UHGV virus genome: UHGV-1360180
Source of the DNA: a virus
DNA: 43,730 nucleotides
Strand: one strand, 5' to 3'
Shown here: one piece after another, positions 1-43,730 of the stretch
Layout of the letters: each line of letters begins with the position of its first letter
How positions within the stretch are numbered: position 1 is the stretch's first letter
The notes under the pieces: generated by a model
Told to the model about the DNA's origin: nothing
What the model saw: the letters and a program-made list of their open reading frames with translations, nothing else
Database searches by the model: none
Made by a program: the position numbers and the translations under genes

Positions 1-77
1 AACTCTATCGCGCCGTAGACAGGCGGGATAACACAGAGGCGCTATGGCTGTTGCGTGCGCCGTCCGGTGCGCACCAG

Positions 78-263
78 ATGAAAGAGATGGCGTACTTAGG
101 CAAAGTACCGCGGCCTAAAGATATAGGCCGTCACGTGTCGCAGATTAAGCGCACGACATTTGCCAAACCTGACTTTTATGTCTTCGAGTCGATGTATGGG
201 TGGGCTATGCACTGCGAACATAAGACACGACATTTAATTGACCAGTGGGAGAGCAGGGTATGA
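78..263 (+). CDS. Hypothetical small protein; reading frame is open back to the window start and in frame with an ATG at 43721
   Basis: ORF track 51..263 (TTG start); first in-frame ATG at 78; overlaps start of downstream nuclease gene. Confidence 0.3.
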   Translation: MKEMAYLGKVPRPKDIGRHVSQIKRTTFAKPDFYVFESMYGWAMHCEHKTRHLIDQWESRV

Positions 264-1534
264 TTTTAAAGGAACGCGGTGGCAATAACGATGTGCACGC
301 CTTACTGTCGCCGTCTGGGGCGAAAAAGTGGCTGTCATGCGCGGCGTCACTGGCCTGTGAAAAAGATATTCCTAACACTTCGGGTAAATCCGCCGTTATA
401 GGGACCGCGTGTCACACCATAGCTGAGGTACATCTCAACGCCTATATACGCGGTACTGCGTTGCCATTAGAGCGTGAAGTCGGTGCTTACGTGCTGGATG
501 AAGGTAAAGGCCAGATTAAGGCGCTAATAAGCCCGATGAAAGGTGCGGTACTGATTACGACGGATATGATTGAGCAGGTGCGCAAGTACACCGATTACTG
601 CAAAGCGATTATCGATGTAGCGACTTACGCCAAGCTGGAAATGCGCGTCAATCTTACTGAGGTATTGCATCCGGGCTACGAAGGCATTGAGACGTTCGGC
701 ACCGCCGACCTTGTTGCCGTTCAGGAACTGGCAAACACTGACGAGCACATGCTCATTATTGGCGACCTTAAAACGGGACGGCATCGTGTCGAAGCGAAAG
801 AAAACAAGCAGCTAATGCTTTACGCTCTCGGTGTTTATCGCCGACTCAGGAGACGTTATAACATCACAGTTGTTCGTCTTGTTATCTTCCAGCCGTATGC
901 TGGCGGTGCGTCCGAGTGTGACATCTCGGTTGAAGGTCTGGAACTGTTCGCTAAGTTCGCACAGAAACGCGCTCTGTTAGCGCTTGACGCCTATTCACGT
1001 GGCAAGAAGAACCTGAAAGCGTCGGACTTCAAGCCATCGGCAGATGGTTGTCAGTGGTGTCGGTTCTCCGAACAGTGCGCAGCGCGTACAAAAACAGTTA
1101 ACTCGGTGCTGGCGGAAGAACTGGAAGACGACTTTGCACTGGAGCTTACACCAGAGCAACTCGCAGCTGAGTATGAGAAGTTGCCGTTGTTGCGCCAGCA
1201 CATCGACAAGGTGGAGAGAGCTATGGCTGCTGCGTTGCATTCAGGTAAGAAAGTGCCTGGGTACAAGCTGGTTGAAGGTCGTCCCGGTAATCGTGCGTGG
1301 AAAGATGAAGACGCAGTAAATAAATTCAGAGAAAACCATGTAAACGGCTACTTATTAGATAAACTAGTGCCAGTTACCCCAACAGAAGCAGAAAAAACCA
1401 TAGGTAAAATTGACCCAGAACTGTGGGAAGAATTGGCTAAACTCGTGACCCGTAAGCCTGGCGCGCCATGTGTTGCAACGGCAGACGATAAACGTCCTGA
1501 GTGGAATCAGGTAACAGAGGAGGATTTAGAATGA
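260..1534 (+). CDS. PD-(D/E)xK exonuclease, Cas4/RecB-like with 4-Cys cluster
   Basis: ORF track 245..1534; likely ATG at 260 after GAGCAGGG. Nuclease-like IGDLKTG motif, N-terminal Cys (WLSCAAS) plus C-terminal CQWCRFSEQC as in Fe-S Cas4-like nucleases; sits immediately upstream of SSB-like and DNA polymerase genes. Confidence 0.6.
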   Translation: MILKERGGNNDVHALLSPSGAKKWLSCAASLACEKDIPNTSGKSAVIGTACHTIAEVHLNAYIRGTALPLEREVGAYVLDEGKGQIKALISPMKGAVLITTDMIEQVRKYTDYCKAIIDVATYAKLEMRVNLTEVLHPGYEGIETFGTADLVAVQELANTDEHMLIIGDLKTGRHRVEAKENKQLMLYALGVYRRLRRRYNITVVRLVIFQPYAGGASECDISVEGLELFAKFAQKRALLALDAYSRGKKNLKASDFKPSADGCQWCRFSEQCAARTKTVNSVLAEELEDDFALELTPEQLAAEYEKLPLLRQHIDKVERAMAAALHSGKKVPGYKLVEGRPGNRAWKDEDAVNKFRENHVNGYLLDKLVPVTPTEAEKTIGKIDPELWEELAKLVTRKPGAPCVATADDKRPEWNQVTEEDLE

Positions 1535-1767
1535 TTCGTAAAATGTTCAGGGTGCTTGGCGGGCTTGTGGCCTTCGTAGTTTACTGGGCAATGTTAGTGC
1601 CGCTTCTAGTTATCCTTCTTCCGCTCACGGTCTACGTTGCGATTAAGTACGAAACGGTAGACCCCGAGCAACTTGACTCAACGAAGGAAATTAAATGGGT
1701 GCAGAATTTGGAGGGGCCTTTCGAATACGTACTGATAGTTGAGAAAATAACTGGCTGGAAGGGTTGA
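1531..1767 (+). CDS. Small membrane protein
   Basis: ORF track 1501..1767; ATG at 1531 preceded by GAGGAGGA; strongly hydrophobic segment LGGLVAFVVYWAMLVPLLVILLPLTVYVAI. Confidence 0.4.
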   Translation: MIRKMFRVLGGLVAFVVYWAMLVPLLVILLPLTVYVAIKYETVDPEQLDSTKEIKWVQNLEGPFEYVLIVEKITGWKG

Positions 1768-1792
1768 CACCTGAATAGTTAACTATTATAGT
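1764..1792 (+). promoter_or_regulatory. Sigma70-like promoter TTGACA-N17-TATAGT with AATAGTTAACTATT palindrome in the spacer
   Basis: TTGACA 1764-1769, TATAGT 1787-1792; perfect 14-bp palindrome 1774-1787; 55 nt upstream of SSB-like gene. Confidence 0.45.
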
Positions 1793-1846
1793 TCTAATCA
1801 CTGGCCGGGCAGCTTCCCGGAGTAAACTTAAAAGCGAGAAATCAAG

Positions 1847-2479
1847 ATGGGTATTAAACTGAATCTGCGTAAAGTAAACACTGCCTGGGTTAACGTATTT
1901 GAACGTGCCGCCGACTCTGAGGACAAGAAAACCGGTAAACTGATTAAGGGTAAGTATCAGGTTACTGTTCTTATGCAGCCTGACCATCCTCAAATTGATG
2001 CGCTTTACGACACCGCGTTGGAAGTTGTAACAGATGCAATCGGGGCCGCTGCTGCCGAGAAATGGATGAAGGCCAACTACGGTGTAGACCACCACGCAGA
2101 CAAATGCTGCGTCCGTGACCTGGCAATGCGAGATAATCCGATTGAGGATTTTGAAGAAGGTCTGTATTTCCGCGCTACAAACAACCGCCAACCGGTGATT
2201 ATGACATCGGCTAAAGGTGAAAAACAAACCGAGCCTGATTTCAACATCGACGGGAAAGAAATAGAAGGCGAGCAGGTATATAGCGGATGTATCGCAAACG
2301 TATCTGTAGAATTATGGTGGCACAAAGATTGGAAAAACCTGTGCGCTACCATCCTCGGCATCAAGTATATGGGCGAAGGTAAACGCTTCGGCGGCTCCAG
2401 TGTAGTAGCGAGCACCGACGACCTGGAAGACGACGAAGAAGATGAAGCACCGCGCCGCGAACGTCGTCGCCGTGGTTAA
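1847..2479 (+). CDS. Single-stranded DNA-binding protein-like (DUF2815-type) with acidic C-terminal tail
   Basis: 210 aa; acidic tail DDLEDDEEDEAPRRERRRRG; position between exonuclease and DNA polymerase typical of phage replication cassettes. Confidence 0.5.
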   Translation: MGIKLNLRKVNTAWVNVFERAADSEDKKTGKLIKGKYQVTVLMQPDHPQIDALYDTALEVVTDAIGAAAAEKWMKANYGVDHHADKCCVRDLAMRDNPIEDFEEGLYFRATNNRQPVIMTSAKGEKQTEPDFNIDGKEIEGEQVYSGCIANVSVELWWHKDWKNLCATILGIKYMGEGKRFGGSSVVASTDDLEDDEEDEAPRRERRRRG

Positions 2480-2500
2480 TATCTGAATCTGTTTAATTAA

Positions 2501-2520
2501 GGCCCTTTATTGGGCCTTTT
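2501..2520 (+). terminator. Rho-independent terminator
   Basis: GGCCC-TTTATT-GGGCC hairpin followed by TTTTT, directly after SSB-like stop. Confidence 0.5.
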
Positions 2521-2537
2521 TACTAAGGGTCAAAATA

Positions 2538-4811
2538 ATGAGTTATCTGTTCTTAGACTTTGAAACCTTCTCCGAAGCCGATTTGAAGAAAGTCGGCTCC
2601 TATGCTTACGCCGAACACCCGACTACCGAAGTGCTCATCTGCACCTATGCTTTTGATGACGAGCCTGTTCAGGTATGGGACTGCACTGACGGCAGCGACA
2701 TGCCGGGAGATTTACACCGCGCGTTACGCCGTCTGGTGAAGCCAAACAGTCGCATTAAGATGGTGTGGCATAACGGTGGACTTTTCGATAGGCTCATCAT
2801 GAAGAACTGCTGGGGCTTCGATATTCCGGTCAGCAACACCATTGACACTATGATTTGGGCGTTTCGCCACGCGCTGCCGGGTTCACTTGACGCATTATGC
2901 GAAGTGCTGGGCGTATCCGCCGACAACGCGAAAGATAAACGTGGCAAGGCTCTGATTCAGCGTTTCTCCAAACCAACCCCGAAGAACTATAAAATCCGCC
3001 GCTACACCGCCGAAACGCACCCGGACGAATGGGCGCTGTTCATCAAGTACGCCGTGAGCGACATCACAGCGATGCGTGAAGTCTTCCATAAGCTGCCACG
3101 TTGGGGTAACTCCGATTTCGAGGACCGTGTACTTGAACTTGACCAGTTAATCAACGACCGAGGCTTCTTTGTTGATGCGGCTCTTGCTGAGGCGGCGGTA
3201 GCAGCAGTTGAACGCCACAAGCAAGAGCTAAAAAACGAGGCCAGGGCTAAATTTGGCGGGAAGCTAACGGGTAAAGACTTCCTGCCAATCCTTCGGGAGC
3301 TGGCACCGGCCTACAATATCTATAATGCGCAGAAAGCAACGCTCGAAGGTTTGCTAGAGGACGACGACTTACCTGACGATGCGCGCACAATCATTGAGAT
3401 GCGCCTCGGCGCGGCCTCCACGGCGTCGACAAAATACAAACCGCTCCTGCTAGGACGGTCCAAAGACGGCCGCCGCCGCGGTTGCATCCAGTACGGTGGG
3501 GCAAAGCGCACTTTACGATTTGCGGGTAAAGGGTTCCAGCCGCAGAACCTGTCGCGCGGGTACTATCATGATGACCCGACTAACGAGGAGAAGAAACTTG
3601 TACGCCAGCCGTGGGAGTCCGACGAAGACTGGAACCGTCGTCTCAACCCCCTATCGTTCGGCATCAATCTGCTGCTAAAGGGTCGGGCGCACCGTCGTTT
3701 CGACGTATCCAAGCTGACAGCCTCGACTGTTCGCAGTTGCATCATCCCTGAAAAGGGTAGTAAGTTGCTCGTTGCCGACTACTCAAACGTAGAAGGGCGC
3801 GGGTTGGCCTGGACCGCGGGGGAGACATCCGCGCTTGAGACCTTCCGCGCAGGGATTGATATTTATTGCGCCACCGCGGGCAAGATGTTTGGCATGGACC
3901 CCGTAGAACTAAAAGCCACCCGTAAGGACCTACGTCAGGTCGGGAAATGTTGCGAACTCGGCCTCGGCTACGAGGGGGGCGTAGGGGCTTTTATGACTAT
4001 GGCTAAAACTTACGGGCTGGACCTCTTTAAAATGACAGAGACAATGCGGGGCACGTTCCCCGACCACATTTGGGCGGCTACCGCCCGTGGCTACGAATGG
4101 GCCAGAATTCAGGAGGCTAAACGACCCCCAAAACCCGGTAAAAAAGATGAACGGGCCTCTTATGTGCTGCCTAAAGAAGTCTGGCGCACTTGCGATGCTA
4201 TCAAGCGCATGTGGCGGGAAGCCCACCCGGAAACAGTGAAATTCTGGAACGACCTTAAGGATTCGGTAATTGCTGCAATCAGAAATCCGGGACGAGAGTT
4301 TTGGGCGGGGGCCAGAGTCCGCCTCAACGGCGACAGAGCTATCCGCATCTGGCGTACTAAAGAGAAAGACAGACAGGGTAACTTTGTGCCGGGTTGGTGG
4401 TTGTGTGTAGAACTGCCGTCAGGGCGCATCATGTCATACCCCGGCATAGGTCTGAGCGTTACTAAAGAGACCGACGAGGACGGGCGCGTAACAACTAACG
4501 TTCGCATTAAATACCAGGGCGAAAATCAGACCACCCGCCAGTGGACAACTTTGTACACACACGGCGGAAAATTGTGTGAAAACATTATCCAGGCGTTGTG
4601 TCGTGATTTACTGGTTAACGGACTCCTGACGGTCGAGGCAGCGGGCTACCCAATTGTACTTCACGTACATGACGAATGCGTCGCCGAAACACCAGACACA
4701 CCGGAGTACACGGTTAAAGAGATGGGCGACCTATTATGCTCATTACCTGAATGGGCTGAAGGATTCCCGCTAACGTGGGCCGGGGAAGAGGTGTACCGTT
4801 ATGCTAAGTAA
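2538..4811 (+). CDS. DNA polymerase, family A, with N-terminal 3'-5' exonuclease domain
   Basis: 757 aa; Exo I LFLDFETFS, Exo III-like YAVSD; PolA motif A DYSNVEGRGLAW, motif B RQVGKCCELGLGYEGG, motif C HVHDECV. Confidence 0.8.
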   Translation: MSYLFLDFETFSEADLKKVGSYAYAEHPTTEVLICTYAFDDEPVQVWDCTDGSDMPGDLHRALRRLVKPNSRIKMVWHNGGLFDRLIMKNCWGFDIPVSNTIDTMIWAFRHALPGSLDALCEVLGVSADNAKDKRGKALIQRFSKPTPKNYKIRRYTAETHPDEWALFIKYAVSDITAMREVFHKLPRWGNSDFEDRVLELDQLINDRGFFVDAALAEAAVAAVERHKQELKNEARAKFGGKLTGKDFLPILRELAPAYNIYNAQKATLEGLLEDDDLPDDARTIIEMRLGAASTASTKYKPLLLGRSKDGRRRGCIQYGGAKRTLRFAGKGFQPQNLSRGYYHDDPTNEEKKLVRQPWESDEDWNRRLNPLSFGINLLLKGRAHRRFDVSKLTASTVRSCIIPEKGSKLLVADYSNVEGRGLAWTAGETSALETFRAGIDIYCATAGKMFGMDPVELKATRKDLRQVGKCCELGLGYEGGVGAFMTMAKTYGLDLFKMTETMRGTFPDHIWAATARGYEWARIQEAKRPPKPGKKDERASYVLPKEVWRTCDAIKRMWREAHPETVKFWNDLKDSVIAAIRNPGREFWAGARVRLNGDRAIRIWRTKEKDRQGNFVPGWWLCVELPSGRIMSYPGIGLSVTKETDEDGRVTTNVRIKYQGENQTTRQWTTLYTHGGKLCENIIQALCRDLLVNGLLTVEAAGYPIVLHVHDECVAETPDTPEYTVKEMGDLLCSLPEWAEGFPLTWAGEEVYRYAK

Positions 4812-4932
4812 ACTTATTATCGCGGTACTGGCGGGGTTCGCCGCCGGTGTCTACTGTCACGAAGGACAATACGGCATGGTGGTTGCGGTACTATGCATGC
4901 TCATTGCGATGTATCTGTGGGTGCTGGAATGA
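4801..4932 (+). CDS. Putative 43-aa membrane micro-protein
   Basis: ATG at 4801 overlapping polymerase stop; hydrophobic MLSKLIIAVLAGFAAGV...; below 60-aa ORF-track cutoff, found by manual translation. Confidence 0.25.
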   Translation: MLSKLIIAVLAGFAAGVYCHEGQYGMVVAVLCMLIAMYLWVLE

Positions 4933-5018
4933 AAATTTACCGGTTATATGAAGAAGACTGCCGAATCTGCCCGCGCTGCGGGATTGAACACACTAAACGT
5001 GAGGGGTGCGTATTATGA
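4929..5018 (+). CDS. Putative 29-aa Cys-rich micro-protein
   Basis: ATGA overlap with upstream ORF; CRICPRCG...C pattern. Confidence 0.2.
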   Translation: MKIYRLYEEDCRICPRCGIEHTKREGCVL

Positions 5019-5167
5019 CAATGTTTGTATTTTGGACGATAGTAACCATGCTCGCACTGTTACTCGGTGCGGGAATAGCCGCGATGTTCTGCTACGGCCT
5101 GTTCTTTAAGTTTGTTGGCGTTGCCACCATCGGCGGGGCTTTCCTCACCTGGATTCTGCGGCCATGA
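5015..5167 (+). CDS. Putative 50-aa membrane micro-protein
   Basis: ATGA overlap at both ends; two hydrophobic segments. Confidence 0.25.
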   Translation: MTMFVFWTIVTMLALLLGAGIAAMFCYGLFFKFVGVATIGGAFLTWILRP

Positions 5168-5448
5168 CTAAAGAGGGCCGCATCCAGAAATACGCAAAAG
5201 AGCGATTCGAGGCCCTCGGTGGCCTCGTACGTAAGATGGTGTATGAGGGTAGAAACGGAGCGCCTGATCTGCTAGTAGTACTTCCGGGAGGGGTGATATG
5301 GTTCGTCGAGGTGAAGAAAGACGAAAACACGGAACCGGAGGCCCATCAGTTGCGGGAACACAAACGGCTTCGTAAACGTGACGCAAATGTTTTTGTAGTA
5401 GGAACAAAAGAAGAGGTTGACGACCTAATAGCGAACTATTATAGTTAG
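5164..5448 (+). CDS. VRR-NUC domain nuclease
   Basis: 94 aa; PDLLVV...WFVEVKK motif (PD-(D/E)xK core) typical of VRR-NUC proteins. Confidence 0.6.
   Translation: MTKEGRIQKYAKERFEALGGLVRKMVYEGRNGAPDLLVVLPGGVIWFVEVKKDENTEPEAHQLREHKRLRKRDANVFVVGTKEEVDDLIANYYS
5417..5445 (+). promoter_or_regulatory. Promoter-like TTGACG-N17-TATAGT with AATAGCGAACTATT palindrome
   Basis: Same architecture as 1764-1792 and 43090-43118; lies in 3' end of VRR-NUC gene upstream of ORF at 5479. Confidence 0.35.
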
Positions 5449-5478
5449 TCCTACACCAACAATATAAGGAATTGAGAA

Positions 5479-5670
5479 ATGAAACACGAATATGACCGCA
5501 AACCAGCACGTGACATCGTACCGGGTGACATGATTTTCAACGTTAAGACCCGTCGGCCTGTTGCCGTCGATACGGTGTTCGTCGAGTCGGACGGTAAACT
5601 GGTTATTGAAGACGTAACCGGAAACGTTACGGCGTTCGGGCGTAAAGAGCTGGTACTGGTGGCGAAATGA
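5479..5670 (+). CDS. Hypothetical protein
   Basis: 63-aa ORF, ATG start, GGAAT/GAGAA upstream. Confidence 0.4.
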   Translation: MKHEYDRKPARDIVPGDMIFNVKTRRPVAVDTVFVESDGKLVIEDVTGNVTAFGRKELVLVAK

Positions 5671-6596
5671 ACTATTACAATGAGTGGGATAAAGGCGCAG
5701 CCGCGTGGCTGCGTGAATTAATAAAGCAGGGTCACATACCTTTTGGAATTGTAGATGAAAGAAGCATTACCGAAGTTAAACCTGAAGACCTCGACGGGTT
5801 CACCCAGTGTCATTTTTTCGCTGGTATCGGCGGCTGGCCTCTCGCGCTCAGACTTGCGGGAGTTTCGGAAGATACGCCTCTCTGGACGGGAAGCCCGCCT
5901 TGCCAACCGTTTAGCGCGGCAGGAAAGCAACTCGGACAGTTCGACCCAAGACACCTCGCGCCCGTATTCCTTGACCTCATCAGCGAGTGCTGCCCTCCAG
6001 TCCTCTTTGGTGAACAGGTTGCGCCAGCAATTGCAAAATCGTGGATGTGCGACTTACAAACTCACCTGGAGGGAGAAGGCTACGCCGTCGGGTTTGCGGT
6101 ACTCCCAGCTTGTAGCGTCGGCGCGCCACACAAACGCGACAGACTTTTCTTCGGCGCGCACAGACTGGCCCACACCGGCGGTATCACTGATAACAAACGA
6201 CGCGAACATGCGCAGCACAGACGGCAGGACGAAACCGAACAAACTGGGATGGGCTGCCGCGTTGGCGGCTTGGCCTACACCGACAGCGAACGACTACATG
6301 GGGAGCGGAAAGACAGGTATTCGCAAGGACGGGAAGGACAGGACATTCGACAGGCTGGACTACTCGACGGAGCAGGGTCTGAAAATAACACAACCAATTC
6401 GCATCACGGCTTCTGGTCAGATGCTGACTGGCTCGGATGCCGTGATGGAAAGTTCCGGCCAGTTGAACCCGGCACATTCCCGCTGGCTAATGGGATACCC
6501 GCCAGAGTGGGACGATTGCGCGGTTATGGCAATGCCATCGTCCCGCAAGTAGCCGCTGAATTTATAAAGGCGTTCATGGGGGCGGTAAATGAGTAA
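5667..6596 (+). CDS. DNA (cytosine-5)-methyltransferase with internal frame discontinuity
   Basis: Motif I FFAGIGG, motif IV GSPPCQPFS, motif VI-like LFGEQV, motif VIII PHKRDRLFF and motif X GYGNAIVPQVAAEF in frame of 5667; WPTP repeats and motif IX RWLMGYPPEWD lie in the +1 frame (ORF 5755..6552). Confidence 0.65.
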   Translation: MNYYNEWDKGAAAWLRELIKQGHIPFGIVDERSITEVKPEDLDGFTQCHFFAGIGGWPLALRLAGVSEDTPLWTGSPPCQPFSAAGKQLGQFDPRHLAPVFLDLISECCPPVLFGEQVAPAIAKSWMCDLQTHLEGEGYAVGFAVLPACSVGAPHKRDRLFFGAHRLAHTGGITDNKRREHAQHRRQDETEQTGMGCRVGGLAYTDSERLHGERKDRYSQGREGQDIRQAGLLDGAGSENNTTNSHHGFWSDADWLGCRDGKFRPVEPGTFPLANGIPARVGRLRGYGNAIVPQVAAEFIKAFMGAVNE

Positions 6597-8013
6597 GTTT
6601 CAAAGACGCGAGTACCAGAAACTCATGACCTCGTTCATGTTGCGACACCATCGCTGCAACATATGGGCAAGCATGGGCGCCGGGAAGACTGGCAGCGTAC
6701 TGTGGGCCTTAAACCGACTGTTCCGTAATGGGCAACTTAATGACGACGACCGAGTGTTAATCCTGGCCCCGCTGCGCGTTGCATCCGGTACATGGCCCGC
6801 TGAACAAGAGAAATGGCGGTTCCCATGTCTGCGTGTCGTCGATGCAACAGGTTCAGAGAAACGCCGCATCGCGGCGCTGGAGTCTGACGCTAACGTGGTG
6901 TGTACGAACTACGAAGTTATCGAGTGGTTGATTGACTACTACGGCAAAGACGACTGGCCTTTTACGGTTATCGTTGCTGATGAGAGCACGAAGCTTAAAT
7001 CGTTCCGCAGCCGTTCAGGCGGTAGCAAGAGAGCAAAGGCGCTTAGTAAAGTGGCGTTCGGTAAAGTTAAGCGTTTCATCAACCTGACAGGTACACCGTC
7101 GCCAAACGGCCTCAAAGACTTGTGGGGCCAGAACTGGTTTATCGACGCGGGCGAGCGACTCGGTTCTTCCTACACGGCATTCACCGACCGCTGGTTTAAC
7201 TCGATACAGAAAGGTAAGTCAGCTATGGCGCGGGAGTATCACGCACGACCAGGTGCGGATAATGAGATTCATCAGAAAATGAAGGACATCAGTCTTACGA
7301 TTGACGCCGCCGAGTGGTTCGGGTGTGAAGCGCCGATTATTGTGCCGGTTGAAATCGACCTGCCGAAGAAAGCACGTCAGGCGTACATCGATATGGAGGA
7401 GAAGTTATTCGCGGAACTGGAGAGCGGGGAAGTTGAAGCGGCTAATGCGGCGGCGAAGACGTCGAAGTGCCTACAGATTGCGTCCGGTGCCGTGTATGTA
7501 TCGGGGCCGGACGGCGAAGCAACGAAAGACTGGGAGAAAGTGCACGATACGAAACTGGACGCGCTGGAGTCGATTGTTGAGGAGTTACAGGGCGCACCGT
7601 TGCTGGTGGCCTATCAGTTCAAGCATGAACTGGAGCGCATCCTTAAGCGATTCCCGCAGGCGCAGGCGTTTGCCAAAGGGGCTAAGGGTAATAAGCAGAT
7701 GGAAGCGTGGAACCGTGGTGAAATCGAAATCTTGTGCGTCCACCCTGCGTCAGCCGGGCATGGTTTGAATTTACAGGATGGGGGACATCATCTGGCGTTT
7801 ATTTCGCAAGGCTGGAACCTTGAGCACTATTTGCAGGTTGTCGAGCGTATAGGCCCGGTCCGCCAGAAACAGGCAGGCCACGAGCGACCAGTGTTCCTGT
7901 ACCACATCGTTGCTAAAGACACGCTGGACGAGGTTGTCGCCGCGCGTACAGACGAGAAGAAATCGGTACAGGAAGAGTTGCTTAATTACATGAAGAGACG
8001 AGGTAAAAAATGA
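6589..8013 (+). CDS. SNF2/DEAD-like superfamily 2 helicase
   Basis: Walker A ASMGAGKTGS, DExx-like VIVADESTKL; 474 aa. Confidence 0.65.
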   Translation: MSKFQRREYQKLMTSFMLRHHRCNIWASMGAGKTGSVLWALNRLFRNGQLNDDDRVLILAPLRVASGTWPAEQEKWRFPCLRVVDATGSEKRRIAALESDANVVCTNYEVIEWLIDYYGKDDWPFTVIVADESTKLKSFRSRSGGSKRAKALSKVAFGKVKRFINLTGTPSPNGLKDLWGQNWFIDAGERLGSSYTAFTDRWFNSIQKGKSAMAREYHARPGADNEIHQKMKDISLTIDAAEWFGCEAPIIVPVEIDLPKKARQAYIDMEEKLFAELESGEVEAANAAAKTSKCLQIASGAVYVSGPDGEATKDWEKVHDTKLDALESIVEELQGAPLLVAYQFKHELERILKRFPQAQAFAKGAKGNKQMEAWNRGEIEILCVHPASAGHGLNLQDGGHHLAFISQGWNLEHYLQVVERIGPVRQKQAGHERPVFLYHIVAKDTLDEVVAARTDEKKSVQEELLNYMKRRGKK

Positions 8014-8234
8014 AGAGTAGTCGTGTTAGCGAAATCGCCGCGTTGGGTTTTAAGACATTAGAAAGTGGTAAGAAAATATCCCCTCGCGCGTACGAAACGG
8101 TGGGCAGTGCGGAGATAGTTGAACTTGCTTTAAAAGTTAAGGAACTCGAAGAGGAGGTTCTACGACTACGGCAGCAAAGAGATGCCGCTAATGCTACGCT
8201 GTCGTTTGTACTGGAGAAGCTATCGGAAGAGTAG
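8010..8234 (+). CDS. Hypothetical protein, predicted coiled coil
   Basis: 74 aa, ATG overlapping helicase stop. Confidence 0.4.
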   Translation: MKSSRVSEIAALGFKTLESGKKISPRAYETVGSAEIVELALKVKELEEEVLRLRQQRDAANATLSFVLEKLSEE

Positions 8235-8240
8235 AGAAAA

Positions 8241-8260
8241 GGCCCCGTTTGGGGCCTTTT
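8241..8260. terminator. Bidirectional rho-independent terminator
   Basis: GGCCCC-GTTT-GGGGCC flanked by AAAA and TTTT, between convergent genes. Confidence 0.55.
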
Positions 8261-8262
8261 CA

Positions 8263-10182
8263 TTACAACGACGGCGCGTAAGTTCCGTTAAAGTTAATCG
8301 AAATGCCGGAAGATTGCAGGTTGGCAGGAGTAATTAGTAAATCTCTAAGTGTAACAACCACCCAGGGATTTGCAGTGTTTGCTTTATCACAATAAACTCT
8401 TGTCAATGTGGTAGACGCGGCATATGCGGATACACTTGCTACAGTTAATGTTCCATCGTTGGAAGCATGGTATGTAGCAGACGGCATTGACGCAGTACGC
8501 CCATGCGTTATCGCAACGGCCCCCTGACTAATGACAGAAACAGAGATATTATTGCTAATCCACGATGGAACATTAGAGGTTGAAGGCGGTCGCCCATAAC
8601 GAATCTCACCTGTGCTTGTATTGACAAGGAAAGAAACGTCAGCATACACCGTGATTTTTAAATAGAATGCATTTCCAACTGTAAGCGGTTCCGCGTAAGC
8701 TCTTACACCTGTTATAGCCGTGGTGCGATCGACATCAGCGGAAGCATAAAACCAGTTTTCTGCATTGTCTGCAATTTCTACAGAAAAATAGTCACCGTCA
8801 GAAGATACAACTAGTTTATGCACGTTAGAGATTTTCCAGTTACTGGAAGTATCCTTAGATAAAAGAACCCATTTCGCGTTATCATTGCTGTATTTAATAG
8901 TGCCCGCGGCTAATTTTGACCGTGTCCATGGTGGGGCAAAATTTGAATATTGTGATAAATCGGTTGAGGTTTTATTGCTTGCTCCACCTTTAACTAATGA
9001 CCATAATCCTCTGGCACCTTCTCGCCCCATTGTATTGTAACCGCGTTGCGTATAGTGAACACCACCATCACCTTTTAAAAATGAAGGGCAACCGTCAAAT
9101 ACTGTCACGGCATTAGTCTTGCTATTACAAACCCACCTTTGCGCATTTTGAATAGCAGCCCACGACTCTTCCGTTCGGTTCCCCGGGCAACCAACGGTAA
9201 AATTACAAAATAAATCAAAATTAATATCGGTTTTCAGGTCATCTATCAAGGCTATAAAGCTGTCTCTATAACCATTGTATGTTGTCCCTGCTGTCATATC
9301 CGACTCGCCCTGGTGGTACATCACGTAAGTTTTACCGACAGGCAAACCAGCGGCAATCATTGCCTGTTTAGCTGACGCCACTGCATTTACCAACAGCGTG
9401 TAGTATGTGGTCCCTTTTGACAGTTGTGCAATGGTAGTTGCGCCACGGCCGCAGTGTACCTCCACTGAACCGCGCCCGCTAAGGCGATACCATTCATTCT
9501 CAAATTCCCCCCAGGCATGCCCAGATGATGTAACACCAGAAGAACTAACCACATTCTGTATAATTGGTTTTATTGCTCCATCACTAAAATCATACATTAG
9601 TGATTTCGGCAGAGCGGCAGGAAATCCTGACGTATCGCCAGATAAAATAGCCTCACCTGCACTATTCGACTGACCATAAGTTATAAAAACGTCATATACA
9701 TCAGGGGCCTCCACGTATTTTGTAGCCTCTATTCTGGACACAATATCCTTGGCCTCTAGCCCGGAAATTACGACTTGGCTATTTTCCGACGCCAACTCCT
9801 CCCGCAAATCAGGGTCAGTTTGAGGCTTCCAGTCCGCATTACCTACCGGATTAAACCCAGCGGGAACTGTAACCGGTAAAGTGCCAGCGTACGAGTACCA
9901 CGTCTTGCTTACAGGGTCATACACCACTTTGTCGCGGTCATTAGCGGTTAACGTACCGCCAGTAGAGAAATCCCAAGATACAGGAGAAAAGCCAGCATCG
10001 CGTAACACCGCCGGGAGCGTCTTCTGTGTCTGACCAGTAACCGGATTAGCCGCATAATCAATATCAGCGCCACCGGCTACTCCTCCGGATTTGCCCGTGA
10101 TAACCTCGGCTTCGAAAATCTGGTGTTTCTTGGCGGTTTGTAAATCCGCCAGGCTTAAAACGTCACCGCATCCGCTTGACAT
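8263..10182 (-). CDS. Tailspike/tail fiber with SGNH/sialate-O-acetylesterase-like domain
   Basis: 639 aa, last gene of tail block; GQSNSAGE esterase-type motif (VFITYGQSNS); N-terminal region typical of phage tailspike attachment domains. Confidence 0.55.
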   Translation of the reverse strand: MSSGCGDVLSLADLQTAKKHQIFEAEVITGKSGGVAGGADIDYAANPVTGQTQKTLPAVLRDAGFSPVSWDFSTGGTLTANDRDKVVYDPVSKTWYSYAGTLPVTVPAGFNPVGNADWKPQTDPDLREELASENSQVVISGLEAKDIVSRIEATKYVEAPDVYDVFITYGQSNSAGEAILSGDTSGFPAALPKSLMYDFSDGAIKPIIQNVVSSSGVTSSGHAWGEFENEWYRLSGRGSVEVHCGRGATTIAQLSKGTTYYTLLVNAVASAKQAMIAAGLPVGKTYVMYHQGESDMTAGTTYNGYRDSFIALIDDLKTDINFDLFCNFTVGCPGNRTEESWAAIQNAQRWVCNSKTNAVTVFDGCPSFLKGDGGVHYTQRGYNTMGREGARGLWSLVKGGASNKTSTDLSQYSNFAPPWTRSKLAAGTIKYSNDNAKWVLLSKDTSSNWKISNVHKLVVSSDGDYFSVEIADNAENWFYASADVDRTTAITGVRAYAEPLTVGNAFYLKITVYADVSFLVNTSTGEIRYGRPPSTSNVPSWISNNISVSVISQGAVAITHGRTASMPSATYHASNDGTLTVASVSAYAASTTLTRVYCDKANTANPWVVVTLRDLLITPANLQSSGISINFNGTYAPSL

Positions 10183-10194
10183 ATAGAGTCCTCT

Positions 10195-12822
10195 TTAACT
10201 AAAACCGTTGCTGAATCCGTCGGAGAAACCGCGACCGAAAGGCGCGACGCCGTCGTATTTATAGAAATCTGCTTCGTAGTTAATACCGGTTATTTTAACC
10301 GTTCTGTCATCCCCGGGGTCAACTGTAGAAACAAGAATCATCTGAGCATTATGCCTTGCTTCGTTGCCGAATGAAAACTCAGTTTTTAGTGCACTATTCC
10401 CCGTGTAAATTGCCTCCTGTGGGGCGGAGAGCATAATCACCTCGCGGTCGTGGCTCCCTTGAACAACGGCAACACTCTGAACACCACCGTCGCGCTTTTT
10501 GAGAATCAGTGAGTGGTCGTCACCAGGGGTAAATGTAACTGGCTGAGAAAGAGTAAGCGTAAGCCCATTAACGGCGATTACATAACCGTCTTGGGGCGCT
10601 ACGCGTGAACCTTTAACTACGCTTATGGCGCGCCCTGGCATTGCAAAAATCCCTTCTTCTGTCGCCGTGAATGATACTGTTACCTTCTTCAACAGGTTTT
10701 TCTGGTAGCGGCGGTATGCAGCCCAGTACGCCTGTTGATAATTACGGATACCTTTAGAGTCGTACGTTTCGGTATTAACGCCACCTTCTGCTGGGATGCT
10801 GATTGTCTCTTTGACGTTAGTATCCGGGTCGATGTATGAAAACTTGAGACTATCGTATACCTGGGCGTCGTTAAACGTGCGCGTCCACTTCTCCGTAGCG
10901 GTAGTTTTGCTGCGGTGGGTGAATACCATCTCGGGGCCAATCCGCGGGCGTTCAAAGTCCAGAAGAATATCCGCCCCTCTCCGGTATGGGGTGCAGAAAA
11001 TAGCATCAGCTATTGTGCTGATAATATCCTGCATGGTCATTTTATAATCGTCAAAAGTGTAGCAGAATTGGCCTGCCTCTGCGCTACCGAAATAGTTTTC
11101 TATCTCGGTCTGAGTCGCTAACAACTTGTCCATATTGGATGTTGTTAGGTTGAGATTACCTACTACCGGGTCGCGGGCAAGACGGATTAAGGACTGAATC
11201 GCCTGAGTATTCGGCGTCATAACCGTGTCGAATGTGCCGTTGCCGAGGTATTTGTACACCATCTCTGTGGCAATCATACGTAGTTGCGGCTGCTTAATCT
11301 CCGCGGCCCGCGGCGTCTGCTTACGTGCAGAGTGCACGGTAGTACGATTGCCGTAATGCGGCGTAGTGTCGCGGACCTGACCGTAAAGGTTGATATAGGA
11401 AACCTCGTCTACTACGGTCCCCTCGAAACTGAGGTCAAGGCTAGTAACGCGGCGGGCGCGCACTCTAACTTTAGACCTCACTGGCAAGTCGGCGTAAATA
11501 GTAACACCCGTGTAATCCGCAGAACGACCTGATATAGCGGCCTGTTTTGCGTAAACTTCTCCGTACGGCACGCCTGTTTCATCGAGGAGTTGGTATTGTA
11601 GCTCCACAGTTACAGATGTACGCAATTTACTGCCGTTGTCTTTATACATACCGTTCGCTGCCGCTATGTTGGCTACTACACGTTCAACTTCCAGGCGGTT
11701 TAAGGTAGTCCAGTCCGTTAACGACTTATCGTAGGTGTTAGATGGCGAAATCCATGCTTCGGTCCCTTGCGTTAAAGGAGTGAATCCCGATGGCAATTTT
11801 TGCCATTCTGACAACATCCCTCCAACGGCAACCCTTACCTCAAAGTCGTCTACGTAGGTGACGGTATAGCTACCACTGACGTTAGCTACGTCTTTTACCA
11901 GAATAAGGTTAAAAACAGCTATGTCACCCACTGATAAAATCTCAGAGAAAGCAGAGTCGCCAGTGTTATCCCGGACTACGCCAGTTGTTCCTTGCAATGA
12001 AATCTCACCGGTATCGCTGGGGTTAACCCTGATGTCGTTCTGAGCTTTCAAAACAGCGCCATCTACCTCGTTTGAAGCAATAGTTATGTATAGATGCTGA
12101 CCGATAGGCTCCCCCACCATAAGCTGAGGCGTATTTGTGTTATTAGGCGATGTAAATGGCGCGTACACTGCGACAGAAGTTCCTGTAATCTCCTGTACTT
12201 TAGTATCGCCGTCAGTGATGTCTTCGGCCTTAATATCAAGATACCCGCGACCTGCGTCATAGTAGCCGTATTCGACTACCACACCTGCGTCGTTGAAGAC
12301 CTTATACGTAGTCATGAGGTCATTAGGGATAGTCTGGACCCTGCCGCAAATATCATACGACCGTTCATACGGACGCGGTTTATTGTTTCGGTCCGTCAGG
12401 CTGTTGTTGGGGGACTCAGCCTGCTGGTTCGCTAAACTCGTTTTAGGCGTTTTCTGCGACGGAGAAATCAACTTGGTAACAAATTTAAGCACACCCAAAG
12501 GGTCCAGGAGTTTACCCAGAAAACCACCACCGCCGCCAGCACCCTCGATGATATGGAAAACGTCATCTTCTTTCAGCGCTTCGAAGTTTTCCGTTACTTC
12601 CGTATCCTCGCCAATCTCGCCACGGTAAATACGCACAGGTACCCCGTCTGGGATGTTAGCAACGACGTATTCCATCGGGGGTACGTTATACCGTTTGCGG
12701 TCAAAAGTACCGTCTTCGTTACGGGTGTAATGTAATATCAGCGCCAAAATTCTATCTCCGCATAAGTTTCGCGCAAGTCTTCCAGTCGGTCTAACCGTAC
12801 CTGACGACTCGCTAGCTCGCAA
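10195..12822 (-). CDS. Tail tip / central tail fiber protein (J-like host specificity protein)
   Basis: 875 aa, position after tail assembly genes; poly-Gly stretch, C-terminal GFSDGFSNGFS. Confidence 0.5.
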   Translation of the reverse strand: MRASESSGTVRPTGRLARNLCGDRILALILHYTRNEDGTFDRKRYNVPPMEYVVANIPDGVPVRIYRGEIGEDTEVTENFEALKEDDVFHIIEGAGGGGGFLGKLLDPLGVLKFVTKLISPSQKTPKTSLANQQAESPNNSLTDRNNKPRPYERSYDICGRVQTIPNDLMTTYKVFNDAGVVVEYGYYDAGRGYLDIKAEDITDGDTKVQEITGTSVAVYAPFTSPNNTNTPQLMVGEPIGQHLYITIASNEVDGAVLKAQNDIRVNPSDTGEISLQGTTGVVRDNTGDSAFSEILSVGDIAVFNLILVKDVANVSGSYTVTYVDDFEVRVAVGGMLSEWQKLPSGFTPLTQGTEAWISPSNTYDKSLTDWTTLNRLEVERVVANIAAANGMYKDNGSKLRTSVTVELQYQLLDETGVPYGEVYAKQAAISGRSADYTGVTIYADLPVRSKVRVRARRVTSLDLSFEGTVVDEVSYINLYGQVRDTTPHYGNRTTVHSARKQTPRAAEIKQPQLRMIATEMVYKYLGNGTFDTVMTPNTQAIQSLIRLARDPVVGNLNLTTSNMDKLLATQTEIENYFGSAEAGQFCYTFDDYKMTMQDIISTIADAIFCTPYRRGADILLDFERPRIGPEMVFTHRSKTTATEKWTRTFNDAQVYDSLKFSYIDPDTNVKETISIPAEGGVNTETYDSKGIRNYQQAYWAAYRRYQKNLLKKVTVSFTATEEGIFAMPGRAISVVKGSRVAPQDGYVIAVNGLTLTLSQPVTFTPGDDHSLILKKRDGGVQSVAVVQGSHDREVIMLSAPQEAIYTGNSALKTEFSFGNEARHNAQMILVSTVDPGDDRTVKITGINYEADFYKYDGVAPFGRGFSDGFSNGFS

Positions 12823-13103
12823 TGGCTCACCATACCGTCATAGTATACTCCAGCGTGCCAGATTACACGGTTTCTGTGCCGGGTTGACATAAGAACGGCG
12901 TCGAAGTTTTGCGGGGTTTCTACACGTACAAGACCTTTAGTGTCTTTATGTCCTTCTTCAAATGCATCATTAATCTGTGTTGGCGATGCGACGTTAAACT
13001 CGGGCGTGGTCAGGCCTGCATCTGAGCGGACATTGCGCACATGGTGCCAGCAATTACGGCGGCGAAAATCGTACGGCAACCCTGTATAAGAATTAATGTT
13101 CAT
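12738..13103 (-). CDS. Tail assembly protein (K-like, putative NlpC/P60-type peptidase)
   Basis: 121 aa; Cys-His pair context NCWHHV; gene order after tape measure and minor tail genes. Confidence 0.35.
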   Translation of the reverse strand: MNINSYTGLPYDFRRRNCWHHVRNVRSDAGLTTPEFNVASPTQINDAFEEGHKDTKGLVRVETPQNFDAVLMSTRHRNRVIWHAGVYYDGMVSHCELASRQVRLDRLEDLRETYAEIEFWR

Positions 13104-13630
13104 GTAGACAAAACACCGCGTAACAATGGGATTACTGAAGGGGTCATTAGTTCGCCGGTGGCCCTTTGGTTCAACATAGGAACTCCGACGTCTGCGGTGA
13201 ATACTCCCTTCTCCTGGTTTATCGACTGCAATTCGTAAACAACAGGGCCATCGGCTGGATAGGTTAAGTCCGTGCTAACGAAACGGCGGAATATGAATTT
13301 CGGCAACACAGTATTATCGGGTGGTATGCGGTCCATCTCATCGTCTAACTGGTTACTGATGTCGGGTAGCGCAAACGACGCTCGCTGGTCCATATCGTTA
13401 TTGTTGGCGGCCCCTTTAGCCTCCATAGGGGTGGCTTCAAACGTAACGACTTCGCCAGTCTCTAACGTTGCCGTCAGGTCGGAAGTTCCGCGCACAAGCA
13501 GATACCGCTTCGAAAGAAGCGGGTGAACTATCTCTAACGTAGTGTAATCAATTTCGCCGTCGGGGTTAGAGGCTAGCTTACGGCGATAGGCGGCTTCTAC
13601 TGAATCCTGACTCATTGCATCGGGTCCCAA
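13100..13630 (-). CDS. Minor tail protein
   Basis: 176 aa; synteny downstream of tape measure protein. Confidence 0.4.
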   Translation of the reverse strand: MGPDAMSQDSVEAAYRRKLASNPDGEIDYTTLEIVHPLLSKRYLLVRGTSDLTATLETGEVVTFEATPMEAKGAANNNDMDQRASFALPDISNQLDDEMDRIPPDNTVLPKFIFRRFVSTDLTYPADGPVVYELQSINQEKGVFTADVGVPMLNQRATGELMTPSVIPLLRGVLST

Positions 13631-14106
13631 ATTCGTGGAAACGTTGACTGCGCGGTTCCGTATGCCTTAAGAAACCCGCCTAAACAATCGCCATAGCAAC
13701 CGAACAAATCGGGCAGATTCTTAGTAAGGCAAGTGTCTTCCTGAATTGCTGTACGCTCTGCGGTAGCGGTAAACGTGATAATCCAGTTCTTGCCGTCGTC
13801 TGTGCTATCGCTAATGTCAGACGTAATAAGAACCTGGTGGTCTTCGATACCTAAACCGGTATCGTGAGGCATGATGAAAGACGATGCGCCGCCGTCTATG
13901 TTATTAAGAAAACTATAGAAAGCCTGGCGACCGAGCGATGATACTACGAGCGTCACGCTAATCGGCACCGGTTCAAAGTATGTGTCACGCCCCTGACGCG
14001 GCACGCCGCCTTGGACTTCTGTACGCCAGATATTACTCCCTCGCGTTTGGGAGTACCCCTTCGACACTATTGGTCGAAGGGACATAGGGAATCTCAAATC
14101 ACTCAT
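13612..14106 (-). CDS. Minor tail / distal tail protein
   Basis: 164 aa; immediately downstream of tape measure gene. Confidence 0.4.
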   Translation of the reverse strand: MSDLRFPMSLRPIVSKGYSQTRGSNIWRTEVQGGVPRQGRDTYFEPVPISVTLVVSSLGRQAFYSFLNNIDGGASSFIMPHDTGLGIEDHQVLITSDISDSTDDGKNWIITFTATAERTAIQEDTCLTKNLPDLFGCYGDCLGGFLKAYGTAQSTFPRIWDPMQ

Positions 14107-14109
14107 TGG

Positions 14110-16419
14110 TTAATACCCCGGCTGGTTTCGTGTAGCCCGGCGGGACTTGGAGATTGCACTGTTGCTGTCTTGTAACGCCGCCGATACTGTTTCACTGATG
14201 ATAACACGTAACCGCCCTTCGTCATCACGCTCGGTAACGGCGGAGTCAACGCGTCCCGTGGTGTTGTTGACAATTGTCACGCTGTCACCGCCTGACTTGT
14301 TGCCGTTCTCTCCCATAATCTGGCGCATCTGTTCCGCGGTACGGACACGCGACGCACCGGCGGGCATAATAACTTCCGGTTTGTTACGTTCCGCGATAGT
14401 AGATAACTGCCCTGCGGCAAGGTTACCACCCTGCTCACGTGCGGAGCGAATCTTACCAATGTTTGCAAGCCCTGCTGCTACGGCTGCTGCTGCGGCAACC
14501 GGGCCAAGCACCCACCCAACAATAGGGATAGCCGATGCAGATTTATACGCTTCGATAGCAGAGGTGTATGTAGCGATTGTGGCCTGGGCGATGGCAAACG
14601 CTTTGTACGCGGTAGACGCTTCGCCAAGCGACGACTTGATATTATCTGCCATCATGCCGAAAGCGTTACCCGTAGCGTTAGCACGTTTCAAAGCGTACTG
14701 GTCGTTTATGGCATTAACAGCGGCCTGGTACTGTTCCTCGTTAATAAGATTCTGTTCGCGGTATCGGTCAGCGACATCAAGTTTTTGTTGTTCCTGAATC
14801 TCCAGAAGCTCAAGCTCAGCGGCATTCTGACCCATAATCTGAGCCATGAAGTCTTCACCTTTCTGGTTCTTCTCCCGCCGTTCTTTCTCTCGCTTGGCGA
14901 GTTCTTCCTGTCGTGCGGTGTCGGCTTCCAGCATAATCTGAGTTTTGGCGTTTTCGTACTGCTGCTGGCTTATCGTGCCAGCGCGGTTAAACTCCTCCAG
15001 TTTCGCCAGTTTCTGTTCTTCTGCCGCCGTGATACGTGAAATTTCGTCTCCAGTTGTGCGGTCGACAGTAGCGAGGAAATCTTCCGCCGCTTTTTTCTGA
15101 CGTTGTGCCGCCGTTTCTTCACGTTTGGCCTGCGCCGCCAGACGTTTCTCGTTCGATTTAGCCTCGCGGTCTGCCTTCTCTTTCTCGGTCTTGTCAATGC
15201 GAGCTATGTCTTGCTGCGCTTCCGCGTCACGGGCGGCGTTATACGCGGCTATCTGTTCTTTGGTGACAGCTTCACGTTTAGCGAACGCCTGTTTATCCAG
15301 TTCAGCCTGCGCCCGGATGCGCTCACGGTCGCTTAAGATGGCGATTTGCTGATTCTTGACGATAGCTTCGTTCTGTTCCTGGAACCTCTGCGTGGTTGAG
15401 TTGACGTTACGGCCGAGATTCTTTTGGGCCTCCGCCGCCGCGTTTGCGGACTTCTCCGCGTTCTCCAGTGCCGTGGCGTTCTTGTTGGCATTGTCGGTTA
15501 GGCGGATAAGTTCCGGGTTCAACTGTTTTGTATTACCGAGCCAGTCGGTAAACACATCGGCGATGCGACGGGCATTCTCGGCGGTTGGCTCTTTGTTAAA
15601 CGCACTCTGCGCCGCTATCATCTCCAGCGCCTGGTCACGGTTAACCCCAAACTTACTGCTAAGCTCTGCGATATTCTGTGCCAGCATGTTGACGCCGACG
15701 ATATTACCCTCGTAAGTGCCGCCTAGTTTTTCTAACGTGCCGCCTACATCCGCGCCCTTAGAGACCAGCGCGTCATACTGGCTAATAGCCGATGCCGTGG
15801 ATGCTTTCCATGTCTCCCATGATTCTGCATCCTCACGAACGGCTTTAGCTGTTTGCTGCGCGATAAGGTCAGCGTTAGCCTTAGCCAAAGCAAGCTGAGT
15901 CTCCGCCGCTTCTCTGCTGATTTGGGTTAGCTGAATAAGGCCGTCTGTTAGTTCGAGAGAGCCGGATGCTGTTTGCTGGAAAGTATCTTTTAACTGTTTC
16001 TGTGCCGCTTCGAGGTCTTTTGAACTGCCTTCTGCCTCGGTTAGTGATTTGTACAGGACACCGCCGATTGCTGACGCAAGAGCGATTACTGCCCCCAGTA
16101 CGGCGCCACCAGGGCCGAAAGCACCCGCAAGCTGCGAACCTTGTTGCTCGATTGCTACGAATGCGGACGTGCCGGACTGCAACTGGACGACCATGTCCTG
16201 CACCTGGAAGCCAACCTGCCCGGCGGCGTTACGGAACTTAGCGAAACCGTCAGAGGCCGCTTTAGAGGTGGCTGTGTTAACTTTATCAACATCCGGGGTC
16301 AGCTTGTTTACTGCGGTATCCGCACGGTCTGCGGACGACGCCATAGCGTCAAGCTGTTTGGTGGCTACGTCGGCGCCTTCTGTTTTTACTCTGGCAATTA
16401 GGGAAGCCGTATCAGCCAT
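14110..16419 (-). CDS. Tail tape measure protein
   Basis: ORF track 14110..16434; likely ATG at 16419 after GAGGG. About 770 aa, Ala/Gln/Glu-rich coiled-coil sequence with hydrophobic glycine-rich segments; follows chaperone pair. Confidence 0.75.
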   Translation of the reverse strand: MADTASLIARVKTEGADVATKQLDAMASSADRADTAVNKLTPDVDKVNTATSKAASDGFAKFRNAAGQVGFQVQDMVVQLQSGTSAFVAIEQQGSQLAGAFGPGGAVLGAVIALASAIGGVLYKSLTEAEGSSKDLEAAQKQLKDTFQQTASGSLELTDGLIQLTQISREAAETQLALAKANADLIAQQTAKAVREDAESWETWKASTASAISQYDALVSKGADVGGTLEKLGGTYEGNIVGVNMLAQNIAELSSKFGVNRDQALEMIAAQSAFNKEPTAENARRIADVFTDWLGNTKQLNPELIRLTDNANKNATALENAEKSANAAAEAQKNLGRNVNSTTQRFQEQNEAIVKNQQIAILSDRERIRAQAELDKQAFAKREAVTKEQIAAYNAARDAEAQQDIARIDKTEKEKADREAKSNEKRLAAQAKREETAAQRQKKAAEDFLATVDRTTGDEISRITAAEEQKLAKLEEFNRAGTISQQQYENAKTQIMLEADTARQEELAKREKERREKNQKGEDFMAQIMGQNAAELELLEIQEQQKLDVADRYREQNLINEEQYQAAVNAINDQYALKRANATGNAFGMMADNIKSSLGEASTAYKAFAIAQATIATYTSAIEAYKSASAIPIVGWVLGPVAAAAAVAAGLANIGKIRSAREQGGNLAAGQLSTIAERNKPEVIMPAGASRVRTAEQMRQIMGENGNKSGGDSVTIVNNTTGRVDSAVTERDDEGRLRVIISETVSAALQDSNSAISKSRRATRNQPGY

Positions 16420-16684
16420 CTTCTCTGCCCTCAAATATTCCGTCTAAGCCCATGATAACCTCGGCTTCGAACAAACTTATGCCGTAACCGGCGACATCAC
16501 GAAACGCTACCAAATCTTGCCATTTGAGCGCATCGCGCGGGATTATAACGATAGTATCATCTGTTTCGCGCTGTAGGAATTTAATGGCACGGTATTTCTC
16601 GAACACGTCGATAAGAGAAACGGGGCATTCTGGCCCCGTCGTTTCTTTCATCTGCGGTTCTTTAATCACGCCCATTGCAATCAA
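16412..16684 (-). CDS. Tail assembly chaperone, frameshift extension (GT-like T part)
   Basis: Frame is open upstream, without ATG, across the stop of ORF 16774..17190 (−1 relative frame). Confidence 0.4.
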   Translation of the reverse strand: MIAMGVIKEPQMKETTGPECPVSLIDVFEKYRAIKFLQRETDDTIVIIPRDALKWQDLVAFRDVAGYGISLFEAEVIMGLDGIFEGREDG

Positions 16685-16773
16685 AGCCGCCTGGTGGCCC
16701 GCCGCGATGTCGTCAAATTGCTTACGCTTGTGACGGTCAACAAAACACCATTGCGCAAATTCATACAGCGCTT

Positions 16774-17190
16774 TTACTTTTCCGATAGTTTCTCGCGGCT
16801 ATCTGTGTGGTGCTTAACTACGGCTTCAGCCAGTCCGCTGTACTGGTCGAACAGGTTAGCCAGCGCCTCTTTGCTGAACGGTTCGTCGAATGACCAACCG
16901 GTGACGATTTCCACGGCAAGCTGCTTGTTAAGGTCCATCACCCGCCAGCCCTTCTCATCATTATAGCGCGCCCAGTTATTCAGCGCCTCGCACTCTTTAT
17001 CTAATGGCGCGAGTTCTTCCGTAAGGCGTCGAATTGCCGTTGTGTAGGCGCGGCCTGCTCGAACGCCAGCATCGCAGTCTGGGCCAATGACCTGCAGCCA
17101 TTCACCGGAGTCTTTACCACTCGGCAGAAGGATAGGCATTTTAGTGCCAGCAGCATGACGGTCAGCAAAATAAAAATCAGAAAGTTTCAT
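16774..17190 (-). CDS. Tail assembly chaperone (G-like)
   Basis: 138 aa directly upstream of tape measure gene; acidic. Confidence 0.5.
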   Translation of the reverse strand: MKLSDFYFADRHAAGTKMPILLPSGKDSGEWLQVIGPDCDAGVRAGRAYTTAIRRLTEELAPLDKECEALNNWARYNDEKGWRVMDLNKQLAVEIVTGWSFDEPFSKEALANLFDQYSGLAEAVVKHHTDSREKLSEK

Positions 17191-17297
17191 TCTTTAATCC
17201 TTTGGTTAAGAGGTTACAGGTTAAGGTTGACGCGCCAGACGGGAACCACCCGCTTTTCGTGTGCGACACTAGGCGCAAACTTATTCTAGCACACTAC

Positions 17298-17330
17298 TTG
17301 CACACCCCAATATAATAGGGTACTATTCAC
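17298..17330 (+). promoter_or_regulatory. Conserved 33-bp promoter TTGCAC-N17-TACTAT with embedded AATAGGGTACTATT palindrome
   Basis: TTGCACACCCCAATATAATAGGGTACTATTCAC; near-identical copies at 26525, 29515 and, on the minus strand, 39602; 25 nt upstream of island gene at 17355. Confidence 0.5.
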
Positions 17331-17354
17331 CTGTAACTTACTGAGGAAATAATT

Positions 17355-17681
17355 ATGCGTAAATTAGTATTAGCTCTGGGGTTTATGTCTTTTGCTGCTT
17401 TTGGGTCTCCGTGCGAACAGGTATTTAGTGAATCTGTTCTTATTACTTCTGGCGTACTTGAGAAAGCCGACCCTACTATTGTAAAGGCGTTTAAGGACTC
17501 TACAGTTCGTGAATGTGAGGCCGCCGTAGAGGTCGGTAAATCGGGCCTACCCCCGCAAGCCGTAACGTACACGGTGATACGTTCGGTAGAGAAAAACGGA
17601 GACGCGTTTTACAGCCTACTGACGGCCACCCGCCTGCAAATGGTAATGACTGGGTGGGCGATAGGCGTGGAAAGTAAATAG
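17355..17681 (+). CDS. Small secreted/periplasmic protein
   Basis: 108 aa; N-terminal signal-peptide-like MRKLVLALGFMSFAAFG; RBS GAGGA; opposite strand to flanking tail genes. Confidence 0.5.
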   Translation: MRKLVLALGFMSFAAFGSPCEQVFSESVLITSGVLEKADPTIVKAFKDSTVRECEAAVEVGKSGLPPQAVTYTVIRSVEKNGDAFYSLLTATRLQMVMTGWAIGVESK

Positions 17682-17746
17682 TCGCCTTTATTTAAAGGAA
17701 TGCACTGTGGTTAAATAGGACAAATCCTAAACACGAGGACGTAAGA

Positions 17747-18877
17747 ATGGCCCAGAAGAAAATAACCGACGAACAGTTACAGGAAGAATTGAACGCCGGT
17801 ATGAAGAATATAGATATAGCTAGTAAATACGGCATCTCAGACCGCGTTATTCGTATTCGTAAGGCGAAGCTGGCTAAGAAAGGGGTCGGTCACGGGCGAG
17901 ACGTTAGTCACCTTGTGCCGGACGGCTACAAGATTAAAGGGACGTCGTCCCTGGTGGACGAGTTTGGCAACACTAAGTTGCAATGGGTTAAGACTGACAC
18001 TGACGCCGAACGTCAGGTCGAGTTGATGAAAGCCGTAATTGAGGGCATGAAGTCGGAGATTACGCCGGTCGCCCCTGTTAAAGCCGTTCGCGCCAAACGC
18101 GACGACAAACTACTCAATCTTTACACGGTATCTGATTTCCATCTCGGTATGCTGGCCTGGGCCGACGAGAGCGGCGACGACTGGGACATGAAGATTGCGG
18201 AAGACCTGTTCTCCCGTTGGTTCGATGCTGCATTTCAGAAAGCACCGGATGCGGGCACGGGCGTTATTAACCTGCTTGGCGACCTTGCGCACTTCGATAG
18301 CCTGGATGCGGTTACGCCAGCGAGTGGCCATGTTCTTGATGCGGACACGCGCTATCAGAAACTGGTCCGCTACATGATTCGCATGGTCCGCCGTGTTATT
18401 GATATGGCGCTGGTTAAGCATAAAAATGTTCGCTTGCTTATCGTGCAAGGTAACCACGACGAGAGTGGCATGATTTGGTTGGCTGAGATGTTCAGTACGC
18501 TGTACGACAATGAGCCGCGTGTGTTCGTCGATACGTCGCCGGATGTTTACAAGATGGTGCAACACGGCAAAACGACGCTGTTCTTTCATCACGGGCACAA
18601 GGCACGATTCGACGCTATCGAACCGGTTATGATCGCCAAGTTCCGTAAAGCCTTCGGCGAGAGTGTTTACAGCTACGCCCACGTAGGCCACCTGCACCAC
18701 CAAAAGATTGTAGAGAGCCGTAATATGGTTGTTGAGCAACACCGCACCTTAGCGGCTAAAGACGCCTACGCCTCTCGCGGCGGATGGATGTCAGGCCGTA
18801 GTGCAAATGTAATTACTTATAGCGCCGAATATGGTGAGGTCGCTCGTTTAACTATTTCACCGGAGATGCTGGGATGA
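17747..18877 (+). CDS. Metallophosphoesterase (SbcD/Mre11-like calcineurin-fold) with N-terminal HTH-like domain
   Basis: 376 aa; motifs VSDFHLG, GDLAHFD, GNHD, HHGH, GHLHH; N-terminal ~45 aa HTH-like (NIDIASKYGISDRVIRIRKAK). Confidence 0.6.
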   Translation: MAQKKITDEQLQEELNAGMKNIDIASKYGISDRVIRIRKAKLAKKGVGHGRDVSHLVPDGYKIKGTSSLVDEFGNTKLQWVKTDTDAERQVELMKAVIEGMKSEITPVAPVKAVRAKRDDKLLNLYTVSDFHLGMLAWADESGDDWDMKIAEDLFSRWFDAAFQKAPDAGTGVINLLGDLAHFDSLDAVTPASGHVLDADTRYQKLVRYMIRMVRRVIDMALVKHKNVRLLIVQGNHDESGMIWLAEMFSTLYDNEPRVFVDTSPDVYKMVQHGKTTLFFHHGHKARFDAIEPVMIAKFRKAFGESVYSYAHVGHLHHQKIVESRNMVVEQHRTLAAKDAYASRGGWMSGRSANVITYSAEYGEVARLTISPEMLG

Positions 18878-19104
18878 CTTCAAAATACAACCGAACAATG
18901 ACAAACACTCACGGCAGCACTATGACAGTAGACGTCTACGATGTGCTGCGCGCCTTCGATATCCGGGACCCGGCGTTACAGCACGCATTGAAGAAGCTAT
19001 TGTGCATGGGCTTGCGAGGCCACAAAGACACCGGAACAGACTTAGCGGAAGCAATCGAAAGTCTCGAGAAGTTACGGGAATACCGAAGTAACATTGACGA
19101 GTAA
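18874..19104 (+). CDS. Hypothetical protein
   Basis: 76 aa, ATGA-coupled to upstream gene. Confidence 0.4.
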   Translation: MTSKYNRTMTNTHGSTMTVDVYDVLRAFDIRDPALQHALKKLLCMGLRGHKDTGTDLAEAIESLEKLREYRSNIDE

Positions 19105-19109
19105 GAAAA

Positions 19110-19125
19110 GGCCCCGAAAGGGGCC
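19110..19125. terminator. Bidirectional terminator
   Basis: GGCCCC-GAAA-GGGGCC hairpin between convergent genes. Confidence 0.55.
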
Positions 19126-19131
19126 TTAGTT

Positions 19132-20304
19132 TTAGGCGTAGGTGATTCGTTGAATTACGATAGACGACTGGTACTGGTTGCCTGTGGACTGCCCTTCTAT
19201 ACTTTGGGTAATTGATTCCGGGCCAGATATTTCTGGCGTAACCGCCGTGAGTTCTGCGCGTTTCAGACTGAAAGACATAGCCCCGTTTACCCCCGCCAGA
19301 ATAGAGTTAATCTCTACCTGCTGTTCGTTGATAAACTTCTGAATCATCGCCATGTCGTACAGCTTGCCGGAGATGGAGAAGGTGTTGGCTGCACGGCCAC
19401 GTTCCACGAACGCAACGCTACTGTTGCCGAGTTCGAACTGTGCGGACGCGCCGTTGTCGTTGGTGATGGTCAGAGTATCGCAACGCAACGGCGTAGAGCC
19501 GTCAAACACAGACACATCTACAGACGAGAATGGCTCATCAGTAAACGTCACCTGCGAGAAGTCAGAACCTGCTGGCGGTGCAGAAAGAATCTCCTGACTC
19601 AGACCGATGAACGGGAAGCTACCAGTTACCATAGCGTTGACGGCCTGCTCGATGGTGAAACCGGAGATTTCCACGCCCTTAGTCAACATGTACGCGTCAG
19701 GGTTCCCGCACTGTCCTTTGAACCATGTCAGGATGGAGAACGTCTTACATGCGTTACCAGTTTCCAGCTTGTCGCCAGTTTTAGCGTCAGTGACTACAGT
19801 CTCTGCTGTCAGCGTGTGCTGAATGCCAGCACCCGTAACTACAAGAGCAGAAACCTCGGTCACGATAAACGGTTTTGCGTTGTCGCTGGTTAAGTCGGTG
19901 AACGCAATCAGGTCGCCAACTTCTACACCGTCAGTAATAAAGCTACCGGCAGCGCGGGTAAATGTTTTACCTGCTGGGGCAACCGTAATTTCAGCACCCG
20001 TAATCTCTACCCCAGCTTGCCACGTAGAAGTCATAGCACCTGCAAGGAAATCATCCTGGCTACGCGAGCTAAGTTCGATGGCATATTCCCCGCTAACCTG
20101 CTTGTTGCCGGTGCGGATTGATGTGGTTTCACGGCTCCCATCGAGTTCGTTGGAAGTCAGCGCATCGCGGGTTACGGCAGGAACGCCACCAGTGTTACGC
20201 AACGGAGACCATACCGGGTTACTTGGTGTTACGCCCGGGGTCACTTCCGCCACATAGAATTGCGCGGTATTCGCGCCCTTAAAAGGAGTTGTAGCCATAT
20301 TCAC
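19132..20304 (-). CDS. Major tail protein (putative)
   Basis: 390 aa; last gene before chaperone/tape measure genes, followed by strong terminator. Confidence 0.45.
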   Translation of the reverse strand: MNMATTPFKGANTAQFYVAEVTPGVTPSNPVWSPLRNTGGVPAVTRDALTSNELDGSRETTSIRTGNKQVSGEYAIELSSRSQDDFLAGAMTSTWQAGVEITGAEITVAPAGKTFTRAAGSFITDGVEVGDLIAFTDLTSDNAKPFIVTEVSALVVTGAGIQHTLTAETVVTDAKTGDKLETGNACKTFSILTWFKGQCGNPDAYMLTKGVEISGFTIEQAVNAMVTGSFPFIGLSQEILSAPPAGSDFSQVTFTDEPFSSVDVSVFDGSTPLRCDTLTITNDNGASAQFELGNSSVAFVERGRAANTFSISGKLYDMAMIQKFINEQQVEINSILAGVNGAMSFSLKRAELTAVTPEISGPESITQSIEGQSTGNQYQSSIVIQRITYA

Positions 20305-20717
20305 AGCCTCTTGGTGAATGCAATAAAGTTAATTGACAATGGTCTTTTGGCCCATCCGTTTTCTACAATCAGCGGCCCCAGGCTAACCGATTGAACCTCG
20401 GCGCAGATGTCGTTACGTGAAAATGACTTACCTGCTTTAAACGCCGTGTTAAGTAAGTCTGCCATTTTATTGATTGGCGCGCTACCTTTCACCGATGCGT
20501 AGTTAATATCTACCTGATAGACGCCCGCACGTTGTTCCGTGAAGAACAAATCCGCCTGTTCCGTATCCGCTAGTAACATGTAACTCGCCAGATATGGCGT
20601 ATCGGTTGACGTCGGCGCGTCGATGTTTTCAAGCGCTACCTTGATGCCGTTGGCGGTTCCGAAGGCTACCAGCGGCACGTCGAACGCTTTGGTTAAGTCC
20701 TCAAAGTAGCCCATCAT
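20301..20717 (-). CDS. Tail completion/terminator protein (putative)
   Basis: 138 aa; synteny between head-tail genes and major tail protein. Confidence 0.35.
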   Translation of the reverse strand: MMGYFEDLTKAFDVPLVAFGTANGIKVALENIDAPTSTDTPYLASYMLLADTEQADLFFTEQRAGVYQVDINYASVKGSAPINKMADLLNTAFKAGKSFSRNDICAEVQSVSLGPLIVENGWAKRPLSINFIAFTKRL

Positions 20718-21109
20718 TTCACCTTGTTGGCTTCTTCGTTAATGAGTTGCTGGAAGCGGGACACGTTAGTCCTGACCATCCCGGCGGGGGCCTGTTGCGA
20801 CCAGCCATACTCCAGTCGTTGTGCATACGGCAGATTATTTGTCAGCGTGAACTCGTGCCAGTCAGCGGCTTTCAGTACGAAACTTGTAGCGTTTCCGGTT
20901 GCCGTGTTTCCTGATTTATCCGTAGCGTCCGTAATCCCGGAAGCAGGAATACCGCCAGATGCCATCCAGTTCATACGAAAGCGGCCTGTATCTACCGGAC
21001 TCGCCTTTATGATAGCGGAAAACAGCTTTATAGACACCTGACGCATCACCTTCTCAGGGTTCTTCTTCGCCTTTTCCACGAACTTAGAGACATCGAGCGC
21101 GAAACTCAT
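20714..21109 (-). CDS. Head-tail joining protein (putative)
   Basis: 131 aa; synteny; overlapping start/stop with neighbours. Confidence 0.35.
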   Translation of the reverse strand: MSFALDVSKFVEKAKKNPEKVMRQVSIKLFSAIIKASPVDTGRFRMNWMASGGIPASGITDATDKSGNTATGNATSFVLKAADWHEFTLTNNLPYAQRLEYGWSQQAPAGMVRTNVSRFQQLINEEANKVK

Positions 21110-21465
21110 TTTCTCACCTGAATAAAGTATGCCACGACATCATCGTTAACCATCTTCTTCTCGATGGCCACGACAGACCATTGTTCGCCGCCGAATTGTA
21201 CCTTGTCTTCCATCTTTGGAACGACGCTGCAATCCGCTTTGACAATCATGTCGCCAGCCTGAATCGTCGTACCGTTTACCAGTCCCGCGTTCACCGGAAC
21301 TGGAACGGCCTTCAACGGCAACACTTCATCGTCTGTCCAGACGTACTCACCGAGAACTTCATCCCACACTTTCGAGCCAGCACGAACCAGAGATACCGTG
21401 CTACCGAATTTGGTTAGCAGGCGTGTGCCAACGCCTTGCATACGTTTACTGAAAGCGGTGCTCAT
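21106..21465 (-). CDS. Head-tail joining protein (putative)
   Basis: 119 aa; synteny. Confidence 0.35.
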   Translation of the reverse strand: MSTAFSKRMQGVGTRLLTKFGSTVSLVRAGSKVWDEVLGEYVWTDDEVLPLKAVPVPVNAGLVNGTTIQAGDMIVKADCSVVPKMEDKVQFGGEQWSVVAIEKKMVNDDVVAYFIQVRK

Positions 21466-21857
21466 AAGTCAAACCCCGTATTAGGTATATCCTCATCCGA
21501 CCTAATAATATACTGACGATAGTCCTCGCTTTTAGTTTTCTTATGCACCAGGTTGCCGACGTTATTTGTCTCAAACTCTCCTATGGGTAAGTAGTCCCGG
21601 GTGAACACATTGTGCCACTTCCCGTACTCTGTAGTGGAGCCGTCGCGGTATTTCACTGGGCCGCAAGCGCTACATAACCTCATACCCCTCCTTTCAGGGG
21701 CATATCCCCAGTCGTAGAGCTTCTCAAAAAATCCGATGAACCCTTGCGAAGCGAGCGCAGTATTTTCTACACACCCGCAATTATCGCACTGAAATAAGCT
21801 CATTACGCGGCCTCCAGTCTCGAAATAACCAGTAATGCGGATGGTGCTGTACCCCAT
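21462..21857 (-). CDS. Cys-rich hypothetical protein (possible zinc ribbon)
   Basis: CDNCGC ... CSAC pattern; real start probably internal Met (MSLFQ). Confidence 0.3.
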   Translation of the reverse strand: MGYSTIRITGYFETGGRVMSLFQCDNCGCVENTALASQGFIGFFEKLYDWGYAPERRGMRLCSACGPVKYRDGSTTEYGKWHNVFTRDYLPIGEFETNNVGNLVHKKTKSEDYRQYIIRSDEDIPNTGFDL

Positions 21858-22417
21858 GCGGTTACGGTGGCCGCTTGTGGGTACACGCCGCCGAAGTTAC
21901 TCCCAGCGCTATCTCGCATAATCTGAACGGCAAACGTCCGGCCCGCGGTCGGGTTAATAACAACGCGGGACTCAATCGGAATCGTTACGTCGGCGCTTAC
22001 CAGCTTAGTTGCTGCGGGGGATCCGTACTGAGCGCCGTTAATGAGGATACGCGACAACAGGATAGATGTACCGCTCGCCCCTGTGCGGCCAGCCTGTAAC
22101 TTGATTCGAACGGCATAGTTACCCGCGGTGTTGAACGTAACCAGCCCCGCAGCATTAATCATTACCGGGTCGGATGCGCTGCCCTGAGCAGAGCCGAAAG
22201 ATAACTGCAACGCCGTATCTACTGCGGTAGGCGCTTGTGCTACGGTCGATGCAGCGCGGAGAACTTCAACCTCTTTAACACCTGGAGTGGCGTAAATAGG
22301 TGAGTCAGCCATCTGCGTCATTACCTCGCGCAATGCGGCTGGGGTAATAAGTCCGGTGGTGTTATCGGGGAGGTTAGTGCCGATAAGAGTAAACATCTCT
22401 GACTTAGTCTTCGCCAT
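21803..22417 (-). CDS. Structural protein, function unknown
   Basis: 204 aa, Ala/Thr/Gly-rich. Confidence 0.35.
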   Translation of the reverse strand: MAKTKSEMFTLIGTNLPDNTTGLITPAALREVMTQMADSPIYATPGVKEVEVLRAASTVAQAPTAVDTALQLSFGSAQGSASDPVMINAAGLVTFNTAGNYAVRIKLQAGRTGASGTSILLSRILINGAQYGSPAATKLVSADVTIPIESRVVINPTAGRTFAVQIMRDSAGSNFGGVYPQAATVTAWGTAPSALLVISRLEAA

Positions 22418-22419
22418 TT

Positions 22420-22932
22420 TTAACCCCGGTACACGTTAAAGGAGAACCCATTATTAAGACCGCCGCACAGTAACGGGCGTAAGGCATCGTCAGCAGCGGT
22501 AATCGCGGTTGTAGCCCCACTGCTGCCGTTGTTGAAGTAGGTCACTGTAACCGCACCCTCGACACGCTCAGTCTGCACAGAGCGACCGTCAGAGTTAGCA
22601 CGTACCCCAATTCCCGCGCCATACGTAACCGCGGCGATTACCTGCGCAAGAATCACCTGCTTCGGGATGGCGTTGTCAGCTACGGGGAACCCGTTTAGCG
22701 TTACACCAGTGCGAGGATAAGCCAGAGACTGTTCAGCAGATACGCGACGACCGCACATCTGCGGCTCAGCAAGCCCGACATAAGTAGCACCGTTGCGCAG
22801 AGCTACTTCGGCGGCGGCATCGTCCGCTGGTAGCTCGAGACCGTAATTAGCCGCTAACGCGCGGGCGTCAGCCAGACTAACGTAACTGTCGGCATTCGGG
22901 ACTATCGACCCGTCTTCCACGATTAGCGGCAT
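22420..22932 (-). CDS. Head-tail connector/adaptor (putative)
   Basis: 170 aa; position downstream of capsid genes. Confidence 0.35.
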   Translation of the reverse strand: MPLIVEDGSIVPNADSYVSLADARALAANYGLELPADDAAAEVALRNGATYVGLAEPQMCGRRVSAEQSLAYPRTGVTLNGFPVADNAIPKQVILAQVIAAVTYGAGIGVRANSDGRSVQTERVEGAVTVTYFNNGSSGATTAITAADDALRPLLCGGLNNGFSFNVYRG

Positions 22933-22936
22933 AAAT

Positions 22937-23116
22937 TATTCCTCTGATTTACGGCGACGACGCTTAGTACCACCGCCGTTGTTGTGCGCTTCTTCGTTGT
23001 CCGGTTGTGTCGTCACCAGTTCATCCGCGGCTACAACACCGCGAACGGGCATCACCTGACCGTCAACAACGTCAACGTGGGTGTACTTTTCGCGGATTAC
23101 ATAATTATCTGCCATG
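22937..23116 (-). CDS. Small hypothetical protein
   Basis: 59 aa by manual translation (MADNYVIREKY...), basic C-terminus. Confidence 0.25.
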
Positions 23117-23151
23117 ACCTTTCCTTATTACGGCCCCGAAGGGCCGTTGCA

Positions 23152-23502
23152 TTAAGACACAGTTGCTACAGTGCTGCTGGAGATAATATTACCATACACA
23201 TCGTGAACAACCACTTTATACGTGCCTGAATCTGCGGTCGTAGTAGACGCCTTCGCGTAGGTAGCCGCGGTAGCGCCTGGTATAGCGTTGTTATCCTTGT
23301 ACCACTGGTAGGTGTACGGCACCAGACCACCGGTAACAACTACGGTCAGTGTCATAGTCTGCCCGGCTGTAACTGCTGTGGTAGCGTTCAGTGCGGTAGA
23401 AAAAGATGCTGGCGAGATGTTTGCCATGTCGATTTCTACCTGGCCATCAGCCGGGGAGTCGTCAGAGACACCAGTAATGCGACGTTTGATTACATCAACC
23501 AT
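23152..23502 (-). CDS. Ig-like domain protein (possible head decoration)
   Basis: 116 aa; beta-rich Thr/Val-rich sequence with YQWYKDN...GTYKVVV pattern typical of Ig-like domains. Confidence 0.4.
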   Translation of the reverse strand: MVDVIKRRITGVSDDSPADGQVEIDMANISPASFSTALNATTAVTAGQTMTLTVVVTGGLVPYTYQWYKDNNAIPGATAATYAKASTTTADSGTYKVVVHDVYGNIISSSTVATVS

Positions 23503-23514
23503 TTTTAAGCTCCT

Positions 23515-23814
23515 TTAGCTTACGGTTCCTGCGTTTTTAAGCGCAGTCAACAGATTTGCTACGGTAGTGCGCAGCGCAGTAACATCGGTTCGGAGTTTGT
23601 TGTACTCCGCTACAAGGGCATCGAACTCAGCTTTAGTCGGTTCCGCAGCGGACTGCGCCCCGGCGGCAGCGGTAATGGCCGCGGGTGCGGCTACAGTAGC
23701 TGACTTTTTAACCCCACCAACTACGCTGGTAGTAGCAGGCGTTACAGGGATATCAAGGTCACCGAAGTCAACATTCTGAAGGCTGCGCGGCAAGCCTTTT
23801 CCGGTCTTAGCCAT
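23515..23814 (-). CDS. Hypothetical protein downstream of capsid gene
   Basis: 99 aa, Ala/Thr-rich. Confidence 0.35.
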   Translation of the reverse strand: MAKTGKGLPRSLQNVDFGDLDIPVTPATTSVVGGVKKSATVAAPAAITAAAGAQSAAEPTKAEFDALVAEYNKLRTDVTALRTTVANLLTALKNAGTVS

Positions 23815-23829
23815 AATTTACCTCTTAGT

Positions 23830-23857
23830 AAATGAAAAGAGGGACCGAAGTCCCTCT
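23830..23857 (-). terminator. Rho-independent terminator after major capsid gene
   Basis: 8-bp stem AGAGGGAC-CGAA-GTCCCTCT; on minus strand followed by TTTTCATTT. Confidence 0.55.
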
Positions 23858-23873
23858 CGATTATAGCTTAACC

Positions 23874-24923
23874 TTAAGCACCGACACCAGTTACCAGGAA
23901 GGCAATCGGTACGTGCTTACGCTCAACCACACGGTTCCAGTTGGAGGCGTTCGCCAGGTCCTGCCATGAAGCAGAGCGAGCGATAGTCTCGGTGCCGTTG
24001 CCGGTGATTACCGCGCTGGTAAAGCTGTAACCAAACGGATGCAGCAACCAGGTCTTACGGGTCCACAGGGTTTCAACGCCGCCGCCGTTGCCGCGAGACT
24101 CTTCGCGCTCATAGCCCAGCGGCTTGGTTGGGTTGCCTTCTCCGTAGCCGATAGCGCCGTTGCCAAAGATGATGGAGATGAACTTACGGCTCGTACCGGT
24201 GCCGACTACGGTCATGCTGTCGTCAACAATCACACGGTAGCCCTGGTAGGTGGCGAACTCGGTGTTGTTGTCGGCGTCGCGGATGAAGTCGATAAGCTGC
24301 TGCTTACGGGCCTGCGCATAAACGAAGCTGTGCATCGCGATAGCGCCCAGCACCTCGCCGCCGTTACCAATCAGAGCATCACCCATAGTCTGGGTTGCAT
24401 CGATGAACGCGCCGGAGTCGAAGCCCAGAGTCGCGGACACGTCTACAACCATGTCGTTCTGCTCGTGGTACGCATCGGTCGCAGCTACGTTGTCGTTGTA
24501 CAGGCCGAGCGCGGTAGCAATCAGACGGCGCTGCGCCTGACGCTGCCAGAAGTTATCCAGACGAGATGCTACGGATTGCAGCGGGTTCTGGCTGGTCAGT
24601 TCAACGGTCAAATCCGCCTGTCCAAAACCTTCGTTCAGATAAGCAACGCGGGCCATCATCTCACCGGTCTGCACGTTACGCGGGGTAGCGATGTCCTGAT
24701 ATACGTCGTTCGAGTAGTTAGGCTCGATAGACGTATCGATCGCTTTCCAGAAAGGAATATTAGCGATGTTGGACGAGCCGCGGGCAATCTCGGCAGCGTA
24801 CGGGGTCGGGGTCAGAATACCGGACTGGAAGAACGCGGTTTTTTCTACCGGGTCCTCTGTCATATAAGACGCCAGGACCGGGATGTTGCCAGTTACGATA
24901 TCGCCGATAGTGGTAATTGCCAT
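23874..24923 (-). CDS. Major capsid protein
   Basis: 349 aa; follows scaffold-like gene and precedes strong terminator. Confidence 0.6.
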   Translation of the reverse strand: MAITTIGDIVTGNIPVLASYMTEDPVEKTAFFQSGILTPTPYAAEIARGSSNIANIPFWKAIDTSIEPNYSNDVYQDIATPRNVQTGEMMARVAYLNEGFGQADLTVELTSQNPLQSVASRLDNFWQRQAQRRLIATALGLYNDNVAATDAYHEQNDMVVDVSATLGFDSGAFIDATQTMGDALIGNGGEVLGAIAMHSFVYAQARKQQLIDFIRDADNNTEFATYQGYRVIVDDSMTVVGTGTSRKFISIIFGNGAIGYGEGNPTKPLGYEREESRGNGGGVETLWTRKTWLLHPFGYSFTSAVITGNGTETIARSASWQDLANASNWNRVVERKHVPIAFLVTGVGA

Positions 24924-24925
24924 TA

Positions 24926-25681
24926 TTATTTCCTCAGGGCTTTAAGTTGCCGTTCAAATTCGGCAGGGTTCGATTTATACAGAGCTAAACGCTCCGCTTC
25001 ACTCATGTCTTTAAACGCTGGTGCGGCCCCGCCGCCTTTGCTACCGGAAGCCCCGCCGCCGGAAGCTGCATTTGCTTTAATCAAATGCGAAAACGCTTTA
25101 TGTTCGCGCAAGTATTTGCGGAACTGTTCCGGGTCAGTCGTGATTACGTTGCCGTCTGCGCCGACAAACTTAGTAACCACATCATCACCTTCGAACTCAG
25201 TCTTAACGAACGGTGCAAGAATGTCTACTGCTTCCGGGGTAATAAAATCACCAGCGAAAGAGCCTAACACCGCTTTACGTTCGCTGCCGAGGATGCGCTC
25301 TGCCATTCTGGAGATGCGACCATCTTTCTCGGCTAACACCGGGTCATACTGGCTACGAATCGTTTTTTCGAACTCGTCCATCTTGCCGGCGGCTTTTAAC
25401 GCCTCCTGGTGCGCACGCTGCCGTTCTTCTTCGGCCTCTTTTGCTTTGCGAGCGGCTTCTTTCTTCTCCGCCAGCAATGCTTCCTGATTGGCCTTAAGCC
25501 CGGCAACCTCTTTCTCAATCAGCGCCTGAACTTCTTCGGCTGTGAACATTTTCGGCGCGTCACCGCCACCAGATTTATCTTCTGCCCCAGCTTCTTCCTG
25601 GAACGGATAACGTAAAAAACGATTCATAGTCAGTATGTCCCCTGGACGTTGGAACCCGGGCCACCCGGATTTACATGTCAA
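24926..25681 (-). CDS. Scaffolding protein
   Basis: Charged, Ala/Glu/Lys-rich coiled-coil sequence (EAARKAKEAEEERQRAHQEALKAAG); immediately upstream of capsid gene. Confidence 0.55.
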   Translation of the reverse strand: MTCKSGWPGFQRPGDILTMNRFLRYPFQEEAGAEDKSGGGDAPKMFTAEEVQALIEKEVAGLKANQEALLAEKKEAARKAKEAEEERQRAHQEALKAAGKMDEFEKTIRSQYDPVLAEKDGRISRMAERILGSERKAVLGSFAGDFITPEAVDILAPFVKTEFEGDDVVTKFVGADGNVITTDPEQFRKYLREHKAFSHLIKANAASGGGASGSKGGGAAPAFKDMSEAERLALYKSNPAEFERQLKALRK

Positions 25682-25709
25682 GAATAAATTATTCCAACAT
25701 GCAAGGCAA

Positions 25710-25973
25710 CTATTCCAGAATATTCCTCACGTAATCCTGCAGCATGAACACTTTCAGTCTCAGTTGCCGTACACATTCGGCGTTCTGGACGTCGATAGCT
25801 AAATCCTCGTCAGCGTCACTACTTGGTGGTGCCAGTTTGCACGGCGGCTGCATCATCGTCGTATCCGGGGATGGAATTGGCGTTTGCGACGGCGCGGGAC
25901 TTGAGCATGACGCGAGCATCATCGAAAGTGCACACGCTGCGACCAGGCGTTTTAATGTATTTAACGACTTCAC
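25710..25973 (-). CDS. o-spanin (Rz1-like outer-membrane lipoprotein)
   Basis: Signal peptide with lipobox LASC, Pro-rich mature region; overlaps i-spanin gene in another frame. Confidence 0.55.
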   Translation of the reverse strand: MKSLNTLKRLVAACALSMMLASCSSPAPSQTPIPSPDTTMMQPPCKLAPPSSDADEDLAIDVQNAECVRQLRLKVFMLQDYVRNILE

Positions 25974-26205
25974 GGGTAATCACCTCTGATTTCGTCTTGC
26001 CTTCGTTGTCAGCGGCGGCGGCCTTAGATTCATCCTGCTGCTGCCGTTGTGTTTTCTTCGCTAACTCAGCCTGTGCTTTCTGCTGTTGCTGAGAAACGAG
26101 ATTCGCCCGGCCTTCGTTCCAGCCGATGCGGTATTGATAGTAGCCGTGTGCGTATAACAGGATGATGAAACATGCTCCTGCTACGACAGTTGCGTTAAGA
26201 TTCAT
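25819..26205 (-). CDS. i-spanin (Rz-like)
   Basis: N-terminal transmembrane anchor VVAGACFIILLY, Gln/Ala-rich coiled coil, overlapping lipoprotein ORF. Confidence 0.55.
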   Translation of the reverse strand: MNLNATVVAGACFIILLYAHGYYQYRIGWNEGRANLVSQQQQKAQAELAKKTQRQQQDESKAAAADNEGKTKSEVITREVVKYIKTPGRSVCTFDDARVMLKSRAVANANSIPGYDDDAAAVQTGTTK

Positions 26206-26524
26206 GTTTCTCCTTTCTCGATAAGTAAAGCCCCGCCATAAAGCGGGGCGCTAGGCCTTATCATTTAAACATAGAAACGGCGTAATCTCAGTAAACCAGT
26301 TACTTTTTACACAAGCAATAGAGTATGGCCATTCCGAACGCGTCAGCGTAACTACACTCAAGACTTACGTCCCGCTCCGTTACCTGCCCGCGCCGCGGTC
26401 GCTTGTTCATACTTCACAAGCTCAGGTGGAGCTTAGCACATTTTCAGTGAAAAGTCAACTATTCGAATAGTTTATTCTAACATTTACAATTCGGTGGAAT
26501 AACTGGAATAGGTTAATAAATAGT

Positions 26525-26557
26525 TTGCACACCCCAACATAATAGGGTACTATTCAC
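26525..26557 (+). promoter_or_regulatory. Conserved 33-bp promoter (TTGCAC-N17-TACTAT) with AATAGGGTACTATT palindrome
   Basis: TTGCACACCCCAACATAATAGGGTACTATTCAC; upstream of plus-strand island. Confidence 0.5.
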
Positions 26558-26594
26558 TTACACCAACAATGTTAACTTAAATGGGAGATGGAAA

Positions 26595-26756
26595 ATGAAA
26601 TTAGCAAAAAGAATTACCGTAAATACTAATTTAAGTTCGAAAAATGGGGACAAACGTAAGTTCCGCCGTAAAATGCGTCAGATTGTTAAACTTGACTACA
26701 TTTTCGAAGAAACGATTGCACTAGTGGCAAACGCTGCCCGTAACTGGGGGCGCTAA
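26595..26756 (+). CDS. Small basic protein (53 aa)
   Basis: Manual translation MKLAKRITVNTNLSSKNGDKRKFRRKMRQ...; RBS GGGAGATGG; first gene of island. Confidence 0.3.
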   Translation: MKLAKRITVNTNLSSKNGDKRKFRRKMRQIVKLDYIFEETIALVANAARNWGR

Positions 26757-26757
26757 T

Positions 26758-27222
26758 ATGATGTATGCAATTTACGTAGCGGCGATATGCGCTGCTAACT
26801 TTTCGGTAACTGTGTTTGGTCCGTTAGCGACACCGGTAAATGCCTTTCTACTTATTGGGCTTGATTTCGTAATAAGAGATAAGTTGCACGAGAGGATTGG
26901 CGTACAAAAAATATTCATACTGATACTAGTAGCTGGCATTATAAGTTTCTCCATAAACCCGGCAACCGGAAAGATTGCTGTGGCAAGCGTTGTTGCCTTC
27001 GCTTGTGCTGCCATCCTGGATGCCGTTGTTTACCAGGCACTAATCAATAAAAAGTGGCTAGTTAAGTCAAATGTAAGTAATACCGCGGCCTCGGCGGCGG
27101 ACTCTTTTATTTTCCCACTAATAGCTTTCGGTTCTTTCATGCCGCTAGTCGTACTGGGCCAATTCGCGGCTAAGGTTTTTGGCGGAGCTTTGTGGTCTTT
27201 CTTGTTGAGGAAAATTAAATGA
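26758..27222 (+). CDS. Polytopic membrane protein, candidate queuosine-precursor transporter (YhhQ/DUF165-like)
   Basis: 154 aa, ~4 hydrophobic helices; translationally coupled to TGT-like gene; family assignment from recall, not a search. Confidence 0.4.
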   Translation: MMYAIYVAAICAANFSVTVFGPLATPVNAFLLIGLDFVIRDKLHERIGVQKIFILILVAGIISFSINPATGKIAVASVVAFACAAILDAVVYQALINKKWLVKSNVSNTAASAADSFIFPLIAFGSFMPLVVLGQFAAKVFGGALWSFLLRKIK

Positions 27223-27953
27223 CGGTGCATTACCACGGGGGTCCTATTTGGGGTGGGGATGAGCTTATAAAAGCATTGTACCGTGGGGGTGGCGCTCTGG
27301 TGTCATATGCCCGCCCTGACCAAATACAAAAAATCGCCGCCTTGAGATGTAAATTAGTGTTGGACAACGGAGCTTTTTCGACATGGAAGAAAGCACCTGA
27401 CAACATAGACTGGAGCGCCCATTGGGCAGGATATTATGATTTTGTCGGAGAGTGGTTCAGTCGTATTGAGTGGTTCATTATACCGGACGTTATAGAGGGC
27501 ACGGAGGAAGAGAACGACGCATTAATAGAAACTGTCCCAGATTGGTTAAGGTCTAAGGCAGTCCCGGTGTGGCACAGTGACGAAAGCATAAGAAGACTAG
27601 TAAAGCTGTGCCGTGGGTTCAATCGGGTAGCGATAGGTTGCTGCGGACCGCACAGGGCCATACGGTCTAAGTCATGGGAGAAAAGAATGGACCAGGCGTT
27701 TAATGCGGTTTATAGAAACAGAAAATTGGATGTAAAACTCCATGGCCTTAGAATGCTGGATGGGAGGGCTCTAAGCCGTTATCCTTTCGACAGCGCTGAC
27801 AGTACAAACGTAGCTATAAATGTGCCAAAAACTAAAGCAAGACTACCTAACATAACAGACAAACTACATCGAACCGCTATAATGAGGCACACCATAGAAA
27901 TGGTTAAACCCCCTACAGTAACGGAATGGTTACTTAAAACTAAGGCCCCTTAA
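27219..27953 (+). CDS. tRNA-guanine-transglycosylase-like protein, candidate DNA 7-deazaguanine transglycosylase (DpdA-like)
   Basis: 244 aa; LVLDNGAF resembles TGT substrate-binding motif (TDSGGFQ); acidic IIPDVIEG; adjacent to transporter-like gene. Confidence 0.5.
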   Translation: MTVHYHGGPIWGGDELIKALYRGGGALVSYARPDQIQKIAALRCKLVLDNGAFSTWKKAPDNIDWSAHWAGYYDFVGEWFSRIEWFIIPDVIEGTEEENDALIETVPDWLRSKAVPVWHSDESIRRLVKLCRGFNRVAIGCCGPHRAIRSKSWEKRMDQAFNAVYRNRKLDVKLHGLRMLDGRALSRYPFDSADSTNVAINVPKTKARLPNITDKLHRTAIMRHTIEMVKPPTVTEWLLKTKAP

Positions 27954-27964
27954 CGGGGCCTTTT
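27944..27964. terminator. Bidirectional terminator
   Basis: GGCCCC-TTAAC-GGGGCC-TTTT; overlaps stop of TGT-like gene. Confidence 0.55.
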
Positions 27965-27965
27965 A

Positions 27966-28427
27966 TCATTCTGGCTTAGTGACCTTCGCCGCTTTGCTAA
28001 CGGTCTCTACGCCACCGGCATCGGTAACCTTAACGAAGTATTCGCCCGCAGCGTTAACCGTCAGAGACAAAGCCTCTTCGGGGGCGTTTACCACTTCCTT
28101 TCCGTCTTTGTACCAGGTAAGCGCGTATGGCGCTTTGCCTGCCTTAACTTCGACAGCGATAGTTGCGCTGCCGTCTGTCAGTTCTGTATCTTTCGGCTGC
28201 ACAGAGAAATACACATCGCCAGCGTCCGCCAGATACGGGATTTCATAAAGCATACCCGCCGCCGGTAACGTAATGCCGGTTTTATCCGCAAACGGCATAT
28301 CGTCTACAGGTGTACCGGGTACACTTTCATCCTCAATAAACACCACGTTCTCACCAGAGCCAGACACGCGGGCGTACTGTACTACGCGACGTGACGGTAC
28401 GTCAGTTACTTTGAAAAAGCCCATCAT
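27966..28427 (-). CDS. Hypothetical structural protein (beta-rich, possible Ig-like)
   Basis: 153 aa downstream of head morphogenesis gene. Confidence 0.35.
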   Translation of the reverse strand: MMGFFKVTDVPSRRVVQYARVSGSGENVVFIEDESVPGTPVDDMPFADKTGITLPAAGMLYEIPYLADAGDVYFSVQPKDTELTDGSATIAVEVKAGKAPYALTWYKDGKEVVNAPEEALSLTVNAAGEYFVKVTDAGGVETVSKAAKVTKPE

Positions 28428-29524
28428 TATTCCCCTTTCAGATAATCAGCAACACGTTTATCGAGTTCCGCCATCTGCTTAAGCGTCAGCGGATTCCCGA
28501 AACCATCTACAGATATTACGCGAAACTCTTCCGGCGATATACCGCTGTTACGGAAAATCTTACCGCGAACAGGGCCGAGCGCCTGGTCCTGGAACCATGC
28601 CGGTTGCTGTTTCAGGAACTCGTAATAGGTTGTGTCTGCGCTTACTTGTGTGCCGCCGTCCGCGCCCTTAGCAGCGCGTTTTGCCCCTTTATCGAGGAAG
28701 TCGAACTCTGAACTGATTACCGGAGCCGTACACGACCGACAGTTCGGATGGGCTGGTGGCATCGGCCCTTTACCGATCTCCCACGTCATTCCGTCTCTGG
28801 CTCTGCAAATCGTACTGGTACGGCTATCAAGCGTTGACACCCACTCGTACTTCTCGATGATGTCGTCGTTCTGGCGGTACGTCTCGTTACGGGCTTCGTT
28901 GGACACATGGGACAGGGCAGTGCGGATTACGGTAGCCGCGTTACGTTCAGAGATATCAGCCAGGCCACCGGCACCAACAACATTCTTTACAATCTGCCGC
29001 GTTGTCTGACCCTGAACAAAGCCCATCTTAACGCCGGTTACCAGGCGCGATACCTCTGTTTCACCCCAGCCCGACATCAGCTTAGTGAAGTCAACAGGCT
29101 TGTCACCCAACGATAAGGGTTGAAACTCGGCCGCGGCCCACACCTGCTCGGCAGTAGGCGTAACAAATTCCGCGTCTACGTTGGCGGTAAGTGTCTTTGC
29201 GTTCCACTCAGCCTCGTACGCCGCCAGTTCCTTAAGGTCTTCTGTCAGTTTTGTTTGCCAGTCGCCTGTAAGTCCGGTTAACGCTTCTTCAAGGTCGCGT
29301 AACAGTTTATTCAGTCGCGCAGTGCTGCGCCCATCGTCGCCGAATAGCAGAACCTGCCGTTTGATTTCATCTCGCATTTCCTGAATGAACGGCGCGAGGT
29401 CTTTCACCTCACCGGATGCGGTGCGTTGCAGCCATATCTGGTGGCTGATTAGGGATGTAAGTAAGCTCATAAGCCCTCCTGTCGTATCGACAGTGTAACG
29501 CATAAAAATAATATTTGCAGACAC
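28427..29524 (-). CDS. Head morphogenesis protein (minor head protein family, putative)
   Basis: 365 aa directly downstream of portal gene, the usual position for this family. Confidence 0.45.
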   Translation of the reverse strand: MSANIIFMRYTVDTTGGLMSLLTSLISHQIWLQRTASGEVKDLAPFIQEMRDEIKRQVLLFGDDGRSTARLNKLLRDLEEALTGLTGDWQTKLTEDLKELAAYEAEWNAKTLTANVDAEFVTPTAEQVWAAAEFQPLSLGDKPVDFTKLMSGWGETEVSRLVTGVKMGFVQGQTTRQIVKNVVGAGGLADISERNAATVIRTALSHVSNEARNETYRQNDDIIEKYEWVSTLDSRTSTICRARDGMTWEIGKGPMPPAHPNCRSCTAPVISSEFDFLDKGAKRAAKGADGGTQVSADTTYYEFLKQQPAWFQDQALGPVRGKIFRNSGISPEEFRVISVDGFGNPLTLKQMAELDKRVADYLKGE

Positions 29525-29547
29525 CAGTATAATAGGGTACTATTCAC
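29515..29547 (+). promoter_or_regulatory. Conserved 33-bp promoter (TTGCAG-N17-TACTAT variant) with AATAGGGTACTATT palindrome
   Basis: TTGCAGACACCAGTATAATAGGGTACTATTCAC upstream of single-gene island. Confidence 0.5.
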
Positions 29548-29585
29548 GTATAGGTGCTATTGAACGGAAAGAGAGGTTTACTAAA

Positions 29586-29900
29586 ATGATTGATTATCGT
29601 GCTCGCGCCACAAAAGCGGAACAAGAGAACGCTGTTTTAAGAGATAAATTAGCAAAAAAGCCTAATTTTGCTTGGTTCGTAGAGCAGGTAAGGTCTATGC
29701 TTAAAATACGTGCTGACGCACCTTTTAACGAAATAATAGCTAAGATTAAGGTATTGCGCGACAATCAAGAGCTATATAGAGAGGGTGCCGCAGTTCGTAA
29801 GTCCAACGATGAAGATGCAGAAAGATACTTCAATGAGGGTGTAGAGGAAGGAAAAAGAATGGAACGCGATAGAATTAAAAAACTAATAGGAAAAGTCTAA
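29586..29900 (+). CDS. Hypothetical protein (single-gene island)
   Basis: 104 aa, charged/helical; RBS GAGAGG; own promoter and terminator; opposite strand to flanking portal/head genes. Confidence 0.45.
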   Translation: MIDYRARATKAEQENAVLRDKLAKKPNFAWFVEQVRSMLKIRADAPFNEIIAKIKVLRDNQELYREGAAVRKSNDEDAERYFNEGVEEGKRMERDRIKKLIGKV

Positions 29901-29920
29901 GGCCCCTTATGGGGCCTTTT
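29901..29920. terminator. Bidirectional terminator
   Basis: GGCCCC-TTAT-GGGGCC-TTTT. Confidence 0.55.
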
Positions 29921-29922
29921 CT

Positions 29923-31392
29923 TTACTGTTGTGGTTGCGCCGACTGCGGAATCTCCCCAGATACCTGAGTAACAGCACCCAACGGCAGCGGTGCATCCTC
30001 AATAGCGTTCTGAATGTCCTCGTCTGTCCAGTCAGTTACGCCCGCCTTGCGTAATGCCGCGTAGTAAGCAGTAGCCGGTAGCAGGCCTGCGTTAATATCA
30101 GCCATCCACTGAGCGCGGTCCTGCGCGGTCATAGGTTGCAGGAAGAACTCCATATTCAGTTTGAACTCAATCTCTGTGCCTTCGCGCAATCCGAGCATCG
30201 CAGCTACCCAGCGCAATGCATCGGTATATGCCATGCTTACATTACGTGCAATTGTCGCCATAACGGACGTGTCAGCGCCGCGTTGCAGGCGGGCAGATTC
30301 AGCGGTGATTTGCTGTGTCGGGGTGATAAGCTGCGCACCAATCTGGATGGCCTGATTCTCTTTATCCAGCATGTTCTGCTTGGCGAGGTTGTTCTCTCCC
30401 GCCTGGACCAGAAACGCATTGCCGCCGTAGCCGATGTTATGGCCAGAACGCGACCCCATGCGCACACCGTGTGGGTTGGCTTCTTTCCACTGCTCCAGGC
30501 TCATATTCTCGCCCGGGGCGATGAACAGAGTGGGCTGGCCCACAACGAAGCTGGACTCCTCATTGTCCGCGCTGTTGCGGAAATGCCCGATATTAAGCTC
30601 AGCCAACGGCAGCAAAGGCGCATCGTCGATGGTTGCGTCGTTGTTGCTCGCCCCGATGAACGTGAACGGGATTTTTCCGCGTAACTGTTCGCCGAGTTCC
30701 GGGAATATTTCGATTACTTCGCCCTGAGCACCACCTTCGGCGTCGAAGCGGTAAATGCGCTGACGGTATCGTCCGTCAATCAAATCAAGAACGCGATACT
30801 GCTCACCGAATTTTGTTTCGAACTCTGCGCCAGGTTCGGAGTATTCCCATACTTCGCGCAACACGACCATTGTCACGCGGTTAACCGAACCGATGCGTGT
30901 CAGCCGCCAGTTGATGATGTTCTCTGCGGTGTAGAATGCGATTACCGGATTTAATAATCCTGCGTTCTGTTCTGCCGCCGTTGCCGCGGCTGTCTCCGGG
31001 GCGTCCACCAGCAACCCGCCACGGCCAACCGAGTCAACCTCCATCAGCGTATCCTGCGCGTGCTGCCACAGCCCGACACCGGAGCCGTCGGCGTTACGTA
31101 ACAGATACTCAAGCTCAGGCGGAATAATCTGCTCGGGGTCTTTACGCATCACTGACCCAACCATCCCCGCCAGGGTGCGCTTGGTGAAGTTGTAGCAGAT
31201 AGCGCCGTTCTCGTATTCTTCCTGGCGCTGTGCCGCGTAGGTCGGGTCCGGTTCGTTCTTCCCGACGTTGCGCAGGTAGCGAATAAGGTCGCCCTCCAGC
31301 GCGTGGCGTACCTTCTGCCATTTATCAAAGTGATGCAGCCATTCCCGGTGTTTTGTCTTAACACCCTGATTCTGACCGTTCATAGTTAACAT
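29923..31392 (-). CDS. Portal protein
   Basis: 489 aa immediately downstream of terminase large subunit. Confidence 0.6.
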   Translation of the reverse strand: MLTMNGQNQGVKTKHREWLHHFDKWQKVRHALEGDLIRYLRNVGKNEPDPTYAAQRQEEYENGAICYNFTKRTLAGMVGSVMRKDPEQIIPPELEYLLRNADGSGVGLWQHAQDTLMEVDSVGRGGLLVDAPETAAATAAEQNAGLLNPVIAFYTAENIINWRLTRIGSVNRVTMVVLREVWEYSEPGAEFETKFGEQYRVLDLIDGRYRQRIYRFDAEGGAQGEVIEIFPELGEQLRGKIPFTFIGASNNDATIDDAPLLPLAELNIGHFRNSADNEESSFVVGQPTLFIAPGENMSLEQWKEANPHGVRMGSRSGHNIGYGGNAFLVQAGENNLAKQNMLDKENQAIQIGAQLITPTQQITAESARLQRGADTSVMATIARNVSMAYTDALRWVAAMLGLREGTEIEFKLNMEFFLQPMTAQDRAQWMADINAGLLPATAYYAALRKAGVTDWTDEDIQNAIEDAPLPLGAVTQVSGEIPQSAQPQQ

Positions 31393-31404
31393 TGAATAAT
31401 CCTC

Positions 31405-32655
31405 TTAAAGTGCGAAAGTCACCGGGATGTTGATTACTGGTTTAACCACCGGCATCTCGTAAACTACAGGATAGCCAAGCGCATCCGCCATATGGTCAAT
31501 GATGCCGTCTTTAGCTGGCTCTCCGTTGTCGTCGTACGCCTGTTGCTCCAGCGTCTTGGCTATCTCCGGGCATAAGTGGTCGTTAACCCACAGCTTACCT
31601 TTTTCCAGCGCGGTATTCACCGCTAAAACACGGTCTTTAACCGGCGGGTTGGCGGATTTAGCCCGCACATCGAATCCGGCCTGCTGAAGTAAGGCGATGT
31701 CAGAGATTGACGCTGAGTTGGTCTTGCGGTTCTTGCCGCTGGCGTCCGGGTACACGACGATGCGGTGCCCTTGTGACTTCCACTTCTCGGTAATAACGCG
31801 CACGGTGTCAGGCGTATCGAACAGGCCTTTCAGTTCTGCTACTGCGTGCCACCCGTCCTGGCGTTGCACATACACGGCGCTGGCGTTTTTCGTAACGTTG
31901 AAGTCCTGCCCTATGTATAACGTGTCGCCAGGTTGTATTGTCTCTTTGCTGCGGTGCTTGAGACGGTCATACGCGTAGTACACGCTGCCGGAAGTCAGGT
32001 TGACGAACTCACCGTTCAGATATGCGTTAATCAACTGCGCCGGGTAAGTCTCGGTCAGCGAGCTGATGTAATCCGGAGGCAGGAATCGCGCGTTCTCGTG
32101 GGTGGAGGCCTGAACCATTGAGTAACTCGGCGTCGGGTTATCTTTGAACTTGGCGAAGACGAACTTAAACCCTTCCGGTGTCGTGGTTACAGAGATGTGG
32201 TTTGTTACGCCAGGAATAACCAGACGCATACGGGCTACGATTTTGTTCCACGCCAGCTCAGCTTTCTCGCGGCTCAGTACGTCCAACTCATCCACGACCG
32301 CAGCGGCGATTTTGAAACCCACAATCGAACCGGGGTTATCCATCGAGCGGCAGATAACAGTTCCTAGCACCGTCTTACCGCGAGTAACCACGACTTCTTT
32401 GTCGCCGGATTTAACCAGCACATCAAGGCCGAGCAGGTTAGCCGCTTCCTCGAATGTCGGGTAGAAGATATCGCGGATAGCCGGGTATGTCGGGCCGAAG
32501 TAGCCGAGGCGTGTACCCGGATGCTTGAGCATGAACGTAAGCAGGTCGAGACAGCCAACGAACGTCTTGCCGCTGCCGAAGCCGCCAACATAGGCTTTGT
32601 ATTTGTTATCACAATTCAGGAATAACGCCTGTGGTGCGGATAGCTGAATACTCAT
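31405..32655 (-). CDS. terL: Terminase large subunit
   Basis: Walker A VGGFGSGKT near N-terminus; 416 aa; upstream of portal. Confidence 0.75.
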   Translation of the reverse strand: MSIQLSAPQALFLNCDNKYKAYVGGFGSGKTFVGCLDLLTFMLKHPGTRLGYFGPTYPAIRDIFYPTFEEAANLLGLDVLVKSGDKEVVVTRGKTVLGTVICRSMDNPGSIVGFKIAAAVVDELDVLSREKAELAWNKIVARMRLVIPGVTNHISVTTTPEGFKFVFAKFKDNPTPSYSMVQASTHENARFLPPDYISSLTETYPAQLINAYLNGEFVNLTSGSVYYAYDRLKHRSKETIQPGDTLYIGQDFNVTKNASAVYVQRQDGWHAVAELKGLFDTPDTVRVITEKWKSQGHRIVVYPDASGKNRKTNSASISDIALLQQAGFDVRAKSANPPVKDRVLAVNTALEKGKLWVNDHLCPEIAKTLEQQAYDDNGEPAKDGIIDHMADALGYPVVYEMPVVKPVINIPVTFAL

Positions 32656-33236
32656 TCCTCTACCTCGCCCATATTCGTTGTTACGATTTTCCCCACAGGC
32701 TCTGCAACACTGAAAATAATCTCAGTCGGTGTTGTTTCTTCGGTGGACTCAACCGGTTTCTCTTTGCTGAGTCCCAGTTTCGCGGCGGCAAACGTAGCGG
32801 AGATACCCGCGGCCCCTGTCTCAGTGAAATATGCCTCTTCCAGCGCCTGTGCGGTTTCATAGGCTTCTGCAAATGCGGGAATCTCGCGCAGCCACAGCTT
32901 AATAATCGGGATAGTGACGCCAATATGTAAGGCGAATCGGGCCAGTGACGGTGGTTTATCCTGAATCAGCGGGCGTTCATCGCCCTTAGACGTAGGCACA
33001 AGTTCCCACGACGTGCGGTCGAAGAACTCGATTAATTCGTCGCAATAGTCCGGGTCCCACAACGCTGCGGAATTGCGGGACGATTGATAAAGGCTCTGTT
33101 TGCCGCGCGGTCGTCTACGGCGACGGTTTGCACTAACAGCCTCTTCATGCGCAGCTTGCACCACCTCTGGCGATGGCTGCTTGAGTTTCAGCTTCATAGA
33201 ATCCCCTTGCATATGCGTCTGACCATCAGAGCGCAT
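32652..33236 (-). CDS. Terminase small subunit (putative)
   Basis: 194 aa overlapping start of terL; basic N-terminal region; true start may be internal Met. Confidence 0.4.
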   Translation of the reverse strand: MRSDGQTHMQGDSMKLKLKQPSPEVVQAAHEEAVSANRRRRRPRGKQSLYQSSRNSAALWDPDYCDELIEFFDRTSWELVPTSKGDERPLIQDKPPSLARFALHIGVTIPIIKLWLREIPAFAEAYETAQALEEAYFTETGAAGISATFAAAKLGLSKEKPVESTEETTPTEIIFSVAEPVGKIVTTNMGEVEE

Positions 33237-33293
33237 CAGACGCGCCCTACGCGTCTAAAGGGATTATATAGGGGGATTAGGCGGGATGTACAG

Positions 33294-33315
33294 AAAAGCC
33301 CTCCGTAGAGGGCTT
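33294..33315 (-). terminator. Rho-independent terminator (minus strand)
   Basis: GCCCTC-CGTA-GAGGGC with T-tract on minus strand; separates early gene block from terminase genes. Confidence 0.4.
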
Positions 33316-33318
33316 GTA

Positions 33319-33552
33319 TTAGTTATATAGGCCGTGTCGTAGTGCTATTTTACCGTCGCCGCCGTAGTGGTTGTTAGCTACAGCGATAGCCCAGGCGTTA
33401 GGGATGATTAGTAGTCTCATTTTAAGAATCTCAACATGGCGTCCGCGATACCAGACGTCGCTAACCCGAAAAACATAGGCCACCAGATATATCTGGGTAG
33501 ATTGGTAAATGTTTTTGGGTTGACCCAGAAAGCCATTAAAAACGCGAACCAA
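33319..33552 (-). CDS. Hypothetical protein
   Basis: ORF track; hydrophobic C-terminal segment. Confidence 0.3.
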   Translation of the reverse strand: MVRVFNGFLGQPKNIYQSTQIYLVAYVFRVSDVWYRGRHVEILKMRLLIIPNAWAIAVANNHYGGDGKIALRHGLYN

Positions 33553-33592
33553 AACACCTTGAGGCCGATGTTGTTAAGTAATTCTAAGATAA

Positions 33593-33829
33593 TCATCCCC
33601 CGCTCTCCTCTTTAGCAATACGTTGCTCTGTTTTAGTGATACCACGGCGCGTGAATAACACCGGGCTTGTCTTAACGTGCGTCATCAGACGGTTGTTATA
33701 AATTACGTGGCGCTCGCAATCAACGTCTTTGCTGTACTTCGCAATCGTCATTTCGTTGATGCCGGTTTGTCGGCATGCCTCCGCCATCGTGCCGAATTCT
33801 TTAATCAGGTTCGGAATGCTGGTAATCAT
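33593..33829 (-). CDS. Hypothetical protein, possible small DNA-binding protein
   Basis: 78 aa; segment AEACRQTGINEMTIAKY resembles HTH. Confidence 0.3.
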   Translation of the reverse strand: MITSIPNLIKEFGTMAEACRQTGINEMTIAKYSKDVDCERHVIYNNRLMTHVKTSPVLFTRRGITKTEQRIAKEESGG

Positions 33830-34047
33830 TCTGGTGCAATCTCCGATACACTAAGAATAATAACTTCGGCGCCGTTCGGGAGAGATTTTGCGATGTCCTG
33901 TTCAATTTCCCTTAGTTCGCTGTAGGTGAATTTATCACTGCCGGTGAGTACTTGCTCAGTATTCCCAAACCCACTACGCCCGGTATTGTCCGCCCAGTTG
34001 AAACCAATTAAGAAGTGTTTCGTCATAAGAAATTCCTCGTTGTCCAC
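33826..34047 (-). CDS. Hypothetical protein
   Basis: ORF track; coupled start/stop with neighbours. Confidence 0.3.
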   Translation of the reverse strand: MDNEEFLMTKHFLIGFNWADNTGRSGFGNTEQVLTGSDKFTYSELREIEQDIAKSLPNGAEVIILSVSEIAPE

Positions 34048-34179
34048 ATCGCATTCGGGTATTTGTTATCACGGTCTTGAACCACAGCAATCATGTTACC
34101 TCGTTGCACGAGGCAGAAGTGCCGTTGCTGCTCTCCGTTGTAGCGACGCCAGATTGCTTCTTCGATTGCTGCGTTGATG

Positions 34180-34440
34180 TCACTGAACATGCCCAACACC
34201 CCACATAAATATCATCCCAACCGCTACACCAATCAAAATTGATACTGGCGTATCAATCCAAGCCCTCTGGCTGCGCAAAGTCTCGGCGTTCTCCAGAATG
34301 TCGCGAACACGCGTTAAGTGTTCAATCTCCAGTTTCGCAGCGGTAAGTTCCTGGGTCGCTTTTGAATATTTACCGTTAATTCTGTCGAGAGCCTTCTTAA
34401 GGTCTTTATTGTTCTTCTTGAGTTGCTCAATCTGTTCCAT
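34180..34440 (-). CDS. Hypothetical membrane-anchored coiled-coil protein
   Basis: 86 aa; coiled-coil N-terminus, C-terminal hydrophobic segment VSILIGVAVGMIFMWGV. Confidence 0.35.
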   Translation of the reverse strand: MEQIEQLKKNNKDLKKALDRINGKYSKATQELTAAKLEIEHLTRVRDILENAETLRSQRAWIDTPVSILIGVAVGMIFMWGVGHVQ

Positions 34441-34442
34441 AA

Positions 34443-34637
34443 CTACCCCACTATCTCATCACCGAGCCACGCCGTTTCTCGTATATCGTCGACCACACAA
34501 GCGGCGTGCTCACGGCTAATTGCAAAAATGTAGAAGCTGAACTTCTTCCCGTCGGCGTCGATGTGGTTAACCGAGTAAGGTTTCCACAGGACACCATCAA
34601 TTACTACTGGTTTAGGCGACTCCATACGCTTTACCAC
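34443..34637 (-). CDS. Hypothetical protein
   Basis: 64 aa ORF, coupled to neighbours. Confidence 0.3.
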   Translation of the reverse strand: MVKRMESPKPVVIDGVLWKPYSVNHIDADGKKFSFYIFAISREHAACVVDDIRETAWLGDEIVG

Positions 34638-34869
34638 ATTTTAAGCATGTGGCTCGATGTACCCCATCAACTAAATGCAGGCGGTAATCATGCTCGCAGG
34701 CGTTCATCTTTTCCTCTTCTCCTCTCAACAACATGAGAAGAACCTTAAATGCGGCTAACTGGTACTCACCGTTAATCGACAGTTGCCCGCCTAACGTCTG
34801 TTTCTCTGACTCAAGCACCAGAATACGGCGCTCAAGTGATGCGATTGTGATTTTAGGCATCAGTGTCAC
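34612..34869 (-). CDS. Hypothetical protein with C-terminal Cys pairs
   Basis: 85 aa; CEHD...CLKCG pattern. Confidence 0.3.
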   Translation of the reverse strand: MTLMPKITIASLERRILVLESEKQTLGGQLSINGEYQLAAFKVLLMLLRGEEEKMNACEHDYRLHLVDGVHRATCLKCGKAYGVA

Positions 34870-35177
34870 CTTTGTTCAGGTTGAAGCGGTTAATCAGTTC
34901 GCGGCGGCGTTCCATAAGTTTATCTACCTGCCGTAAGTGGTGCTCAATGTGGGAGTCAATCCACGCGATTTCAGATTCACCGGTTGCGGATTCGACGCTA
35001 AGTTTCTCGTATTCGTTATTAGTCATTCTTTACGCTCTCCCCACATGCGATTGAGATACTTGTTCTTGTCCGGCCCCGGGAAACTGTTACGTTTCATCAG
35101 TTCCTCGCGTGTCGGGAACGGGGTGTGACTGACTTTACGGCCTACTCGTAATGGTTGGCTCACTGGACCTTGTTCGC

Positions 35178-35327
35178 TCATTTCTTCTCTCCTGCATAAG
35201 CTGCTTTCAGTGTCTGCATCGCGGCGAACCAGAACGCATCCGCGGGAATGCTGTTGCTCAGGTTACTAACTGCGATGCGTGCCATCAGTTGTGCGTCTTT
35301 GAATGCTTCGATATCTGTGATTTTCAT
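35178..35327 (-). CDS. Small hypothetical protein (49 aa)
   Basis: Manual translation MKITDIEAFKDAQLMARIAV...; first ORF after minus-strand promoter at 35360-35395. Confidence 0.25.
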   Translation of the reverse strand: MKITDIEAFKDAQLMARIAVSNLSNSIPADAFWFAAMQTLKAAYAGEKK

Positions 35328-35359
35328 TTTCTCTACTCCGTTCTCGTTGTTGATGGAGT

Positions 35360-35395
35360 AAATATAATAGGGTCTAGGGTAATAGTCAACTAGTC
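35360..35395 (-). promoter_or_regulatory. Promoter-like TTGACT-N17-TATATT (minus strand)
   Basis: Reverse complement reads TTGACTATTACCCTAGACCCTATTATATT; contains ACCCTATTAT related to the conserved promoter core. Confidence 0.3.
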
Positions 35396-35410
35396 ATTGC
35401 AGAAAATAAA

Positions 35411-35443
35411 TAAAAAAAAATCCCGGCTGTGCCAGGGCCGGGA
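35411..35443 (-). terminator. Rho-independent terminator after lysis cassette
   Basis: CCCGGC-9 nt loop-GCCGGG followed on minus strand by nine T. Confidence 0.5.
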
Positions 35444-35508
35444 TAAAACTGGAGAGCAGAGGGATGGAGCAGGAGGTGATTTAAGTATCGTCGGATTAGT
35501 ATTATGTG

Positions 35509-35997
35509 TCAACCTTTCACCGCGCGCCCGATAGCCTCAGCCTCCCGCCACGGTTTACCGTCGAACAGCGCCAGACGACCGGCTGTACGGCGGCGCAGGC
35601 CGAGTAACGGTTTGCCGTTCTGATTGATGAACAGCGCCAGCTTAGCCCGCAGTGTCGCAATATCGCCAGAACGCAGCGCCTTACCGGTTCCGGTAGTAGC
35701 CGCAATCACGCCAGCACCAGCGTTATATACCAGGTCGCACACTGCATCGAACTGAGCCTGTGTAAGCGAATGGTGTGCGGCTGCGTCAACCGCAGCTACG
35801 GCCTTAGCCATATCGCGATTCAGCAACAGGAGGCCTTGCCCAGGCGTAATGGTCTTGCCTGGTGTTACATCCGGCCCGTAGTGACCGTAGCCTATGGTAA
35901 GGTACTTCTCGTTCGGCGTAGCGCGATACGCAGTTCCGCGGAACCCCTCGAACGCGGCGGTAAAATGCAATCCATTATCTGAAATATTTCGAGACAC
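35509..35997 (-). CDS. Endolysin, lysozyme (GH24-like)
   Basis: ORF track 35509..36048 (TTG); likely GTG at 35997 after GGAGG. Motif FEGFRGTAYRATPNEKYLTIGYGH typical of phage lysozymes. Confidence 0.7.
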   Translation of the reverse strand: MSRNISDNGLHFTAAFEGFRGTAYRATPNEKYLTIGYGHYGPDVTPGKTITPGQGLLLLNRDMAKAVAAVDAAAHHSLTQAQFDAVCDLVYNAGAGVIAATTGTGKALRSGDIATLRAKLALFINQNGKPLLGLRRRTAGRLALFDGKPWREAEAIGRAVKG

Positions 35998-36247
35998 GCT
36001 TATATCCTCCGTATGACAACCACGCCTGACGAATCTGGCGCAGCGCAACTAATGTGATTAATGTCTCAGGCAACGTCGGTGACATGCTGCCCTGTAACAG
36101 GTGGATACACCCGGCGGCGCAGACAATAGCGGTCAGGATATAGAGCACACGCCCGAACAGCCCATCGTCAACGCTCGGATGATATACATTAAACAGAGAT
36201 GTGCCCCCGATTGCCAGCATACCGCCGAACCAGAATAACTCATTCAT
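35975..36247 (-). CDS. Holin-like membrane protein
   Basis: 90 aa, two hydrophobic helices, basic C-terminus; overlaps endolysin start. Confidence 0.5.
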   Translation of the reverse strand: MNELFWFGGMLAIGGTSLFNVYHPSVDDGLFGRVLYILTAIVCAAGCIHLLQGSMSPTLPETLITLVALRQIRQAWLSYGGYKRVSKYFR

Positions 36248-36548
36248 CTGTGCCTCCTCGACGTGCGATGTATTCTCCGGCGACGATACCGGAGAGACGG
36301 GAATAGATGGGCATCCAGAGAATTGCGATGATGAATCCGAGGCCAGCTATCTCACGCTCCCCGGTAATTCCAAACCATTGCGCTGCAAGAGGTGCACCAA
36401 ATACGGCGCAGGTGAAGCCGGTTGCAATAAAGCAGAATCCGTCGATAGGGCCGGAAATAACGGACTTATGTTGCCTTAGTCCGATTACCCCACCGGCGAG
36501 TGCGGCAGCCAGAAGCCACCCCGTCACTGTTTCAGTAAATTTATCCAA
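36240..36548 (-). CDS. Holin-like membrane protein
   Basis: 102 aa, three hydrophobic segments, charged C-terminus; immediately upstream of second holin-like gene and lysozyme. Confidence 0.5.
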   Translation of the reverse strand: MDKFTETVTGWLLAAALAGGVIGLRQHKSVISGPIDGFCFIATGFTCAVFGAPLAAQWFGITGEREIAGLGFIIAILWMPIYSRLSGIVAGEYIARRGGTDE

Positions 36549-36623
36549 GATGAATCCTCCAGGTGCGTATTAAGTATGCAGTAACTGGAGGATACCACGG
36601 GTAGGAATTATCTTAATAACGGT

Positions 36624-36956
36624 TTATTTATGTCTCCAGATGTATTGTCGTCTCTGCGGCTTCGTCGGAATATCATCGTATCCGAGCGATTTCCAGTAAT
36701 TAAATAACCGATTAGCGATAGCCGCGCGTTCCTGTGTTTTAAACTCACCAAGATTCACGGCCTTACCGTTCTGGAATCCACAGGCGCGGACCGCTTTGCG
36801 TCTGGCCTGAATCTCAGGGTACAGCGCGTTACGGCGGCGCTTGTATATCCGGGTGTTCGCTCTCGGTGAAAGCGGCGCAAGGCCGCTTCGTTTCAGGATG
36901 TCAGTTGCAAGGCTCATGTTCCACAATCTCCGCGAGTTGTATACCGTAATCCTCAA
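36624..36956 (-). CDS. Hypothetical basic protein
   Basis: 110 aa ORF. Confidence 0.3.
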   Translation of the reverse strand: MRITVYNSRRLWNMSLATDILKRSGLAPLSPRANTRIYKRRRNALYPEIQARRKAVRACGFQNGKAVNLGEFKTQERAAIANRLFNYWKSLGYDDIPTKPQRRQYIWRHK

Positions 36957-36998
36957 GCTGAATGATATCTGCTTTCATGATGTTGCCCAGTTGGACAA

Positions 36999-37274
36999 TC
37001 ATTTTTCCAATTTTAGGCCTGCGTTGTTAATTTGCTCGCGATAGTGGTCATCGACATACGGGCCGTGGTCGTTTGGGCAAGGACACGCTTTAATTTCAAT
37101 TTCTTCGCGTGATGCTCGCCACGCCAGAAACGTATAAACCTCTAATTCATCTCTCTCCTCATCGGAATAATATGGCCTGCCAAAATTATCACTAAACCAC
37201 TTTTCAAACTGCTCTCTACTCGTCATCTTCACTCCACCCCTTCCACATGTGTAACTGACCCACAGTTCGCGCAC
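36999..37274 (-). CDS. Hypothetical protein
   Basis: ORF track; real start probably internal Met (MTSREQFEKWF). Confidence 0.3.
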   Translation of the reverse strand: MRELWVSYTCGRGGVKMTSREQFEKWFSDNFGRPYYSDEERDELEVYTFLAWRASREEIEIKACPCPNDHGPYVDDHYREQINNAGLKLEK

Positions 37275-37483
37275 TCGACGTAATCCGGGAACTGGTCCTT
37301 GTATTTCTGTAACTCTTTTTGCTGTTCATCAATAATCCAGTCGCGATACGCCAACTCCGCGGCGATAGATGATTTACTGTTCAGACCCTCCTCTGTCATA
37401 GCCATAACATGTCTTGAATAATAATTGTTAGTCATGTCTAGCATTTCTAAATCGCGCTCTGCGTATAATTTAACCATAATCAT
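37229..37483 (-). CDS. Hypothetical protein
   Basis: 84 aa; C-terminal CANCG. Confidence 0.3.
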   Translation of the reverse strand: MIMVKLYAERDLEMLDMTNNYYSRHVMAMTEEGLNSKSSIAAELAYRDWIIDEQQKELQKYKDQFPDYVECANCGSVTHVEGVE

Positions 37484-37710
37484 TTCTCCTGTTTACCAAG
37501 TCGCTTGGGTGCGCAGATAGCGCGTACCTCCGAATCGTTGGGCTTGTCGCCCTGGAACAGGAAGTGCGCGTTCTCTGCGGCGCGTGCCGCTGACTGGCAC
37601 GCCTCCATCGAATAAAACGTTTCTGATGCTGCGAGTTGCATATGGCCTGCGGTCAGTACCCAGATAAATAAGATGCTGGTCATTTCTGAACGTCCCCGCA
37701 ATGCAGGCAC
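37480..37710 (-). CDS. Small secreted protein (putative)
   Basis: Signal-peptide-like MTSILFIWVLTAGHMQLAAS after internal Met. Confidence 0.3.
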   Translation of the reverse strand: MPALRGRSEMTSILFIWVLTAGHMQLAASETFYSMEACQSAARAAENAHFLFQGDKPNDSEVRAICAPKRLGKQEK

Positions 37711-38114
37711 CGTCTAGCACATATAGTTTCGTGATAGATATAATCGTGCTGGCATTGAGACCAATCCGTATCTTCCTTACGGCAACCAGATTGCTCCGGC
37801 GGTACAGGAGTCTTGGTACACCGACAATTTACCGTTGCCGCGGGCACATGTCCACCCACCACGTAACGCTGACCCCCATTGACGTACCCGCCTTTGCGTA
37901 TAAGTTTGTACGCCTCCACATCACCAGTAGCTTGGACCAGCGCCAGATGCAACTCCTTAATCTGCGCCGACGCGTCACGTAACTGATTCTTAAGTGACTG
38001 CACCTCGCGCTCCAGGTCTTCGCACTGGTTGCTATTTACCTGCTGCCGTAGTTGGTCAATCAAGTACTCGAATACTTCGTTTTTGTTACTCATCAGCTTC
38101 GCCCCTTTTCTCAT
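37680..38114 (-). CDS. Coiled-coil protein with Cys-rich C-terminus
   Basis: 144 aa; CRC...C...C..CLHCG cluster. Confidence 0.35.
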   Translation of the reverse strand: MRKGAKLMSNKNEVFEYLIDQLRQQVNSNQCEDLEREVQSLKNQLRDASAQIKELHLALVQATGDVEAYKLIRKGGYVNGGQRYVVGGHVPAATVNCRCTKTPVPPEQSGCRKEDTDWSQCQHDYIYHETICARRCLHCGDVQK

Positions 38115-38251
38115 CTACCCCGACTAGCAGCGATTTAGTGTCGCCGTTGCGCACCGAAGTGCTACCCAGTATTTCGTAAGCGTCTACCAGTTCGCCTAAA
38201 GTCCAGCTACCGTACCAGCCCATCTTCTGTCTCTCCCCTCATCTGTGTATA

Positions 38252-38283
38252 TGAATAGTAGCCTATTCTATCTTAGTGTGCAA
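38252..38283 (-). promoter_or_regulatory. Promoter of the TTGCAC-N17-TACTAT class (variant) with AATAGTAGCCTATT palindrome
   Basis: Reverse complement CTTGCACACTAAGATAGAATAGGCTACTATTCA. Confidence 0.4.
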
Positions 38284-38598
38284 GTAAATTTTATTGGTGT
38301 TTTAGGGATAAGCGTTCGCTACGAATCCAGTAGTACCTCGGGCGTCTCGCCCACTGACGCCATCGCATAACACGGTACTTGTTGCCGTCTGACGCAACGA
38401 TAAGCCCGAATCGCTTTTCTCCGTTTCTACCGGTCCAGGTTACGATGTCATTCAGTTTCATTGTTGCATCTCTCGCAATAGTTGCTTCGATTGTTGCGTT
38501 TGGTGAAATAGAACAGAAATGAGAAAAATGATACGCTGCTACACAGCAGCGTAAGTCACTCAGTAAAATAGTAACCTATTGACCTGTTACACCACCTG

Positions 38599-38796
38599 TT
38601 ATACCAGCGATGGCGGCTCAGGTAACGGCATCCAGTGGGTTACATCGTCAATATCGATGTTTGAGTTACGCGGCGCCCAACAATCCCAGAAACCGTCGCA
38701 GTCCCACCACATAACCTCGACGTTATCTCCATCTGAAACAAGAACATCTTCAAAATCACCAGGCATACGCTCACTACACTTAACCCACTCGCTCAT
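38599..38796 (-). CDS. DUF551-like phage protein
   Basis: WVKCSERMP ... HWMPLPEPP pattern recalled from DUF551-family proteins. Confidence 0.45.
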   Translation of the reverse strand: MSEWVKCSERMPGDFEDVLVSDGDNVEVMWWDCDGFWDCWAPRNSNIDIDDVTHWMPLPEPPSLV

Positions 38797-38939
38797 ATCT
38801 CACCTCGTATTCATCGCAGTTCGAACACCAGCTTTCCACGCCCGCCACGCGAGACGCGTCTTAACGTTCAGGTACTCTTTCTTTGAACCCTTGTTAACCG
38901 GCAACCCCTCGACGACGGCCCACCGTTCGAATGCTTCTC

Positions 38940-39134
38940 TCATAGCTCCACCACGTGGTGTTTAAGGAAACTGATTAACTTGTACTCTCGGTACTGCGCT
39001 ACCGCCTTAGCGTGAGCCAAATTACACGACTTCCAAGGGGTGTATTTCGCCTTTTCCCAGCATTCAACACCAAACTCGGCAGCATGCAGACTGCCAATCA
39101 GACGGCGTAATCGGAATTCGTTATATGGACTCAT
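38940..39134 (-). CDS. Hypothetical protein
   Basis: 64 aa ORF. Confidence 0.3.
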   Translation of the reverse strand: MSPYNEFRLRRLIGSLHAAEFGVECWEKAKYTPWKSCNLAHAKAVAQYREYKLISFLKHHVVEL

Positions 39135-39194
39135 ACCAACCCCCGCAACGCGTGCGCCACATAAACGGCGCTGACAATTAAAATGAACGGGTAA

Positions 39195-39383
39195 TTATTC
39201 ACGGCAACCTCCCTCAGAGTCGTCGGCACGAGCATCATGATTCGATGCCGTTCTTGATTTAAATTCTGCGTTGAAACCCAATTTTGCTAACGCAACACAA
39301 TGGTCAAACGCCTCGCCTCTGCTTCTTGTTGAATAACTGAATCTACCACCTACATATACGTCGTAAATTAATTCACCCATCAC
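39195..39383 (-). CDS. Hypothetical protein
   Basis: 62 aa ORF. Confidence 0.3.
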   Translation of the reverse strand: MMGELIYDVYVGGRFSYSTRSRGEAFDHCVALAKLGFNAEFKSRTASNHDARADDSEGGCRE

Positions 39384-39580
39384 TTCACCCCTTTGAATTT
39401 AAAATTGTTGCCGATGAGTTTCATTTCATACTCTCGGTAATACGCCGCTGAACTTAACCCATGCTCCCTGAGTAAGCTAACAACATAAGAACTTCGGTAC
39501 ACTGCCGATTTCTTTTCAATAATACCGAAGCTACCATATATAGTTTTCACTAACTGACCCTTCTTAAACATAACACCCAC
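39380..39580 (-). CDS. Hypothetical protein, first gene of leftward early operon
   Basis: 66 aa; GAGGA RBS; directly downstream of minus-strand conserved promoter. Confidence 0.35.
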   Translation of the reverse strand: MGVMFKKGQLVKTIYGSFGIIEKKSAVYRSSYVVSLLREHGLSSAAYYREYEMKLIGNNFKFKGVK

Positions 39581-39601
39581 TCCTCTGTCTCGTTTCGATA
39601 A

Positions 39602-39634
39602 GTGAATAGTATCCTATTATGTTGGGGTGTGCAA
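39602..39634 (-). promoter_or_regulatory. Conserved 33-bp promoter (TTGCAC-N17-TACTAT), leftward early promoter
   Basis: Reverse complement TTGCACACCCCAACATAATAGGATACTATTCAC. Confidence 0.5.
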
Positions 39635-39882
39635 GAGAATAGTTACGTTGCCGTTGTGATTCTTTGGGGAAGGTTGCGCCTTTATTCTTATTACTTGGTA
39701 ACTAAAGGGCAGGCCTTAAGCCTGCCCAATAATCGTTACATTTTTACGGTTGCGAATCTACGGCACATTAAGAAAATCATATACTTAAGAGATATGCTGC
39801 CGATGAGAATAGAGCTTGCCCATGGCAACCGGAGATACTTAGGAAGGAAAGTTACGATAATTCTCATGTTCAGTAAGCCTGT

Positions 39883-39914
39883 GTTTAACCCTTTGCTTGT
39901 CGCACGGGTTAAAC
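39883..39914. other. Stem-loop with 9-bp stem in divergent intergenic region
   Basis: GTTTAACCC-14 nt-GGGTTAAAC; second hairpin GGGCAGGC-CTTAA-GCCTGCCC at 39707-39727. Confidence 0.4.
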
Positions 39915-40004
39915 ATTCTTACAAGGTGAACAGGAATCAAAGTAACTAAGATATAGAAGCACCTTAAACGAAGATTTTCTTAATGTCAATAGGTGCGATT
40001 ATGT

Positions 40005-40033
40005 TTGATTTCCCATTATTCGCAATGTATACT
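40005..40033 (+). promoter_or_regulatory. Sigma70-like promoter TTGATT-N17-TATACT (rightward)
   Basis: Upstream of HTH gene; spacing 17. Confidence 0.4.
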
Positions 40034-40065
40034 TGGTTTCGTTAACTGATAATGAGGGTTTGAGA

Positions 40066-40236
40066 ATGACACAGAATGAGGTAGCGGAGCGTATAGGAGT
40101 TACTCGTCGCACGCTGAATAACTGGTTAAAGAGCGGGAAGTTCCCGGATTGCTGTATTCGCATTATGGGTCGCCGTCAGCCAGGTACGTTTGACCCGGAG
40201 AAGGTGGAAGCGTGGATTAAGGAGAACGTGAAATGA
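40066..40236 (+). CDS. Helix-turn-helix DNA-binding protein (excisionase/AlpA-like fold)
   Basis: ORF track 40033..40236 (TTG); likely ATG at 40066 after GAGGG. EVAERIGVTRRTLNNWLKSGKFP HTH signature. Confidence 0.5.
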   Translation: MTQNEVAERIGVTRRTLNNWLKSGKFPDCCIRIMGRRQPGTFDPEKVEAWIKENVK

Positions 40237-40466
40237 CCGAGTTCCAGTCACGCGTATTTACGGCGGTCGTTTCGTTAACACGTAAAAAAGGGTCGTGCAG
40301 CGTTATCGACTTGCGCCGCAGTTATTTTAAGTACTATAGTTCTGCCATTATTGAAGGGTCATTGAGGGTACTGGTTAAATCTGGTGCCGTGAAAAATGTT
40401 GGTGGGAAATATAGTGCCGTTGCCGAAGTTCGCGGAATGACAGCCACTTTAGAAGACCTGGAATAA
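40233..40466 (+). CDS. Hypothetical protein
   Basis: 77 aa, ATGA-coupled. Confidence 0.4.
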   Translation: MTEFQSRVFTAVVSLTRKKGSCSVIDLRRSYFKYYSSAIIEGSLRVLVKSGAVKNVGGKYSAVAEVRGMTATLEDLE

Positions 40467-40524
40467 AAGAAAGCCCCGACGCGGTGAACGCCGAGGCCAA
40501 ATTACTTGCTGAAGGAAATACAAC

Positions 40525-42792
40525 ATGTCCGATGTAATTTTATCCTACTCGTGGTCCCGTCGCAACGCGCGGGCAGAGAAAAAGGATATAAACGTCAGAA
40601 CCACTCACACGGCAACACTGGACGACCTGAAAGAGCTACTCCAGCCGCTTGATGCTGTCCGTGATGGGGTTAACCCGAAGACCGCGCCGGGATATATCAC
40701 CGCCGCGTGCGACTCGACACACAGCACCGTAAAAGACCCGGAAACAGGTGACTTTAAGCATGCGCGTAAAGGCTTCTTCTATCGCTGTGACGCGTCTGTA
40801 ACTAAATCGTCACTGGCGTATCTTGACTTCGACAGCGCAACGCCGGAAGAGTACCAGGAAGCAGTGCGCCTGGTTAAGCGAGGCCGTAAAGCCATGTGCG
40901 TTTACACCACGGCATCCCATACCGATGAGTCTCCACGCTTTCGCGTCGTCATGCCGCTGGCCCGCCCGGTCGAAGGCGGTGACATCATCCGCGTACGTCA
41001 CGGGTTGCTGGAGCACTTCTTCAAAGGCATGGGCGCGGACCGCAGCGGGTTTACTCTGTCCCAGCCGATGTACCTGCCACCGGTCGGCTCTCAGGTTATC
41101 TGGTCGCGCCGAAACGACCTGATTGACCCTGACGAGTTACTGGAAGGCGTACCGGATTACGAGGTGAGCAGCGCATCTGACTACCAGATACCGGAAGAAC
41201 TGCGCACCGCGTTTACGGACGCGTTCGAAGCACTGGCGTTCGAGTATGGTGGCGTCATGACGCCCCGCGGTCTGAAGATGCCAGCTACGCCAGAACACGC
41301 AGAGAACTACAGCGACCCGACGCCGCGTCCGGACGACTTCCTGCTATGCTTCCCACGTGAAGGGTACGAAGCGCCTAACGTAACCATGATTCACGACACC
41401 GACATTACGGCAACCGAAGGCATGTCACCGAAAGAGGTGTGGAAGTATGCGTGCGATGCGACTGGGCTGCCGTTCAGTGAAGTCGCTGAGGCAATTGGCT
41501 GGGGCGCGCGTGAATCAGTTTCATGCAGCCTCGACGACCTAGAAGACGACGAGGACCCAGAGGAGGACGAGCTACCGGAACCGGTAAAGGCTGATTTCGT
41601 CGTCGAAGGGTATGTGCCATCAGATTGTATCTGGGATATCGTCGGGGAATCTGGCACGTACAAATCGTTTTATACACTGGGGATGATGTACCTTAGCGCC
41701 GCAGGATACCGGTTTGCGGGAGCTGATACGCAGCGTTGCCACCATTTTTATATCGACGGTGAGGGCGGCGCAGCTACCCGCACACGTATAGATGCACTCG
41801 CGGCTAAATATGGCGAGGAAGGTAAAGATTATGTACATGTTATCGACATGGGCGAAGTCGGAAAACTGAAAAACCTGATTAAGTTAATGCGTGAAACTGC
41901 GGGTGACGAGCCAATTGGCATGGTCGCATTCGACACCCTTAACCAGACGCTGGCCCTGACGATTGATAAGTTCGACGAGAACAGTTCATCGACGGCAATC
42001 GGCATGGGTAAAGTCATTGCCATCCTGAAAGAAGTACGTGATGCGACTAAAGCTGCGGTAGGCGTTGTCCACCATACGCCGAAGGGTGGAAAGAAGGCCC
42101 GTGGCAGTGGGGCGCTGTATGCGGGCGTCGACGTGGAGCTGACAATCGAACGCGCTACCGACCGCCAGATAAACGTATACCACTCTAAATTTAAGCACGG
42201 GCCTCAACAGAAGACGGTTGGTATGGTGTTGGAGTCAGTACAGTTCCGTGAAGCCCCGCCGCCGAAAGAGTATCGCGCGGTTGAGTTCCTGGGTAGCACA
42301 GAGGAATACGGCACAATCGTAAACCTCGACCTGCCTGAACCGCACAAGGCGCTTGTACTGATGCCGTGGGGCTTCGAGCCGTTCAAAACTGACGAGGAGA
42401 AAGAGCGGGAAGAAGGGCTGACAAAGGAAGGTAAAGAAAACGTACGTAAAACCGTAGAGAACGCCGTCAACAGTTCGGAAGCCACGATACTGGCAGCGTT
42501 TGAACTGGCAGAAGGAACCTACAACGGCAATGAAGGTATCACGGTGGCCGCAGCGAATAAGCTCGCTCAGTCAGACCCCAACGCAAAGGCGTTTAACTCC
42601 AAAGAAGCCATAGAACGCGGGAAGATTAAGAAAATGGTTGAGGCCGGGTATCTTGTTCCGGGGACTGACGAAAACAATCAGATAATACCTGGCCGCTACC
42701 GGCTTAACACCAGGATAACGGATAACAAGATTCCGAAGACAATATACGAACCGAATGAAATGCTGGTGGTGACAGCGGAGGATTTGGAATAG
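40525..42792 (+). CDS. Primase-helicase (primase-polymerase-like N-domain fused to RecA-like/RepA-like ATPase)
   Basis: 755 aa; DxD-type acidic motif LAYLDFDS and HTDESPRFRVVMPL; C-terminal Walker A-like GESGTYKS, Walker B MVAFDTL, HHTPKGG. Confidence 0.65.
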   Translation: MSDVILSYSWSRRNARAEKKDINVRTTHTATLDDLKELLQPLDAVRDGVNPKTAPGYITAACDSTHSTVKDPETGDFKHARKGFFYRCDASVTKSSLAYLDFDSATPEEYQEAVRLVKRGRKAMCVYTTASHTDESPRFRVVMPLARPVEGGDIIRVRHGLLEHFFKGMGADRSGFTLSQPMYLPPVGSQVIWSRRNDLIDPDELLEGVPDYEVSSASDYQIPEELRTAFTDAFEALAFEYGGVMTPRGLKMPATPEHAENYSDPTPRPDDFLLCFPREGYEAPNVTMIHDTDITATEGMSPKEVWKYACDATGLPFSEVAEAIGWGARESVSCSLDDLEDDEDPEEDELPEPVKADFVVEGYVPSDCIWDIVGESGTYKSFYTLGMMYLSAAGYRFAGADTQRCHHFYIDGEGGAATRTRIDALAAKYGEEGKDYVHVIDMGEVGKLKNLIKLMRETAGDEPIGMVAFDTLNQTLALTIDKFDENSSSTAIGMGKVIAILKEVRDATKAAVGVVHHTPKGGKKARGSGALYAGVDVELTIERATDRQINVYHSKFKHGPQQKTVGMVLESVQFREAPPPKEYRAVEFLGSTEEYGTIVNLDLPEPHKALVLMPWGFEPFKTDEEKEREEGLTKEGKENVRKTVENAVNSSEATILAAFELAEGTYNGNEGITVAAANKLAQSDPNAKAFNSKEAIERGKIKKMVEAGYLVPGTDENNQIIPGRYRLNTRITDNKIPKTIYEPNEMLVVTAEDLE

Positions 42793-42803
42793 GTAAAAAG
42801 AAA

Positions 42804-42818
42804 GGGGCGTTAAGCCCC
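42804..42818. terminator. Terminator hairpin shared by convergent genes
   Basis: GGGGC-GTTAA-GCCCC preceded by A-run, overlapping stop of repressor gene. Confidence 0.4.
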
Positions 42819-43025
42819 TTCACCGAACGCCAACCACTTGGCGTCTACTTGCAGCACTTCCGCCAGTTTAAACAGCGTCGCCGGGCGGACGTCCTGAGTT
42901 ACCCCGAGCGCAAGCTGGTTAATCGCGCCCTGGGAAACGCCGGCCAGGACCGCAAGACGGCGCTGGGAGATGCCTAGTTCTTTACGGCGTTGTTCTACAC
43001 GGATGCCTAGTTCGGATGGTTGCAT
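42810..43025 (-). CDS. XRE-family HTH transcriptional regulator (Cro/CI-like)
   Basis: 71 aa; LGISQRRLAVLAGVSQGAINQLALG HTH; AAGGAG RBS. Confidence 0.7.
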   Translation of the reverse strand: MQPSELGIRVEQRRKELGISQRRLAVLAGVSQGAINQLALGVTQDVRPATLFKLAEVLQVDAKWLAFGEGA

Positions 43026-43055
43026 GTCGATTACTCCTTAGTCAGTTGATATGTG

Positions 43056-43118
43056 AATAGTACCATATTAATTATTTTAGAAAAGCCCATTGACAAGTGA
43101 ATAGTTCGCTATTATAGT
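43056..43118. promoter_or_regulatory. Divergent control region with two operator-like palindromes and rightward TTGACA-N17-TATAGT promoter
   Basis: AATAGTACCATATT 43056-43069 next to repressor gene start; AATAGTTCGCTATT 43100-43113 within spacer of promoter TTGACA 43090-43095 / TATAGT 43113-43118. Confidence 0.45.
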
Positions 43119-43149
43119 TAGCCCATACCAAACGAGAGGAGAGAAACAA

Positions 43150-43677
43150 ATGTTAGAGAAATTCTTAGTATTACTGGAACGTTTCGTAGTTGCGCATGAA
43201 CTGATTGCTGCGAATAGCGTGAAACAAGCATCATCGAAAGAACTGGACACAAAACTAAATATCGCCATTGCCAAGCACGAGGTGGCTAAAGAGAAACTTG
43301 AACTCGAACATACATTAGAATTACAAAAATCCAGCATTAAAAAAGAAATCCCGGTAGAAGGTGAAGACGTCGTTGACACTAAACCAGAAGAAGAGAAGCC
43401 TAAACGTAAGCCACGTAAAGCTAAAGTAGAGGAGCCGACGCCAGAGCCGGAAGAAGAGAAAGAAGAAGTCGATTACCAGTCTCTGCGTGACCAGATTCAG
43501 GCTATTGATGATGCGATTAACGAAGGTCCGAGCGATGCAGCGTGCGATGATTCTGATGAACTGCTGGAAGAGTTCACCGGTAAGAAAATGAAGATTGCCG
43601 CGATTAAAGACGAAGACCTGGCTGAATACCTGGAACGCCTGACGGCAATCAAGAACAAGTACTTCGAAGAAGAATAA
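43150..43677 (+). CDS. Highly acidic protein, function unknown
   Basis: 175 aa; GAGAGGAGAG RBS; Glu/Asp-rich C-terminal half, KPKRKPRKAK basic patch. Confidence 0.45.
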   Translation: MLEKFLVLLERFVVAHELIAANSVKQASSKELDTKLNIAIAKHEVAKEKLELEHTLELQKSSIKKEIPVEGEDVVDTKPEEEKPKRKPRKAKVEEPTPEPEEEKEEVDYQSLRDQIQAIDDAINEGPSDAACDDSDELLEEFTGKKMKIAAIKDEDLAEYLERLTAIKNKYFEEE

Positions 43678-43685
43678 CTATCTCG

Positions 43686-43707
43686 CGGCCTTCTGGCCGC
43701 TTTAACT
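43686..43707 (+). terminator. Rho-independent terminator
   Basis: GCGGCC-TTCT-GGCCGC followed by TTTAACT. Confidence 0.4.
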
Positions 43708-43730
43708 GAGGGTCGGAATTATGATTTACC

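Follow-up and report, generated by a model that had tools for sequence, protein, structure and literature searches.

Esterase spikes are an established class of phage receptor-binding proteins (RBPs), represented by gp63.1 of phage G7C, the epsilon15 tailspike and Klebsiella prophage RBPs. The G7C gp63.1 protein reportedly takes an O-acetyl group off LPS, a step that is essential for infection. Two SGNH-type RBPs from Klebsiella prophages hydrolyze pNP-acetate (PMC13123978). In phage epsilon15, the petal domain of the tailspike deacetylates the O-antigen galactose, and this activity is abolished by the substitution S787A or H1038A (bioRxiv 10.64898/2026.07.31.742079). Esterase tailspikes are increasingly seen as a second main route of glycan reading beside depolymerases. 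Phages of the genus Kagunavirus are dependent on surface glycans and mostly possess the tailspike as their only RBP (PMC11990801). The tailspike described here is another member of the esterase class. Our analysis makes it likely that its gene belongs to a virulent Kagunavirus coliphage and specifies the one receptor-binding tailspike of that phage, with a SASA esterase that would deacetylate an O155-type O-antigen.

Genomic context and N-terminal anchor of the tailspike

The stretch of DNA analyzed here (the window) is 43.7 kb long, a size typical of the genus Kagunavirus (PMC11990801). The tailspike gene (8263..10182, minus strand) was identified in the ORF listing as the final gene of the tail module and encodes 639 amino acids plus a stop, which bears out the terminal tail gene of 639 aa given in a preliminary description of this DNA. 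The ORF opens with ATG, ends with a stop codon at 8263-8265 and is preceded by an AAGAGG ribosome-binding site approximately 7 nt 5' of the start. The gene closes the tail block and is convergent with the helicase operon. No terminator was found in a scan around the gene, and promoter-like sites occurred at chance level. Upstream of the tailspike lies an ORF for a central tail fiber or tip attachment protein of the J-like kind (10195..12822, minus strand), with 12 nt between its stop and the tailspike start. Its counterpart in related phages is annotated as tip attachment protein J, and the equivalent in contig L002 has 850 aa. The tailspike presumably docks on or near this J-like protein. The flanks of the tailspike gene share 87–90% identity with many Kagunavirus genomes and 95% with L002, and the same position in Kagunavirus genomes, which match the flanks at 88–95%, is annotated as tailspike.

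The anchor (virion-attachment) domain of the Kagunavirus type comprises residues 1 to approximately 128 (9799..10182, minus strand) and is closed by a conserved QTDPDLR hinge. PHROG tail-spike families match residues 1–113/138 (E 1e-47 and 7e-40), and residues 1–132 share up to 93% identity with other Kagunavirus spikes, confirming the N-terminal attachment region noted earlier. Both the genus-typical context and the anchor of a Kagunavirus (Guernseyvirinae) tailspike locus are therefore present. The combination of this anchor with a position in the tail-fiber locus, directly downstream of the J-like gene, marks the protein as a virion-attached RBP, in keeping with tailspikes of the G7C gp63.1 type. 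Similarity to the spike of phage ST20 breaks off abruptly at residue ~128; an apparent sharing with ST20 up to residue 198 was rejected, and the ST20 spike has no SASA domain. Next to the anchor, a single helix is predicted in a neck or linker segment (residues ~129–160; 9703..9798, minus strand), where the exchangeable cassette starts. The helix corresponds to residues 5–16 of the AF2 model and is surrounded by low pLDDT. From residues ~122–143 onward, the protein is homologous to spikes of P22-type prophages and gp84 of Klebsiella phage KP8.

Predicted esterase domain and C-terminal domain

Residues 161–400 (8983..9702, minus strand) are predicted to form a SASA-type SGNH carbohydrate acetyl-esterase domain. 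The Pfam SASA profile (PF03629) matches residues 163–391 with 56.8 bits (cut-off 24.8; E 3.2e-15) over 221 of 226 profile positions; NCBIfam contains no model matching the spike. Block I (GQSNSAGE, residues 170–177; 9652..9675, minus strand) closes the segment VFITYGQSNSAGE (residues 165–177) and aligned with the GQSN of 2apj. It carries the predicted nucleophile Ser172 (codon 9667-9669), and its location agrees with the preliminary description, which had placed a GQSNSAGE esterase block about 170 residues in. YGQSN (residues 169–173) is invariant in all 79 homologues, as are S219 and G221 of block II. With the Pfam match, this invariance shows that the GQSN block did not arise as a tetrapeptide by chance. 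Block III (HQGESD, residues 290–295; 9298..9315, minus strand) is the SASA-type oxyanion-hole block, with H290, G292 and E293 invariant; it aligns with the identical motif in WHQGESD of 1zmb and the nearly identical one in WYQGESD of 2apj. Overall, Ser172, H290-Q-G-E293 and His376 (in GVHYTQ) are invariant across the 79 homologues, whose identity goes down to 31%. In profile alignments, blocks I and III match 2apj and 1zmb, and block V matches DGLHF of the SGNH lipase 1yzf. The esterase domain is under strong purifying selection (dN/dS 0.04–0.10).

When PDB sequences were searched with the protein and two profiles, 2apj, 1zmb and 1yzf aligned only in part, so that full fold assignment needed fold comparison. 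In the AF2 monomer model (pLDDT 87.7), a three-layer alpha/beta/alpha SGNH domain precedes a pair of beta-sandwiches. Neither the model nor fold comparison revealed a beta-helix, beta-propeller or other glycosidase or lyase fold in residues 140–639. This fold evidence ruled out a spike of the glycosidase or beta-helix kind as well as one with a K1-type endosialidase; a glycosidase beta-helix was the fold that the preliminary description had set against its own esterase reading. The SGNH esterase is the sole enzymatic domain of the protein, and no further enzymatic Pfam domain was detected.

A short inter-domain linker (residues 401–420; 8923..8982, minus strand) contains a helix at AF2 model residues 267–274 and a low-confidence stretch at 275–281. 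It leads to the C-terminal double beta-sandwich (residues 421–639; 8266..8922, minus strand), which has SASA domains as its only partners and probably serves in trimerization and/or glycan binding. Fold comparison retrieved no close structural relative of this domain, which gives some room to the view that the SASA domain is merely accessory and that an unrecognized depolymerase, residing in that C-terminal domain or in a different protein of the virion, opens the glycan. The epsilon15 tailspike offers a precedent, as it pairs an endorhamnosidase with an apparently dispensable SGNH petal (bioRxiv 10.64898/2026.07.31.742079). However, the fold evidence for residues 140–639 argues against a depolymerase within the spike, and related Kagunaviruses have no second RBP (PMC11990801). 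We regard an accessory role as very improbable and favor the esterase as the part of the spike that acts on the glycan.

Block V and the 21-bp deletion

Block V (Asp372-Gly-Gly-Val-His376; 9055..9069, minus strand) contains the predicted catalytic histidine (codon 9055-9057) and a deletion junction at 9063/9064. His376-Tyr377 is invariant among the 79 homologues. The acidic residue, Asp372, is located at His-4, compared with His-3 in the canonical DxxH motif, and among homologues the acid is found as E at -3 (in the group with ~50% identity) or as D at -2 (in Pseudomonas proteins). Because the acid sits at His-4 and varies among homologues, the alignments fall short of a strict Ser/His/Asp triad. 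The preliminary description had named a non-conserved triad as an objection to its esterase reading; Ser172 and His376 are conserved, and the objection does not apply.

The window protein lacks seven residues (DGNIGTT) immediately N-terminal of His376, a feature that is unique among the 79 homologues. The lost segment is a nearly invariant DGN(I/V)GT(T/E) loop in the homologues. DNA alignment with L002 indicated that 21 bp were lost between TGATGG direct repeats. The deletion is in frame and recreates a local G-D-G-G-V-H, keeping Asp372, His376 and the loop-opening 'DG'. AF2 confidence is lowest at this site (pLDDT <50, residues 371–373). L002, the closest relative (95–98% nucleotide identity), retains the full loop, indicating that the deletion is recent. 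Compared to L002, the rest of the esterase domain contains 3 substitutions (dN/dS 0.035), with no excess of amino-acid change. The exact deletion junction had no match in viral, metagenome and genome contig collections; this absence is uninformative, since the undeleted sequence is also unmatched in the viral and genome collections.

The seven-residue deletion could leave esterase activity reduced, lost or retargeted. One reading is that the esterase fold is kept and catalysis is crippled, turning the spike into a lectin-like glycan binder, or else that the genome is a defective, laboratory or assembly variant. The uniqueness of the deletion, the near-invariance of the lost loop, the low model confidence at the site and the recency of the event are in line with this reading. 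Against it, the deletion is in frame and keeps the local motif with Asp372 and His376, the rest of the domain has no excess of substitutions relative to L002, and a non-functional spike would be lethal for a phage with this protein as its only RBP. We consider it unlikely. Slightly less likely still, the 21-bp microhomology deletion is an adaptive host-range mutation. It might have changed the shape of the active-site wall so that the esterase acts on an O-antigen variant with different acetylation, or have yielded a lectin-like binder in which turnover is slowed or stopped and the acetylated glycan is still bound. If true, this would represent a natural receptor switch through an active-site-loop microdeletion in an esterase tailspike. 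Structure-function work could draw on two naturally occurring forms, the variant with the loop deletion and P0001, its intact sister.

Candidate receptor and relationship to known esterase spikes

The full cassette, consisting of the esterase domain and the double beta-sandwich, was retrieved from two of 5426 complete E. coli genomes, MS 115-1 and EC6622, each time in a P22-like prophage. A third E. coli match, in strain IH5, was discarded as a patchwork of truncated gene fragments and evidently an assembly artefact. The two prophages are integrated at different sites (bio/ybhB in MS 115-1 and argW in EC6622), and the galF-gnd clusters of the two strains are unrelated. Between gnd and ugd, the strains have a gene pair in common, encoding a wzx (90% amino acid identity) and a 155-aa hexapeptide acetyltransferase (87%). 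Only 10 of the 5426 genomes have this pair, among them strains designated O155 and O155:H21, and the probability of finding both lysogens in that set of 10 is approximately 3e-6 (n=2 lysogens). From this association (n=2 lysogens), we infer that the receptor is most likely an acetylated O-antigen of the O155 type, with the gnd-ugd hexapeptide acetyltransferase supplying the acetyl group. None of the NCBIfam equivalog cut-offs is reached by the acetyltransferase, whose best matches are EpsC/CysE/WcaB-like proteins, and it may instead act as an N-acetyltransferase. The accessible literature yielded no statement on whether the O155 O-antigen is O-acetylated.

A capsule or exopolysaccharide target, such as a group 1/4 capsule, O-acetylated colanic acid or O-acetylated K1 polysialic acid, was also considered. 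The closest phage-borne homologues (51–53% identity) are from Klebsiella phages, which are typically capsule-specific (PMC13123978), and because the ~51% identical Klebsiella homologues presumably target capsules, a capsule receptor retains some probability. For some Kagunaviruses, namely K1G and K1H, the target is the K1 capsule (PMC10408124). The top structural matches include NanS, which is a 9-O-acetyl-sialate esterase, and the label 'sialate O-acetylesterase' hints at K1 polysialic acid. However, SASA is the label of a Pfam family, and NanS is outmatched by 2apj and 1zmb, neither of which is a sialate esterase; the spike also has no endosialidase domain. The O-antigen-locus pair shared by both cassette lysogens argues in the same direction, as nearly all E. 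coli have colanic acid, from which no such association would be expected. A capsule target is therefore a distinctly improbable alternative to the O155-type O-antigen.

The predicted deacetylation of an acetylated O-antigen or capsule is drawn by analogy with the tested esterase spikes and is supported by the genomic association with an O-antigen acetyltransferase. In the proposed mechanism, the anchor (residues 1 to ~128) would fix the spike to the tail tip, Ser172 would be the nucleophile and His376 the general base of the esterase (residues ~161–400), and the double beta-sandwich (residues 421–639) would hold the trimer and/or aid glycan binding. As with G7C gp63.1, the spike would bind the O-acetylated surface polysaccharide and strip the acetyl group without cleaving the chain, and cycles of binding, deacetylation and release may bring the virion across the glycan layer and down to the outer membrane. 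Infection would therefore hinge on one specifically acetylated polysaccharide. The enzymatic activity, the substrate, the trimeric state and the effect of the deletion are all inferred. The locus leaves current understanding unchanged and yields a testable hypothesis, in which the receptor is an O155-type O-antigen with acetyl groups added by the gnd-ugd acetyltransferase. For host-range prediction and phage engineering, it suggests that specificity may be readable from host modification genes besides O-antigen backbone genes.

Among known proteins, the SASA/NanS-type acetyl-esterases (PF03629; 2apj, 1zmb and 3pt5) show only 15–21% identity and are soluble, single-domain enzymes, whereas the window protein is a virion spike. 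The tailspike of cyanopodophage Pan3 (PDB 9vyh) shares 12–16% identity and differs in host phylum and in its remaining domains; a paper describing its activity was not found in the literature. A literature search on the 'diluted triad' (PDB 9h4u) returned nothing usable, and sequence homology between the esterase domain of G7C gp63.1 (PDB 4qnl) and the window spike was not found.

Closer relatives occur among phage spikes. KP8 gp84 and the spikes of the Klebsiella podophages VLCpiA3a/b and K48PH164C1 share 51–53% identity over residues 122/162–639, covering both domains, but they differ from the window spike in host genus, in anchor and presumably in glycan (Klebsiella capsule). KP8 is an N4-like phage; its tail fiber gp84, for which an SGNH domain is predicted, appears among the structural proteins of KP8 in a partial structural proteome (PMC6950046). 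The same cassette is found in tailspikes of P22-like E. coli prophages (WP_024198346.1 of MS 115-1, WP_248638078.1 of EC6622, and clusters P0003, P0008 and P0013). Their esterase domains are 98% (MS 115-1) and 90% (EC6622) identical to that of the window protein, their C-terminal domains are 80–84% identical, and all catalytic motifs are shared. These prophage spikes keep the DGNIGTT loop, in contrast to the window protein, and their anchor is the P22 Head_binding domain (PF09008) of a temperate podovirus, compared with the Kagunavirus anchor of a virulent siphovirus in the window. Within the INPHARED phage set and the searched literature, no other SASA-type cassette on a Kagunavirus siphophage was found. 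The window spike is modular, with a Kagunavirus anchor fused to an esterase and double beta-sandwich cassette, and the same cassette is carried on P22 Head_binding, T7 tail-fiber N-terminal, TSP1/gp66-type and N4-like anchors. Virulent siphophages thus share a circulating cassette with temperate P22-like, T7-like and N4-like phages.

The tailspike gene and its Kagunavirus setting

The gene at 8263..10182 (-) closes the leftward tail block and is convergent with a small ORF and an SNF2 helicase gene. The preliminary description presented it as the last tail gene, encoding 639 aa with GQSNSAGE about 170 residues in, which agrees exactly with the ORF listing of the window (639 aa) and the motif position (aa 170-177; window 9652-9675, minus strand; VFITYGQSNSAGE at aa 165-177). 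A Shine-Dalgarno sequence, AAGAGG, lies upstream of the ATG, and 12 nt separate the gene start from the stop of the J-like tip protein gene (10195..12822, minus strand). A Pfam search of the tip protein returned no match. Its start is uncertain (850-875 aa): the longest ORF opens at TTG and encodes 875 aa, and the equivalent in L002, a 30-kb Logan contig, was called at 850 aa.

The 8 kb around the spike gene show 87-90% identity to many Kagunavirus (Guernseyvirinae) coliphages, in which tailspike is the annotation at the equivalent position. L002 shares 95% identity with the spike surroundings. Judged by this flank identity and annotation, the 43.7-kb window is in essence the genome of a Kagunavirus, with this gene as its tailspike gene. 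In the intergenic zone where the tailspike and SNF2 helicase genes converge, the window (8014-8138) and L002 (8066-8619) differ by an indel: a 171-aa ORF with a weak Toprim-like match (E 0.0015) is present there in L002 and absent from the window. A 265-aa ORF at 5755-6552 (+), in an alternative frame fully within the C5-cytosine DNA methyltransferase gene (5667-6596, plus strand; Pfam DNA_methylase, E 2e-16), is probably a chance ORF.

The N-terminal attachment region proposed earlier is well supported. Residues 1-~128 match PHROG tail-spike families (E 1e-47) and share up to 93% identity with the N-termini of other Kagunavirus tailspikes. Similarity to the spike of phage ST20 stops sharply past QTDPDLR (aa ~128), beyond which the 848-aa ST20 protein is unrelated and without a SASA domain. 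From aa ~122-160 on, the window spike shares 82-88% identity with 634-aa tailspikes of P22-like E. coli prophages with P22 Head_binding, and 51-53% with Klebsiella phage spikes, including gp84 of N4-like phage KP8. KP8 gp84 is listed as a structural protein of its phage, and an SGNH domain is predicted in it (PMC6950046). Other relatives of the cassette (esterase domain plus C-terminal double beta-sandwich) include 732-aa 'sialate O-acetylesterase' proteins and proteins with a T7 tail-fibre N-terminus or TSP1/gp66-type N-termini.

Esterase domain, active-site loop and C-terminal sandwich

The Pfam family SASA (PF03629; 'carbohydrate esterase, sialic acid-specific acetylesterase') matches spike aa 163-391 at 56.8 bits (E 3.2e-15; cut-off 24.8 bits). 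When 5.8 billion proteins were searched with aa 140-639, 84 homologues were retrieved, nearly all with PF03629. Of these, 79 were aligned, down to 31% identity; the residues invariant among them include Y169-G-Q-S172-N173, S219, G221, H290, G292, E293 and H376-Y377. In a domain-only profile alignment, GQSN of 2apj falls on block I, (Y/H)QGESD of 2apj and 1zmb on block III, and DGLHF of 1yzf, an SGNH lipase, on block V. These matches bear out the esterase-type domain of the preliminary description. Purifying selection on the domain is strong (dN/dS 0.04-0.10). In aa 140-639, neither the AlphaFold2 model built on the homologue alignment (mean pLDDT 87.7) nor the fold evidence revealed a beta-helix or other glycosidase fold.

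The expected catalytic triad was recovered in part. Ser172 and His376 are invariant in the 79 homologues, but the position of the acid varies: it is Asp372, at His-4, in the window spike; homologues of ~50% identity have Glu at His-3, and the Pseudomonas proteins have Asp at His-2. A canonical DxxH triad therefore cannot be claimed for the window spike. SASA/NanS-type enzymes reportedly act largely as Ser-His dyads. Since the catalytic motifs are conserved and a beta-helix is absent, neither of the contrary outcomes named in the preliminary description was found. At the sequence level, the window spike belongs to the SASA subfamily of SGNH hydrolases, here on a Kagunavirus anchor.

Seven residues, DGNIGTT, are missing from the window spike only. 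The conserved loop into the catalytic His, FL-x-x-DGN(I/V)GT(T/E)-(D)-G-GVH, is kept in all 78 other homologues. The nearest relative, the Kagunavirus spike P0001 encoded on L002, has 646 aa, the full loop and 14 substitutions over 639 aligned residues. The missing in-frame 21 bp (L002:7119-7139; junction at window 9063/9064, aa 371-373) lie in L002 between two TGATGG direct repeats with flanks identical to the window, a signature of slipped-strand deletion. Loss of seven residues just before His376 might have altered the activity or crippled the esterase, and pLDDT falls below 50 at aa 371-373. The deletion restores G-D-G-G-V-H at the junction, so Asp372 and His376 are kept, and we consider such crippling improbable. 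P0001 and the window spike form a natural experiment on the loop deletion.

With HMMER, 1.84 billion representatives were searched exhaustively, and the sandwich (aa 421-639; window 8266-8922) turned up in only 13 clusters. Because all 12 normal-sized clusters also have a SASA domain, directly upstream where positions were tabulated, esterase and sandwich are taken to travel as a single cassette. The sandwich evolves faster than the esterase domain (dN/dS 0.14-0.28), a pattern consistent with a function in specificity or assembly. The remaining cluster, P0092, is a 4104-aa repetitive protein with 13 matched stretches.

E. coli lysogens and a candidate receptor

The full cassette was found in 2 of 5426 complete E. 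coli genomes, those of MS 115-1 and EC6622, by megablast and blastn alike. The two prophages are independent and occupy different sites, one next to bio/ybhB, the other at argW alongside intS. The esterase domains of the window and MS 115-1 prophage spikes are 98% identical. A third match, in strain IH5, was discarded. The stretch concerned (NZ_CP168949.1, 5.075-5.090 Mb, a RefSeq 'complete genome') holds dozens of truncated unrelated gene fragments, including fliF, wcaM, intS, pilV and a sialate O-acetylesterase piece. It looks like concatenated assembly debris, and matches there were therefore not counted as loci.

MS 115-1 carries wzy and wzx of the PGAP 'O155 family', with wzx and a 155-aa hexapeptide acetyltransferase between gnd and ugd (L005:20024-21787). 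The galF-gnd cluster of EC6622 contains rfbBDAC with different glycosyltransferases and polymerase, and BLASTP found no similarity between the galF-gnd clusters of the two strains. EC6622 has the same pair between gnd and ugd (L008:19115-20878), with 90% (wzx) and 87% (acetyltransferase) amino acid identity. Of the 5426 genomes, only 10 contain this pair, among them strains with O155 or O155:H21 in their names. By chance, the two lysogens would both belong to these 10 with a probability of 45/C(5426,2), about 3e-6. EPS/colanic-acid O-acetyltransferases (EpsC, CysE, WcaB) are the best matches of the acetyltransferase, which scores under every equivalog cut-off. The simplest reading, from two lysogens, is that the cassette recognises O155-type O-antigen via an acetyl group presumably installed by the gnd-ugd acetyltransferase. 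Some pair carriers are labelled O155 despite differing main O-antigen clusters. The shared pair on unrelated clusters may reflect mis-typing or a novel O-group related to O155.

Proposed mechanism and known esterase tailspikes

The cassette is absent from all Kagunavirus and other E. coli phage records in INPHARED (release 31 August 2025), and no such spike is described in the two papers found to name both Kagunavirus and esterase. The window spike thus adds to an established esterase-tailspike class, with a SASA cassette on a Kagunavirus not previously recorded in the INPHARED set. What it adds is a concrete proposal for the receptor, together with the loop deletion at the active site.

In Klebsiella prophage RBPs, SGNH domains rank with the most frequent enzymatic domains, and two RBPs that carry one hydrolyse pNP-acetate (PMC13123978). 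In epsilon15, the 'petal' domain removes acetyl from O-antigen galactose, an activity abolished by S787A or H1038A (bioRxiv 10.64898/2026.07.31.742079). Deacetylating spikes have reportedly been found in Acinetobacter and Pectobacterium phages too. Kagunaviruses need surface glycans, and the tailspike is generally their only RBP (PMC11990801). Because esterase tailspikes are an established class and Kagunaviruses are glycan-dependent with a single RBP, we infer, by homology and analogy, that the spike is a deacetylating receptor binder. It would bind acetylated polysaccharide, Ser172 and His376 would hydrolyse the acetyl ester, and repeated binding and release would move the virion through the glycan layer. 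The window spike would thus resemble G7C gp63.1 in its way of working, although the two belong to separate sequence families; gp63.1 reportedly takes an O-acetyl group off the host O-antigen while leaving the chain uncut, a step needed for infection.

Follow-up and report, generated by a model that had tools for sequence, protein, structure and literature searches.

A predicted HTH-fused metallophosphoesterase of the T1 gp16 family in a tail-gene cassette of a Kagunavirus coliphage

Organisation of the tail-gene cassette

The window analysed here, a 43,730-nt stretch of viral DNA (UHGV-1360180), comes from the genome of a Kagunavirus (Guernseyvirinae) coliphage to which phage Bas71 is near-identical. 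It contains a cassette of three plus-strand ORFs, encoding proteins of 108, 376 and 76 aa and flanked by minus-strand tail genes (Table 1). The ORF coordinates agree with the preliminary description of this DNA, which placed three plus-strand genes between those for the tail assembly chaperone and the major tail protein. Purifying selection acts on each of the three ORFs (dN/dS 0.01-0.08). The 76-aa gene is predicted to be translationally coupled, through its overlap, to the gene of the 376-aa metallophosphoesterase (MPE).

Table 1. Features of the cassette and its surroundings (coordinates of the window)
Feature	Position	Strand	Remarks
Tail assembly chaperone gene	16774-17190	-	One flank of the cassette
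int-alpA-like structured element, leader of the tail chaperone gene	17232-17276	-	Rfam RF02996, subthreshold
Promoter-like motif of the cassette	17298-17330	+	Recurrence and conservation; putative function
Candidate leftward promoter GTTACA-17-TATATT	17309-17337	-	Generic scan, 9/12 matches
108-aa protein gene	17355-17681	+	Sec-type signal peptide predicted
HTH-fused MPE gene, 376 aa	17747-18877	+	T1 gp16 / PHROG 704 family
Predicted HTH (aa 1-45)	17747-17881	+	
Beta-hairpin and helix (aa 61-104)	17927-18058	+	
MPE core (aa 119-376)	18101-18874	+	
76-aa protein gene	18874-19104	+	ATGA overlap with the MPE gene
Predicted intrinsic-terminator hairpin AAGGCCCC-GAAA-GGGGCCTT	19108-19127	both	Folding z-scores
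Major tail protein gene	19132-20304	-	Other flank of the cassette

The preliminary description also gave the cassette a conserved promoter and a terminator of its own, and both are supported. The motif TTGCACACCCCAATATAATAGG occurs four times in the window at no more than three mismatches, against zero copies expected, and every copy is located 54-71 nt upstream of an ORF on the same strand. The copy preceding the cassette is conserved in K1H, Bas71 and Jerseyvirus, with the -10-like hexamer retained at 17-nt spacing, and this recurrence and conservation suggest that it functions as a promoter. It is likely to consist of a -35 element TTGCAC (17298-17303), a 17-nt spacer and a -10 element TACTAT (17321-17326). 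A perfect TATAAT (17311-17316) is found just 7 nt from the -35 element, a palindrome AATAG-N4-CTATT (17314-17327) overlaps the motif, and a generic sigma-70 scan made no call at this site. The promoter may act early, a timing read from the sharing of the motif. The hairpin downstream of the 76-aa gene comprises 8 bp, six of them GC pairs, with folding z-scores of -4.8 on the plus strand and -4.1 on the minus strand, and the better T-tract is the one on the minus strand, 3' of the major tail gene. It is predicted to be bidirectional, terminating the cassette transcript on the plus strand and the major-tail-protein transcript on the minus strand. Elsewhere in the genome a deazaguanine (DpdA) island carries the same promoter motif, and hairpins of the same type close two other islands (27940-27963 and 29899-29920).

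A candidate leftward promoter overlaps that of the cassette and faces the tail chaperone and tape-measure genes, which it may serve; the generic scan returned five sites in the region against 2.4 expected and hence argues weakly for any one of them. Positions 17232-17276, in the leader of the chaperone gene, are conserved between Kagunavirus and Jerseyvirus more strongly than any other non-coding stretch. This stretch matches Rfam RF02996 at 27.7 bits (gathering score 35.8; E 0.0063) over model positions 4-54 of 71, with compensatory changes in three pairs. A minus-strand int-alpA-like element appears to be a better reading of it than a plus-strand terminator, which was rejected since the folding energy is unexceptional (z = -0.9). 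The element adjoins the cassette and is not a component of it.

The 108-aa protein begins with MRK, followed by a 14-residue hydrophobic core and the sequence AFG|SPCE. These N-terminal segments, up to AFG|S, are kept in both genera, and residues 1-15 are disordered in the structural model. By inspection of its n-, h- and c-regions the protein may be exported by the Sec pathway. It contains two invariant cysteines, and its mature domain is modelled as all-helical; in some Jerseyviruses the same slot holds a superinfection-immunity protein. The 76-aa protein aligns with the C-terminal part of phrog_2452 (E 2.4e-36). It is represented in 774 phage records, in some as a separate protein and in others as the C-terminal domain of a protein of about 250 aa. 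Comparison of its gene with that of Bas71 revealed 21 synonymous and no non-synonymous changes. The possibility that this ORF is a deletion remnant of the K1H kinase was rejected, as the two proteins are dissimilar and the slot shows no homology at the DNA level; from these comparisons it appears to be an independent and widespread small protein.

The cassette has several moron-like traits, namely, its own promoter and terminator signals, an orientation opposite to the surrounding operon and a cargo that varies among relatives, where a PNKP phosphatase with a kinase, HNH, Ant and Imm are found. Only the flanking slots behave as accessory, while the MPE itself is constant. The cassette is probably a conserved, separately transcribed unit at a natural break of the Guernseyvirinae tail operon, and this break seems to be bounded by the chaperone gene on one side and by the terminator that follows the major tail gene on the other. 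The flanking slots, on balance, would hold exchangeable cargo, here the putatively secreted 108-aa protein and the 76-aa protein.

Architecture and family of the 376-aa protein

The 376-aa protein contains five MPE motifs, DFHLG (130-134), GDLAHFD (178-184), GNHD (235-238), HHGH (281-284) and GHLHH (314-318), in the superfamily order DxH, GD, GNH[DE], H, GHxH. Nine catalytic residues, D130, H132, G178, D179, N236, H237, H282, G314 and H317, are invariant among 95 homologues (32-51% identity). H182, the Mre11-type histidine of motif II (GDLFH type), is conserved in at least 90% of them and aligns with GDLLH of the Mre11/SbcD protein from T. maritima. The confidently predicted structure (pLDDT 92) is a beta-sandwich MPE fold, and the nearest solved folds are those of PolD DP1, SbcD and Mre11. 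Pfam scores are below the gathering thresholds for Metallophos (21.5 bits against 27) and Metallophos_2 (18.6 against 21.5). A PDB search with the single sequence yielded nothing relevant, and with the family profile only weak matches were obtained, the similarity to Mre11/SbcD being not significant (E 0.17). Judged from its motifs and modelled fold, the protein is a divergent member of the calcineurin-like MPE superfamily. The GDxxDRG and GNHE motifs and the PPP fold of the PPP/lambda-phosphatase class were not found in it.

The N-terminus is predicted to form an HTH of the sigma-70 region 4/LuxR type. It is modelled as three helices (residues 8-44), and the family profile matches GerE and RhlR in the PDB. 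The window protein itself reaches 19 bits for GerE, below threshold, while homologues exceed the Pfam cut-offs for both Sigma70_r4_2 (40.6 bits) and GerE (36.1 bits). The complete calcineurin motif set and the N-terminal HTH-like segment noted in the preliminary description are thereby borne out, as is its remark that an SbcC/Rad50 partner is absent: none is annotated in Bas71, and no candidate was found among the long ORFs of the window, considered by length and correspondence to Bas71.

The protein matches PHROG 704 ("DNA repair exonuclease") with E 2.7e-167, residues 3-375 aligning to positions 1-389 of the 390-position profile, and gp16 of phage T1 is annotated in the same family. Based on these matches, the MPE belongs to an already known and widespread family, in which the name "exonuclease" is a prediction; no measured activity of any PHROG 704 or T1 gp16 member was found in the searchable literature. 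In phages the family is represented by 2,054 records, of which 1,959 are close to full length, and it accounts for 4,631 clusters at 50% identity. Its members in Drexlerviridae, Guernseyvirinae, Dhillonvirus and others share the architecture of HTH, hairpin and MPE core and the same invariant residues, and the Drexlerviridae members listed are 42-47% identical to the 376-aa protein. The gene is near-universal rather than patchy in Drexlerviridae and Guernseyvirinae; in the former, where 508 of 522 phages have it as a persistent gene, it belongs to the core (PMC13164509). Its location differs, as in Guernseyvirinae it is found among the tail genes, in a cassette that runs counter to them, whereas genes of the T1 gp16 type precede the lysis cassette. 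The CRISPRi-ART phage PTXU04 showed no sign of being a Kagunavirus: one of its 92 CDS encodes a polyvalent protein of 2,198 aa, and its relation to known proteins is limited.

The structural neighbours of the protein differ from it in organisation. Mre11/SbcD proteins, including gp47 of phage T4, have a capping domain and a Rad50/SbcC partner, while the 376-aa protein has neither and adds the N-terminal HTH; only about 185-192 residues align, and no C-terminal capping domain or Rad50-binding helices were found in it. PolD DP1, the archaeal proofreading 3'-5' exonuclease, contains a full OB fold where the 376-aa protein has a beta-hairpin, and it has a DP2 partner, which the 376-aa protein lacks. 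Unlike the setting of DP1, T1-like phages encode no polymerase.

Possible function of the metallophosphoesterase

In the sister phage K1H, as well as in G AB-2017 and Pseudomonas phage PsgS01F, the MPE gene is followed by genes encoding a HAD_PNKP phosphatase and then a dNMP kinase, and in Drexlerviridae without the SH3 gene a PNKP-type phosphatase and a dNMP kinase are the commonest genes downstream of it (PMC13164509). Since the family is so widely distributed and this synteny recurs, the pattern is that of a core gene of DNA or nucleotide metabolism. The preliminary description had proposed a stand-alone nuclease or phosphodiesterase serving host takeover or anti-defence. The DNA nuclease part is favoured on account of distribution and synteny. 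The notion of a special, island-borne anti-defence device is not sustained, given a family that is very common, core in Drexlerviridae and syntenic with PNKP-type phosphatase and dNMP kinase genes.

Under the favoured reading, the host RNA polymerase would transcribe the MPE gene from the early-type promoter, the N-terminal module would bind DNA, and a two-metal site comprising D130, H132, D179, N236, H237, H282, H315 and H317, together with the Mre11-type H182, would cut it. The fixed element of the cassette is thus seen as a probable stand-alone metal-dependent phosphodiesterase combining an HTH, a beta-hairpin and a core like those of Mre11, SbcD and DP1. Taking all readings together, DNA is its probable substrate, and the enzyme would have a role in DNA or nucleotide metabolism. 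The leading guess, advanced tentatively, is that it participates in host-DNA breakdown feeding nucleotide salvage; such a role would account for the genes of a PNKP-type 3'-phosphatase and a dNMP kinase that relatives carry directly downstream. Against this reading stand the lack of a capping domain and of a Rad50 partner, the insignificant similarity to Mre11/SbcD and the absence of the phosphatase and kinase neighbours from the window. The need for a host-degrading nuclease to spare phage DNA may also count against host-DNA breakdown.

Analogues are found in two other phage proteins linked to degradation of or damage to host DNA. The A1 protein of phage T5, a predicted metallophosphatase, is both required for host DNA degradation and sufficient to bring it about (10.64898/2026.04.02.716235). 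This stand-alone, pre-early protein is reported to resemble nucleases of double-strand break repair and proofreading, the same neighbours as those of the 376-aa protein, but it represents a different family (phrog_1745, 556 aa) with an hhalign match around motif III only, at 19% probability. In mycobacteriophage A10ZJ24 the MPE gp48 shows phosphodiesterase activity and causes damage to host DNA (PMC12287305). This cluster A type, which includes Bxb1 gp47, is likewise an early phage MPE with all five motifs, but it is about 255 aa long and lacks the HTH, and its hhalign probability is 5.7%. Placing the 376-aa protein in one family with Bxb1 gp47 or T5 A1 was rejected, the similarity being at the superfamily level only.

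Less likely than host-DNA breakdown, though the best placed of the other roles, is a nuclease for processing or repair of phage DNA that works in the manner of Mre11/SbcD on replicating or concatemeric molecules, where it would trim or open ends, hairpins or blocked termini. The fold neighbours DP1, SbcD and Mre11 suit this role equally, as does the core-gene status of the MPE, and in T1-like phages, Dhillonvirus, Jedunavirus and a Pseudomonas phage the gene closes the replication operon at its 3' end or immediately precedes the lysis or terminase genes. However, the MPE lacks the Rad50/SbcC partner and the capping domain, and the link to a dNMP kinase suits salvage better. In addition, the role of recombination exonuclease is already filled in such phages, since the window carries a phrog_69 exonuclease beside a gp2.5-like protein and T1 encodes RecE and Erf. 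The MPE as partner exonuclease of the annealing protein was rejected, the phrog_69 exonuclease adjacent to the gp2.5-like gene being unrelated to it.

It is improbable that the MPE heals RNA or DNA ends with 2',3'-cyclic phosphodiesterase or 3'-phosphatase activity, on the model of lambda phosphatase or of the MPE domain in Clostridium thermocellum Pnkp. In such a scheme it would team with the adjacent PNKP-type phosphatase on RNA or DNA cut by host nucleases. The recurrent adjacency of the HAD_PNKP phosphatase fits this scheme, and such chemistry is known for MPE domains (PMC2190708, PMC3675462).

Immune antagonism of either kind, by destroying signals or by a DNA nuclease that mainly silences host defence genes (as claimed for gp48), would also be unlikely. 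Its first form, a phosphodiesterase destroying the immune signals of CBASS, Pycsar, Thoeris or type III CRISPR, as the suggestion of signalling-nucleotide degradation in the preliminary description had it, is very improbable: nothing points that way, the gene is not patchily distributed, the protein carries a predicted DNA-binding HTH, nuclease folds top the structural ranking, and the literature on calcineurin-like phage counter-defence phosphodiesterases yielded no PHROG 704 member. Acb1 and Apyc1 are phage enzymes known to degrade immune signals, and their folds, 2H phosphoesterase or metallo-beta-lactamase, are not matched by the calcineurin-like fold of the 376-aa protein. The BASEL Kagunaviruses are reported to be highly sensitive to restriction-modification and variably so to Old. 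No PADLOC match was obtained, which says little because that library models the proteins of defence systems rather than phage counter-defence. Other roles of the MPE account for the remaining probability.

Implications for T1-like and Jersey-like phages

The case of the window itself is ordinary, a well-conserved family member at its usual place. Few unstudied enzymes of small virulent siphophages are as widespread as those of the PHROG 704 / T1 gp16 family. Degradation of the host chromosome by T1 was defined genetically in the 1980s. Should the family indeed supply the nuclease that breaks down host DNA in phages of the T1 and Jersey types, a missing piece of T1 biology would be in place, and a second stand-alone Mre11-like host-takeover nuclease would stand beside T5 A1. 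Such a role would also matter for the risk of transduction and for defence systems able to sense the products of DNA breakdown. Were the MPE an immune antagonist, a gene that ranks with the commonest yet unstudied ones in T1-like and Jersey-like phages would serve to counter immunity.

Genomic setting and transcription signals of the cassette

A megablast search with the region 17200-19200 matched 265 phage records, the best of which were the Kagunavirus isolates LM08P2 (93%) and the BASEL phages Bas70-76 (~90%), followed by K1H/K1G-type and Salmonella Jersey-type phages. Because the best matches are Kagunavirus isolates, the window can be assigned by sequence to this genus of the Guernseyvirinae; its orientation is opposite to that of the Bas71 record. 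As the preliminary description had it, three plus-strand genes split the minus-strand tail genes, encoding a 108-aa protein, an HTH-fused metallophosphoesterase (MPE) and a 76-aa protein. All three are real genes, since dN/dS against relatives is low (0.06 for the 108-aa gene, 0.01-0.08 for the MPE gene) and the 76-aa gene differs from that of Bas71 by 21 synonymous and 0 non-synonymous changes.

Features of the window discussed in the text
Feature	Coordinates	Strand	Remarks
Tail assembly chaperone gene	16774-17190	-	cassette flank
Chaperone leader	17191-17231	-	
int-alpA-like element	17232-17276	-	
Motif TTGCACACCCCAATATAATAGG	17298, 26525, 29515	+	
Motif TTGCACACCCCAATATAATAGG	39634	-	
108-aa ORF	17355-17681	+	
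376-aa ORF (MPE)	17747-18877	+	
76-aa ORF	18874-19104	+	
Hairpin	19108-19127	both	
Major tail protein gene	19132-20304	-	other cassette flank
Second island	26525-27963	+	53-aa ORF; 154-aa Vut_1/YhhQ-like transporter (PF02592, E 6.8e-10); 244-aa DpdA-like 'queuine tRNA-ribosyltransferase' (phrog_887, E 4.6e-84)
Third island	29515-29926	+	one gene, 104 aa, phrog_10768
67-aa HTH_17 protein	40033-40236		
TTGACA-N17-TATAGT promoters	1762, 5415, 43088	+	
TTGACA-N17-TATAGT promoters	38246, 39597, 43048		

The conserved promoter claimed for the cassette is real as a repeated motif, of which the window contains four copies versus none expected, each 54-71 nt from the downstream ORF on the same strand. 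It may sensibly be read as a -35 box TTGCAC and a -10 box TACTAT with a 17-nt spacer, and it overlaps with the palindrome AATAG-N4-CTATT. The cassette motif also contains a perfect TATAAT, at a mere 7 nt from the -35 box. The version found in Jerseyvirus has a 3-nt deletion, yet TTGCGT-17-TATTAT is still available, and this retention of the spacing points to conservation of the promoter geometry. Since the copy at 39634 heads a run of small early ORFs, "early-type" would be a reasonable label for the cassette promoter. The AATAG-N4-CTATT palindrome also lies in the spacer of a second class of promoters, TTGACA-N17-TATAGT, and this common operator suggests that one regulator, of phage or host origin, may control both classes; the 67-aa HTH_17 protein is one candidate.

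The terminator ascribed to the cassette corresponds to a hairpin that is strong on both strands (z = -4.8 and -4.1) and is called by a consensus scan on the minus strand, which has the better T-tract. It is predicted to be a bidirectional terminator, also ending the major tail protein transcript. Phage T1 likewise has a terminator directly after its major tail gene, and therefore the cassette is placed at a natural break of the tail operon.

The tail chaperone start is preceded, at a distance of 42 nt, by a structured element like the Rfam int-alpA RNA (27.7 bits against a gathering score of 35.8; E 0.0063). No other non-coding stretch is as well conserved between Kagunavirus and Jerseyvirus. 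The core of the element recurs in 50 IMG/VR contigs the size of Guernseyvirinae genomes, and three pairs have compensatory changes, with 98% of cells pairing versus 33-55% in slid controls. Expression of the chaperone and tape-measure genes, which lie downstream of the cassette, may be influenced by this element. Between it and the chaperone start codon, the leader has (U/C)AACC repeated four times ahead of the Shine-Dalgarno sequence (GUCAACCUUAACCUGUAACCUCUUAACCAAAGGA); the repeats are conserved in Jerseyvirus.

A second counter-oriented island has the same promoter motif and terminates with a GC hairpin of the same type; its genes look like a 7-deazaguanine DNA-modification module importing its own precursor, and Bas71 has a single 67-aa ORF at this position. 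The third island, with the same motif and hairpin, separates the portal gene from the head-morphogenesis genes; in Bas71 only a 36-bp gap lies between them.

Catalytic domain and HTH of the MPE

All five metallophosphoesterase motifs are in place. Among 1.8 billion cluster representatives searched for homologues, 4,631 clusters were related, and in an alignment of 95 of them (identity 32-51%) nine residues, D130, H132, G178, D179, N236, H237, H282, G314 and H317, are invariant, while conservation is 90% or higher for H182, H284 and H315. The Pfam match to the MPE domain is below threshold, and PHROGs assigns the full-length protein to phrog_704, "DNA repair exonuclease" (E 2.7e-167). An AlphaFold2 model built on that alignment has a pLDDT of 92.2, and the nearest solved structural relatives are nucleases, by a modest margin and at 12-17% sequence identity, in agreement with the SbcD/Mre11-like catalytic fold proposed earlier.

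The family profile gave only weak matches to PDB sequences, namely, GerE/LuxR-type HTHs at the N-terminus (E 0.04) and T. maritima Mre11/SbcD at motifs I-II (E 0.17), where GDflH pairs with GDLLH. The window MPE itself scores 19 bits against GerE; the N-terminal HTH is confirmed through homologues, which reach 40.6 bits for Sigma70_r4_2 and 36.1 bits for GerE, above the respective Pfam cut-offs. No capping domain follows the catalytic core. As for an SbcC/Rad50 partner, no such gene is annotated in the near-identical Bas71 genome, and there is no candidate among the long window ORFs.

Distribution of the phrog_704 family and its gene neighbourhood

According to tblastn, the family is present in 2,054 phage records, nearly full length in 1,959, including Guernseyvirinae, Drexlerviridae (T1 gp16), Dhillonvirus, Klebsiella and Pseudomonas T1-like phages, Rhodobacter Casjensviridae and Vibrio phages, with HTH-less versions in Campylobacter phages. 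A 2026 pangenome study found the "DNA repair exonuclease" to be persistent in 508/522 Drexlerviridae, just upstream of the lysis cassette, and, in those without the SH3 gene, most commonly followed immediately by polynucleotide kinase and dNMP kinase genes (PMC13164509).

An MPE-phosphatase-kinase block is seen in three phages, K1H, G AB-2017 and PsgS01F. In the first two the order is the 108-aa gene, MPE, a 161-aa protein representing only the phosphatase domain of PNKP (HAD_PNKP, E 6.7e-20) and a 184-aa dNMP-kinase-like P-loop protein (phrog_139); the order of MPE, phosphatase and kinase is repeated in Pseudomonas phage PsgS01F, with identities of 45% (MPE) and 53% (kinase). In the window and Bas71 the phosphatase/kinase slot is occupied by the unrelated 76-aa gene, other Guernseyvirinae have an HNH endonuclease or Ant-like gene added, and in some the 108-aa gene is replaced by a true Imm_superinfect protein (PF14373, E 3.5e-15). 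Since the flanking genes vary among relatives, the MPE is the fixed anchor of the cassette and the flanking slots are its variable, moron-like part. Salmonella phage SE129_1NRH (L008 3259-3438) is Jersey-like (Guernseyvirinae) in gene order and sequence, and its taxonomy label, Rountreeviridae/Minhovirus, is probably wrong.

The 108-aa protein, with 22 clusters, is restricted to Guernseyvirinae and has a conserved, signal-peptide-like N-terminus and two invariant cysteines. Its mature domain is confidently modelled as all-helical, and a structure search gave no informative neighbour. Because the protein is putatively exported and putatively early, and its slot elsewhere holds a superinfection-immunity protein, an envelope role such as superinfection exclusion is a reasonable guess of low confidence.

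With 774 records, the 76-aa protein is widespread; it stands alone in early regions of Drexlerviridae, and only in Guernseyvirinae is it linked to the MPE. The same domain forms the C-terminus of the 252-aa hypothetical protein bas20_0033 of Nonagvirus FritzHoffmann (L011 1916-2674), encoded between QueE and Gat-QueC in the deazaguanine gene cluster; its link to deazaguanine modification is possible. The window phage, too, carries a DpdA island.

Predicted role of the MPE

A stand-alone DNA nuclease feeding or accompanying nucleotide salvage fits best, because the two-metal site is intact, the motif II histidine is of the Mre11 type, a DNA-binding module is present, and this core gene of virulent phages is syntenic with 3'-phosphatase and dNMP kinase genes. 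DNA is the probable substrate, and host-DNA breakdown or salvage is put forward tentatively as the role. In T4, gp46/47 and dNMP kinase serve host-DNA reuse, which the synteny of the MPE with nucleotide-salvage genes resembles. This T4 role is also mentioned in 10.64898/2026.07.21.739742. The closest functional analogue would be T5 A1, which a 2026 preprint (10.64898/2026.04.02.716235) regards as the one pre-early factor both necessary and sufficient for degrading host DNA, and describes as a predicted metallophosphatase similar to nucleases of DSB repair and polymerase proofreading; it has the same structural neighbours as the window MPE but belongs to another family. Phosphodiesterase activity and damage to host DNA have been reported for the mycobacteriophage MPE gp48 (PMC12287305); Bxb1 gp47, a relative of gp48, has only distant similarity to the window MPE.

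The alternative that the MPE processes phage DNA is rather doubtful, and an end-healing enzyme is improbable. A recombination exonuclease was rejected, as this role is already filled by the phrog_69 exonuclease, unrelated to the MPE and adjoining a gp2.5-like annealing protein, in the window, and by RecE plus Erf in T1. The fold, HTH and missing partner of the preliminary description hold, but its anti-defence interpretation goes too far: an immune-signal phosphodiesterase is very improbable given the near-universal distribution of the family, the HTH and the lack of a family precedent in the literature search, which found no experimental work on any phrog_704 member. PADLOC gave no match; its library models defence-system proteins, so this has little bearing on a counter-defence role.

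The original observation is correct, well beyond chance. What it describes is a typical representative of a phage family already known and widely annotated, and its cassette is conserved throughout the subfamily; the value lies in the phrog_704 family as a whole rather than in the copy carried by the window.

Follow-up and report, generated by a model that had tools for sequence, protein, structure and literature searches.

The genome analysed here carries a 33-bp element in five copies, which is rather likely a host sigma-70 promoter combined with a 14-bp operator for a helix-turn-helix protein, and which would head exchangeable gene cassettes. The promoter activity, the repression, the binder and the recombination contained in this reading we infer, whereas the repeats, their palindrome, its conservation and its registers as well as the cargo swaps, the relocation of a cassette and the empty sites were observed directly. 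We suggest that the element works as follows. The host promoter TTGCAC-17 bp-TACTAT would be fused to a palindromic operator, AATAGnnnnCTATT, which overlaps the -10 hexamer. A dimeric helix-turn-helix protein of the phage could bind to this operator and block RNA polymerase. Occupancy of the operator would then jointly turn down the leftward small-ORF units, the replication operons, the regulator's own gene and three gene islands. The islands in turn are accessory cassettes, each composed of the putative promoter-operator, a stock 5'UTR, one or more ORFs and a bidirectional hairpin terminator, and are placed at terminator sites within the long leftward late operon.

The window, that is the whole stretch of 43,730 bp which was analysed, has the size of a complete genome and was assigned by megablast to the genus Kagunavirus (Guernseyvirinae, siphophages of E. 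coli). It is 90-93% identical across long stretches to the phages fFiEco02, Bas70-76 and AV104, and its orientation is the reverse of that of the annotated relative Bas71. Between about 39.6 kb and 8.26 kb the genes form a long leftward series on the minus strand, with small ORFs, lysis genes and genes for terminase, portal, head, tail and tailspike. The genes of replication and recombination are on the plus strand, in a stretch that begins at about 40.0 kb, passes across the end of the window and reaches 8.23 kb. The leftward series is broken by three islands on the plus strand (17355-19104, 26595-27953 and 29586-29900).

The initial annotation had described a near-identical promoter at four positions and a looser version at a fifth. 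We searched the window with the 33-mer TTGCACACCCCAAYATAATAGGGTACTATTCAC, allowing up to three mismatches, and used 100 dinucleotide-preserving shuffles as control. Two exact matches are present on the plus strand (17298-17330 and 26525-26557), together with a plus-strand TTGCAG variant with three mismatches (29515-29547) and a minus-strand copy with one mismatch (39602-39634); the shuffles gave no match at all (4 in the window against 0.00 expected). The looser fifth copy at 38252-38283 on the minus strand, with the sequence TTGCACACTAAGATAGAATAGGCTACTATTCA, emerged as inverted repeat I4, which is 35 nt long and 83% complementary to the copy at 17295-17329. The repeat was thus recovered at all five positions, and the proposed reading TTGCAC-N17-TACTAT holds as well.

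Embedded in the 33-mer is the 14-bp palindrome. In an unbiased scan for palindromes with 5-bp arms it is by far the most over-represented one, with nine exact copies in the window against 0.00 expected, and there is a further copy with one mismatch at 43056-43069. The conservation over 33 bp is mainly due to this embedded palindrome. Five of the copies are the repeats, which we call class A. Three lie in the rightward promoters of replication genes at 1762, 5415 and 43088 (class B), and one is found at 38567. The five repeats would thus be a subset of about ten putative operator sites, nine of which are promoter-like, and since the repeats belong to this larger set the co-regulation would reach beyond the leftward operon. 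The putative promoter-operators and related sites are:

17298-17330, plus strand: candidate class A promoter-operator of island 1, TTGCAC-N17-TACTAT, with the core AATAGGGTACTATT at 17314-17327; kept in about 35 related loci
26525-26557, plus strand: candidate class A promoter-operator of island 2; in relatives it heads at least 12 different cargo families
29515-29547, plus strand: candidate class A promoter-operator of island 3, TTGCAG variant
39602-39634, minus strand: candidate class A promoter-operator before the four small ORFs of the first leftward unit, found as a match of the 33-mer
38252-38283, minus strand: looser class A copy before the small ORFs and lysis genes of the second leftward unit, found as inverted repeat I4
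1762-1793, plus strand: candidate class B promoter-operator with SSB and DNA polymerase genes downstream, 11/12 consensus positions, with a homologue in Jerseyvirus
5415-5446, plus strand: candidate class B promoter-operator with methyltransferase and helicase genes downstream, 10/12, with a homologue in Jerseyvirus
43088-43119, plus strand: candidate class B promoter-operator divergent from the Cro-like gene, TTGACA-N17-TATAGT, 11/12, with the core at 43100-43113 in the spacer
43048-43071, minus strand: class A-like -10 plus core, TTAATATGGTACTATTCAC, with one mismatch in the core; the site precedes the Cro-like gene, and its -35 is poor
38567-38580, no strand assigned: exact core palindrome without a recognisable -35, adjoining the terminator at 38532-38553

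The plus-strand copies had been placed shortly upstream of the island starts, and indeed they end 25, 38 and 39 nt before the ATG codons at 17355, 26595 and 29586, each of which is preceded by a Shine-Dalgarno-like purine run. Both class A and class B have a -35 hexamer related to TTGACA, a spacer of 16-18 bp and a -10 hexamer of the form TAnnnT. Class A agrees with the consensus at 7 of the 12 hexamer positions, including the key TTG and TAnnnT positions; with only 7/12 it is not listed by a consensus scan. Most likely the class A repeat is a sigma-70 promoter of moderate strength. The class B sites reach 10-11/12 in the same scan and are among the best sigma-70-like sites of the genome. As for host factors, we know of no ArgR, Fur or MarA box that fits the element.

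The palindrome occupies a fixed position relative to the hexamers, and this position differs between the classes. In class A the core follows TTGCAC after 10-11 nt and the -10 hexamer TACTAT lies within the core. The one-mismatch copy at 43056 would likewise provide a class A-like -10 (TACTATTCAC) for the minus-strand helix-turn-helix gene. In class B only 4 nt separate TTGACA from the core, and TATAGT, the -10 hexamer, takes its first base from the last T of the core. Yet another register (class C) is seen at the island 1 promoter of Jerseyvirus, where TTGCAT is followed after 7 nt by the core and by the -10 hexamer TATTAT. All three registers keep a spacer of 17-18 bp, and the core always lies over the spacer or the -10.

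The leftward genes appear to be divided into several transcription units. As had been proposed for the leftward operon, the copy at 39602 stands at its head: it precedes a unit of about 1.1 kb with four small ORFs, which extends to the terminator at 38553-38532. The plus strand of 39602-39634 possibly holds a weak divergent promoter, TCGATA-N17-TATGTT. The copy at 38252 heads small ORFs and the lysis genes, a unit that ends at the oligo-T terminator at 35436-35422. The packaging and structural genes are preceded by a strong promoter-like site on the minus strand, TTGACT-17-TATATT at 35389-35361, which has no core. With the structural genes behind this core-less site and the small-ORF and lysis units behind a core, every non-structural unit would therefore be covered by a putative core-bearing promoter.

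We then compared 71 loci at the phosphoesterase gene of island 1 and 42 loci at the primase-helicase gene from IMG/VR. Among 79 unique class A contexts of Kagunavirus the segments TTGC, AATAG and TACTATTCA are invariant, with variation in the core centre and in the 5' spacer half; in 54 unique class B contexts the left arm of the core, at about -25, is equally invariant. Part of this invariance is inherited, as many of the 79 and 54 contexts come from orthologous sites. The homologous promoters of Jerseyvirus, a genus of phages that infect Salmonella, have the core too. Sigma-70 is not in base-specific contact with the spacer around -25. An invariant arm at a place where sigma-70 reads no bases is most simply explained by a dimeric DNA-binding protein, and because the site overlaps the footprint of the polymerase, such a protein would act as a repressor. 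Most likely, the palindrome is thus a putative operator within the promoter. An exact search of IMG/VR with a 19-mer of the motif returned nine stretches, all of them in contigs of the size of Guernseyvirinae genomes, so that no spread outside the family is seen. In Cornellvirus FSL SP-031 there are no AATAG-N4-CTATT sites; the island promoters of this phage have a different palindrome, ATATTA-N6-TAATAT.

Could the copies be alike simply because cassettes were recently duplicated or converted, the 33-mer being an ordinary promoter and nothing more? Some promoter variants are indeed common to several sites, as the GGATAC variant of the early leftward promoter, which recurs at island 1 in the loci L016, L017, L019, L022, L027 and L028, and the stock 5'UTRs travel along with the promoter. 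However, two genera and three promoter architectures share the arms of the core, with variation in the adjoining spacer and in the core centre. This argues for selection on the arms and not for recent copying, and we regard such an origin as very improbable.

Another possibility is that the palindrome is no protein operator but a by-product of bidirectional promoters with symmetric -10-like hexamers, namely TACTAT, TATTAT or TATAGT on one strand and TATTAT or TATATT on the other. Such promoters could re-initiate the interrupted late operon at the island borders. The island 1 site of Jerseyvirus would fit, as it has mirror-image -35 hexamers, TTGCAT and TTGACG, each 7 nt from an arm. The minus strand of the copy at 17298 reads GTTACA-17-TATATT (9/12), and most relatives have TCGATA-17-TATGTT at the divergent early site. 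Over all loci, however, the opposite-strand hexamers of class A score between 4/12 and 9/12, change with the cargo and have no conserved -35, which rules out bidirectionality as a general property of class A. In class B, moreover, the invariant left arm lies in the spacer and has no hexamer role on either strand, and beside island 2 there is a separate conserved leftward promoter-like site at about 26420-26460. Thus, it appears improbable to us that the palindrome arose in this way.

The same core sequence has been reported before. A PHIRE search of the Kagunavirus fBC-Eco01 gave seven sites in the genome with the consensus tgAATAGTa-ccTATTat-T, and these were labelled promoters of a phage RNA polymerase (PMC9825357). 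The palindrome, the -35 and -10 registers, the cassettes and a regulator are not described in that paper (PMC9825357). Against a phage polymerase speaks that no gene for one is annotated in Bas71 (82 genes) or FSL SP-031 (59 genes), nor was one found in searches of the family. In addition, the cores stand at a fixed register to a TTGNNN hexamer, at 17-18 bp spacing to a TAnnnT hexamer, which points to host sigma-70 instead. A palindrome is also, as far as we know, atypical of promoters of single-subunit RNA polymerases. In our view recognition by a phage polymerase is extremely unlikely.

If the palindrome is an operator, which protein binds it? Two small proteins of the window come into question:

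42810-43025, minus strand: 71-aa Xre/HTH_3 protein, homologue of 434 Cro, antisense to the replication operon; candidate repressor
40067-40236, plus strand: 56-aa HTH_17 (excisionase-like) protein, product of the first rightward gene; rival candidate regulator

The likeliest binder of the putative operator is, in our view, the 71-aa Cro-like protein, which we favour over the HTH_17 protein. It matches Pfam HTH_3 at 1.2e-12, and its best match in the PDB is phage 434 Cro, itself 71 aa long (E = 4.9e-7, residues 6-68). With the Cro of a lambdoid Klebsiella phage it shares 45% identity; the CI-cro region of that phage has 14-bp ACAA-N6-TTGT operators. The protein is found across the Guernseyvirinae, and its gene has its own class A-like promoter site and a hairpin terminator. 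The gene is divergent from the class B promoter at 43088, so that two core sites are located in the 125-bp intergenic region. Against this protein speaks that its recognition helix reads SQGAINQL in Kagunavirus versus SQSLITHL in Jerseyvirus, although the core is common to both genera. Also, Cornellvirus keeps a homologue with 41% identity, though without the AATAG-N4-CTATT sites of the other two genera.

The arrangement resembles the Cro-operator systems of 434, P22 and lambda in several respects. There is a 71-aa HTH_3 protein homologous to 434 Cro, a 14-bp palindrome which overlaps promoters and is conserved in its outer arms and variable in its centre, and a pair of sites between the regulator gene and the divergent replication operon. 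As expected for operators of the 434 Cro type, the two-fold symmetric sites of about 14 bp all stand in promoter-like contexts except the one at 38567. In other respects the systems differ. Here there is no CI partner, integrase or lysogeny module, and about ten putative operators are dispersed over the genome instead of two tripartite operators. Further, the arm is AATAG and not ACAA, and the regulator gene has a cI-like position, oriented away from the replication operon.

The 56-aa HTH_17 protein (excisionase/MerR-like) could bind the palindrome in place of the Cro-like protein. As the first product of an early promoter without operator it could repress, or activate, all core promoters and so serve as a delayed-early switch. 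Its own promoter-like site at 40005-40033 (TTGATT-17-TATACT) has no core, and the protein is confined to Kagunavirus and Jerseyvirus, exactly the two genera which bear the core; at a threshold of 60% identity 443 records were found, most of them with 78-98%. Cornellvirus has neither the protein nor the core. Between Kagunavirus and Jerseyvirus it is 88% identical versus 52% for the Cro-like protein. In an RNA-seq study of a relative a helix-turn-helix gene is the sole early gene that is named. On the other hand, several other small proteins share this phylogenetic profile when the small early proteins are compared with Jerseyvirus and Cornellvirus, and the search of solved structures gave no significant homologue of the HTH_17 protein. 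Nor, to our knowledge, are short perfect palindromes typically read by dimers of HTH_17 or excisionase-type domains. Classical activation by the HTH_17 protein is further disfavoured by the overlap of the site with the -10, and it seems unnecessary at the class B promoters, which are already near consensus. We therefore think it unlikely, although worth keeping in mind, that the HTH_17 protein is the binder.

A different role of the palindrome would be that of a loading site. Lambda Q and Pseudomonas AlpA are proteins that load onto RNA polymerase at a promoter. In a comparable way a small phage protein, for example the HTH_17 protein, might board the polymerase at the palindrome and allow it to read through the hairpins at 38553-38532 and 35436-35422. 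The chance that this is so seems very small to us. If true, the late genes for lysis and structure would be driven by promoter-embedded antitermination in a lytic siphovirus family, and the mobile cassettes would have adopted this element for themselves.

Some expression data exist for the close relative K1B4. In low-resolution RNA-seq with sampling over several infection cycles, which names few genes and assigns time classes at gene level, the Imm gene of island 1 falls into a late-peaking group with two methyltransferase genes and a DNA polymerase family A gene; the structural genes around it are not in this group.

We now turn to the islands which the class A copies would drive. Their cargo and ends are:

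17355-19104, plus strand: cargo of island 1, three ORFs of 108 aa (secreted or lipoprotein-like), 376 aa (metallophosphoesterase, 'DNA repair exonuclease') and 76 aa
19108-19127, no strand assigned: putative terminator hairpin of island 1, AAGGCCCCGAAAGGGGCCTT, at the convergent junction with a tail gene, -15 to -17 kcal/mol on both strands
26595-27953, plus strand: cargo of island 2, three ORFs of 53 aa, 154 aa (Vut_1/YhhQ-like membrane protein) and 244 aa (TGT/DpdA-like protein, phrog_887)
27942-27962, no strand assigned: putative terminator hairpin of island 2, scored on both strands
29586-29900, plus strand: island 3 cargo, a 104-aa ORF (phrog_10768)
29899-29918, no strand assigned: putative terminator hairpin of island 3, found by folding and by the scan

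The islands had been described as self-contained units ending in hairpins of the form AAGGCCCC-loop-GGGGCCTT. Such hairpins are present at 19108-19127, 27942-27962 and 29899-29918, and in all three islands a promoter, a 5'UTR, one or more ORFs and a terminator follow each other in this order. The hairpins have 8-bp stems with six G-C pairs and fold with -15 to -18 kcal/mol on either strand. T-rich tails were scored on both strands of 27942-27962, on the minus strand of 19108-19127 and on the plus strand of 29899-29918, so that a G+C-rich hairpin with a U tract, as in an intrinsic terminator, is seen at each island. Hairpins of the same family also occur at 8239-8266 and 2499-2526, and thus the family is not specific to the islands.

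The initial annotation had proposed to look in related phages for alternative cargo between the same promoter and terminator. Such a comparison reveals many cargos, one cassette at two different sites, and empty sites. In island 1 the promoter and the 376-aa metallophosphoesterase are kept in all relatives while the flanking genes are swapped. The first gene, of 108 aa in the window, is elsewhere a superinfection-immunity protein of 63-72 aa or an ORF of 97 or 59 aa. The place of the trailing 76-aa ORF is taken by ORFs of 66 and 68 aa, by a PNKP-type phosphatase with a P-loop protein, or by a 111-aa protein together with the 76-aa ORF.

Island 2 is more variable still. Both flanks of this site and its class A promoter are conserved in about 30 genomes of Kagunavirus. 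The cargo between the same promoter and hairpin belongs to at least 12 unrelated families, which include small membrane proteins, a 173-aa protein and an N6/N4 DNA methylase. The cargo is preceded by one of about three stock 5'UTRs, which are conserved up to the start codon, and the stop codon is followed by the hairpin in the form 'TAA-aactaa-GGCCCC-loop-GGGGCC-tttt'. The three cargo genes of the window are all singletons among the sampled relatives, and for the TGT/DpdA-like protein the search of solved structures gave no match. A Jerseyvirus locus (L032) has a class A promoter of the Kagunavirus type at the island 2 site, yet carries another cargo.

Cassettes are also found at more than one site. 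The cassette for the 173-aa protein is located at the island 2 site in locus L003 and at the island 3 site in locus L004, with 550 of 606 nt identical; the flanks in L004 agree with the island 3 flanks of the window at 94/100 and 84/100 nt. In L004 the island 2 site is empty and consists of the hairpin only. The empty island 3 site of Bas71 retains a core remnant, TTAATAGCATACTAT, which abuts the hairpin. Swapped cargo, relocation and empty sites are the patterns which recombination in the conserved promoter/UTR and in the terminator would produce. Judging from these end states, cargo exchange and cassette movement most likely proceed by homologous recombination within these conserved segments.

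Similar arrangements are known as promoter-early stem-loops (PeSLs) from T4-type phages (Arbiol et al. 2010, PMC2839356; Comeau et al. 2014, PMC4122927). A PeSL is a single composite element with the stem-loop inside or abutting the promoter; about 50 of them occur per 170-kb myovirus genome, clustered in hyperplastic regions, and in cassettes of this type recombination between the motifs yields excised mini-circles (PMC2839356, PMC4122927). As in the T4-type phages, repeated promoters of the sigma-70 type and G/C-rich stem-loop terminators bracket nonessential ORFs, and the ORFs are inserted, deleted or replaced among related phages exactly between the elements, which also stand beside accessory genes inside conserved modules. 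In our case a repeated promoter and a stem-loop flank the ORFs in all islands and in about 30 relatives, and the breakpoints lie in the motifs. The two systems are nevertheless not identical. Here promoter and terminator are at opposite ends of the cargo and abut only at the empty site of Bas71. There are only three islands plus the similarly built Cro-like unit (promoter-like site, gene and hairpin), the genome is that of a 44-kb siphovirus in which the cassettes are antisense to the surrounding operons, and the promoter contains a conserved palindromic putative operator, a feature that was not described for PeSLs. A stable hairpin of the PeSL kind inside the 33-mer was considered and rejected, as the sole internal symmetry has A/T-rich arms of 5 bp, which we judged too weak.

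In lambdoid phages autonomous promoter-gene-terminator units between the genes of a conserved late operon, present in some relatives and absent from others, are called morons. The term comes from temperate phages, in which such units are as a rule expressed from the prophage and carry functions such as superinfection exclusion; they have reportedly been treated by Juhala et al. in 2000 and by Hendrix and colleagues. The islands likewise have their own promoter site and terminator, lie within the late operon, here in antisense direction, are present or absent among relatives and carry accessory functions such as superinfection exclusion. Unlike the lambdoid phages with their morons, however, the phages studied here are annotated as strictly lytic and have no lysogeny module, and the cassette promoters are not foreign but belong to the phage's own operator-bearing set.

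In summary, the swapping of cassette cargo is a known kind of phage genome plasticity, which is here found in a new family. The idea of modular shuffling mediated by promoters and terminators, as developed for PeSLs, would thereby be extended from T4-type myoviruses to an unrelated siphovirus family, and the published label of the motif as promoter of a phage RNA polymerase would be corrected. A single 14-bp putative operator at every non-structural promoter would be a simple model of temporal control. Phages of the Guernseyvirinae, with Kagunavirus and Jerseyvirus, are often used in therapy and biocontrol, and they serve synthetic biology as small chassis. Their island sites appear to be natural 'landing pads' with fixed promoter, UTR and terminator parts, at which at least 12 different accessory genes have already been placed. 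Since the cargo includes a methylase, superinfection immunity, a phosphatase of the tRNA-repair type and functions of the 7-deazaguanine type, these landing pads are of direct use for the engineering of payloads and for the mining of anti-defence genes.

The divergent early promoters, the leftward one being a copy of the class A repeat (the 33-bp promoter-like element TTGCAC-N17-TACTAT), are separated by a stretch of about 430 bp (39635-40066) in which no convincing open reading frame is found. It contains a strong hairpin at 39707-39727 and could be an origin or other regulatory region. On the late side, we found the following elements:

35436-35422, minus strand: oligo-T terminator, directly before the promoter-like site
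35389-35361, minus strand: near-consensus promoter-like site TTGACT-17-TATATT, upstream of the packaging genes

The latter site is conserved in Jerseyvirus and is a candidate late promoter. Within this region (35361-35436, minus strand), the promoter-like site has ACCCTATTATATT in common with the class A repeat when the repeat is read as its reverse complement.

A leader of about 110 nt 5′ of the tail-assembly-chaperone gene is common to Kagunavirus and Jerseyvirus:

17191-17297: leader in the window
about 9590-9690 in L030, L032 and L059: Jerseyvirus counterpart

Within the conserved leader of the window, a small hairpin, CGGGAACCACCCG, is followed by CTTTTC. In the same three Jerseyvirus genomes, the promoter of the cassette island 1 (about 9690-9730) has two -35 hexamers in mirror image, TTGCAT on one side and TTGACG on the other, with 7 nt between each hexamer and a palindrome arm. 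In these genomes, the promoter may truly act in both directions. In Cornellvirus FSL SP-031 (L115), the putative operator palindrome of the class A repeat, AATAG-N4-CTATT, is absent and ATATTA-N6-TAATAT is present at both island promoters (26544 and 33280). Near the island 2 region of this genome, we found three instances of GAATAATTTATTC (25438, 26069 and 26596), a motif also present in the IMG/VR loci L034 and L063.

The last open reading frame of island 1 (76 aa, 18874-19104, plus strand) matches longer PHROG families only over their C-terminal third (in phrog_2452, for instance, positions 150-220 of 235) and may be what is left of a once longer gene. A separate group of 44-45-kb phages (L040-L052) has homologues of the metallophosphoesterase of island 1, with about 76% identity. 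In these phages the gene is co-oriented, comes after the lysis genes and is served by unrelated promoters; thus, its distribution is wider than that of the cassette.

In a clustering of about 35 loci, each of the three proteins of island 2 is a singleton. The cargo includes, at 26758-27953 on the plus strand, a Vut_1/YhhQ-like membrane protein (Pfam, 6.8e-10), paired with a 244-aa protein similar to the PHROG family "queuine tRNA-ribosyltransferase" (4.6e-84). This pair hints at a DNA modification module of the 7-deazaguanine type.

To the left of island 2, the conserved flank contains a minus-strand promoter-like site, AATAGTTGACT-N17-TAAGCT (about 26420-26460). This flank is also found in the relative L004, where the island 2 position is empty. 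The site may restart leftward late transcription past island 2. In the Jerseyvirus genome L032, island 2 carries a class A promoter of the Kagunavirus type (TTGCAGACACCAACATAATAGGGTACTATTCAG, 18879-18911), behind which a cargo of 179 aa is encoded. This arrangement suggests a transfer of cassettes between genera.

Follow-up and report, generated by a model that had tools for sequence, protein, structure and literature searches.

Here, we identify a short gene cassette in the genome of a 43.7-kb Kagunavirus-like (Guernseyvirinae) siphophage that probably swaps guanines in the phage DNA for scavenged 7-deazaguanine bases. The stretch analyzed comprises 43,730 nt of the virus genome UHGV-1360180 and is referred to below as the window. 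The cassette encodes a small basic protein, a candidate base importer of the VUT/YhhQ family and a putative guanine transglycosylase of the DpdA type. The original prediction, made from the DNA letters alone, had read it as a module that imports a queuosine precursor and places it in the phage DNA, and this interpretation is largely supported. Systems of this kind have already been catalogued, and DpdA phages without preQ0 synthesis genes were the largest group in a 2019 census; however, no such system is known to work without precursor synthesis genes of the phage's own. New are the setting of the cassette in a cargo slot, the recurrence of the VUT-DpdA pair across several unrelated phage backbones, and the finding that one further phage has the gene for the 53-aa protein ahead of this pair.

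Results

The cassette is a plus-strand unit at positions 26525-27964 that lies inside minus-strand late genes and contains three ORFs (Table 1). Its orientation, its AT-richer composition and the three ORFs had been correctly recognized beforehand, as had the LVLDNGAF and acidic PD motifs of the 244-aa protein, which are found at residues 46-53 and 87-91 (IIPDV). The island has a GC content of 0.449 compared to 0.510 for the window, i.e., the 4th percentile of 1440-bp windows, and the GC3 of the cassette is 0.39-0.46 versus 0.57-0.70 in the adjoining structural genes. The island had also been placed between the spanin and head-morphogenesis genes. The spanin side of this placement is correct; however, the right-hand neighbor is a gene for a 153-aa Ig-like (Hoc-like) decoration protein (27966-28427), and a Mu F-like head-morphogenesis gene is only found beyond it. 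The stop codon of the VUT gene and the start codon of the DpdA gene overlap by 4 nt in the sequence ATGA.

Table 1. Positions of the cassette genes and of the elements that frame them
Feature	Position	Strand	Remark
Perfect 16-bp palindrome AACTATTCGAATAGTT	26457-26472	.	Upstream of the cassette promoter
33-nt promoter-like element TTGCACACCCCAACATAATAGGGTACTATTCAC	26525-26557	+	TTGCAC, 17 nt, TACTAT; embedded AATAG-N4-CTATT palindrome
53-aa basic protein	26595-26756	+	Optional part of the module
154-aa VUT/YhhQ-family six-helix membrane protein	26758-27222	+	Candidate 7-deazaguanine base importer; hydrophobic throughout
244-aa DpdA-type (singleton clade) putative guanine transglycosylase	27219-27953	+	
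Bidirectional intrinsic-terminator hairpin AAGGCCCC-TTAAC-GGGGCCTT with T-run	27942-27962	.	Called on both strands

The promoter-like element recurs with one mismatch at 17298 (+) and 39602 (-), giving three matches with at most one mismatch in the window compared to none expected in shuffles, and a fourth, looser copy is present at 29515 (+). Each copy is located 25-45 nt 5' of a Shine-Dalgarno sequence and an ATG, and the element at 26525 is kept in relatives as far as the start codon. However, this element matches the sigma-70 consensus weakly, at ~8 of 12 hexamer positions, and a consensus promoter scan made no call there. For the conserved promoter that had been proposed, it is position and repetition, rather than consensus strength, that suggest a promoter function. 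The proposed match to the promoter of the leftward genes is borne out by the copy at 39602. Because the cassette shares this promoter type with the head of the leftward small-ORF cluster, it is probably expressed early. The palindrome upstream of the promoter appears to be operator-like, with the same half-sites (AATAG/CTATT) as the promoter elements; of six phages aligned, only Salmonella phage S100 departs from it, by one substitution (AACTATTAGAATAGTT), and the other five retain it. The terminator anticipated for the cassette is present as a hairpin with a T-run, closes the cassette and also lies 3' of the convergent Ig-like decoration gene. This hairpin is one of five copies of its family in the window, and it is kept in all relatives regardless of cargo.

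Comparison with these relatives shows that the site is a fixed cargo slot, with the spanin genes on one side and the gene for the Ig-like head decoration protein on the other. The frame of the slot consists of the conserved promoter and operator-like palindrome, the ribosome-binding site up to the ATG, and the bidirectional terminator. The sequence is conserved among relatives as far as the ATG, and conservation resumes at the terminator hairpin; the cargo in between differs and consists of nucleases, a tiny ORF or, as in S100, an N6/N4 DNA methylase (Pfam E = 4e-30). The site thus has the marks of a moron or cargo slot: it has a promoter and a terminator to itself, runs against the surrounding genes, is atypical in composition and varies in content among close relatives. 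Because other cargos of the slot are nucleases and not anti-restriction functions, the location points to DNA metabolism rather than specifically to anti-restriction. The cargo DNA had no match among 182 related phage records. The idea that the island is unique to this genome proved wrong, as this cassette is also found, in the equivalent place, on two Logan contigs of 42.19 kb. A search for a donor prophage in complete E. coli genomes found no cassette and only 11 distant DpdA genes (66% nucleotide identity).

By sequence, the 244-aa protein belongs to the phage "singleton DpdA" clade and is not a tRNA-guanine transglycosylase (TGT) in the strict sense. It falls into PHROG 887 (E = 4.6e-84), as does the experimentally validated DpdA of phage CAjan (E = 8.2e-96). 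Homology to CAjan DpdA was also detected by hhalign with a 34-sequence profile (probability 93.9%, E = 1.6e-7, 161 columns), with the aligned motif pairs LDNGAFS/LDSGAFS, VPVWH/LPCFH and SADST/SCDSS. Structure prediction gave a confident TIM barrel (pLDDT 91) of the TGT-like (beta/alpha)8 type. Across 34 homologues, D49, D90, H119 and D194 do not vary and F53 hardly does, and in the predicted structure each of these five residues terminates or adjoins a barrel strand on its C-terminal side. The candidate catalytic aspartate pair is present as LD49NGAF53 (D-x-G-x-F) and SAD194ST (x-D-S), and its D and F are spaced by 4, like D95 and F99 in bacterial DpdA (PMC10164549). In this comparison of aligned and modeled residues, D49, F53, D90, H119 and D194 would parallel D95, F99, D130, H181 and D256 of the bacterial enzyme (PMC10164549). 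D90 and H119 are thus candidates for the base-recognition pair (D130 and H181 in bacterial DpdA); however, hhalign sets the CAjan Asp opposite E93 and not D90.

The 244-aa protein matched no TGT model in Pfam or NCBIfam at E values up to 1, and hhalign against E. coli Tgt gave a nonsignificant probability of 0.65%. Phmmer and profile hmmsearch against PDB sequences returned nothing relevant, the single match at E = 1 (4eog) being noise, and phmmer with CAjan DpdA likewise returned nothing. Thus, HMMER provides no sequence bridge to bacterial DpdA or TGT. In a Foldseek search of the PDB, the top three matches were TGTs (E ~2e-4, TM 0.55) amid generic TIM barrels, a result that is not decisive alone. 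A C-terminal Zn-binding CxCxxC...H subdomain is a mark of TGTs. The 244-aa protein lacks this subdomain, as it has no cysteine after D194 and ends 50 residues on; however, the motif is useless as a criterion for DpdA because the validated CAjan DpdA also lacks it. Of the TGT/DpdA-like protein that had been proposed, the DpdA family assignment stands and the strict TGT assignment does not.

The 154-aa protein scored 39.9 bits against Pfam Vut_1 (PF02592; gathering score 27.2) and shares PHROG 4899 with the "preQ0 transporter" gp41 of CAjan, in agreement with the YhhQ-type transporter envisaged in the original prediction. PF02592 is present in all 120 of its homologues among the matches listed. 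Its fold is polytopic, comprises six helices, is of the type that captures small molecules and resembles that of ECF S-components. E. coli YhhQ (COG1738), a preQ0/preQ1 transporter, belongs to the same Pfam family, and its DxxxR, ASxxA...DxxVY/F and S...DSxxF motifs align with the phage protein; YhhQ is longer, with 221 aa. Equivalog identity with YhhQ was not reached in NCBIfam (TIGR00697, 29.8 versus 50.95 bits; PRK11212, 24.2 versus 252 bits), and hhalign against E. coli YhhQ gave a probability of only 27.7% (E = 6.4e-4). The base imported by the 154-aa protein may be preQ0 or preQ1.

The VUT and DpdA genes are a translationally coupled pair that recurs in several unrelated phage backbones. 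The 4-nt overlap is also found in L010, L011 and L012, and in Pectobacterium phage PEAT2 the two genes are directly adjacent with an annotated overlap of 31 nt; these four all have different phage backbones. In INPHARED, each of the 15 records with a VUT homologue comes from a phage that also turned up in the DpdA search, and adjacency was confirmed by coordinates for nine of them. The order of all three genes is found again in Flyfo siphovirus Tbat1_6, in which a same-length homologue of the 53-aa protein (53% identity) is encoded directly upstream of VUT-DpdA; the 53-aa gene is absent from PEAT2 and L010-L012. Synonymous changes predominate in all three cassette ORFs, with eight synonymous codon changes and one nonsynonymous change in the 53-aa gene relative to L002, and all three ORFs are under purifying selection.

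The anticipated absence of folE and queC/D/E from the window was upheld in tblastn searches, in which the CAjan FolE, QueD, QueE and QueC enzymes gave no match to the window at E < 0.5 and CAjan DpdA and YhhQ did match the island. The window thus does not contain a complete 7-deazaguanine cluster of the CAjan/9g type. A 76-aa ORF (18874-19104) that matches the C-terminus of CAjan gp40 was considered as a second pathway locus and rejected, because the matching domain occurs in six different PHROGs, all without a known function. CAjan gp40 is a gene inside the CAjan modification cluster.

Discussion

No INPHARED phage encodes a DpdA that exceeds 67% identity to the 244-aa protein. The singleton DpdAs of gamma-proteobacterial phages, the third group of Hutinet et al. 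2019 with those of Salmonella phage 7-11 and Escherichia phage HK106, fall into the same clade, with 61-65% identity across 94-98% of the length, and are of similarly small size (about 240-260 aa), and the genomes of 7-11 and HK106, like the window, contain no folE or queC/D/E. However, these two phages have no VUT gene beside dpdA, while the DpdA gene described here is coupled to VUT, preceded by the 53-aa gene and set in a promoter-to-terminator slot of a Guernseyvirinae phage. The same VUT-DpdA pair is encoded by PEAT2 (gp18-gp19, VUT and "queuine tRNA-ribosyltransferase"; 73% and 67% identity) and by Tbat1_6 (gp36-gp34; 72% and 42% identity). Both have a different backbone, and the PEAT2 pair comes after the primase gene in a replication module.

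CAjan (dPreQ0) and 9g (dG+), with the DpdA1-containing clusters of Seuratvirus/Nonagvirus, infect E. coli, like the phage described here, and the short VUT/YhhQ protein of CAjan is homologous to the 154-aa protein (29% identity). However, CAjan makes its own preQ0 by means of FolE, QueD, QueE and QueC, encoded by a cluster of 12 genes, and has 25-32% of its G modified, whereas the window is without synthesis genes. Deletion of CAjan dpdA abolishes modification (PMC7544227). By contrast, CAjan yhhQ is dispensable, its deletion leaving modification unaffected, and is not located next to dpdA (PMC7544227), whereas the VUT gene of the cassette overlaps that for DpdA. 9g DpdA expressed alone in E. 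coli puts dPreQ0 into plasmid DNA (PMC6884629). The bacterial Dpd system (DpdA/DpdB/DpdC of S. Montevideo; PDB 7ui4) agrees with the 244-aa protein in the two aspartates proposed for catalysis and in the aromatic gate (PMC10164549). Its DpdA differs from the 244-aa protein in having 413 aa with extra insertions, in being part of a restriction system and in requiring the ATPase DpdB (PMC10164549), a partner not identified in the window.

We suggest the following scheme, in which we infer the substrate, the action on DNA, how far modification goes, the timing and the benefit against restriction. The cassette would be transcribed, probably early, from the promoter type that also heads the leftward small-ORF cluster. 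The VUT protein in the inner membrane would capture an extracellular 7-deazaguanine base in free form (preQ0, preQ1 or a similar base) and, in this way, supplement the pool made by host FolE and QueCDE(F). DpdA would then act at a sequence motif of the replicated phage DNA, where it would flip out guanines, displace the guanine via a covalent intermediate with Asp194, with Asp49 acting as general acid/base, and install the 7-deazaguanine. The functional outcome would be that the progeny DNA is partly shielded from restriction enzymes. The scheme is supported by the family and fold assignments, the active-site residues, the conserved gene module, the methylase in the S100 slot and the restriction sensitivity of Kagunaviruses, and the plasmid result with 9g DpdA and the use of host-derived preQ0 by CAjan mutants make it feasible. 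Against it stand the low modification in 7-11, the lack of an HMMER link to TGT or bacterial DpdA, the scores below the YhhQ equivalog cut-off, the unaffected modification in CAjan without yhhQ, the missing DpdB-like partner and the nucleases among the other cargos.

An alternative that we regard as rather unlikely is that modification occurs only in trace amounts, as in 7-11, and gives little or no ordinary protection, any benefit being conditional (e.g., on abundant precursors) or arising from another property of DpdA binding to DNA. The 7-11 DpdA is 61% identical to the 244-aa protein, and 7-11 DNA contains 50 dADG per 10^6 nt, i.e., modification of only ~0.02% of G, and no dPreQ0 (PMC6884629). 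Moreover, the window contains no preQ0 synthesis genes, and CAjan folE or queC mutants still incorporate host-derived preQ0 but at one twelfth of the wild-type level (PMC7544227). However, the purifying selection on all three ORFs and the spread of the VUT-DpdA pair over unrelated backbones with its coupling intact argue against a trace activity, and 7-11, which has no VUT gene, is not a fair proxy for a complete module. 7-11 is also the only tested member of the singleton clade, and functional divergence was left possible by the authors (PMC6884629).

The flagged divergence of the singleton DpdAs, which cluster apart (PMC6884629), is also what would favor an enzyme that acts on host or phage tRNA or manipulates the queuosine pool, so that the cassette tunes translation during infection, and a precursor importer would be equally useful for queuosine-tRNA synthesis. 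This is nevertheless improbable, as the best structural match and the only significant profile match are to DNA-acting DpdAs, TGT models and E. coli Tgt are not matched, the 244-aa protein is a bare barrel that lacks the Zn and PUA-type parts for tRNA binding at the C-terminus, and both Tgt and YhhQ are already supplied by E. coli. It is harder still to credit that the deazaguanine is attached to a protein, as by the TGT-like Cap10 in type IV CBASS, or that the cassette is a counter-defense decoy, because neither a QueC-like Cap9 partner nor a CD-NTase is found in the cassette or the window and the sequence homology is to phage DpdA and not to Cap10. Exchange of guanines in the phage DNA is the reading that we prefer. 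A bolder version of it, which we consider possible but doubtful, is that the trio is a self-sufficient, horizontally mobile "salvage-only" DNA hypermodification cassette that attains protective levels without synthesis genes and is fed by environmental or host deazapurines (preQ0, preQ1 and possibly gut queuine), with the 53-aa protein as an accessory factor, e.g., a DpdB-like DNA-loading helper.

With its small genome of 43.7 kb, the phage is of a type proposed for synthetic biology and offers a clean natural test system. Because the slot holds a methylase, a nuclease or almost nothing in close relatives, near-isogenic comparisons are possible. Should the cassette prove functional, two or three genes would suffice for restriction evasion by base salvage, and the epigenetic state of the phage could depend on the supply of queuosine precursors in the gut. 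Because restriction-modification systems are otherwise highly effective against Kagunaviruses (PMC11990801), a working cassette would also bear on host range in phage therapy and on the engineering of restriction-resistant phages.

Results

The 154-aa protein, originally predicted to be a YhhQ/DUF165-type transporter, was placed in the corresponding family by profile search (Pfam Vut_1, PF02592; 39.9 bits versus a gathering score of 27.2). It matches PHROG 4899 (1.9e-37), and so does CAjan gp41 (1.1e-47), a "putative preQ0 transporter" to which it is 29% identical. It did not reach the NCBIfam YhhQ equivalog cut-offs and aligned weakly with E. coli YhhQ in hhalign (probability 27.7%, E = 6e-4); the DxxxR, ASxxA...DxxVY and S...DSxxF motifs of the two proteins match up. 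PF02592 is present in all 120 listed homologues, which are 153-172 aa long and many of which lie on contigs of 40-60 kb. We conclude that the protein is a compact phage form of the VUT/YhhQ family, with a 7-deazaguanine base as its putative substrate.

For the 244-aa protein, predicted to be TGT/DpdA-like, assignment to DpdA held up, and assignment to TGT proper did not. Pfam, NCBIfam and PDB sequences gave no match. PHROG 887, "queuine tRNA-ribosyltransferase," is matched by this protein (4.6e-84) and by CAjan DpdA (8.2e-96), deletion of which abolishes dPreQ0 in CAjan (PMC7544227). In hhalign, a 34-sequence profile of the family aligned with CAjan DpdA (probability 93.9%, E = 1.6e-7), pairing LDNGAFS/LDSGAFS, VPVWH/LPCFH, VAIG/ITIGG, KLHGL/KLHAF and YPFDSADST/YPWYSCDSS, and did not match E. 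coli Tgt. D49, D90, H119 and D194 are invariant and F53 almost so, and all five lie at C-terminal ends of barrel strands. In bacterial DpdA, mutagenesis identified D95 as general acid/base with the aromatic gate F99, and D256 as nucleophile (PMC10164549). D49 and F53 correspond to D95 and F99, and D194 to D256; D90 and E93 are candidates for the second, base-binding acidic residue. The family comprises 2317 clusters at 50% identity (E ≤ 1e-3), 148 of them with E ≤ 1e-30, and the 244-aa protein is in the "singleton DpdA" cluster of gamma-proteobacterial phages.

The two genes form a tight pair in which the VUT stop overlaps the DpdA start as ATGA. VUT lies immediately upstream of DpdA with the identical 4-nt overlap in three metagenomic phage contigs (L010-L012), each of another backbone, and also in Pectobacterium phage PEAT2 (73% and 67% identity; annotated overlap 31 nt). 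All 15 VUT-homologue records come from phages also found in the DpdA search, nine with adjacency by coordinates. A single homologue of the 53-aa basic protein is present in the phage collection (53% identity, same length): Flyfo siphovirus Tbat1_6 encodes it immediately 5' of VUT-DpdA, and for this reason we regard the 53-aa protein as an optional third component. The VUT-DpdA-bearing backbones vary in other gene content: L011 (10244-10741) has, in addition to the pair, a Dam-type methylase (PF05869), and in L012 the pair borders directly on Mu-F-like and portal genes that run in the opposite orientation, a placement resembling that in the window and Tbat1_6.

When half of the window was compared with 50,697 phage records by megablast, the matches were Kagunavirus/Jerseyvirus (Guernseyvirinae) siphophages, led by Escherichia phages EF2-1, BUCT825 and XY1 (~90% identity, 74-79% of query). 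The three plus-strand ORFs are present as described, among minus-strand late genes; of the proposed flanks, spanin and head morphogenesis, the spanin side was correct, and the right neighbour is instead an Ig-like gene (table). The island is indeed AT-richer (GC 0.449 versus 0.510 for the window, 4th percentile), with GC3 of 0.39-0.46 versus 0.57-0.70 for adjacent structural genes. Between the window and Logan contigs, synonymous:non-synonymous codon changes are 8:1, 24:8 and 41:12 for the 53-aa, VUT and DpdA ORFs; because most are synonymous, we regard all three as genuine genes evolving under purifying selection. A strong terminator-like hairpin (GCCCCGCTTTATGGCGGGGC then TTTACTTATC), located immediately upstream of the spanin gene and preceded by a 36-aa ORF annotated in relatives, lies within what would otherwise read as a single long late operon.

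Features of the island, its surroundings and the corresponding slot in relatives
Feature	Position	Strand	Remark
Palindrome/promoter-like sites	1762, 5415, 43088	+	
Palindrome/promoter-like sites	17298, 26525, 29515	+	
Palindrome/promoter-like site	39602	-	
Palindrome/promoter-like sites	38246, 43048		
Perfect 16-bp palindrome AACTATTCGAATAGTT	26457-26472		just upstream of cassette promoter
Hairpin terminators, AAGGCCCC-loop-GGGGCCTT	2499, 8239, 19108, 27942, 29899		near-identical
Scaffold gene			left side
Rz-like and o-spanin genes	25819-26205 and 25710-25973	-	left side
Terminator-like hairpin	26230-26249	-	
36-aa ORF	26300-26410	-	
Ig-like "Hoc-like" decoration gene	27966-28427	-	right side; 153 aa
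Mu-F-like head morphogenesis gene	28427-29524	-	next after Ig-like gene
Unit 17298-19135, product 1		+	108 aa, signal peptide
Unit 17298-19135, product 2		+	376-aa DNA-repair exonuclease; PHROG 704, E = 2.7e-167
Unit 17298-19135, product 3	18874-19104	+	76-aa ORF
S100 slot cargo			N6/N4 DNA methylase; Pfam E = 4e-30
XY2 slot cargo			RusA-like protein
SE124 slot cargo			endonuclease-VII-like protein
SHAK7693 slot cargo			63-aa ORF

The conserved promoter ascribed to the island was found as a 33-nt element at 26525-26557, with copies at 17298 (+) and 39602 (-) (1 mismatch each; 0 expected in shuffles) and a looser one at 29515 (+). A Shine-Dalgarno sequence and start codon follow every copy by 25-45 nt, and the 39602 copy, which bears out the predicted match to the leftward promoter, heads a leftward small-ORF cluster. 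The sigma-70 match is weak (TTGCAC or TTTGCA, 17-18 nt, TACTAT; ~8/12 positions), and a consensus promoter scan did not call the element at 26525-26557; from the placement and recurrence of the copies, we infer that it is a promoter. Since conservation spans the full 33 nt, including spacer and AATAG-N4-CTATT palindrome, an overlapping regulator-binding site is suggested. This palindrome sits within two classes of promoter-like sites, one (TTGACA, 17 nt, TATAGT) preceding rightward replication genes and the other (TTGCAC...TACTAT) of the cassette type. The 16-bp palindrome is kept in 5/6 aligned relatives, S100 having one substitution. Together, the palindromic sites look like operators of one phage regulator. 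The predicted terminator was called on both strands (27942-27962) and is also 3' of the convergent Ig-like gene; its family marks every strand switch in the window and looks bidirectional.

Two further plus-strand units share this promoter element and terminator family. A mini-cassette at 29512-29926 (GC 0.395), embedded in minus-strand head genes and flanked by Mu-F-like and portal genes, has a sole 104-aa ORF (29586-29900) matching just PHROGs 10768 and 16432 (unknown function), and is missing from two otherwise collinear contigs, L002 and L003. The other, among minus-strand tail genes, includes a 76-aa ORF similar to the C-terminus of CAjan gp40 (tblastn E = 8.7e-12), an unknown gene within the CAjan 7-deazaguanine cluster; because the shared domain is found in six PHROGs, this tie may be coincidental. 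In PEAT2, a "DNA repair exonuclease" lies ~2 kb downstream of DpdA.

Megablast of 26400-28000 matched 182 related phages by their flanks alone (14% coverage), and the cargo DNA matched no phage record. The slot was aligned in Salmonella phages S100 and SE124_1FR, Escherichia phages XY2 and SHAK7693 and one metagenomic contig. The relatives share promoter, 5' leader and ribosome-binding site as far as the ATG; all sequence from there to the terminator hairpin, where similarity picks up again, differs among relatives. On the basis of this alignment, we identify the locus as a cargo slot. Two Logan assemblies (SRR30129429 and SRR28159143; 42.19-kb contigs), collinear with the window and 91.5% identical to it in nucleotide sequence, have the identical three-gene arrangement in the same slot. 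The XY2 cargo carries the annotation "DNA polymerase III sliding clamp"; among PHROGs it matches a RusA-like resolvase best (E = 3.8e-36), and its Pfam clamp match is sub-threshold. vB_EcoM_SHAK7693 is filed as Autographiviridae/Kayfunavirus, and its DNA at the locus matches Kagunavirus-type phages. Annotation errors in MN927226.1 and OR594180.1 are thus likely.

Discussion

Our data support a model whereby the cassette would be transcribed from a promoter type shared with the leftward small-ORF cluster from 39602, which suggests early expression. VUT would scavenge a 7-deazaguanine base, and DpdA would install it in phage DNA in place of guanine by double displacement via D194, with D49 as acid/base. 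As predicted, folE and queC/D/E are absent from the window: by tblastn, CAjan DpdA and YhhQ each match the island, and FolE, QueD, QueE and QueC match nothing, so the precursor must be host-made or imported. Published work makes such a mechanism feasible: 9g DpdA alone gives dPreQ0 in plasmid DNA in E. coli (PMC6884629), and CAjan folE or queC mutants retain one twelfth of wild-type incorporation, with preQ0 supplied by the host (PMC7544227). A DNA-protection role would fit, because restriction-modification is otherwise highly effective against Kagunaviruses (PMC11990801) and the S100 slot holds a DNA methylase.

The chief caveat to this model is that the only tested "singleton DpdA" member, phage 7-11, has just 50 dADG per 10^6 nt (PMC6884629); its DpdA is 61% identical to the 244-aa protein, and phage 7-11 lacks VUT. 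Hutinet et al. left open a possible functional divergence of the singleton clade and observed that the YhhQ homologues of certain phages showed up "with no correlation" to any of the groups (PMC6884629).

Systems that combine a phage DpdA with a YhhQ-type gene and lack precursor synthesis are already known. No Guernseyvirinae record in INPHARED has the cassette, no DpdA in phage records is >67% identical to the 244-aa protein, and just 11/5426 complete E. coli genomes have any homologue, in each case a distant one. The modestly new elements are a VUT-DpdA pair that is tight and mobile, a 53-aa gene that recurs with it, and a slot whose content is swapped between promoter and terminator. The genes themselves will not surprise a specialist; a phage with this cassette would allow a direct test of whether DNA can be modified by salvage alone.

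Follow-up and report, generated by a model that had tools for sequence, protein, structure and literature searches.

The stretch of DNA analysed here (the window) is 43,730 nucleotides of the virus genome UHGV-1360180, and its source phage is a Kagunavirus, that is, a 44-kb siphovirus of a virulent genus. Between its portal and head-morphogenesis genes lies a single open reading frame (ORF) of 104 codons. The locus raises the question of how a lone small gene comes to be inserted between two structural genes and read against both, when it would be expressed, and what its product might do.

The locus and its gene

The features of the locus are collected in Table 1. Its limits depend on where the head-morphogenesis gene begins. 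A mechanical ORF list starts this gene at GTG 29524; this start was rejected, as ATG 29470 is preceded by an AGGAGGG ribosome-binding site and fits the length of the homologues. With the true start at 29470, the intergenic slot (slot A) therefore measures 452 bp. The original prediction had described an AT-richer island with its gene on the strand opposite to both neighbours, and this is what is found: the ORF is on the + strand, the head-morphogenesis and portal genes are on the - strand, and GC content is 39% in the ORF compared with 51% in the window and about 55% in the flanks. Comparison with three close homologues gave dN/dS values of 0.23-0.37, by which measure the ORF is under purifying selection.

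Table 1. Coordinates of slot A, its contents and its neighbours in the window
Feature	Position	Strand	Details
Head-morphogenesis gene, Mu F-like	28427..29470	-	PF04233 3e-13; phrog_241 1e-155; ATG 29470, homologues 347 aa
Slot A (variable intergenic slot)	29471..29922	.	Head-morphogenesis start to portal stop; 452 bp in window
Putative -35, TTGCAG	29515-29520	+	17 nt before TACTAT; other copies TTGCAC
Promoter motif, TATAATAGGGTACTATTCA	29528-29546	+	TATAAT 29528-33, putative -10 TACTAT 29538-43; also 5' recombination switch point
5' leader	29547..29585	+	GAGG Shine-Dalgarno at 29573-29576, 9 nt before ATG, as read from the sequence
CDS, 104-aa basic helical protein	29586..29900	+	ATG start; core residues 2-66; variable C-terminal helix
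Intrinsic terminator (predicted)	29899..29926	+	Stem AAGGCCCC/GGGGCCTT, loop TTAT; also 3' recombination switch point
Portal gene	29923..31392	-	DUF4055 5e-24; phrog_145 3e-149

Promoter motif and terminator hairpin

The 19-nt motif TATAATAGGGTACTATTCA upstream of the gene occurs eight times in the window when up to three mismatches are allowed, compared with no occurrence in 100 shuffles, and seven of the eight copies are directed into a downstream ORF. A 32-bp form, in which TTGCACACCCCAA precedes the motif, is found exactly at 17298, 26525 and 39634. The genes headed by the motif comprise a Cro-like HTH regulator at 42810-43025, clusters of small ORFs and DNA-metabolism genes; its clear copies face non-structural genes, including the HTH regulator, an SbcD-like exonuclease and a queuine-TGT/DpdA-like gene, and none of the copies in the window has a structural gene behind it. 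The copy at 1772 (- strand, three mismatches) is followed by neither an ORF nor a hairpin and is therefore probably degenerate.

The conserved early-type promoter that had been proposed for the gene stands as regards the motif, which is repeated eight times and correctly oriented, but its TTGCAG...TATAAT hexamer pairing does not. Taking TTGCAG and TATAAT as the -35/-10 pair was rejected because the spacer would be just 7 nt. The sigma-70 parse that fits has TTGCAG as the -35 element, a 17-nt spacer and TACTAT as the putative -10 element, with transcription predicted to start near 29550. This parse matches the consensus at 7 of 12 positions, which is below the threshold of a generic promoter scanner and was left uncalled by it, so the case for a promoter rests on the repeated, correctly oriented motif and not on the consensus score.

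At the other end of the unit, AAGGCCCC-TTAT-GGGGCCTT forms an 8-bp GC hairpin spanning 29899-29918, with a predicted folding energy of -20.3 kcal/mol (z = -3.5). Its T-tract, TTTTCTTT, consists of the last two T of the stem plus TTCTTT and overlaps the portal stop codon (29923-29925, - strand). The strong terminator suggested earlier is thus upheld as a predicted hairpin with T-tract. The stem, as AAGGCCCC-N4/5-GGGGCCTT, is present at 2499, 8239, 19108, 27942 and 29899; the pattern search of the window returned four matches against 0.01 expected, the fifth copy, at 27942, having a 5-nt loop.

Slot A in related phages

Slot A was surveyed in 12 relatives, and its junctions were aligned. It is empty in RP180, Bas75 and AV104, where it measures 65-81 bp and a hairpin of the same family is retained, so the hairpin is part of the slot no less than of the cassette. 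In the empty slots a promoter-like remnant, GTTAATAGCATACTAT (12/19 matches by eye), abuts the hairpin; it has no -35 element, and the order is promoter then hairpin. Nine loci, counting the window together with eight relatives, have a filled slot, and between them they hold at least five cargos that are unrelated to one another. In all nine, 57-58 nt separate the promoter motif from the head-gene ATG, and a GGCCCC/GGGGCC hairpin closes the far end of the occupied loci; CR01 and others have identical borders around a different cargo. Among the other cargos of these slots are DNA-modification genes, namely a DNA methyltransferase and a pair of DpdA-like and YhhQ-like genes, and most Kagunavirus genomes do not carry the gene under study. 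These alignments show slot A to be a cargo bay, in which the phage's repeated promoter motif and a GC hairpin, both recognised by sequence, frame interchangeable cargo.

The same gene also occupies other positions. AV104, with slot A empty, carries it (90% amino acid identity) in a second slot, slot B, downstream of a Hoc-like gene, and LM08P1 and more distant Guernseyvirinae-like contigs have it in other slots. The borders of the AV104 copy are mosaic. On the 5' side of the motif AV104 matches slot B of the window at 50/60 positions and slot A at 25/60; 3' of the motif, its leader matches slot A at 30/40 positions and slot B at 15/40; past the hairpin the preference reverts, with 36/40 matches to slot B and 10/40 to slot A. 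The switches of homology thus fall inside the promoter motif and inside the hairpin. The cargo DNA is 92-95% identical to that of AV104 and L010, compared with 85.5-89% for the flanking head and portal genes. A third slot holds homologues of ~60% identity, again opposite in strand and each behind a promoter-like site of its own; two of the three have a clear hairpin. As far as aligned junctions can tell, the cassette is shown to pass from one slot to another by recombination within these two elements, motif and hairpin. The accessory nature ascribed to the gene at the outset is now shown by a slot that is empty in close relatives and holds unrelated cargo in others, and by the presence of the same gene in other slots.

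We also considered whether the island could serve mainly to regulate the late operon as a DNA or RNA element, working through antisense RNA, hairpin attenuation or transcriptional interference between portal and head-morphogenesis genes, with the ORF as a passenger. Its position inside the late operon on the opposite strand would suit such a role, as would the folding of the same hairpin on the - strand (-16.3 kcal/mol, with the T-run displaced). Against this, the hairpin is kept in empty slots that have neither promoter nor ORF, an Rfam scan of the island gave no match, and the cargo varies, yet the ORF is under purifying selection and is conserved in same-strand operons of other phage families. 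We regard a purely regulatory element as highly improbable.

The protein and its family

The encoded protein has a mass of 12 kDa, a pI of 9.55 (9.9 for the core) and a GRAVY of -0.85, with 24 Lys and Arg residues, 19 Asp and Glu residues and no membrane or signal segment. A 9-sequence alignment first gave a weak AF2 model (pLDDT 73); the AF2 model adopted has a pLDDT of 88 and comprises four helices, and this all-helical prediction, with the charge composition, matches the charged, helical protein originally described. The 65-residue N-terminal core aligns without gaps across 21-26 divergent members of the family. Tyr4, Arg5, Arg7, Ala8, Ala11, Glu12 and Gln13 are invariant, defining a helix YRxRA(T)xAEQ in which, of the 10 residues from position 4 to 13, 8 show little or no variation and a single variable stripe runs along the helix. 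These invariant N-terminal-helix residues are followed by the heptad-spaced series A8/A11/N15/L18/L22.

The N-terminal module matches phrog_10768 (residues 3-63, E = 1e-17) and phrog_16432 (residues 2-65, E = 2.7e-14), both unannotated families, whereas the C-terminal 40 residues are common to one subfamily only. Some relatives bear small C-terminal extensions that are beta-rich by eye. A profile search found 26 clusters among 1.84 billion representatives, with matches down to 1e-44, and tblastn found the gene in 91 phage records; a scan of IMG/VR viral contigs added just three Moonvirus loci. The family is confined to phages of Enterobacterales, and no relatives were found in 185,579 species-representative bacterial genomes. 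Judged from these searches, it is a small, uncharacterised family present in many unrelated phages of enteric bacteria. The dN/dS values together with the PHROG matches establish, by sequence criteria, that the 104-aa ORF is a real gene. Its small size is the one feature that would fit a chance reading frame or a decaying remnant; selection, the PHROG, tblastn and profile matches and a good ribosome-binding site all speak against such a reading, which the conservation data already refute and whose probability we consider negligible.

Outside Kagunavirus, homologues are found in T4-like and N4-like phages, in Jedunavirus, in Seuratvirus-sized phages and in one lambdoid prophage, always among small non-structural genes. 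A T4-like phage has its homologue in the asiA-motA region, and N4-like Erwinia phages have theirs upstream of the RNA polymerase genes. In Jedunavirus the homologue is the first gene behind a sigma-70 promoter and heads the helicase operon, opposite genes for an exonuclease and an annealing protein; in a Rouxiella prophage it lies between cIII and int. The RB43 homologue overlaps the stop codon of a C5 DNA methyltransferase gene, and a metagenomic phage and the Rouxiella prophage likewise have methyltransferases near their homologues. The homologues in other phage families sit in ordinary same-strand operons, and promoter and terminator scans around those of KM16 and KpV79 revealed no stand-alone cassette. 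The early expression proposed for the gene gains from these contexts, which place homologues in early or non-structural regions of five other lineages, and from the sharing of its motif with the regulator, small ORFs and DNA-metabolism genes; it is best kept as a prediction.

Two sets of database labels were discounted. The "anti-restriction nuclease" label attached to KM16 is an artefact: arn is closely followed by the homologue, an ORF without annotation, and the two overlap by only ~30 nt. The "methyltransferase domain" names given in the source to two short members have no Pfam support and were treated as annotation noise. A 156-aa relative in RB43 has a weak match to Ntox50 (E 0.004), below the cut-off.

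Searches for function

The protein had no match in Pfam at E <= 1 or in the PADLOC library of defence systems, and NCBIfam returned only noise (13.6 bits). Against the PDB, the best hit of a single-sequence search was a chance helical match to RING2 (E 0.24), and that of the 26-sequence profile was a designed helical protein (E 0.85); Foldseek with the first AF2 model found nothing in the PDB. A Pfam scan of the longer relatives (127-271 aa) found no informative fusions, and a full-text literature search for identifiers of family members found no mention of them. Thus remote-homology, structure-prediction and fold searches, with defence libraries but no dedicated anti-defence set, found no similarity to any characterised protein or fold; by sequence and fold, no likeness to a member of a characterised anti-defence or host-takeover family was seen. 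The earlier statement that nothing in the sequence indicates the function holds after all of them.

Possible roles of the product

In the account that we favour, the unit consists of promoter, leader, one ORF and terminator, placed in reverse in the late head operon of Kagunavirus, where it occupies a variable slot. Host RNA polymerase would start near 29550 and stop at the hairpin at 29918, transcribing the unit together with the other motif-driven genes (the regulator, small ORFs, DNA-metabolism and DNA-modification genes) and ahead of the late operon. At a later stage, late-operon transcripts reading through on the opposite strand would cover the gene with antisense RNA and so help to shut it off. 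The product would be a soluble, basic, all-helical protein, acting stoichiometrically at our best guess. Its contact surface would be the invariant face of helix 1 (YRxRATxAEQxNA) and its partner a macromolecule that is conserved among enteric bacteria, be it a takeover target or a component of a defence system, and the variable C-terminal part may serve oligomerisation or be a lineage-specific addition. Binding of a host target is our best guess at the role of the protein. We lean, if not strongly, towards this account as a whole: a self-contained cassette with predicted early transcription and a product that binds a host macromolecule.

The protein could instead be directed at the phage itself, as a nucleic-acid-binding factor, for instance one that regulates as a small dimer or that assists the phage's transcription, replication, recombination or DNA modification. 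It is basic, the invariant Arg, Gln, Thr and Tyr of its N-terminal helix precede the heptad-spaced series, some relatives have the beta-rich extensions, and homologues adjoin DNA-metabolism genes in RB43, Jedunavirus, the metagenomic phage and the Rouxiella prophage. However, the searches detected neither a helix-turn-helix nor another known domain for binding DNA or RNA, and even inside a single genus the gene is dispensable and has a patchy distribution. Moreover, its T4-like, N4-like and siphovirus carriers differ entirely in replication and transcription machinery, which makes a common phage-encoded target unlikely; what they have in common is the host. We consider a phage-directed factor rather unlikely. 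The basic pI and the invariant Arg, Gln, Thr and Tyr fit the binding of nucleic acid and of protein equally well.

A role in competing with other phages, say by excluding co-infecting or superinfecting ones in the cytoplasm, in place of takeover or anti-defence, would be in keeping with an optional, horizontally shuffled cargo in a hot slot and with its carriage by many virulent phage lineages that share hosts. The protein, with its GRAVY of -0.85, has no membrane or signal segment and so is not a classical envelope-level exclusion protein, and no homology to known exclusion proteins was found; such a role appears quite improbable.

The host-binding account has a bolder form, which we advance tentatively. 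The YRxRATxAEQ module would define a new family of host-directed effectors, for counter-defence or takeover, gained horizontally by at least six unrelated lineages, and modular shuffling of the PeSL type would reach beyond T4-like phages and into late structural operons. The lineages concerned are Kagunavirus, Seuratvirus-sized siphoviruses, Jedunavirus, N4-like Erwinia phages, several T4-like genera and the lambdoid prophage; the invariant helix would bind a factor conserved in enteric bacteria, and in Guernseyvirinae the module would travel in a plug-and-play cassette with promoter and terminator. With its mass of 12 kDa, its sharply delimited invariant surface and its presence in very different virulent phages that share just their enteric hosts, the protein is a concrete, testable candidate, and its distribution, typical of factors aimed at a conserved host target, makes the gene suitable for defence-panel and interaction screens.

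Comparison with known systems

The locus is best described as an accessory early-gene cassette resembling both morons and PeSL (promoter-early stem-loop) cassettes, its early timing being predicted from the sharing of the motif and from context in other phages. The moron concept is said to come from work by Juhala, Hendrix and colleagues in 2000 on the lambdoid phages HK97 and HK022. Like lambdoid morons, the cassette is a single extra gene inserted between genes that are adjacent in relatives (452 compared with 65-81 bp), with its own predicted promoter and terminator, inside a late structural operon; it is lower in GC, and its composition deviates from the surroundings, as moron criteria have it. 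Lambdoid morons, however, belong to temperate phages and are typically expressed from the prophage, whereas Kagunavirus is virulent, and here, unlike in morons, the promoter is one of the phage's own repeats and fixed slot borders, promoter and terminator, enclose interchangeable cargo.

These last features recall the PeSL cassettes of T4-type phages, in which repeated sigma-70-like promoter motifs and stem-loop terminators surround small, non-essential ORFans, and in which insertions, deletions and replacements between close relatives break in those motifs (Arbiol et al. 2010, PMC2839356; Comeau et al. 2014, PMC4122927). The window has the same elements: a repeated motif (eight copies, three in the exact 32-bp form), a repeated stem-loop, and breakpoints in both. 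PeSLs have been described from the hyperplastic regions of T4-like myoviruses, where they share the strand of the adjoining genes (PMC2839356; PMC4122927), in contrast to the slots of this 44-kb siphovirus, which lie on the opposite strand within the head and lysis late block. Shuffling of cassettes via promoter and terminator is thus not confined to T4-type phages. The locus is a well-documented instance of known principles, tied to an uncharacterised protein, and overturns no current ideas.

Accessory regions of phage genomes have been used to find counter-defence genes (Silas et al. 2023, bioRxiv 10.1101/2023.04.06.535777). Such regions resemble slot A in their variable content between conserved core genes and in their small, fast-turnover genes of unknown function; the likeness of the gene in the window to counter-defence or cell-death-triggering genes is one of locus layout. 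Its promoter and terminator borders being fixed, the slot is also a natural cargo bay, in a siphovirus genus that is small and engineerable, and should be useful for phage engineering.

The 104-aa gene and its regulatory frame

By DNA similarity the genome (43,730 bp, 51% GC) is assigned to the genus Kagunavirus (Guernseyvirinae), and nearly all of the 102 phage records that match its DNA are Kagunavirus-type phages of Escherichia or Salmonella. The original prediction, that a 104-aa gene lies between the portal and head-morphogenesis genes, opposite in strand to both and in AT-richer DNA, is confirmed; the ORF has 39% GC compared with about 55% on either side. It is a real gene under selection (dN/dS 0.23-0.37 against three close homologues). 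A mechanical longest-ORF call puts the head-gene start at GTG 29524 (365 aa), which lies in the promoter region, and so extends across the -35 region of the island. The true start is the conserved ATG 29470, 54 nt downstream, which has a strong ribosome-binding site (AGGAGGG) and gives a protein of 347 aa as in relatives; the intergenic interval, slot A, is therefore 452 bp in length. Annotations of the related phages RP180, Bas75 and phiWAO78-1 likewise place this start upstream of the conserved ATG.

Features of the window and of related loci
Feature	Position	Strand	Remarks
104-aa ORF	29586..29900	+	ATG start; GAGG ribosome-binding site 9 nt upstream
Slot A	29471..29922		between head-gene start and portal stop
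Head-morphogenesis gene		-	Mu-F-like; PF04233; phrog_241
Portal gene		-	DUF4055; phrog_145; then large terminase gene
Promoter motif of 104-aa gene	29528-29546		19-mer
Promoter motif, 3 mismatches	1772..1790	-	between two + strand genes
Promoter motif, two tandem copies	43054..43116	-	precede HTH regulator gene
71-aa Cro/CI-like HTH regulator	42810..43025	-
Second island (slot B)	26525..27962	+	exact 32-bp promoter; bidirectional-looking hairpin 27942-27962
Third island, in tail-gene block	17298..19127	+	same 32-bp promoter; same hairpin (19108)
Empty slot A, RP180	L002 2572..2640
Empty slot A, Bas75	L004 2572..2652
Empty slot A, AV104	L001 4901..4981
Family member, Salmonella phage KM16	L005 2501..2746		unannotated ORF between arn and next annotated gene
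Family member, RB43 ORF126c	L009 3001..3471		C-terminally extended

The conserved early-type promoter attributed to this gene corresponds to a 19-mer, TATAATAGGGTACTATTCA, of which the window has eight copies when up to three mismatches are allowed, and 100 shuffles none. Seven of the eight copies point towards an ORF starting some 20-75 nt downstream, and a 32-bp form, TTGCACACCCCAA plus the motif, is identical in three. No ORF or hairpin was found downstream of the three-mismatch copy, which may be decayed or a chance match. Pairing of TTGCAG (29515) with TATAAT as -35 and -10 was ruled out, the two being only 7 nt apart. The properly spaced parse, an addition to the original prediction as is the corrected head-gene start, is TTGCAG, 17 nt and TACTAT (29538-43); it matches the consensus poorly to moderately (7/12), and a generic promoter scanner made no call for it. 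The putative promoter is assigned from the repeated, oriented motif in the sequence, not from a hexamer match. All motif-driven genes scanned are non-structural (a Cro-like HTH regulator gene with two tandem copies, runs of small ORFs, and genes for an SbcD-like exonuclease and a queuine-tRNA-ribosyltransferase (DpdA)-like protein), so that "early-type" is a reasonable label, and the 104-aa gene would be transcribed early, by sigma-70. The conserved spacer, ACCCCAATATAATAGGGT, is imperfectly palindromic (14/18 by eye), so the motif may also be the operator of the 71-aa HTH regulator preceded by the tandem copies, which would account for its conservation beyond sigma-70 needs.

The predicted strong terminator is likewise present, as AAGGCCCC-TTAT-GGGGCCTT followed by TTCTTT (-20.3 kcal/mol, z = -3.5), with its T-tract overlapping the portal stop codon. 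Other transcription units in the window end at the identical stem sequence. The hairpin forms on the minus strand too, but with the T-run displaced; late transcription probably reads through it, and such antisense read-through would shut off the 104-aa gene.

Slot A as a cargo bay

The head-gene start and portal end were located in twelve relatives and the interval between them extracted. Slot A is empty in RP180, Bas75 and AV104, where 65-81 bp keep only a promoter-like remnant, GTTAATAGCATACTAT (a degenerate motif copy, 12/19 by eye), with a GCCCC/GGGGC hairpin immediately next to it; the arrangement resembles a scar or a landing pad, as of a cassette devoid of cargo. In the occupied slots surveyed the promoter motif is always 57-58 nt away from the ATG of the head gene, and the far end is always closed by a GGCCCC/GGGGCC hairpin. 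The cargos are mutually unrelated: the 104-aa gene (the window and Logan contig L010), a 93-aa Cys-rich protein (CR01, 22664BS2), a 94-aa protein (EF2-1), a 173-aa protein with weak clamp-like/RusA-like PHROG matches (phage 26, NRG857CP3), or two or three small genes (phiWAO78-1, SXAU_B4). The locus is thus a cargo bay framed by an autonomous-looking promoter and terminator, in which the 104-aa gene is optional and the cargo interchangeable. The earlier, cautious reading of an accessory early protein is supported, and cassette exchange mediated by the framing motifs is added to it.

Relocation of the cassette between slots

AV104 and LM08P1 carry the 104-aa gene at 90% amino acid identity. In AV104 it sits in slot B, downstream of a Hoc-like decoration gene, and LM08P1, which has no annotation, likely holds it there as well since the coordinates match. 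Alignments anchored on the promoter motif and hairpin located the homology switches. Upstream of the motif AV104 resembles window slot B (50/60 nt, slot A 25/60), downstream of it slot A (30/40, slot B 15/40), and after the hairpin slot B again (36/40, slot A 10/40). Exchange thus took place at the promoter motif and at the hairpin, which the slots have in common, and the megablast match between the window and AV104 covers exactly 29528-29920. The cassette relocates, then, through its regulatory motifs. Cargo DNA identity to AV104 and L010 (92-95%, compared with 85.5-89% for the flanking head and portal genes) mildly favours recent exchange.

In more distant Guernseyvirinae-like contigs, homologues of ~60% identity occupy a third slot, which has spanin-like genes on one side and the scaffold and major-capsid genes on the other. 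They too are encoded on the opposite strand, each with a promoter-like site of its own, and a clear hairpin is seen in two of the three. The cassette behaves like the promoter-early stem-loop (PeSL) cassettes of T4-type phages (PMC2839356, PMC4122927) and fits the moron concept; it belongs to known kinds, as a moron, a PeSL-like cassette and an accessory early gene.

A phage-restricted protein family

Searched with a profile, 1.84 billion representative proteins gave 26 clusters; a second such search, of 5.8 billion, gave 39 clusters at 90% identity, every one unnamed or "hypothetical" and none with a Pfam domain. By tblastn the gene is present in 91 phage records, from hosts in Klebsiella, Salmonella, Enterobacter, Citrobacter, Escherichia, Cronobacter and Erwinia. 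Homologues occur in siphoviruses of about 60 kb, in Jedunavirus myoviruses (where they come first after a sigma-70 promoter), in N4-like Erwinia phages (ahead of the RNAP genes, adjoining a macro-domain gene), in several T4-like genera (in KM16 in the early asiA-motA region, in RB43 directly after a C5 DNA methyltransferase gene whose stop it overlaps) and in a lambdoid Rouxiella prophage (with cIII on one side and int on the other). No relatives were found in 185,579 bacterial and archaeal species, one genome each. The family, a small one whose delineation adds to the original prediction, is phage-restricted and spans several phage lineages while staying within a single host order. The label "anti-restriction nuclease" on the KM16 tblastn match was rejected for the homologue, as it belongs to the neighbouring gene.

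Members share a core of 65 aa whose alignment is gap-free, with Y4, R5, R7, A8, A11, E12, Q13, L22, L39 and L57 invariant and T9, A16, L18 and P26 nearly so. Its first helix is sharply conserved, varying only at positions 6, 10, 14, 17, 20-21 and 23-24; these form one stripe, and about three quarters of the helix surface is therefore constrained. C-termini vary between subfamilies, and some members are the core alone (63-76 aa). Others (RB43 ORF126c, P0024, P0025) are extended by ~80 aa, beta-rich by eye (WHYSHWEDDEW...VLKYRK...), for which Pfam gave only a sub-threshold Ntox50 match (E 0.004). The prediction of a charged, helical protein agrees with a pI of 9.55 and with an AF2 model (26 sequences; pLDDT 88, pTM 0.44) that has four helices (2-23, 29-38, 47-59, 61-103). 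The protein is hydrophilic and hence has no membrane segment.

As had been anticipated, the sequence indicates no specific function: remote-homology and structure/fold searches linked the protein to nothing characterised. We infer that it acts non-enzymatically, by binding through the invariant helix. The main rival to a host-directed target is a nucleic-acid-binding role, consistent with the basic protein, the invariant Arg, Gln, Thr and Tyr residues and the DNA-metabolism genes that often adjoin homologues. We favour the host-directed target, in takeover or counter-defence, because phages sharing the family have unrelated replication and transcription systems and only the host in common, and because the gene is dispensable within a genus. 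Above all, the gene gives functional screens a defined candidate to work on.

Cargo of the other opposite-strand islands

In the window, slot B holds instead a three-gene island encoding a 53-aa ORF, a 154-aa protein (phrog_4899) that we take, by eye, to be YhhQ/queuosine-precursor-transporter-like, and a queuine-tRNA-ribosyltransferase/DpdA-like protein of 244 aa (phrog_887, 5e-84). The island is probably a cassette for 7-deazaguanine DNA modification. Elsewhere slot B carries the 104-aa gene (AV104), a 67-aa gene (Bas75) or a DNA methyltransferase (JGI contig L014). Such DNA-modification (anti-restriction-type) cargo, the methyltransferase and the DpdA-like/YhhQ-like pair, agrees with an accessory, host-interface theme and says nothing specific about the 104-aa protein. 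The third island encodes a 108-aa protein of unknown function (phrog_14165), an SbcD-like DNA-repair exonuclease of 376 aa (phrog_704) and a 76-aa ORF. The matches of this last ORF are confined to the C-terminal ends of longer PHROGs of ATPase type, so it may be a truncated partner gene.

Follow-up and report, generated by a model that had tools for sequence, protein, structure and literature searches.

A conserved gap between the divergent early promoters of a Kagunavirus-like phage resembles a small leftward non-coding transcription unit

The stretch of DNA analyzed here, a window of 43,730 nucleotides, comes from a Kagunavirus-like E. coli siphophage. Its leftward early promoter PL and its rightward promoter PR diverge from a gap at positions 39,635 to 40,004, and a direct reading of the sequence places both promoters where the initial annotation had put them. 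PL is a member of a repeated promoter family of ~36 nt that carries an AATAG..CTATT palindrome, with further copies at about 17297, 26525, 29529, and 38252 in the genome; the motif of this family is given as seven ‘phage promoters’ in PMC9825357. PR, for which the predicted start is at ~40040, is nearly invariant in the alignment of relatives, and the annotation of phage PVP-SE2 lists its counterpart among predicted promoters. The first gene that it drives encodes a 56-aa protein that matches Pfam HTH_17 (E = 2e-7) and the PHROG ‘excisionase and transcriptional regulator’, and this protein is a candidate regulator of the divergent promoters. The elements of the locus are as follows.

39599..39634, minus strand: leftward early promoter PL, read from the sequence as TTGCAC (39634..39629), a 17-nt spacer and TACTAT (39611..39606)
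39700..39727, minus strand: hairpin 1, GGGCAGGC-loop-GCCTGCCC with the tail UUUAGUU; intrinsic-terminator-like, 66 nt upstream of the PL -35
39728..39795, minus strand: 3′ spacer segment of the predicted RNA, ~70 nt, moderately conserved
39796..39830, minus strand: second hairpin H2 (distinct from hairpin 2 of the initial annotation), GGUUGCC..GGCAGC with an inner UGGG/UCUCA stem
39831..39849, minus strand: CU-rich linker UUCCUUCCUAAGUAUCUCC, predicted to be single-stranded, unpaired in the folds and conserved in both genera
39850..39947, minus strand: extended imperfect hairpin of 98 nt; P1 (AGUUAC/GUAACU) invariant, P2-P4 covarying, internal loop CACCUU conserved
39882-39915, minus strand: apical stem-loop of the 98-nt hairpin (hairpin 2 of the initial annotation), hypervariable
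39641-39646 (plus), 39698-39703 (minus), 39850-39855 (plus), and 39942-39947 (minus): four conserved copies of the hexamer AGTTAC
39961..39989, minus strand: predicted promoter P(-), TTGACA (39989..39984), a 17-nt spacer and TAAGGT (39966..39961), with a predicted start at ~39954
40005..40033, plus strand: rightward promoter PR, TTGATT-N17-TATACT, driving the operon of the HTH gene, orf77, and helicase-primase
40066..40236, plus strand: first gene of the rightward operon, encoding the 56-aa winged-helix protein of the HTH_17/excisionase type

Two hairpins had been described in this gap, and both are there. Hairpin 1 lies at 39707-39727 as reported, with a GC-rich stem of 8-9 bp. Hairpin 2 has perfect 10-nt arms (39882-39891/39906-39915), but it is merely the apical stem of the extended 98-nt hairpin. 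Both had been said to be without a clear T-tract after them; this is right for the plus strand and wrong for the minus strand, where TTTAGTT trails hairpin 1. The region had also been called AT-rich; its GC content is indeed lower (0.33-0.44, against about 0.44-0.57 in 1-kb windows genome-wide), but only mildly so. The hexamer AGTTAC occurs 41 times in the genome where 21 copies are expected, and four copies fall within 310 bp of the gap; those at 39850-39855 and 39942-39947 are the two arms of P1 in the long hairpin and are invariant. GAATAG motifs are also recurrent at the promoters.

The only ORF noted previously in the gap (39602..39949, 115 aa) exists, but it is not conserved and lacks codon periodicity, and we therefore regard the gap as non-coding. 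Among the 35 versions compared, no ORF common to all was found and none is kept in frame. Variable sites are spread over the three codon phases at 44/42/41 in the gap, compared with 1/2/31 in the neighboring HTH gene, and a coding gene was rejected as an account of the gap given the missing in-frame ORF and the missing periodicity. Plus-strand ORFs are annotated in the gap of some relatives. Those annotated here in Bas73, NTEC3, CR01, and Kenya-K9 are probably spurious.

The gap unit is present in more than 350 deposited genomes of Escherichia and Salmonella phages. Kagunavirus and Jerseyvirus agree at 70-73% of positions in its right half, whereas their identity at third codon positions in the adjacent genes is only 0.49-0.70 and the first 330 residues of the helicase-primase show 57-59% protein identity. 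An identity above that of synonymous sites in neighboring genes supports purifying selection on the gap. Searches against known RNAs returned little: in the window, no Rfam (release 15) family matched at its gathering score, with only noise at E = 0.9-1.6 within 39500-40150, and five relatives spanning all module types gave nothing at E ≤ 0.1. No tRNA, tmRNA, or known RNA family was found in the gap. Homologues of the gap were absent from PLSDB and from complete E. coli genomes, and a degenerate 26-mer, searched in 596 Gb of genomes, matched once by chance, while in metagenomes it picked out only 9 contigs, all phage-like; the invariant 14-mer AATGTCAATAGGTG, used as a collection probe, produced mostly chance matches and was uninformative. 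We found no literature on the region, and the leftward unit appears not to have been described before.

Back-to-back with PR, at a distance of 15 bp between the -35 hexamers, lies the predicted minus-strand promoter P(-). Its pattern TTGACA-N17-TAAGNT is found in 35/35 type-A versions, with a spacing of 17 in 34 and of 18 in one, and the promoter is also present in metagenome variants. The -10 retains T1, A2, and T6 while the spacer has diverged, with about half of its positions differing between Kagunavirus and Jerseyvirus despite an HTH protein that is 86-89% identical. By calculation, chance alone would place an exact TTGACA with a TAnnnT 16-18 nt away in the gap ~0.01 times. A promoter scan missed P(-) because its -10 matches the consensus at only 3/6 positions. 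The invariant TGTCAA could instead serve PR, as an upstream element or a protein site.

At the other end of the gap, hairpin 1 (GGGCAGGCTTAAGGCCTGCCC followed by TTTAGTT on the minus strand) ranks second among the terminator-like sites in 24000-43730. Nine pairs make up its stem, seven of them G-C, and the site is also called terminator-like in Jerseyvirus and Bas75. A compensatory change from C-G to U-A is seen in six sequences, and the minus strand folds better in 30/33 versions. The ER12-type Jerseyviruses are without hairpin 1, so that in these the RNA core continues towards PL, and some of the hairpin-1 replacements (ER12 type) are without a U-tract.

Between these two ends the sequence is strongly folded. 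For 39698-39957 the fold has a z score of -5.4 when read from the minus strand and of -4.1 from the plus strand, and 0/200 shuffles fold as well. The predicted pairs hold in 90.2% of cells of a sequence-only alignment, compared with 34-48% when the partners are slid, and double changes affect nine pairs and 62 cells; the observed score is attained by 0/500 shuffles. MAFFT misaligns the 3′ arm of the structure between the two genera. Within the 98-nt hairpin, a compensatory indel converts GUUCA/UGAAC to GUUUCA/UGAAAC, and one minus-strand pair passes from A-U (18 sequences) through G-U (14) to G-C (3). The apical tip is replaced by at least seven different hairpins among relatives, every one of them stable, so the architecture is kept where the sequence is not. 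Both hairpins of the initial annotation are conserved in relatives as structures, the opposite of the loss of conservation that it had named among its refuting conditions.

For the long hairpin alone the folding energy is ambiguous, favoring the minus strand in 22 versions and the plus strand in 13. In Jerseyvirus only the minus-strand fold retains the Kagunavirus architecture, through G·U pairs, and the plus-strand fold shares just 8-11 pairs with that architecture in most Jerseyvirus versions examined. Counts of G·U against A·C are 196 to 36 overall and 36 to 20 for the long hairpin alone, although these are biased since the structure was derived from the minus-strand fold. H2, which sits within the most conserved block of the gap, has a clearer preference: in consensus folding, the minus strand scores an SCI of 0.79 with z = -2.8 and the plus strand an SCI of 0.47 with z = -0.5, and several of its G·U pairs become A·C mismatches if read on the plus strand. 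The linker beside it looks like an anti-Shine-Dalgarno sequence. BEU35-type phages have a replacement for the spacer at 39728..39795, and ER12-type Jerseyviruses have a deletion of it.

In some relatives the whole module has been replaced. The Bas75-type module, of unrelated sequence, contains a minus-strand TTGAAA-N18-TATAAT (11/12 matches), a terminator placed as at hairpin 1, and a fold with z = -5.6; the Golestan-type module, likewise unrelated, contains TTGACT-N17-TAAGCT and a terminator-like hairpin. Judged by their sequences, these two replacements appear to keep the layout of promoter, structured RNA, and terminator. Minus-strand promoters analogous to P(-) occur in type-C (11/12 matches) and type-B modules, and in every module type the unit is oriented into the leftward operon. 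The type-A, B, and C modules exchange independently of the helicase-primase, and the type-A module is swapped without a change of helicase-primase. The Golestan-type module accompanies a type-A helicase-primase N-terminus in some phages (94-97% identity; L031, L043, L053-55, and L057) and, in others, a helicase-primase with an N-terminal region of just 25% identity in a 75-residue alignment. As a caveat, the module is linked to the alleles of the adjoining HTH and orf77 genes. Type-A and type-B modules, otherwise unrelated, have the 12-mer ATCTWAGTWACT in common, and their HTH proteins are 86% identical; the Bas75 and Jersey modules lack this 12-mer. At the position of AGTTAC/GTAACT, Jerseyvirus carries GTAACTTGAAGTTAC, a perfect palindrome. 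A second, near-invariant unit of the P(-) promoter class lies at 26459..26230; it has a leader of ~195 nt and a strong terminator, which is separated by 25 nt from the spanin gene that follows.

When these observations are taken together, the gap looks like a small, conserved, protein-free leftward unit comprising a promoter, a folded RNA, and a terminator. P(-), the covarying structure, the minus-strand terminator, and the lack of a coding signal predict a leftward RNA of ~255 nt (~39954 to ~39700), which overlaps neither a conserved gene nor a predicted plus-strand transcript. We infer both that the unit is transcribed and on which strand, and on balance consider it probable that the gap is transcribed leftward and that its product acts as RNA, whether by controlling read-through into the leftward operon or as a trans-acting sRNA. 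The earlier suggestion of a regulatory RNA locus thereby gains indirect support from P(-), the covariation, the terminator, the absent coding signal, and the purifying selection. The weak -10 of P(-) (3/6) and the lack of strand asymmetry in the energy of the long hairpin count against a transcription unit.

From P(-), host sigma-70 RNA polymerase would initiate near 39954 and head left, transcribing in order the 98-nt hairpin (39947..39850), the CU-rich linker, H2 (39830..39796), the ~70-nt spacer, and hairpin 1. Most polymerases would stop at hairpin 1 and its UUUAGUU tail (39727..39700), giving an RNA of ~255 nt that ends 66 nt before the PL -35. In cis, this terminated leader may form a checkpoint on transcription entering the leftward operon, with its early, then lysis, then packaging/head genes: polymerases that have made the structured RNA, perhaps with the help of the adjacent winged-helix protein, would pass hairpin 1 and later terminators, and the remaining polymerases would leave the short RNA. 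Such a checkpoint would follow the logic of lambda PR′-tR′ (6S RNA) or of HK022 put, and we propose it tentatively, as the mechanism we favor although it is somewhat on the doubtful side. It is supported by the fixed leftward orientation, the ER12 loss of hairpin 1, the unit at 26459..26230, the gene order of Bas73 (in which lysis, terminase, portal, and head genes follow in the leftward direction), and the precedent of AlpA. Against it, the position of PL between the terminator and the first gene makes read-through dispensable for the early-left genes, the HTH protein is not of the AlpA family by sequence, the P(-) spacer, the expected place of an AlpA- or Q-type site, is unconserved between genera, and there is no Rfam match to an antitermination element. 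More speculatively still, exchangeable promoter-RNA-terminator cassettes may gate a leftward lysis/structural unit of ~30 kb across the Guernseyvirinae, as put-like or winged-helix-dependent processive antitermination switches outside the described families; this cassette, its two unrelated replacements, and the unit at 26.2-26.5 kb would be instances, but we rate this generalization as unlikely.

The same transcript from ~39954 to ~39700 might instead be a trans-acting sRNA, and all of the evidence for a transcription unit applies equally to it. Its exposed linker or conserved internal loop would base-pair with mRNAs of the host or the phage at purine-rich ribosome-binding sites, or the RNA would bind or titrate a protein, while the 5′ hairpin and 3′ terminator would give it stability. 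A strong terminator followed by a separate promoter, PL, makes read-through unnecessary; the linker is both conserved and unpaired; the apical loop is hypervariable, as specificity-determining loops are; and the whole module is swapped for unrelated ones in the manner of accessory genes. However, an RNAduplex scan of the linker against both strands of the phage genome found nothing beyond the background tail, the UUUAGUU tail is short for an Hfq-type sRNA, and an orientation and position fixed to the leftward operon in every module type would be unneeded for a trans-acting gene. We consider this alternative credible but fairly unlikely. Quite unlikely, in our estimate, is a regulatory spacer acting as DNA, with the conserved blocks as operators for small HTH proteins at PL and PR, the hairpins as inverted half-sites or insulating terminators, and no functional RNA. 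Operators would account for P1 arms (AGTTAC/GTAACT) that never vary while the other stems covary, for four conserved copies of a genome-wide enriched hexamer in 310 bp, for the palindrome at the matching place in Jerseyvirus, for the 12-mer shared by type-A and type-B modules, and for the GAATAG motifs recurring at promoters. They leave unexplained the compensatory indel, the covariation, and a tip that stays stable through at least seven unrelated sequences, as well as the strand-specific G·U pattern of H2 and the constant spacing of P(-), and the 12-mer is missing from the Bas75 and Jersey modules. Many bulges and a 14-nt loop would also make cruciform extrusion from duplex DNA unlikely.

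A rightward structured RNA, such as a leader ahead of the replication operon, would fit the good plus-strand fold (z = -4.1), the purine-rich Shine-Dalgarno-like runs on that strand, and the plus-strand ORFs annotated in some relatives. Yet the structures are not preceded by any conserved promoter on the plus strand, hairpin 1 has no plus-strand T-tract, plus-strand support for H2 is poor, the fold of this strand is unconserved in Jerseyvirus, and the ORFs are not kept in frame, all of which makes this account highly improbable. The initial annotation had also offered an origin of replication, at which helicase-primase might be loaded via single-strand hairpins (as at the RSF1010 oriV ssi) or an R-loop or primer might form from the leftward promoter (as at T4 oriF/oriG, T7, or ColE1 RNA II). 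The gap does adjoin the replication module, the cumulative GC-skew minimum is at ~39600, the lowest GC (0.33) is at 39950-40049, both strands of the long palindrome are able to fold in Kagunavirus, the helicase has an AAA_25/RepA-type domain, and an origin of the transcription-activated type would need no initiator-specific iterons. But the skew switch cannot count as evidence for an origin, as it coincides with the switch of transcription direction; the AT-richness is mild, and the stretch with GC of 0.33-0.36 (39900-40049) also contains two promoters. An iteron search over 39400-40300 found no tandem or multi-copy direct repeats and only short two-copy matches. The octamer GGTGAACA at 39925-39932, which matches the P4 ori octamer TGTTCACC in reverse complement, was considered as a P4-type iteron and set aside as coincidence because it is present in a single copy and is changed to GGTGAAACA in Jerseyvirus. 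The module type is uncoupled from the helicase-primase allele, the Jerseyvirus plus-strand fold loses the conserved architecture, and H2 and the terminator are strand-specific. Iterons, GC skew, and coupling between module and helicase-primase lend no support to this part of the initial annotation, and the modest AT-richness can be read either way; we find an origin here improbable, and the gap between the early promoters is probably not where replication begins.

Phages of the Jerseyvirus and Kagunavirus genera are very often isolated, and they are used in the biocontrol of Salmonella and E. coli and in synthetic biology. In the deposited genomes the gap is currently blank or assigned to a ‘hypothetical protein’, annotations that could be corrected. 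A leftward unit at this place would be a concrete handle on the switch between early and late expression and, if confirmed, a new phage RNA family for Rfam, and the evidence against an origin in the gap means that the replication origin of the group is still to be located.

Several known systems resemble the predicted leftward unit in part. Iteron origins (lambda ori, P4 ori/crr, and SaPI/PICI ori) and the ssiA/ssiB sites of RSF1010 oriV also lie beside a primase-helicase, have a lower GC content than their flanks, and contain hairpin-forming inverted repeats, but the gap differs from them in having no iterons, a module uncoupled from the helicase-primase, and an architecture present on only one strand in Jerseyvirus. 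Lambda oop, P22 sar, and other short antisense RNAs of phages overlap a coding transcript of the other strand and pair with it. Like them, the unit would give a short leftward transcript of the host polymerase with its own promoter and terminator beside replication genes; unlike them, it overlaps no gene or predicted opposite transcript.

The winged helices of Xis, MerR, and AlpA share one common fold. AlpA of Pseudomonas aeruginosa, which binds DNA and is small, enables polymerase to read past terminators in the leader (PMC7969949), and this winged-helix protein is encoded beside its target promoter, whose leader has an intrinsic terminator before lysis-type genes (PMC7969949, PMC9371919). 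In the phage, similarly, the 56-aa HTH_17 protein is encoded divergently beside P(-), with the -35 hexamers 15 bp apart, and P(-) is followed after ~230 nt by hairpin 1, ahead of the leftward operon. A difference from the AlpA system is that the interval between the -35 and -10 hexamers, which in that system contains the AlpA site, is unconserved between genera in the phages. Searches with the 56-aa protein gave no match to Phage_AlpA in Pfam (E ≤ 10), to an AlpA model of NCBIfam, or to an AlpA chain in the PDB.

The putL and putR sites of HK022 are cis-acting RNAs of ~70 nt with two stem-loop domains, located past an early promoter and before the first terminators. The phage core differs in its length of ~150 nt and has no sequence or Rfam similarity to put; the resemblance is one of layout only: a non-coding structured RNA lies between a promoter and the first terminator, in the orientation of the operon, and the strand matters. 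At lambda PR′-tR′, the terminated leader is the 194-nt ‘6S’ RNA, with StxS as the equivalent in Stx phages, and the system needs Q bound between the -35 and -10 together with a promoter-proximal pause. The phage unit differs in that no Q homologue or Q-binding site was identified at it, in the second promoter, PL, between terminator and first gene, and in a leader that is conserved and covarying, whereas the lambda leader is not known to require structure. What the two have in common is the overall plan, in which a promoter is followed by a non-coding leader of ~200-250 nt and a strong intrinsic terminator, leading into a lysis/structural operon, with a short RNA as the predicted default product in the phage studied here.

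The window represents a Kagunavirus-like siphophage of E. coli (subfamily Guernseyvirinae), and a sequence search with 39300-40300 matched 449 phage records, the majority Salmonella Jerseyviruses and Escherichia Kagunaviruses, with 93-94% identity to phages Bas73 and NTEC3. In the fully annotated Bas73, the leftward gene order runs from small early genes through holins and endolysin to terminase, portal, head and tail. In the rightward operon, the HTH gene is followed by genes for a 77-aa protein (orf77) and for a helicase-primase of 755 aa that contains an AAA_25 domain. The initial annotation of the intergenic region (39635-40004) was borne out as a whole, every listed item being present: both promoters, hairpin 1 (39707-39727), hairpin 2 (arms 39882-39891 and 39906-39915) and an ORF at 39602..39949 (115 aa). 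Its description needs adjusting on three points: the region is AT-rich only in mild form (GC 0.33-0.44); hairpin 2, described as having a 9-bp stem, exists but forms only the end of an extended hairpin of 98 nt; and the remark that no clear T-tract follows fails for hairpin 1, which has the minus-strand tail TTTAGTT and ranks second in the terminator-like list of 24000-43730.

Features of the intergenic region and its flanks; the predicted leftward RNA is ordered 5' to 3' along the minus strand
40066-40236, plus strand: first gene of the rightward operon, encoding a 56-aa HTH_17/excisionase-type winged-helix protein
40005-40033, plus strand: rightward promoter PR, TTGATT-N17-TATACT
39989..39984, minus strand: -35 element of the predicted promoter P(-), TTGACA, invariant
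39966..39961, minus strand: -10 element of P(-), TAAGGT/TAAGTT/TAAGCT, 17-nt spacer from TTGACA
39947..39850, minus strand: extended hairpin, 98 nt; basal stem AGUUAC/GUAACU never varies, inner stems covary
39849..39831, minus strand: CU-rich linker, conserved and predicted to be unpaired
39830..39796, minus strand: second hairpin H2, within the most conserved block
between H2 and hairpin 1, minus strand: spacer of about 70 nt
39727..39700, minus strand: hairpin 1 and UUUAGUU; six sequences carry a compensatory change from C-G to U-A
39634..39606, minus strand: leftward promoter PL, TTGCAC-N17-TACTAT, read from the sequence
39571, minus strand: ATG of the first gene of the leftward operon, on the left flank
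39599-39634, 26525-26560, 17297-17330, ~29529-29560 and ~38237-38267: near-identical, sigma-70-type copies of a ~36-nt promoter family

We gathered 35 distinct homologous versions of the intergenic region (type A) from GenBank phages and IMG/VR contigs. No ORF is common to all 35; the commonest plus-strand ORF switches frame between genera and crosses a segment replaced by unrelated sequence. Variable sites fall 44/42/41 by phase in the ORF at 39602..39949, against 1/2/31 in the neighboring HTH gene. Kagunavirus and Jerseyvirus versions of the right half (39776-39995) share 70-73% identity, with blocks above 90%; the adjacent genes have an identity of 0.49-0.70 at their third codon positions, and the first 330 residues of the helicase-primase share 57-59% protein identity. 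These comparisons indicate that the region is non-coding and under selection. Several records annotate 'hypothetical protein' ORFs here (L001 3251-3571, L002 1806-2021, L014 1503-1853 and L004 1704-1850); their frame and extent vary between records and they are probably spurious.

The fold of 39698-39957 is more stable than that of shuffled sequence on both strands (z = -5.4 minus, -4.1 plus). In a MAFFT alignment made with no fitting to any structure, 90.2% of cells pair, vs 34-48% with partners slid; nine pairs show double changes (62 cells), and the observed covariation score was reached by 0 of 500 shuffles. Within the long hairpin, 18 sequences have C-G and 17 have U-A at one inner pair; another is A-U in 18, G-U in 14 and G-C in three, and a third G-C in 25, A-U in seven and U-A in three. 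GUUCA/UGAAC becomes GUUUCA/UGAAAC by compensatory insertion. At least seven versions of the tip, unrelated in sequence, are found, every one a stable hairpin. A 14-nt perfect inverted repeat, ACATTAAGAAAATC / GATTTTCTTAATGT (39765-39778 / 39973-39986, 194 nt apart), has one arm inside the P(-) spacer; it carries 1-3 mismatches in other Kagunaviruses, is absent in Jerseyvirus, and would lie in the RNA only given a start at an upstream minus-strand site (40025..39998).

Folding energy of the long hairpin alone leaves the strand ambiguous. H2 is supported on the minus strand only (SCI 0.79, z -2.8, vs 0.47, -0.5 on the plus strand). For hairpin 1, the minus-strand fold is the better one in 30 of 33 versions, and a U-tail is present on that strand only. 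For most of the Jerseyvirus versions examined, the long hairpin adopts another structure in its plus-strand minimum-energy fold, with 8-11 pairs in common, whereas the minus-strand fold keeps the Kagunavirus architecture via two G.U pairs that are A.C mismatches on the other strand. A cell count on the minus strand gives 196 G.U vs 36 A.C, a figure that is biased because the structure was derived from a minus-strand fold; in the long hairpin alone it is 36 vs 20. Taken together, the minus strand is moderately favoured.

All 35 type-A versions carry TTGACA and TAAG(G/T/C)T with a 17-nt spacer (18 in one version), in which roughly half of the positions have diverged. An invariant -35, a -10 at near-constant spacing and a diverged spacer are a promoter signature, and we therefore predict P(-), its -35 back-to-back with that of PR, 15 bp apart, and its start at ~39954. 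The -10 hexamer is weak, and the invariant TGTCAA could serve PR rather than P(-). Antisense to the rightward operon, a strong minus-strand terminator-like hairpin (40472-40498; 11 pairs, tail TTCTTTTATT) separates orf77 from the helicase-primase gene and would stop leftward transcription coming from the right. In some Kagunavirus contigs (L016 1596-1739, and L025), an extra 46-aa ORF (MVTLTEEQLEKLL...) lies between PR and the HTH gene, whose start it overlaps as ATGA.

PL belongs to the ~36-nt family (TTGCACACCCCAAyATAATAGGGTACTATTCAC), of about five copies in the genome. No RNA polymerase is known to be encoded by these phages. An AATAG..CTATT palindrome is embedded over the -10 in every copy, which suggests a single repressor common to the family. 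The same motif is given as seven 'phage promoters' in a paper on phage fBC-Eco01 (PMC9825357), and a published genome paper labels the copies 'phage RNA polymerase promoters'. A second divergent control region, at 43026-43149, separates a minus-strand Cro/DicA-like HTH gene (42810..43025) from the next rightward gene. Two direct repeats in it, at 43046-43070 and 43090-43114, carry the GTGAATAGT motif, and a promoter close to consensus, TTGACA-N17-TATAGT, lies on the plus strand at 43090-43118.

Some Kagunaviruses hold different sequence at the intergenic site. The Bas75 type retains the left half, including hairpin 1, and its right half is unrelated sequence with a minus-strand TTGAAA-N18-TATAAT (11/12 matches, called by promoter scan) and a 17-bp hairpin (fold z = -5.6). 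In the Golestan type nearly the entire region is replaced; it has a minus-strand TTGACT-N17-TAAGCT and, ahead of PL, a terminator-like hairpin TGGTGCCTTCGGCACCA, then CGTTCGTTTC. Three unrelated sequences thus have the same layout, in which a leftward promoter stands back-to-back with PR and is followed by 200-290 geneless nt and a hairpin directly before PL. The 12-mer ATCTWAGTWACT at the long-hairpin base (window 39936-39952) recurs twice, in inverted orientation, in the otherwise unrelated Golestan-type module (L011 1673-1684 and 1864-1875; 0.06 expected by chance). The Bas75 and Jersey loci lack this 12-mer, which may be a protein-binding site. The hexamer AGTTAC has 41 genome copies vs 21 expected; its enrichment, the invariant AGTTAC arms and the shared 12-mer point to a putative DNA- or RNA-binding protein. 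The L011 module also has a (GAGT)n tetranucleotide run of ~7 units (1620-1646) inside its predicted leftward transcript. Jerseyviruses (jersey, L003 965-1500; also L006 and L060) have ~900 bp without annotated genes here, of which an extra ~540 nt sit between hairpin 1 and PL and include a diverged left-half duplicate, GTGCCTTTATTCT, then another GC hairpin, unlike the first. The ER12-type arrangement looks like the product of a deletion between these duplicates.

The Golestan-type promoter and first ~60 transcribed nt are nearly identical to window 26385-26470, part of a second leftward unit.

Features of the second leftward non-coding unit
26206-26594, minus strand: whole unit, comprising promoter, leader and terminator
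about 26459..26431, minus strand: promoter, TTGACT-N17-TAAGCT
26249..26230, minus strand: strong terminator GCCCCGCTTTATGGCGGGGC, then TTTACTT

Its leader of ~195 nt is not significantly structured (z = -1.3). An Rz-like spanin gene, whose ribosome-binding site lies 25 nt past the terminator, comes next, and head genes follow it. Escherichia and Salmonella phages share 92-97% identity over these 350 non-coding bp, far more than over coding genes. A 16-nt perfect palindrome, AACTATTCGAATAGTT, stands immediately upstream of the -35.

The initial annotation had offered a replication origin or a regulatory RNA, and the former is unsupported. No iterons or tandem repeats were found in the region, and the GC skew changes sign at ~39600, the point at which gene orientation also switches. 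Golestan-type modules accompany both a helicase-primase with the type-A N-terminus (94-97% identity; L031, L043, L053-55 and L057) and one whose N-terminal region aligns at just 25% identity over 75 residues; the two helicase-primase types are common only at residues ~315-755 (77-79% identity; window 40525-42792, L011 2540-3064). The N-terminal primase region has been swapped as a domain, and its recombination is independent of the intergenic module upstream; this uncoupling speaks against a cognate origin that the helicase-primase would recognise. The argument does not extend to an origin recognised by the HTH or orf77 proteins, which are linked to the module, or to one activated by transcription; we consider these improbable.

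The regulatory RNA reading has indirect support, the transcript itself being predicted from sequence. No module type matches an Rfam family, and a literature search found no publications on the region. The description that suits the predicted element best is that of a new phage non-coding RNA or leader unit specific to this family. We suggest that it would act in cis, controlling read-through into the leftward operon, a role favoured by a small margin because the second unit, a promoter, leader and terminator directly ahead of late genes, has the layout of lambda PR'-tR'. A trans-acting sRNA is almost as likely, since PL lies between the terminator and the first gene and early-left expression would not require read-through. 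For the cis role, a further comparison is AlpA, a small protein that binds DNA and enables polymerase to pass terminators in the leader (PMC7969949). Although the phage HTH protein is not AlpA-family by sequence, and the -35/-10 spacer, the expected location of an AlpA- or Q-type site, is not conserved here, AlpA offers an analogy for this protein, as distinct from membership.
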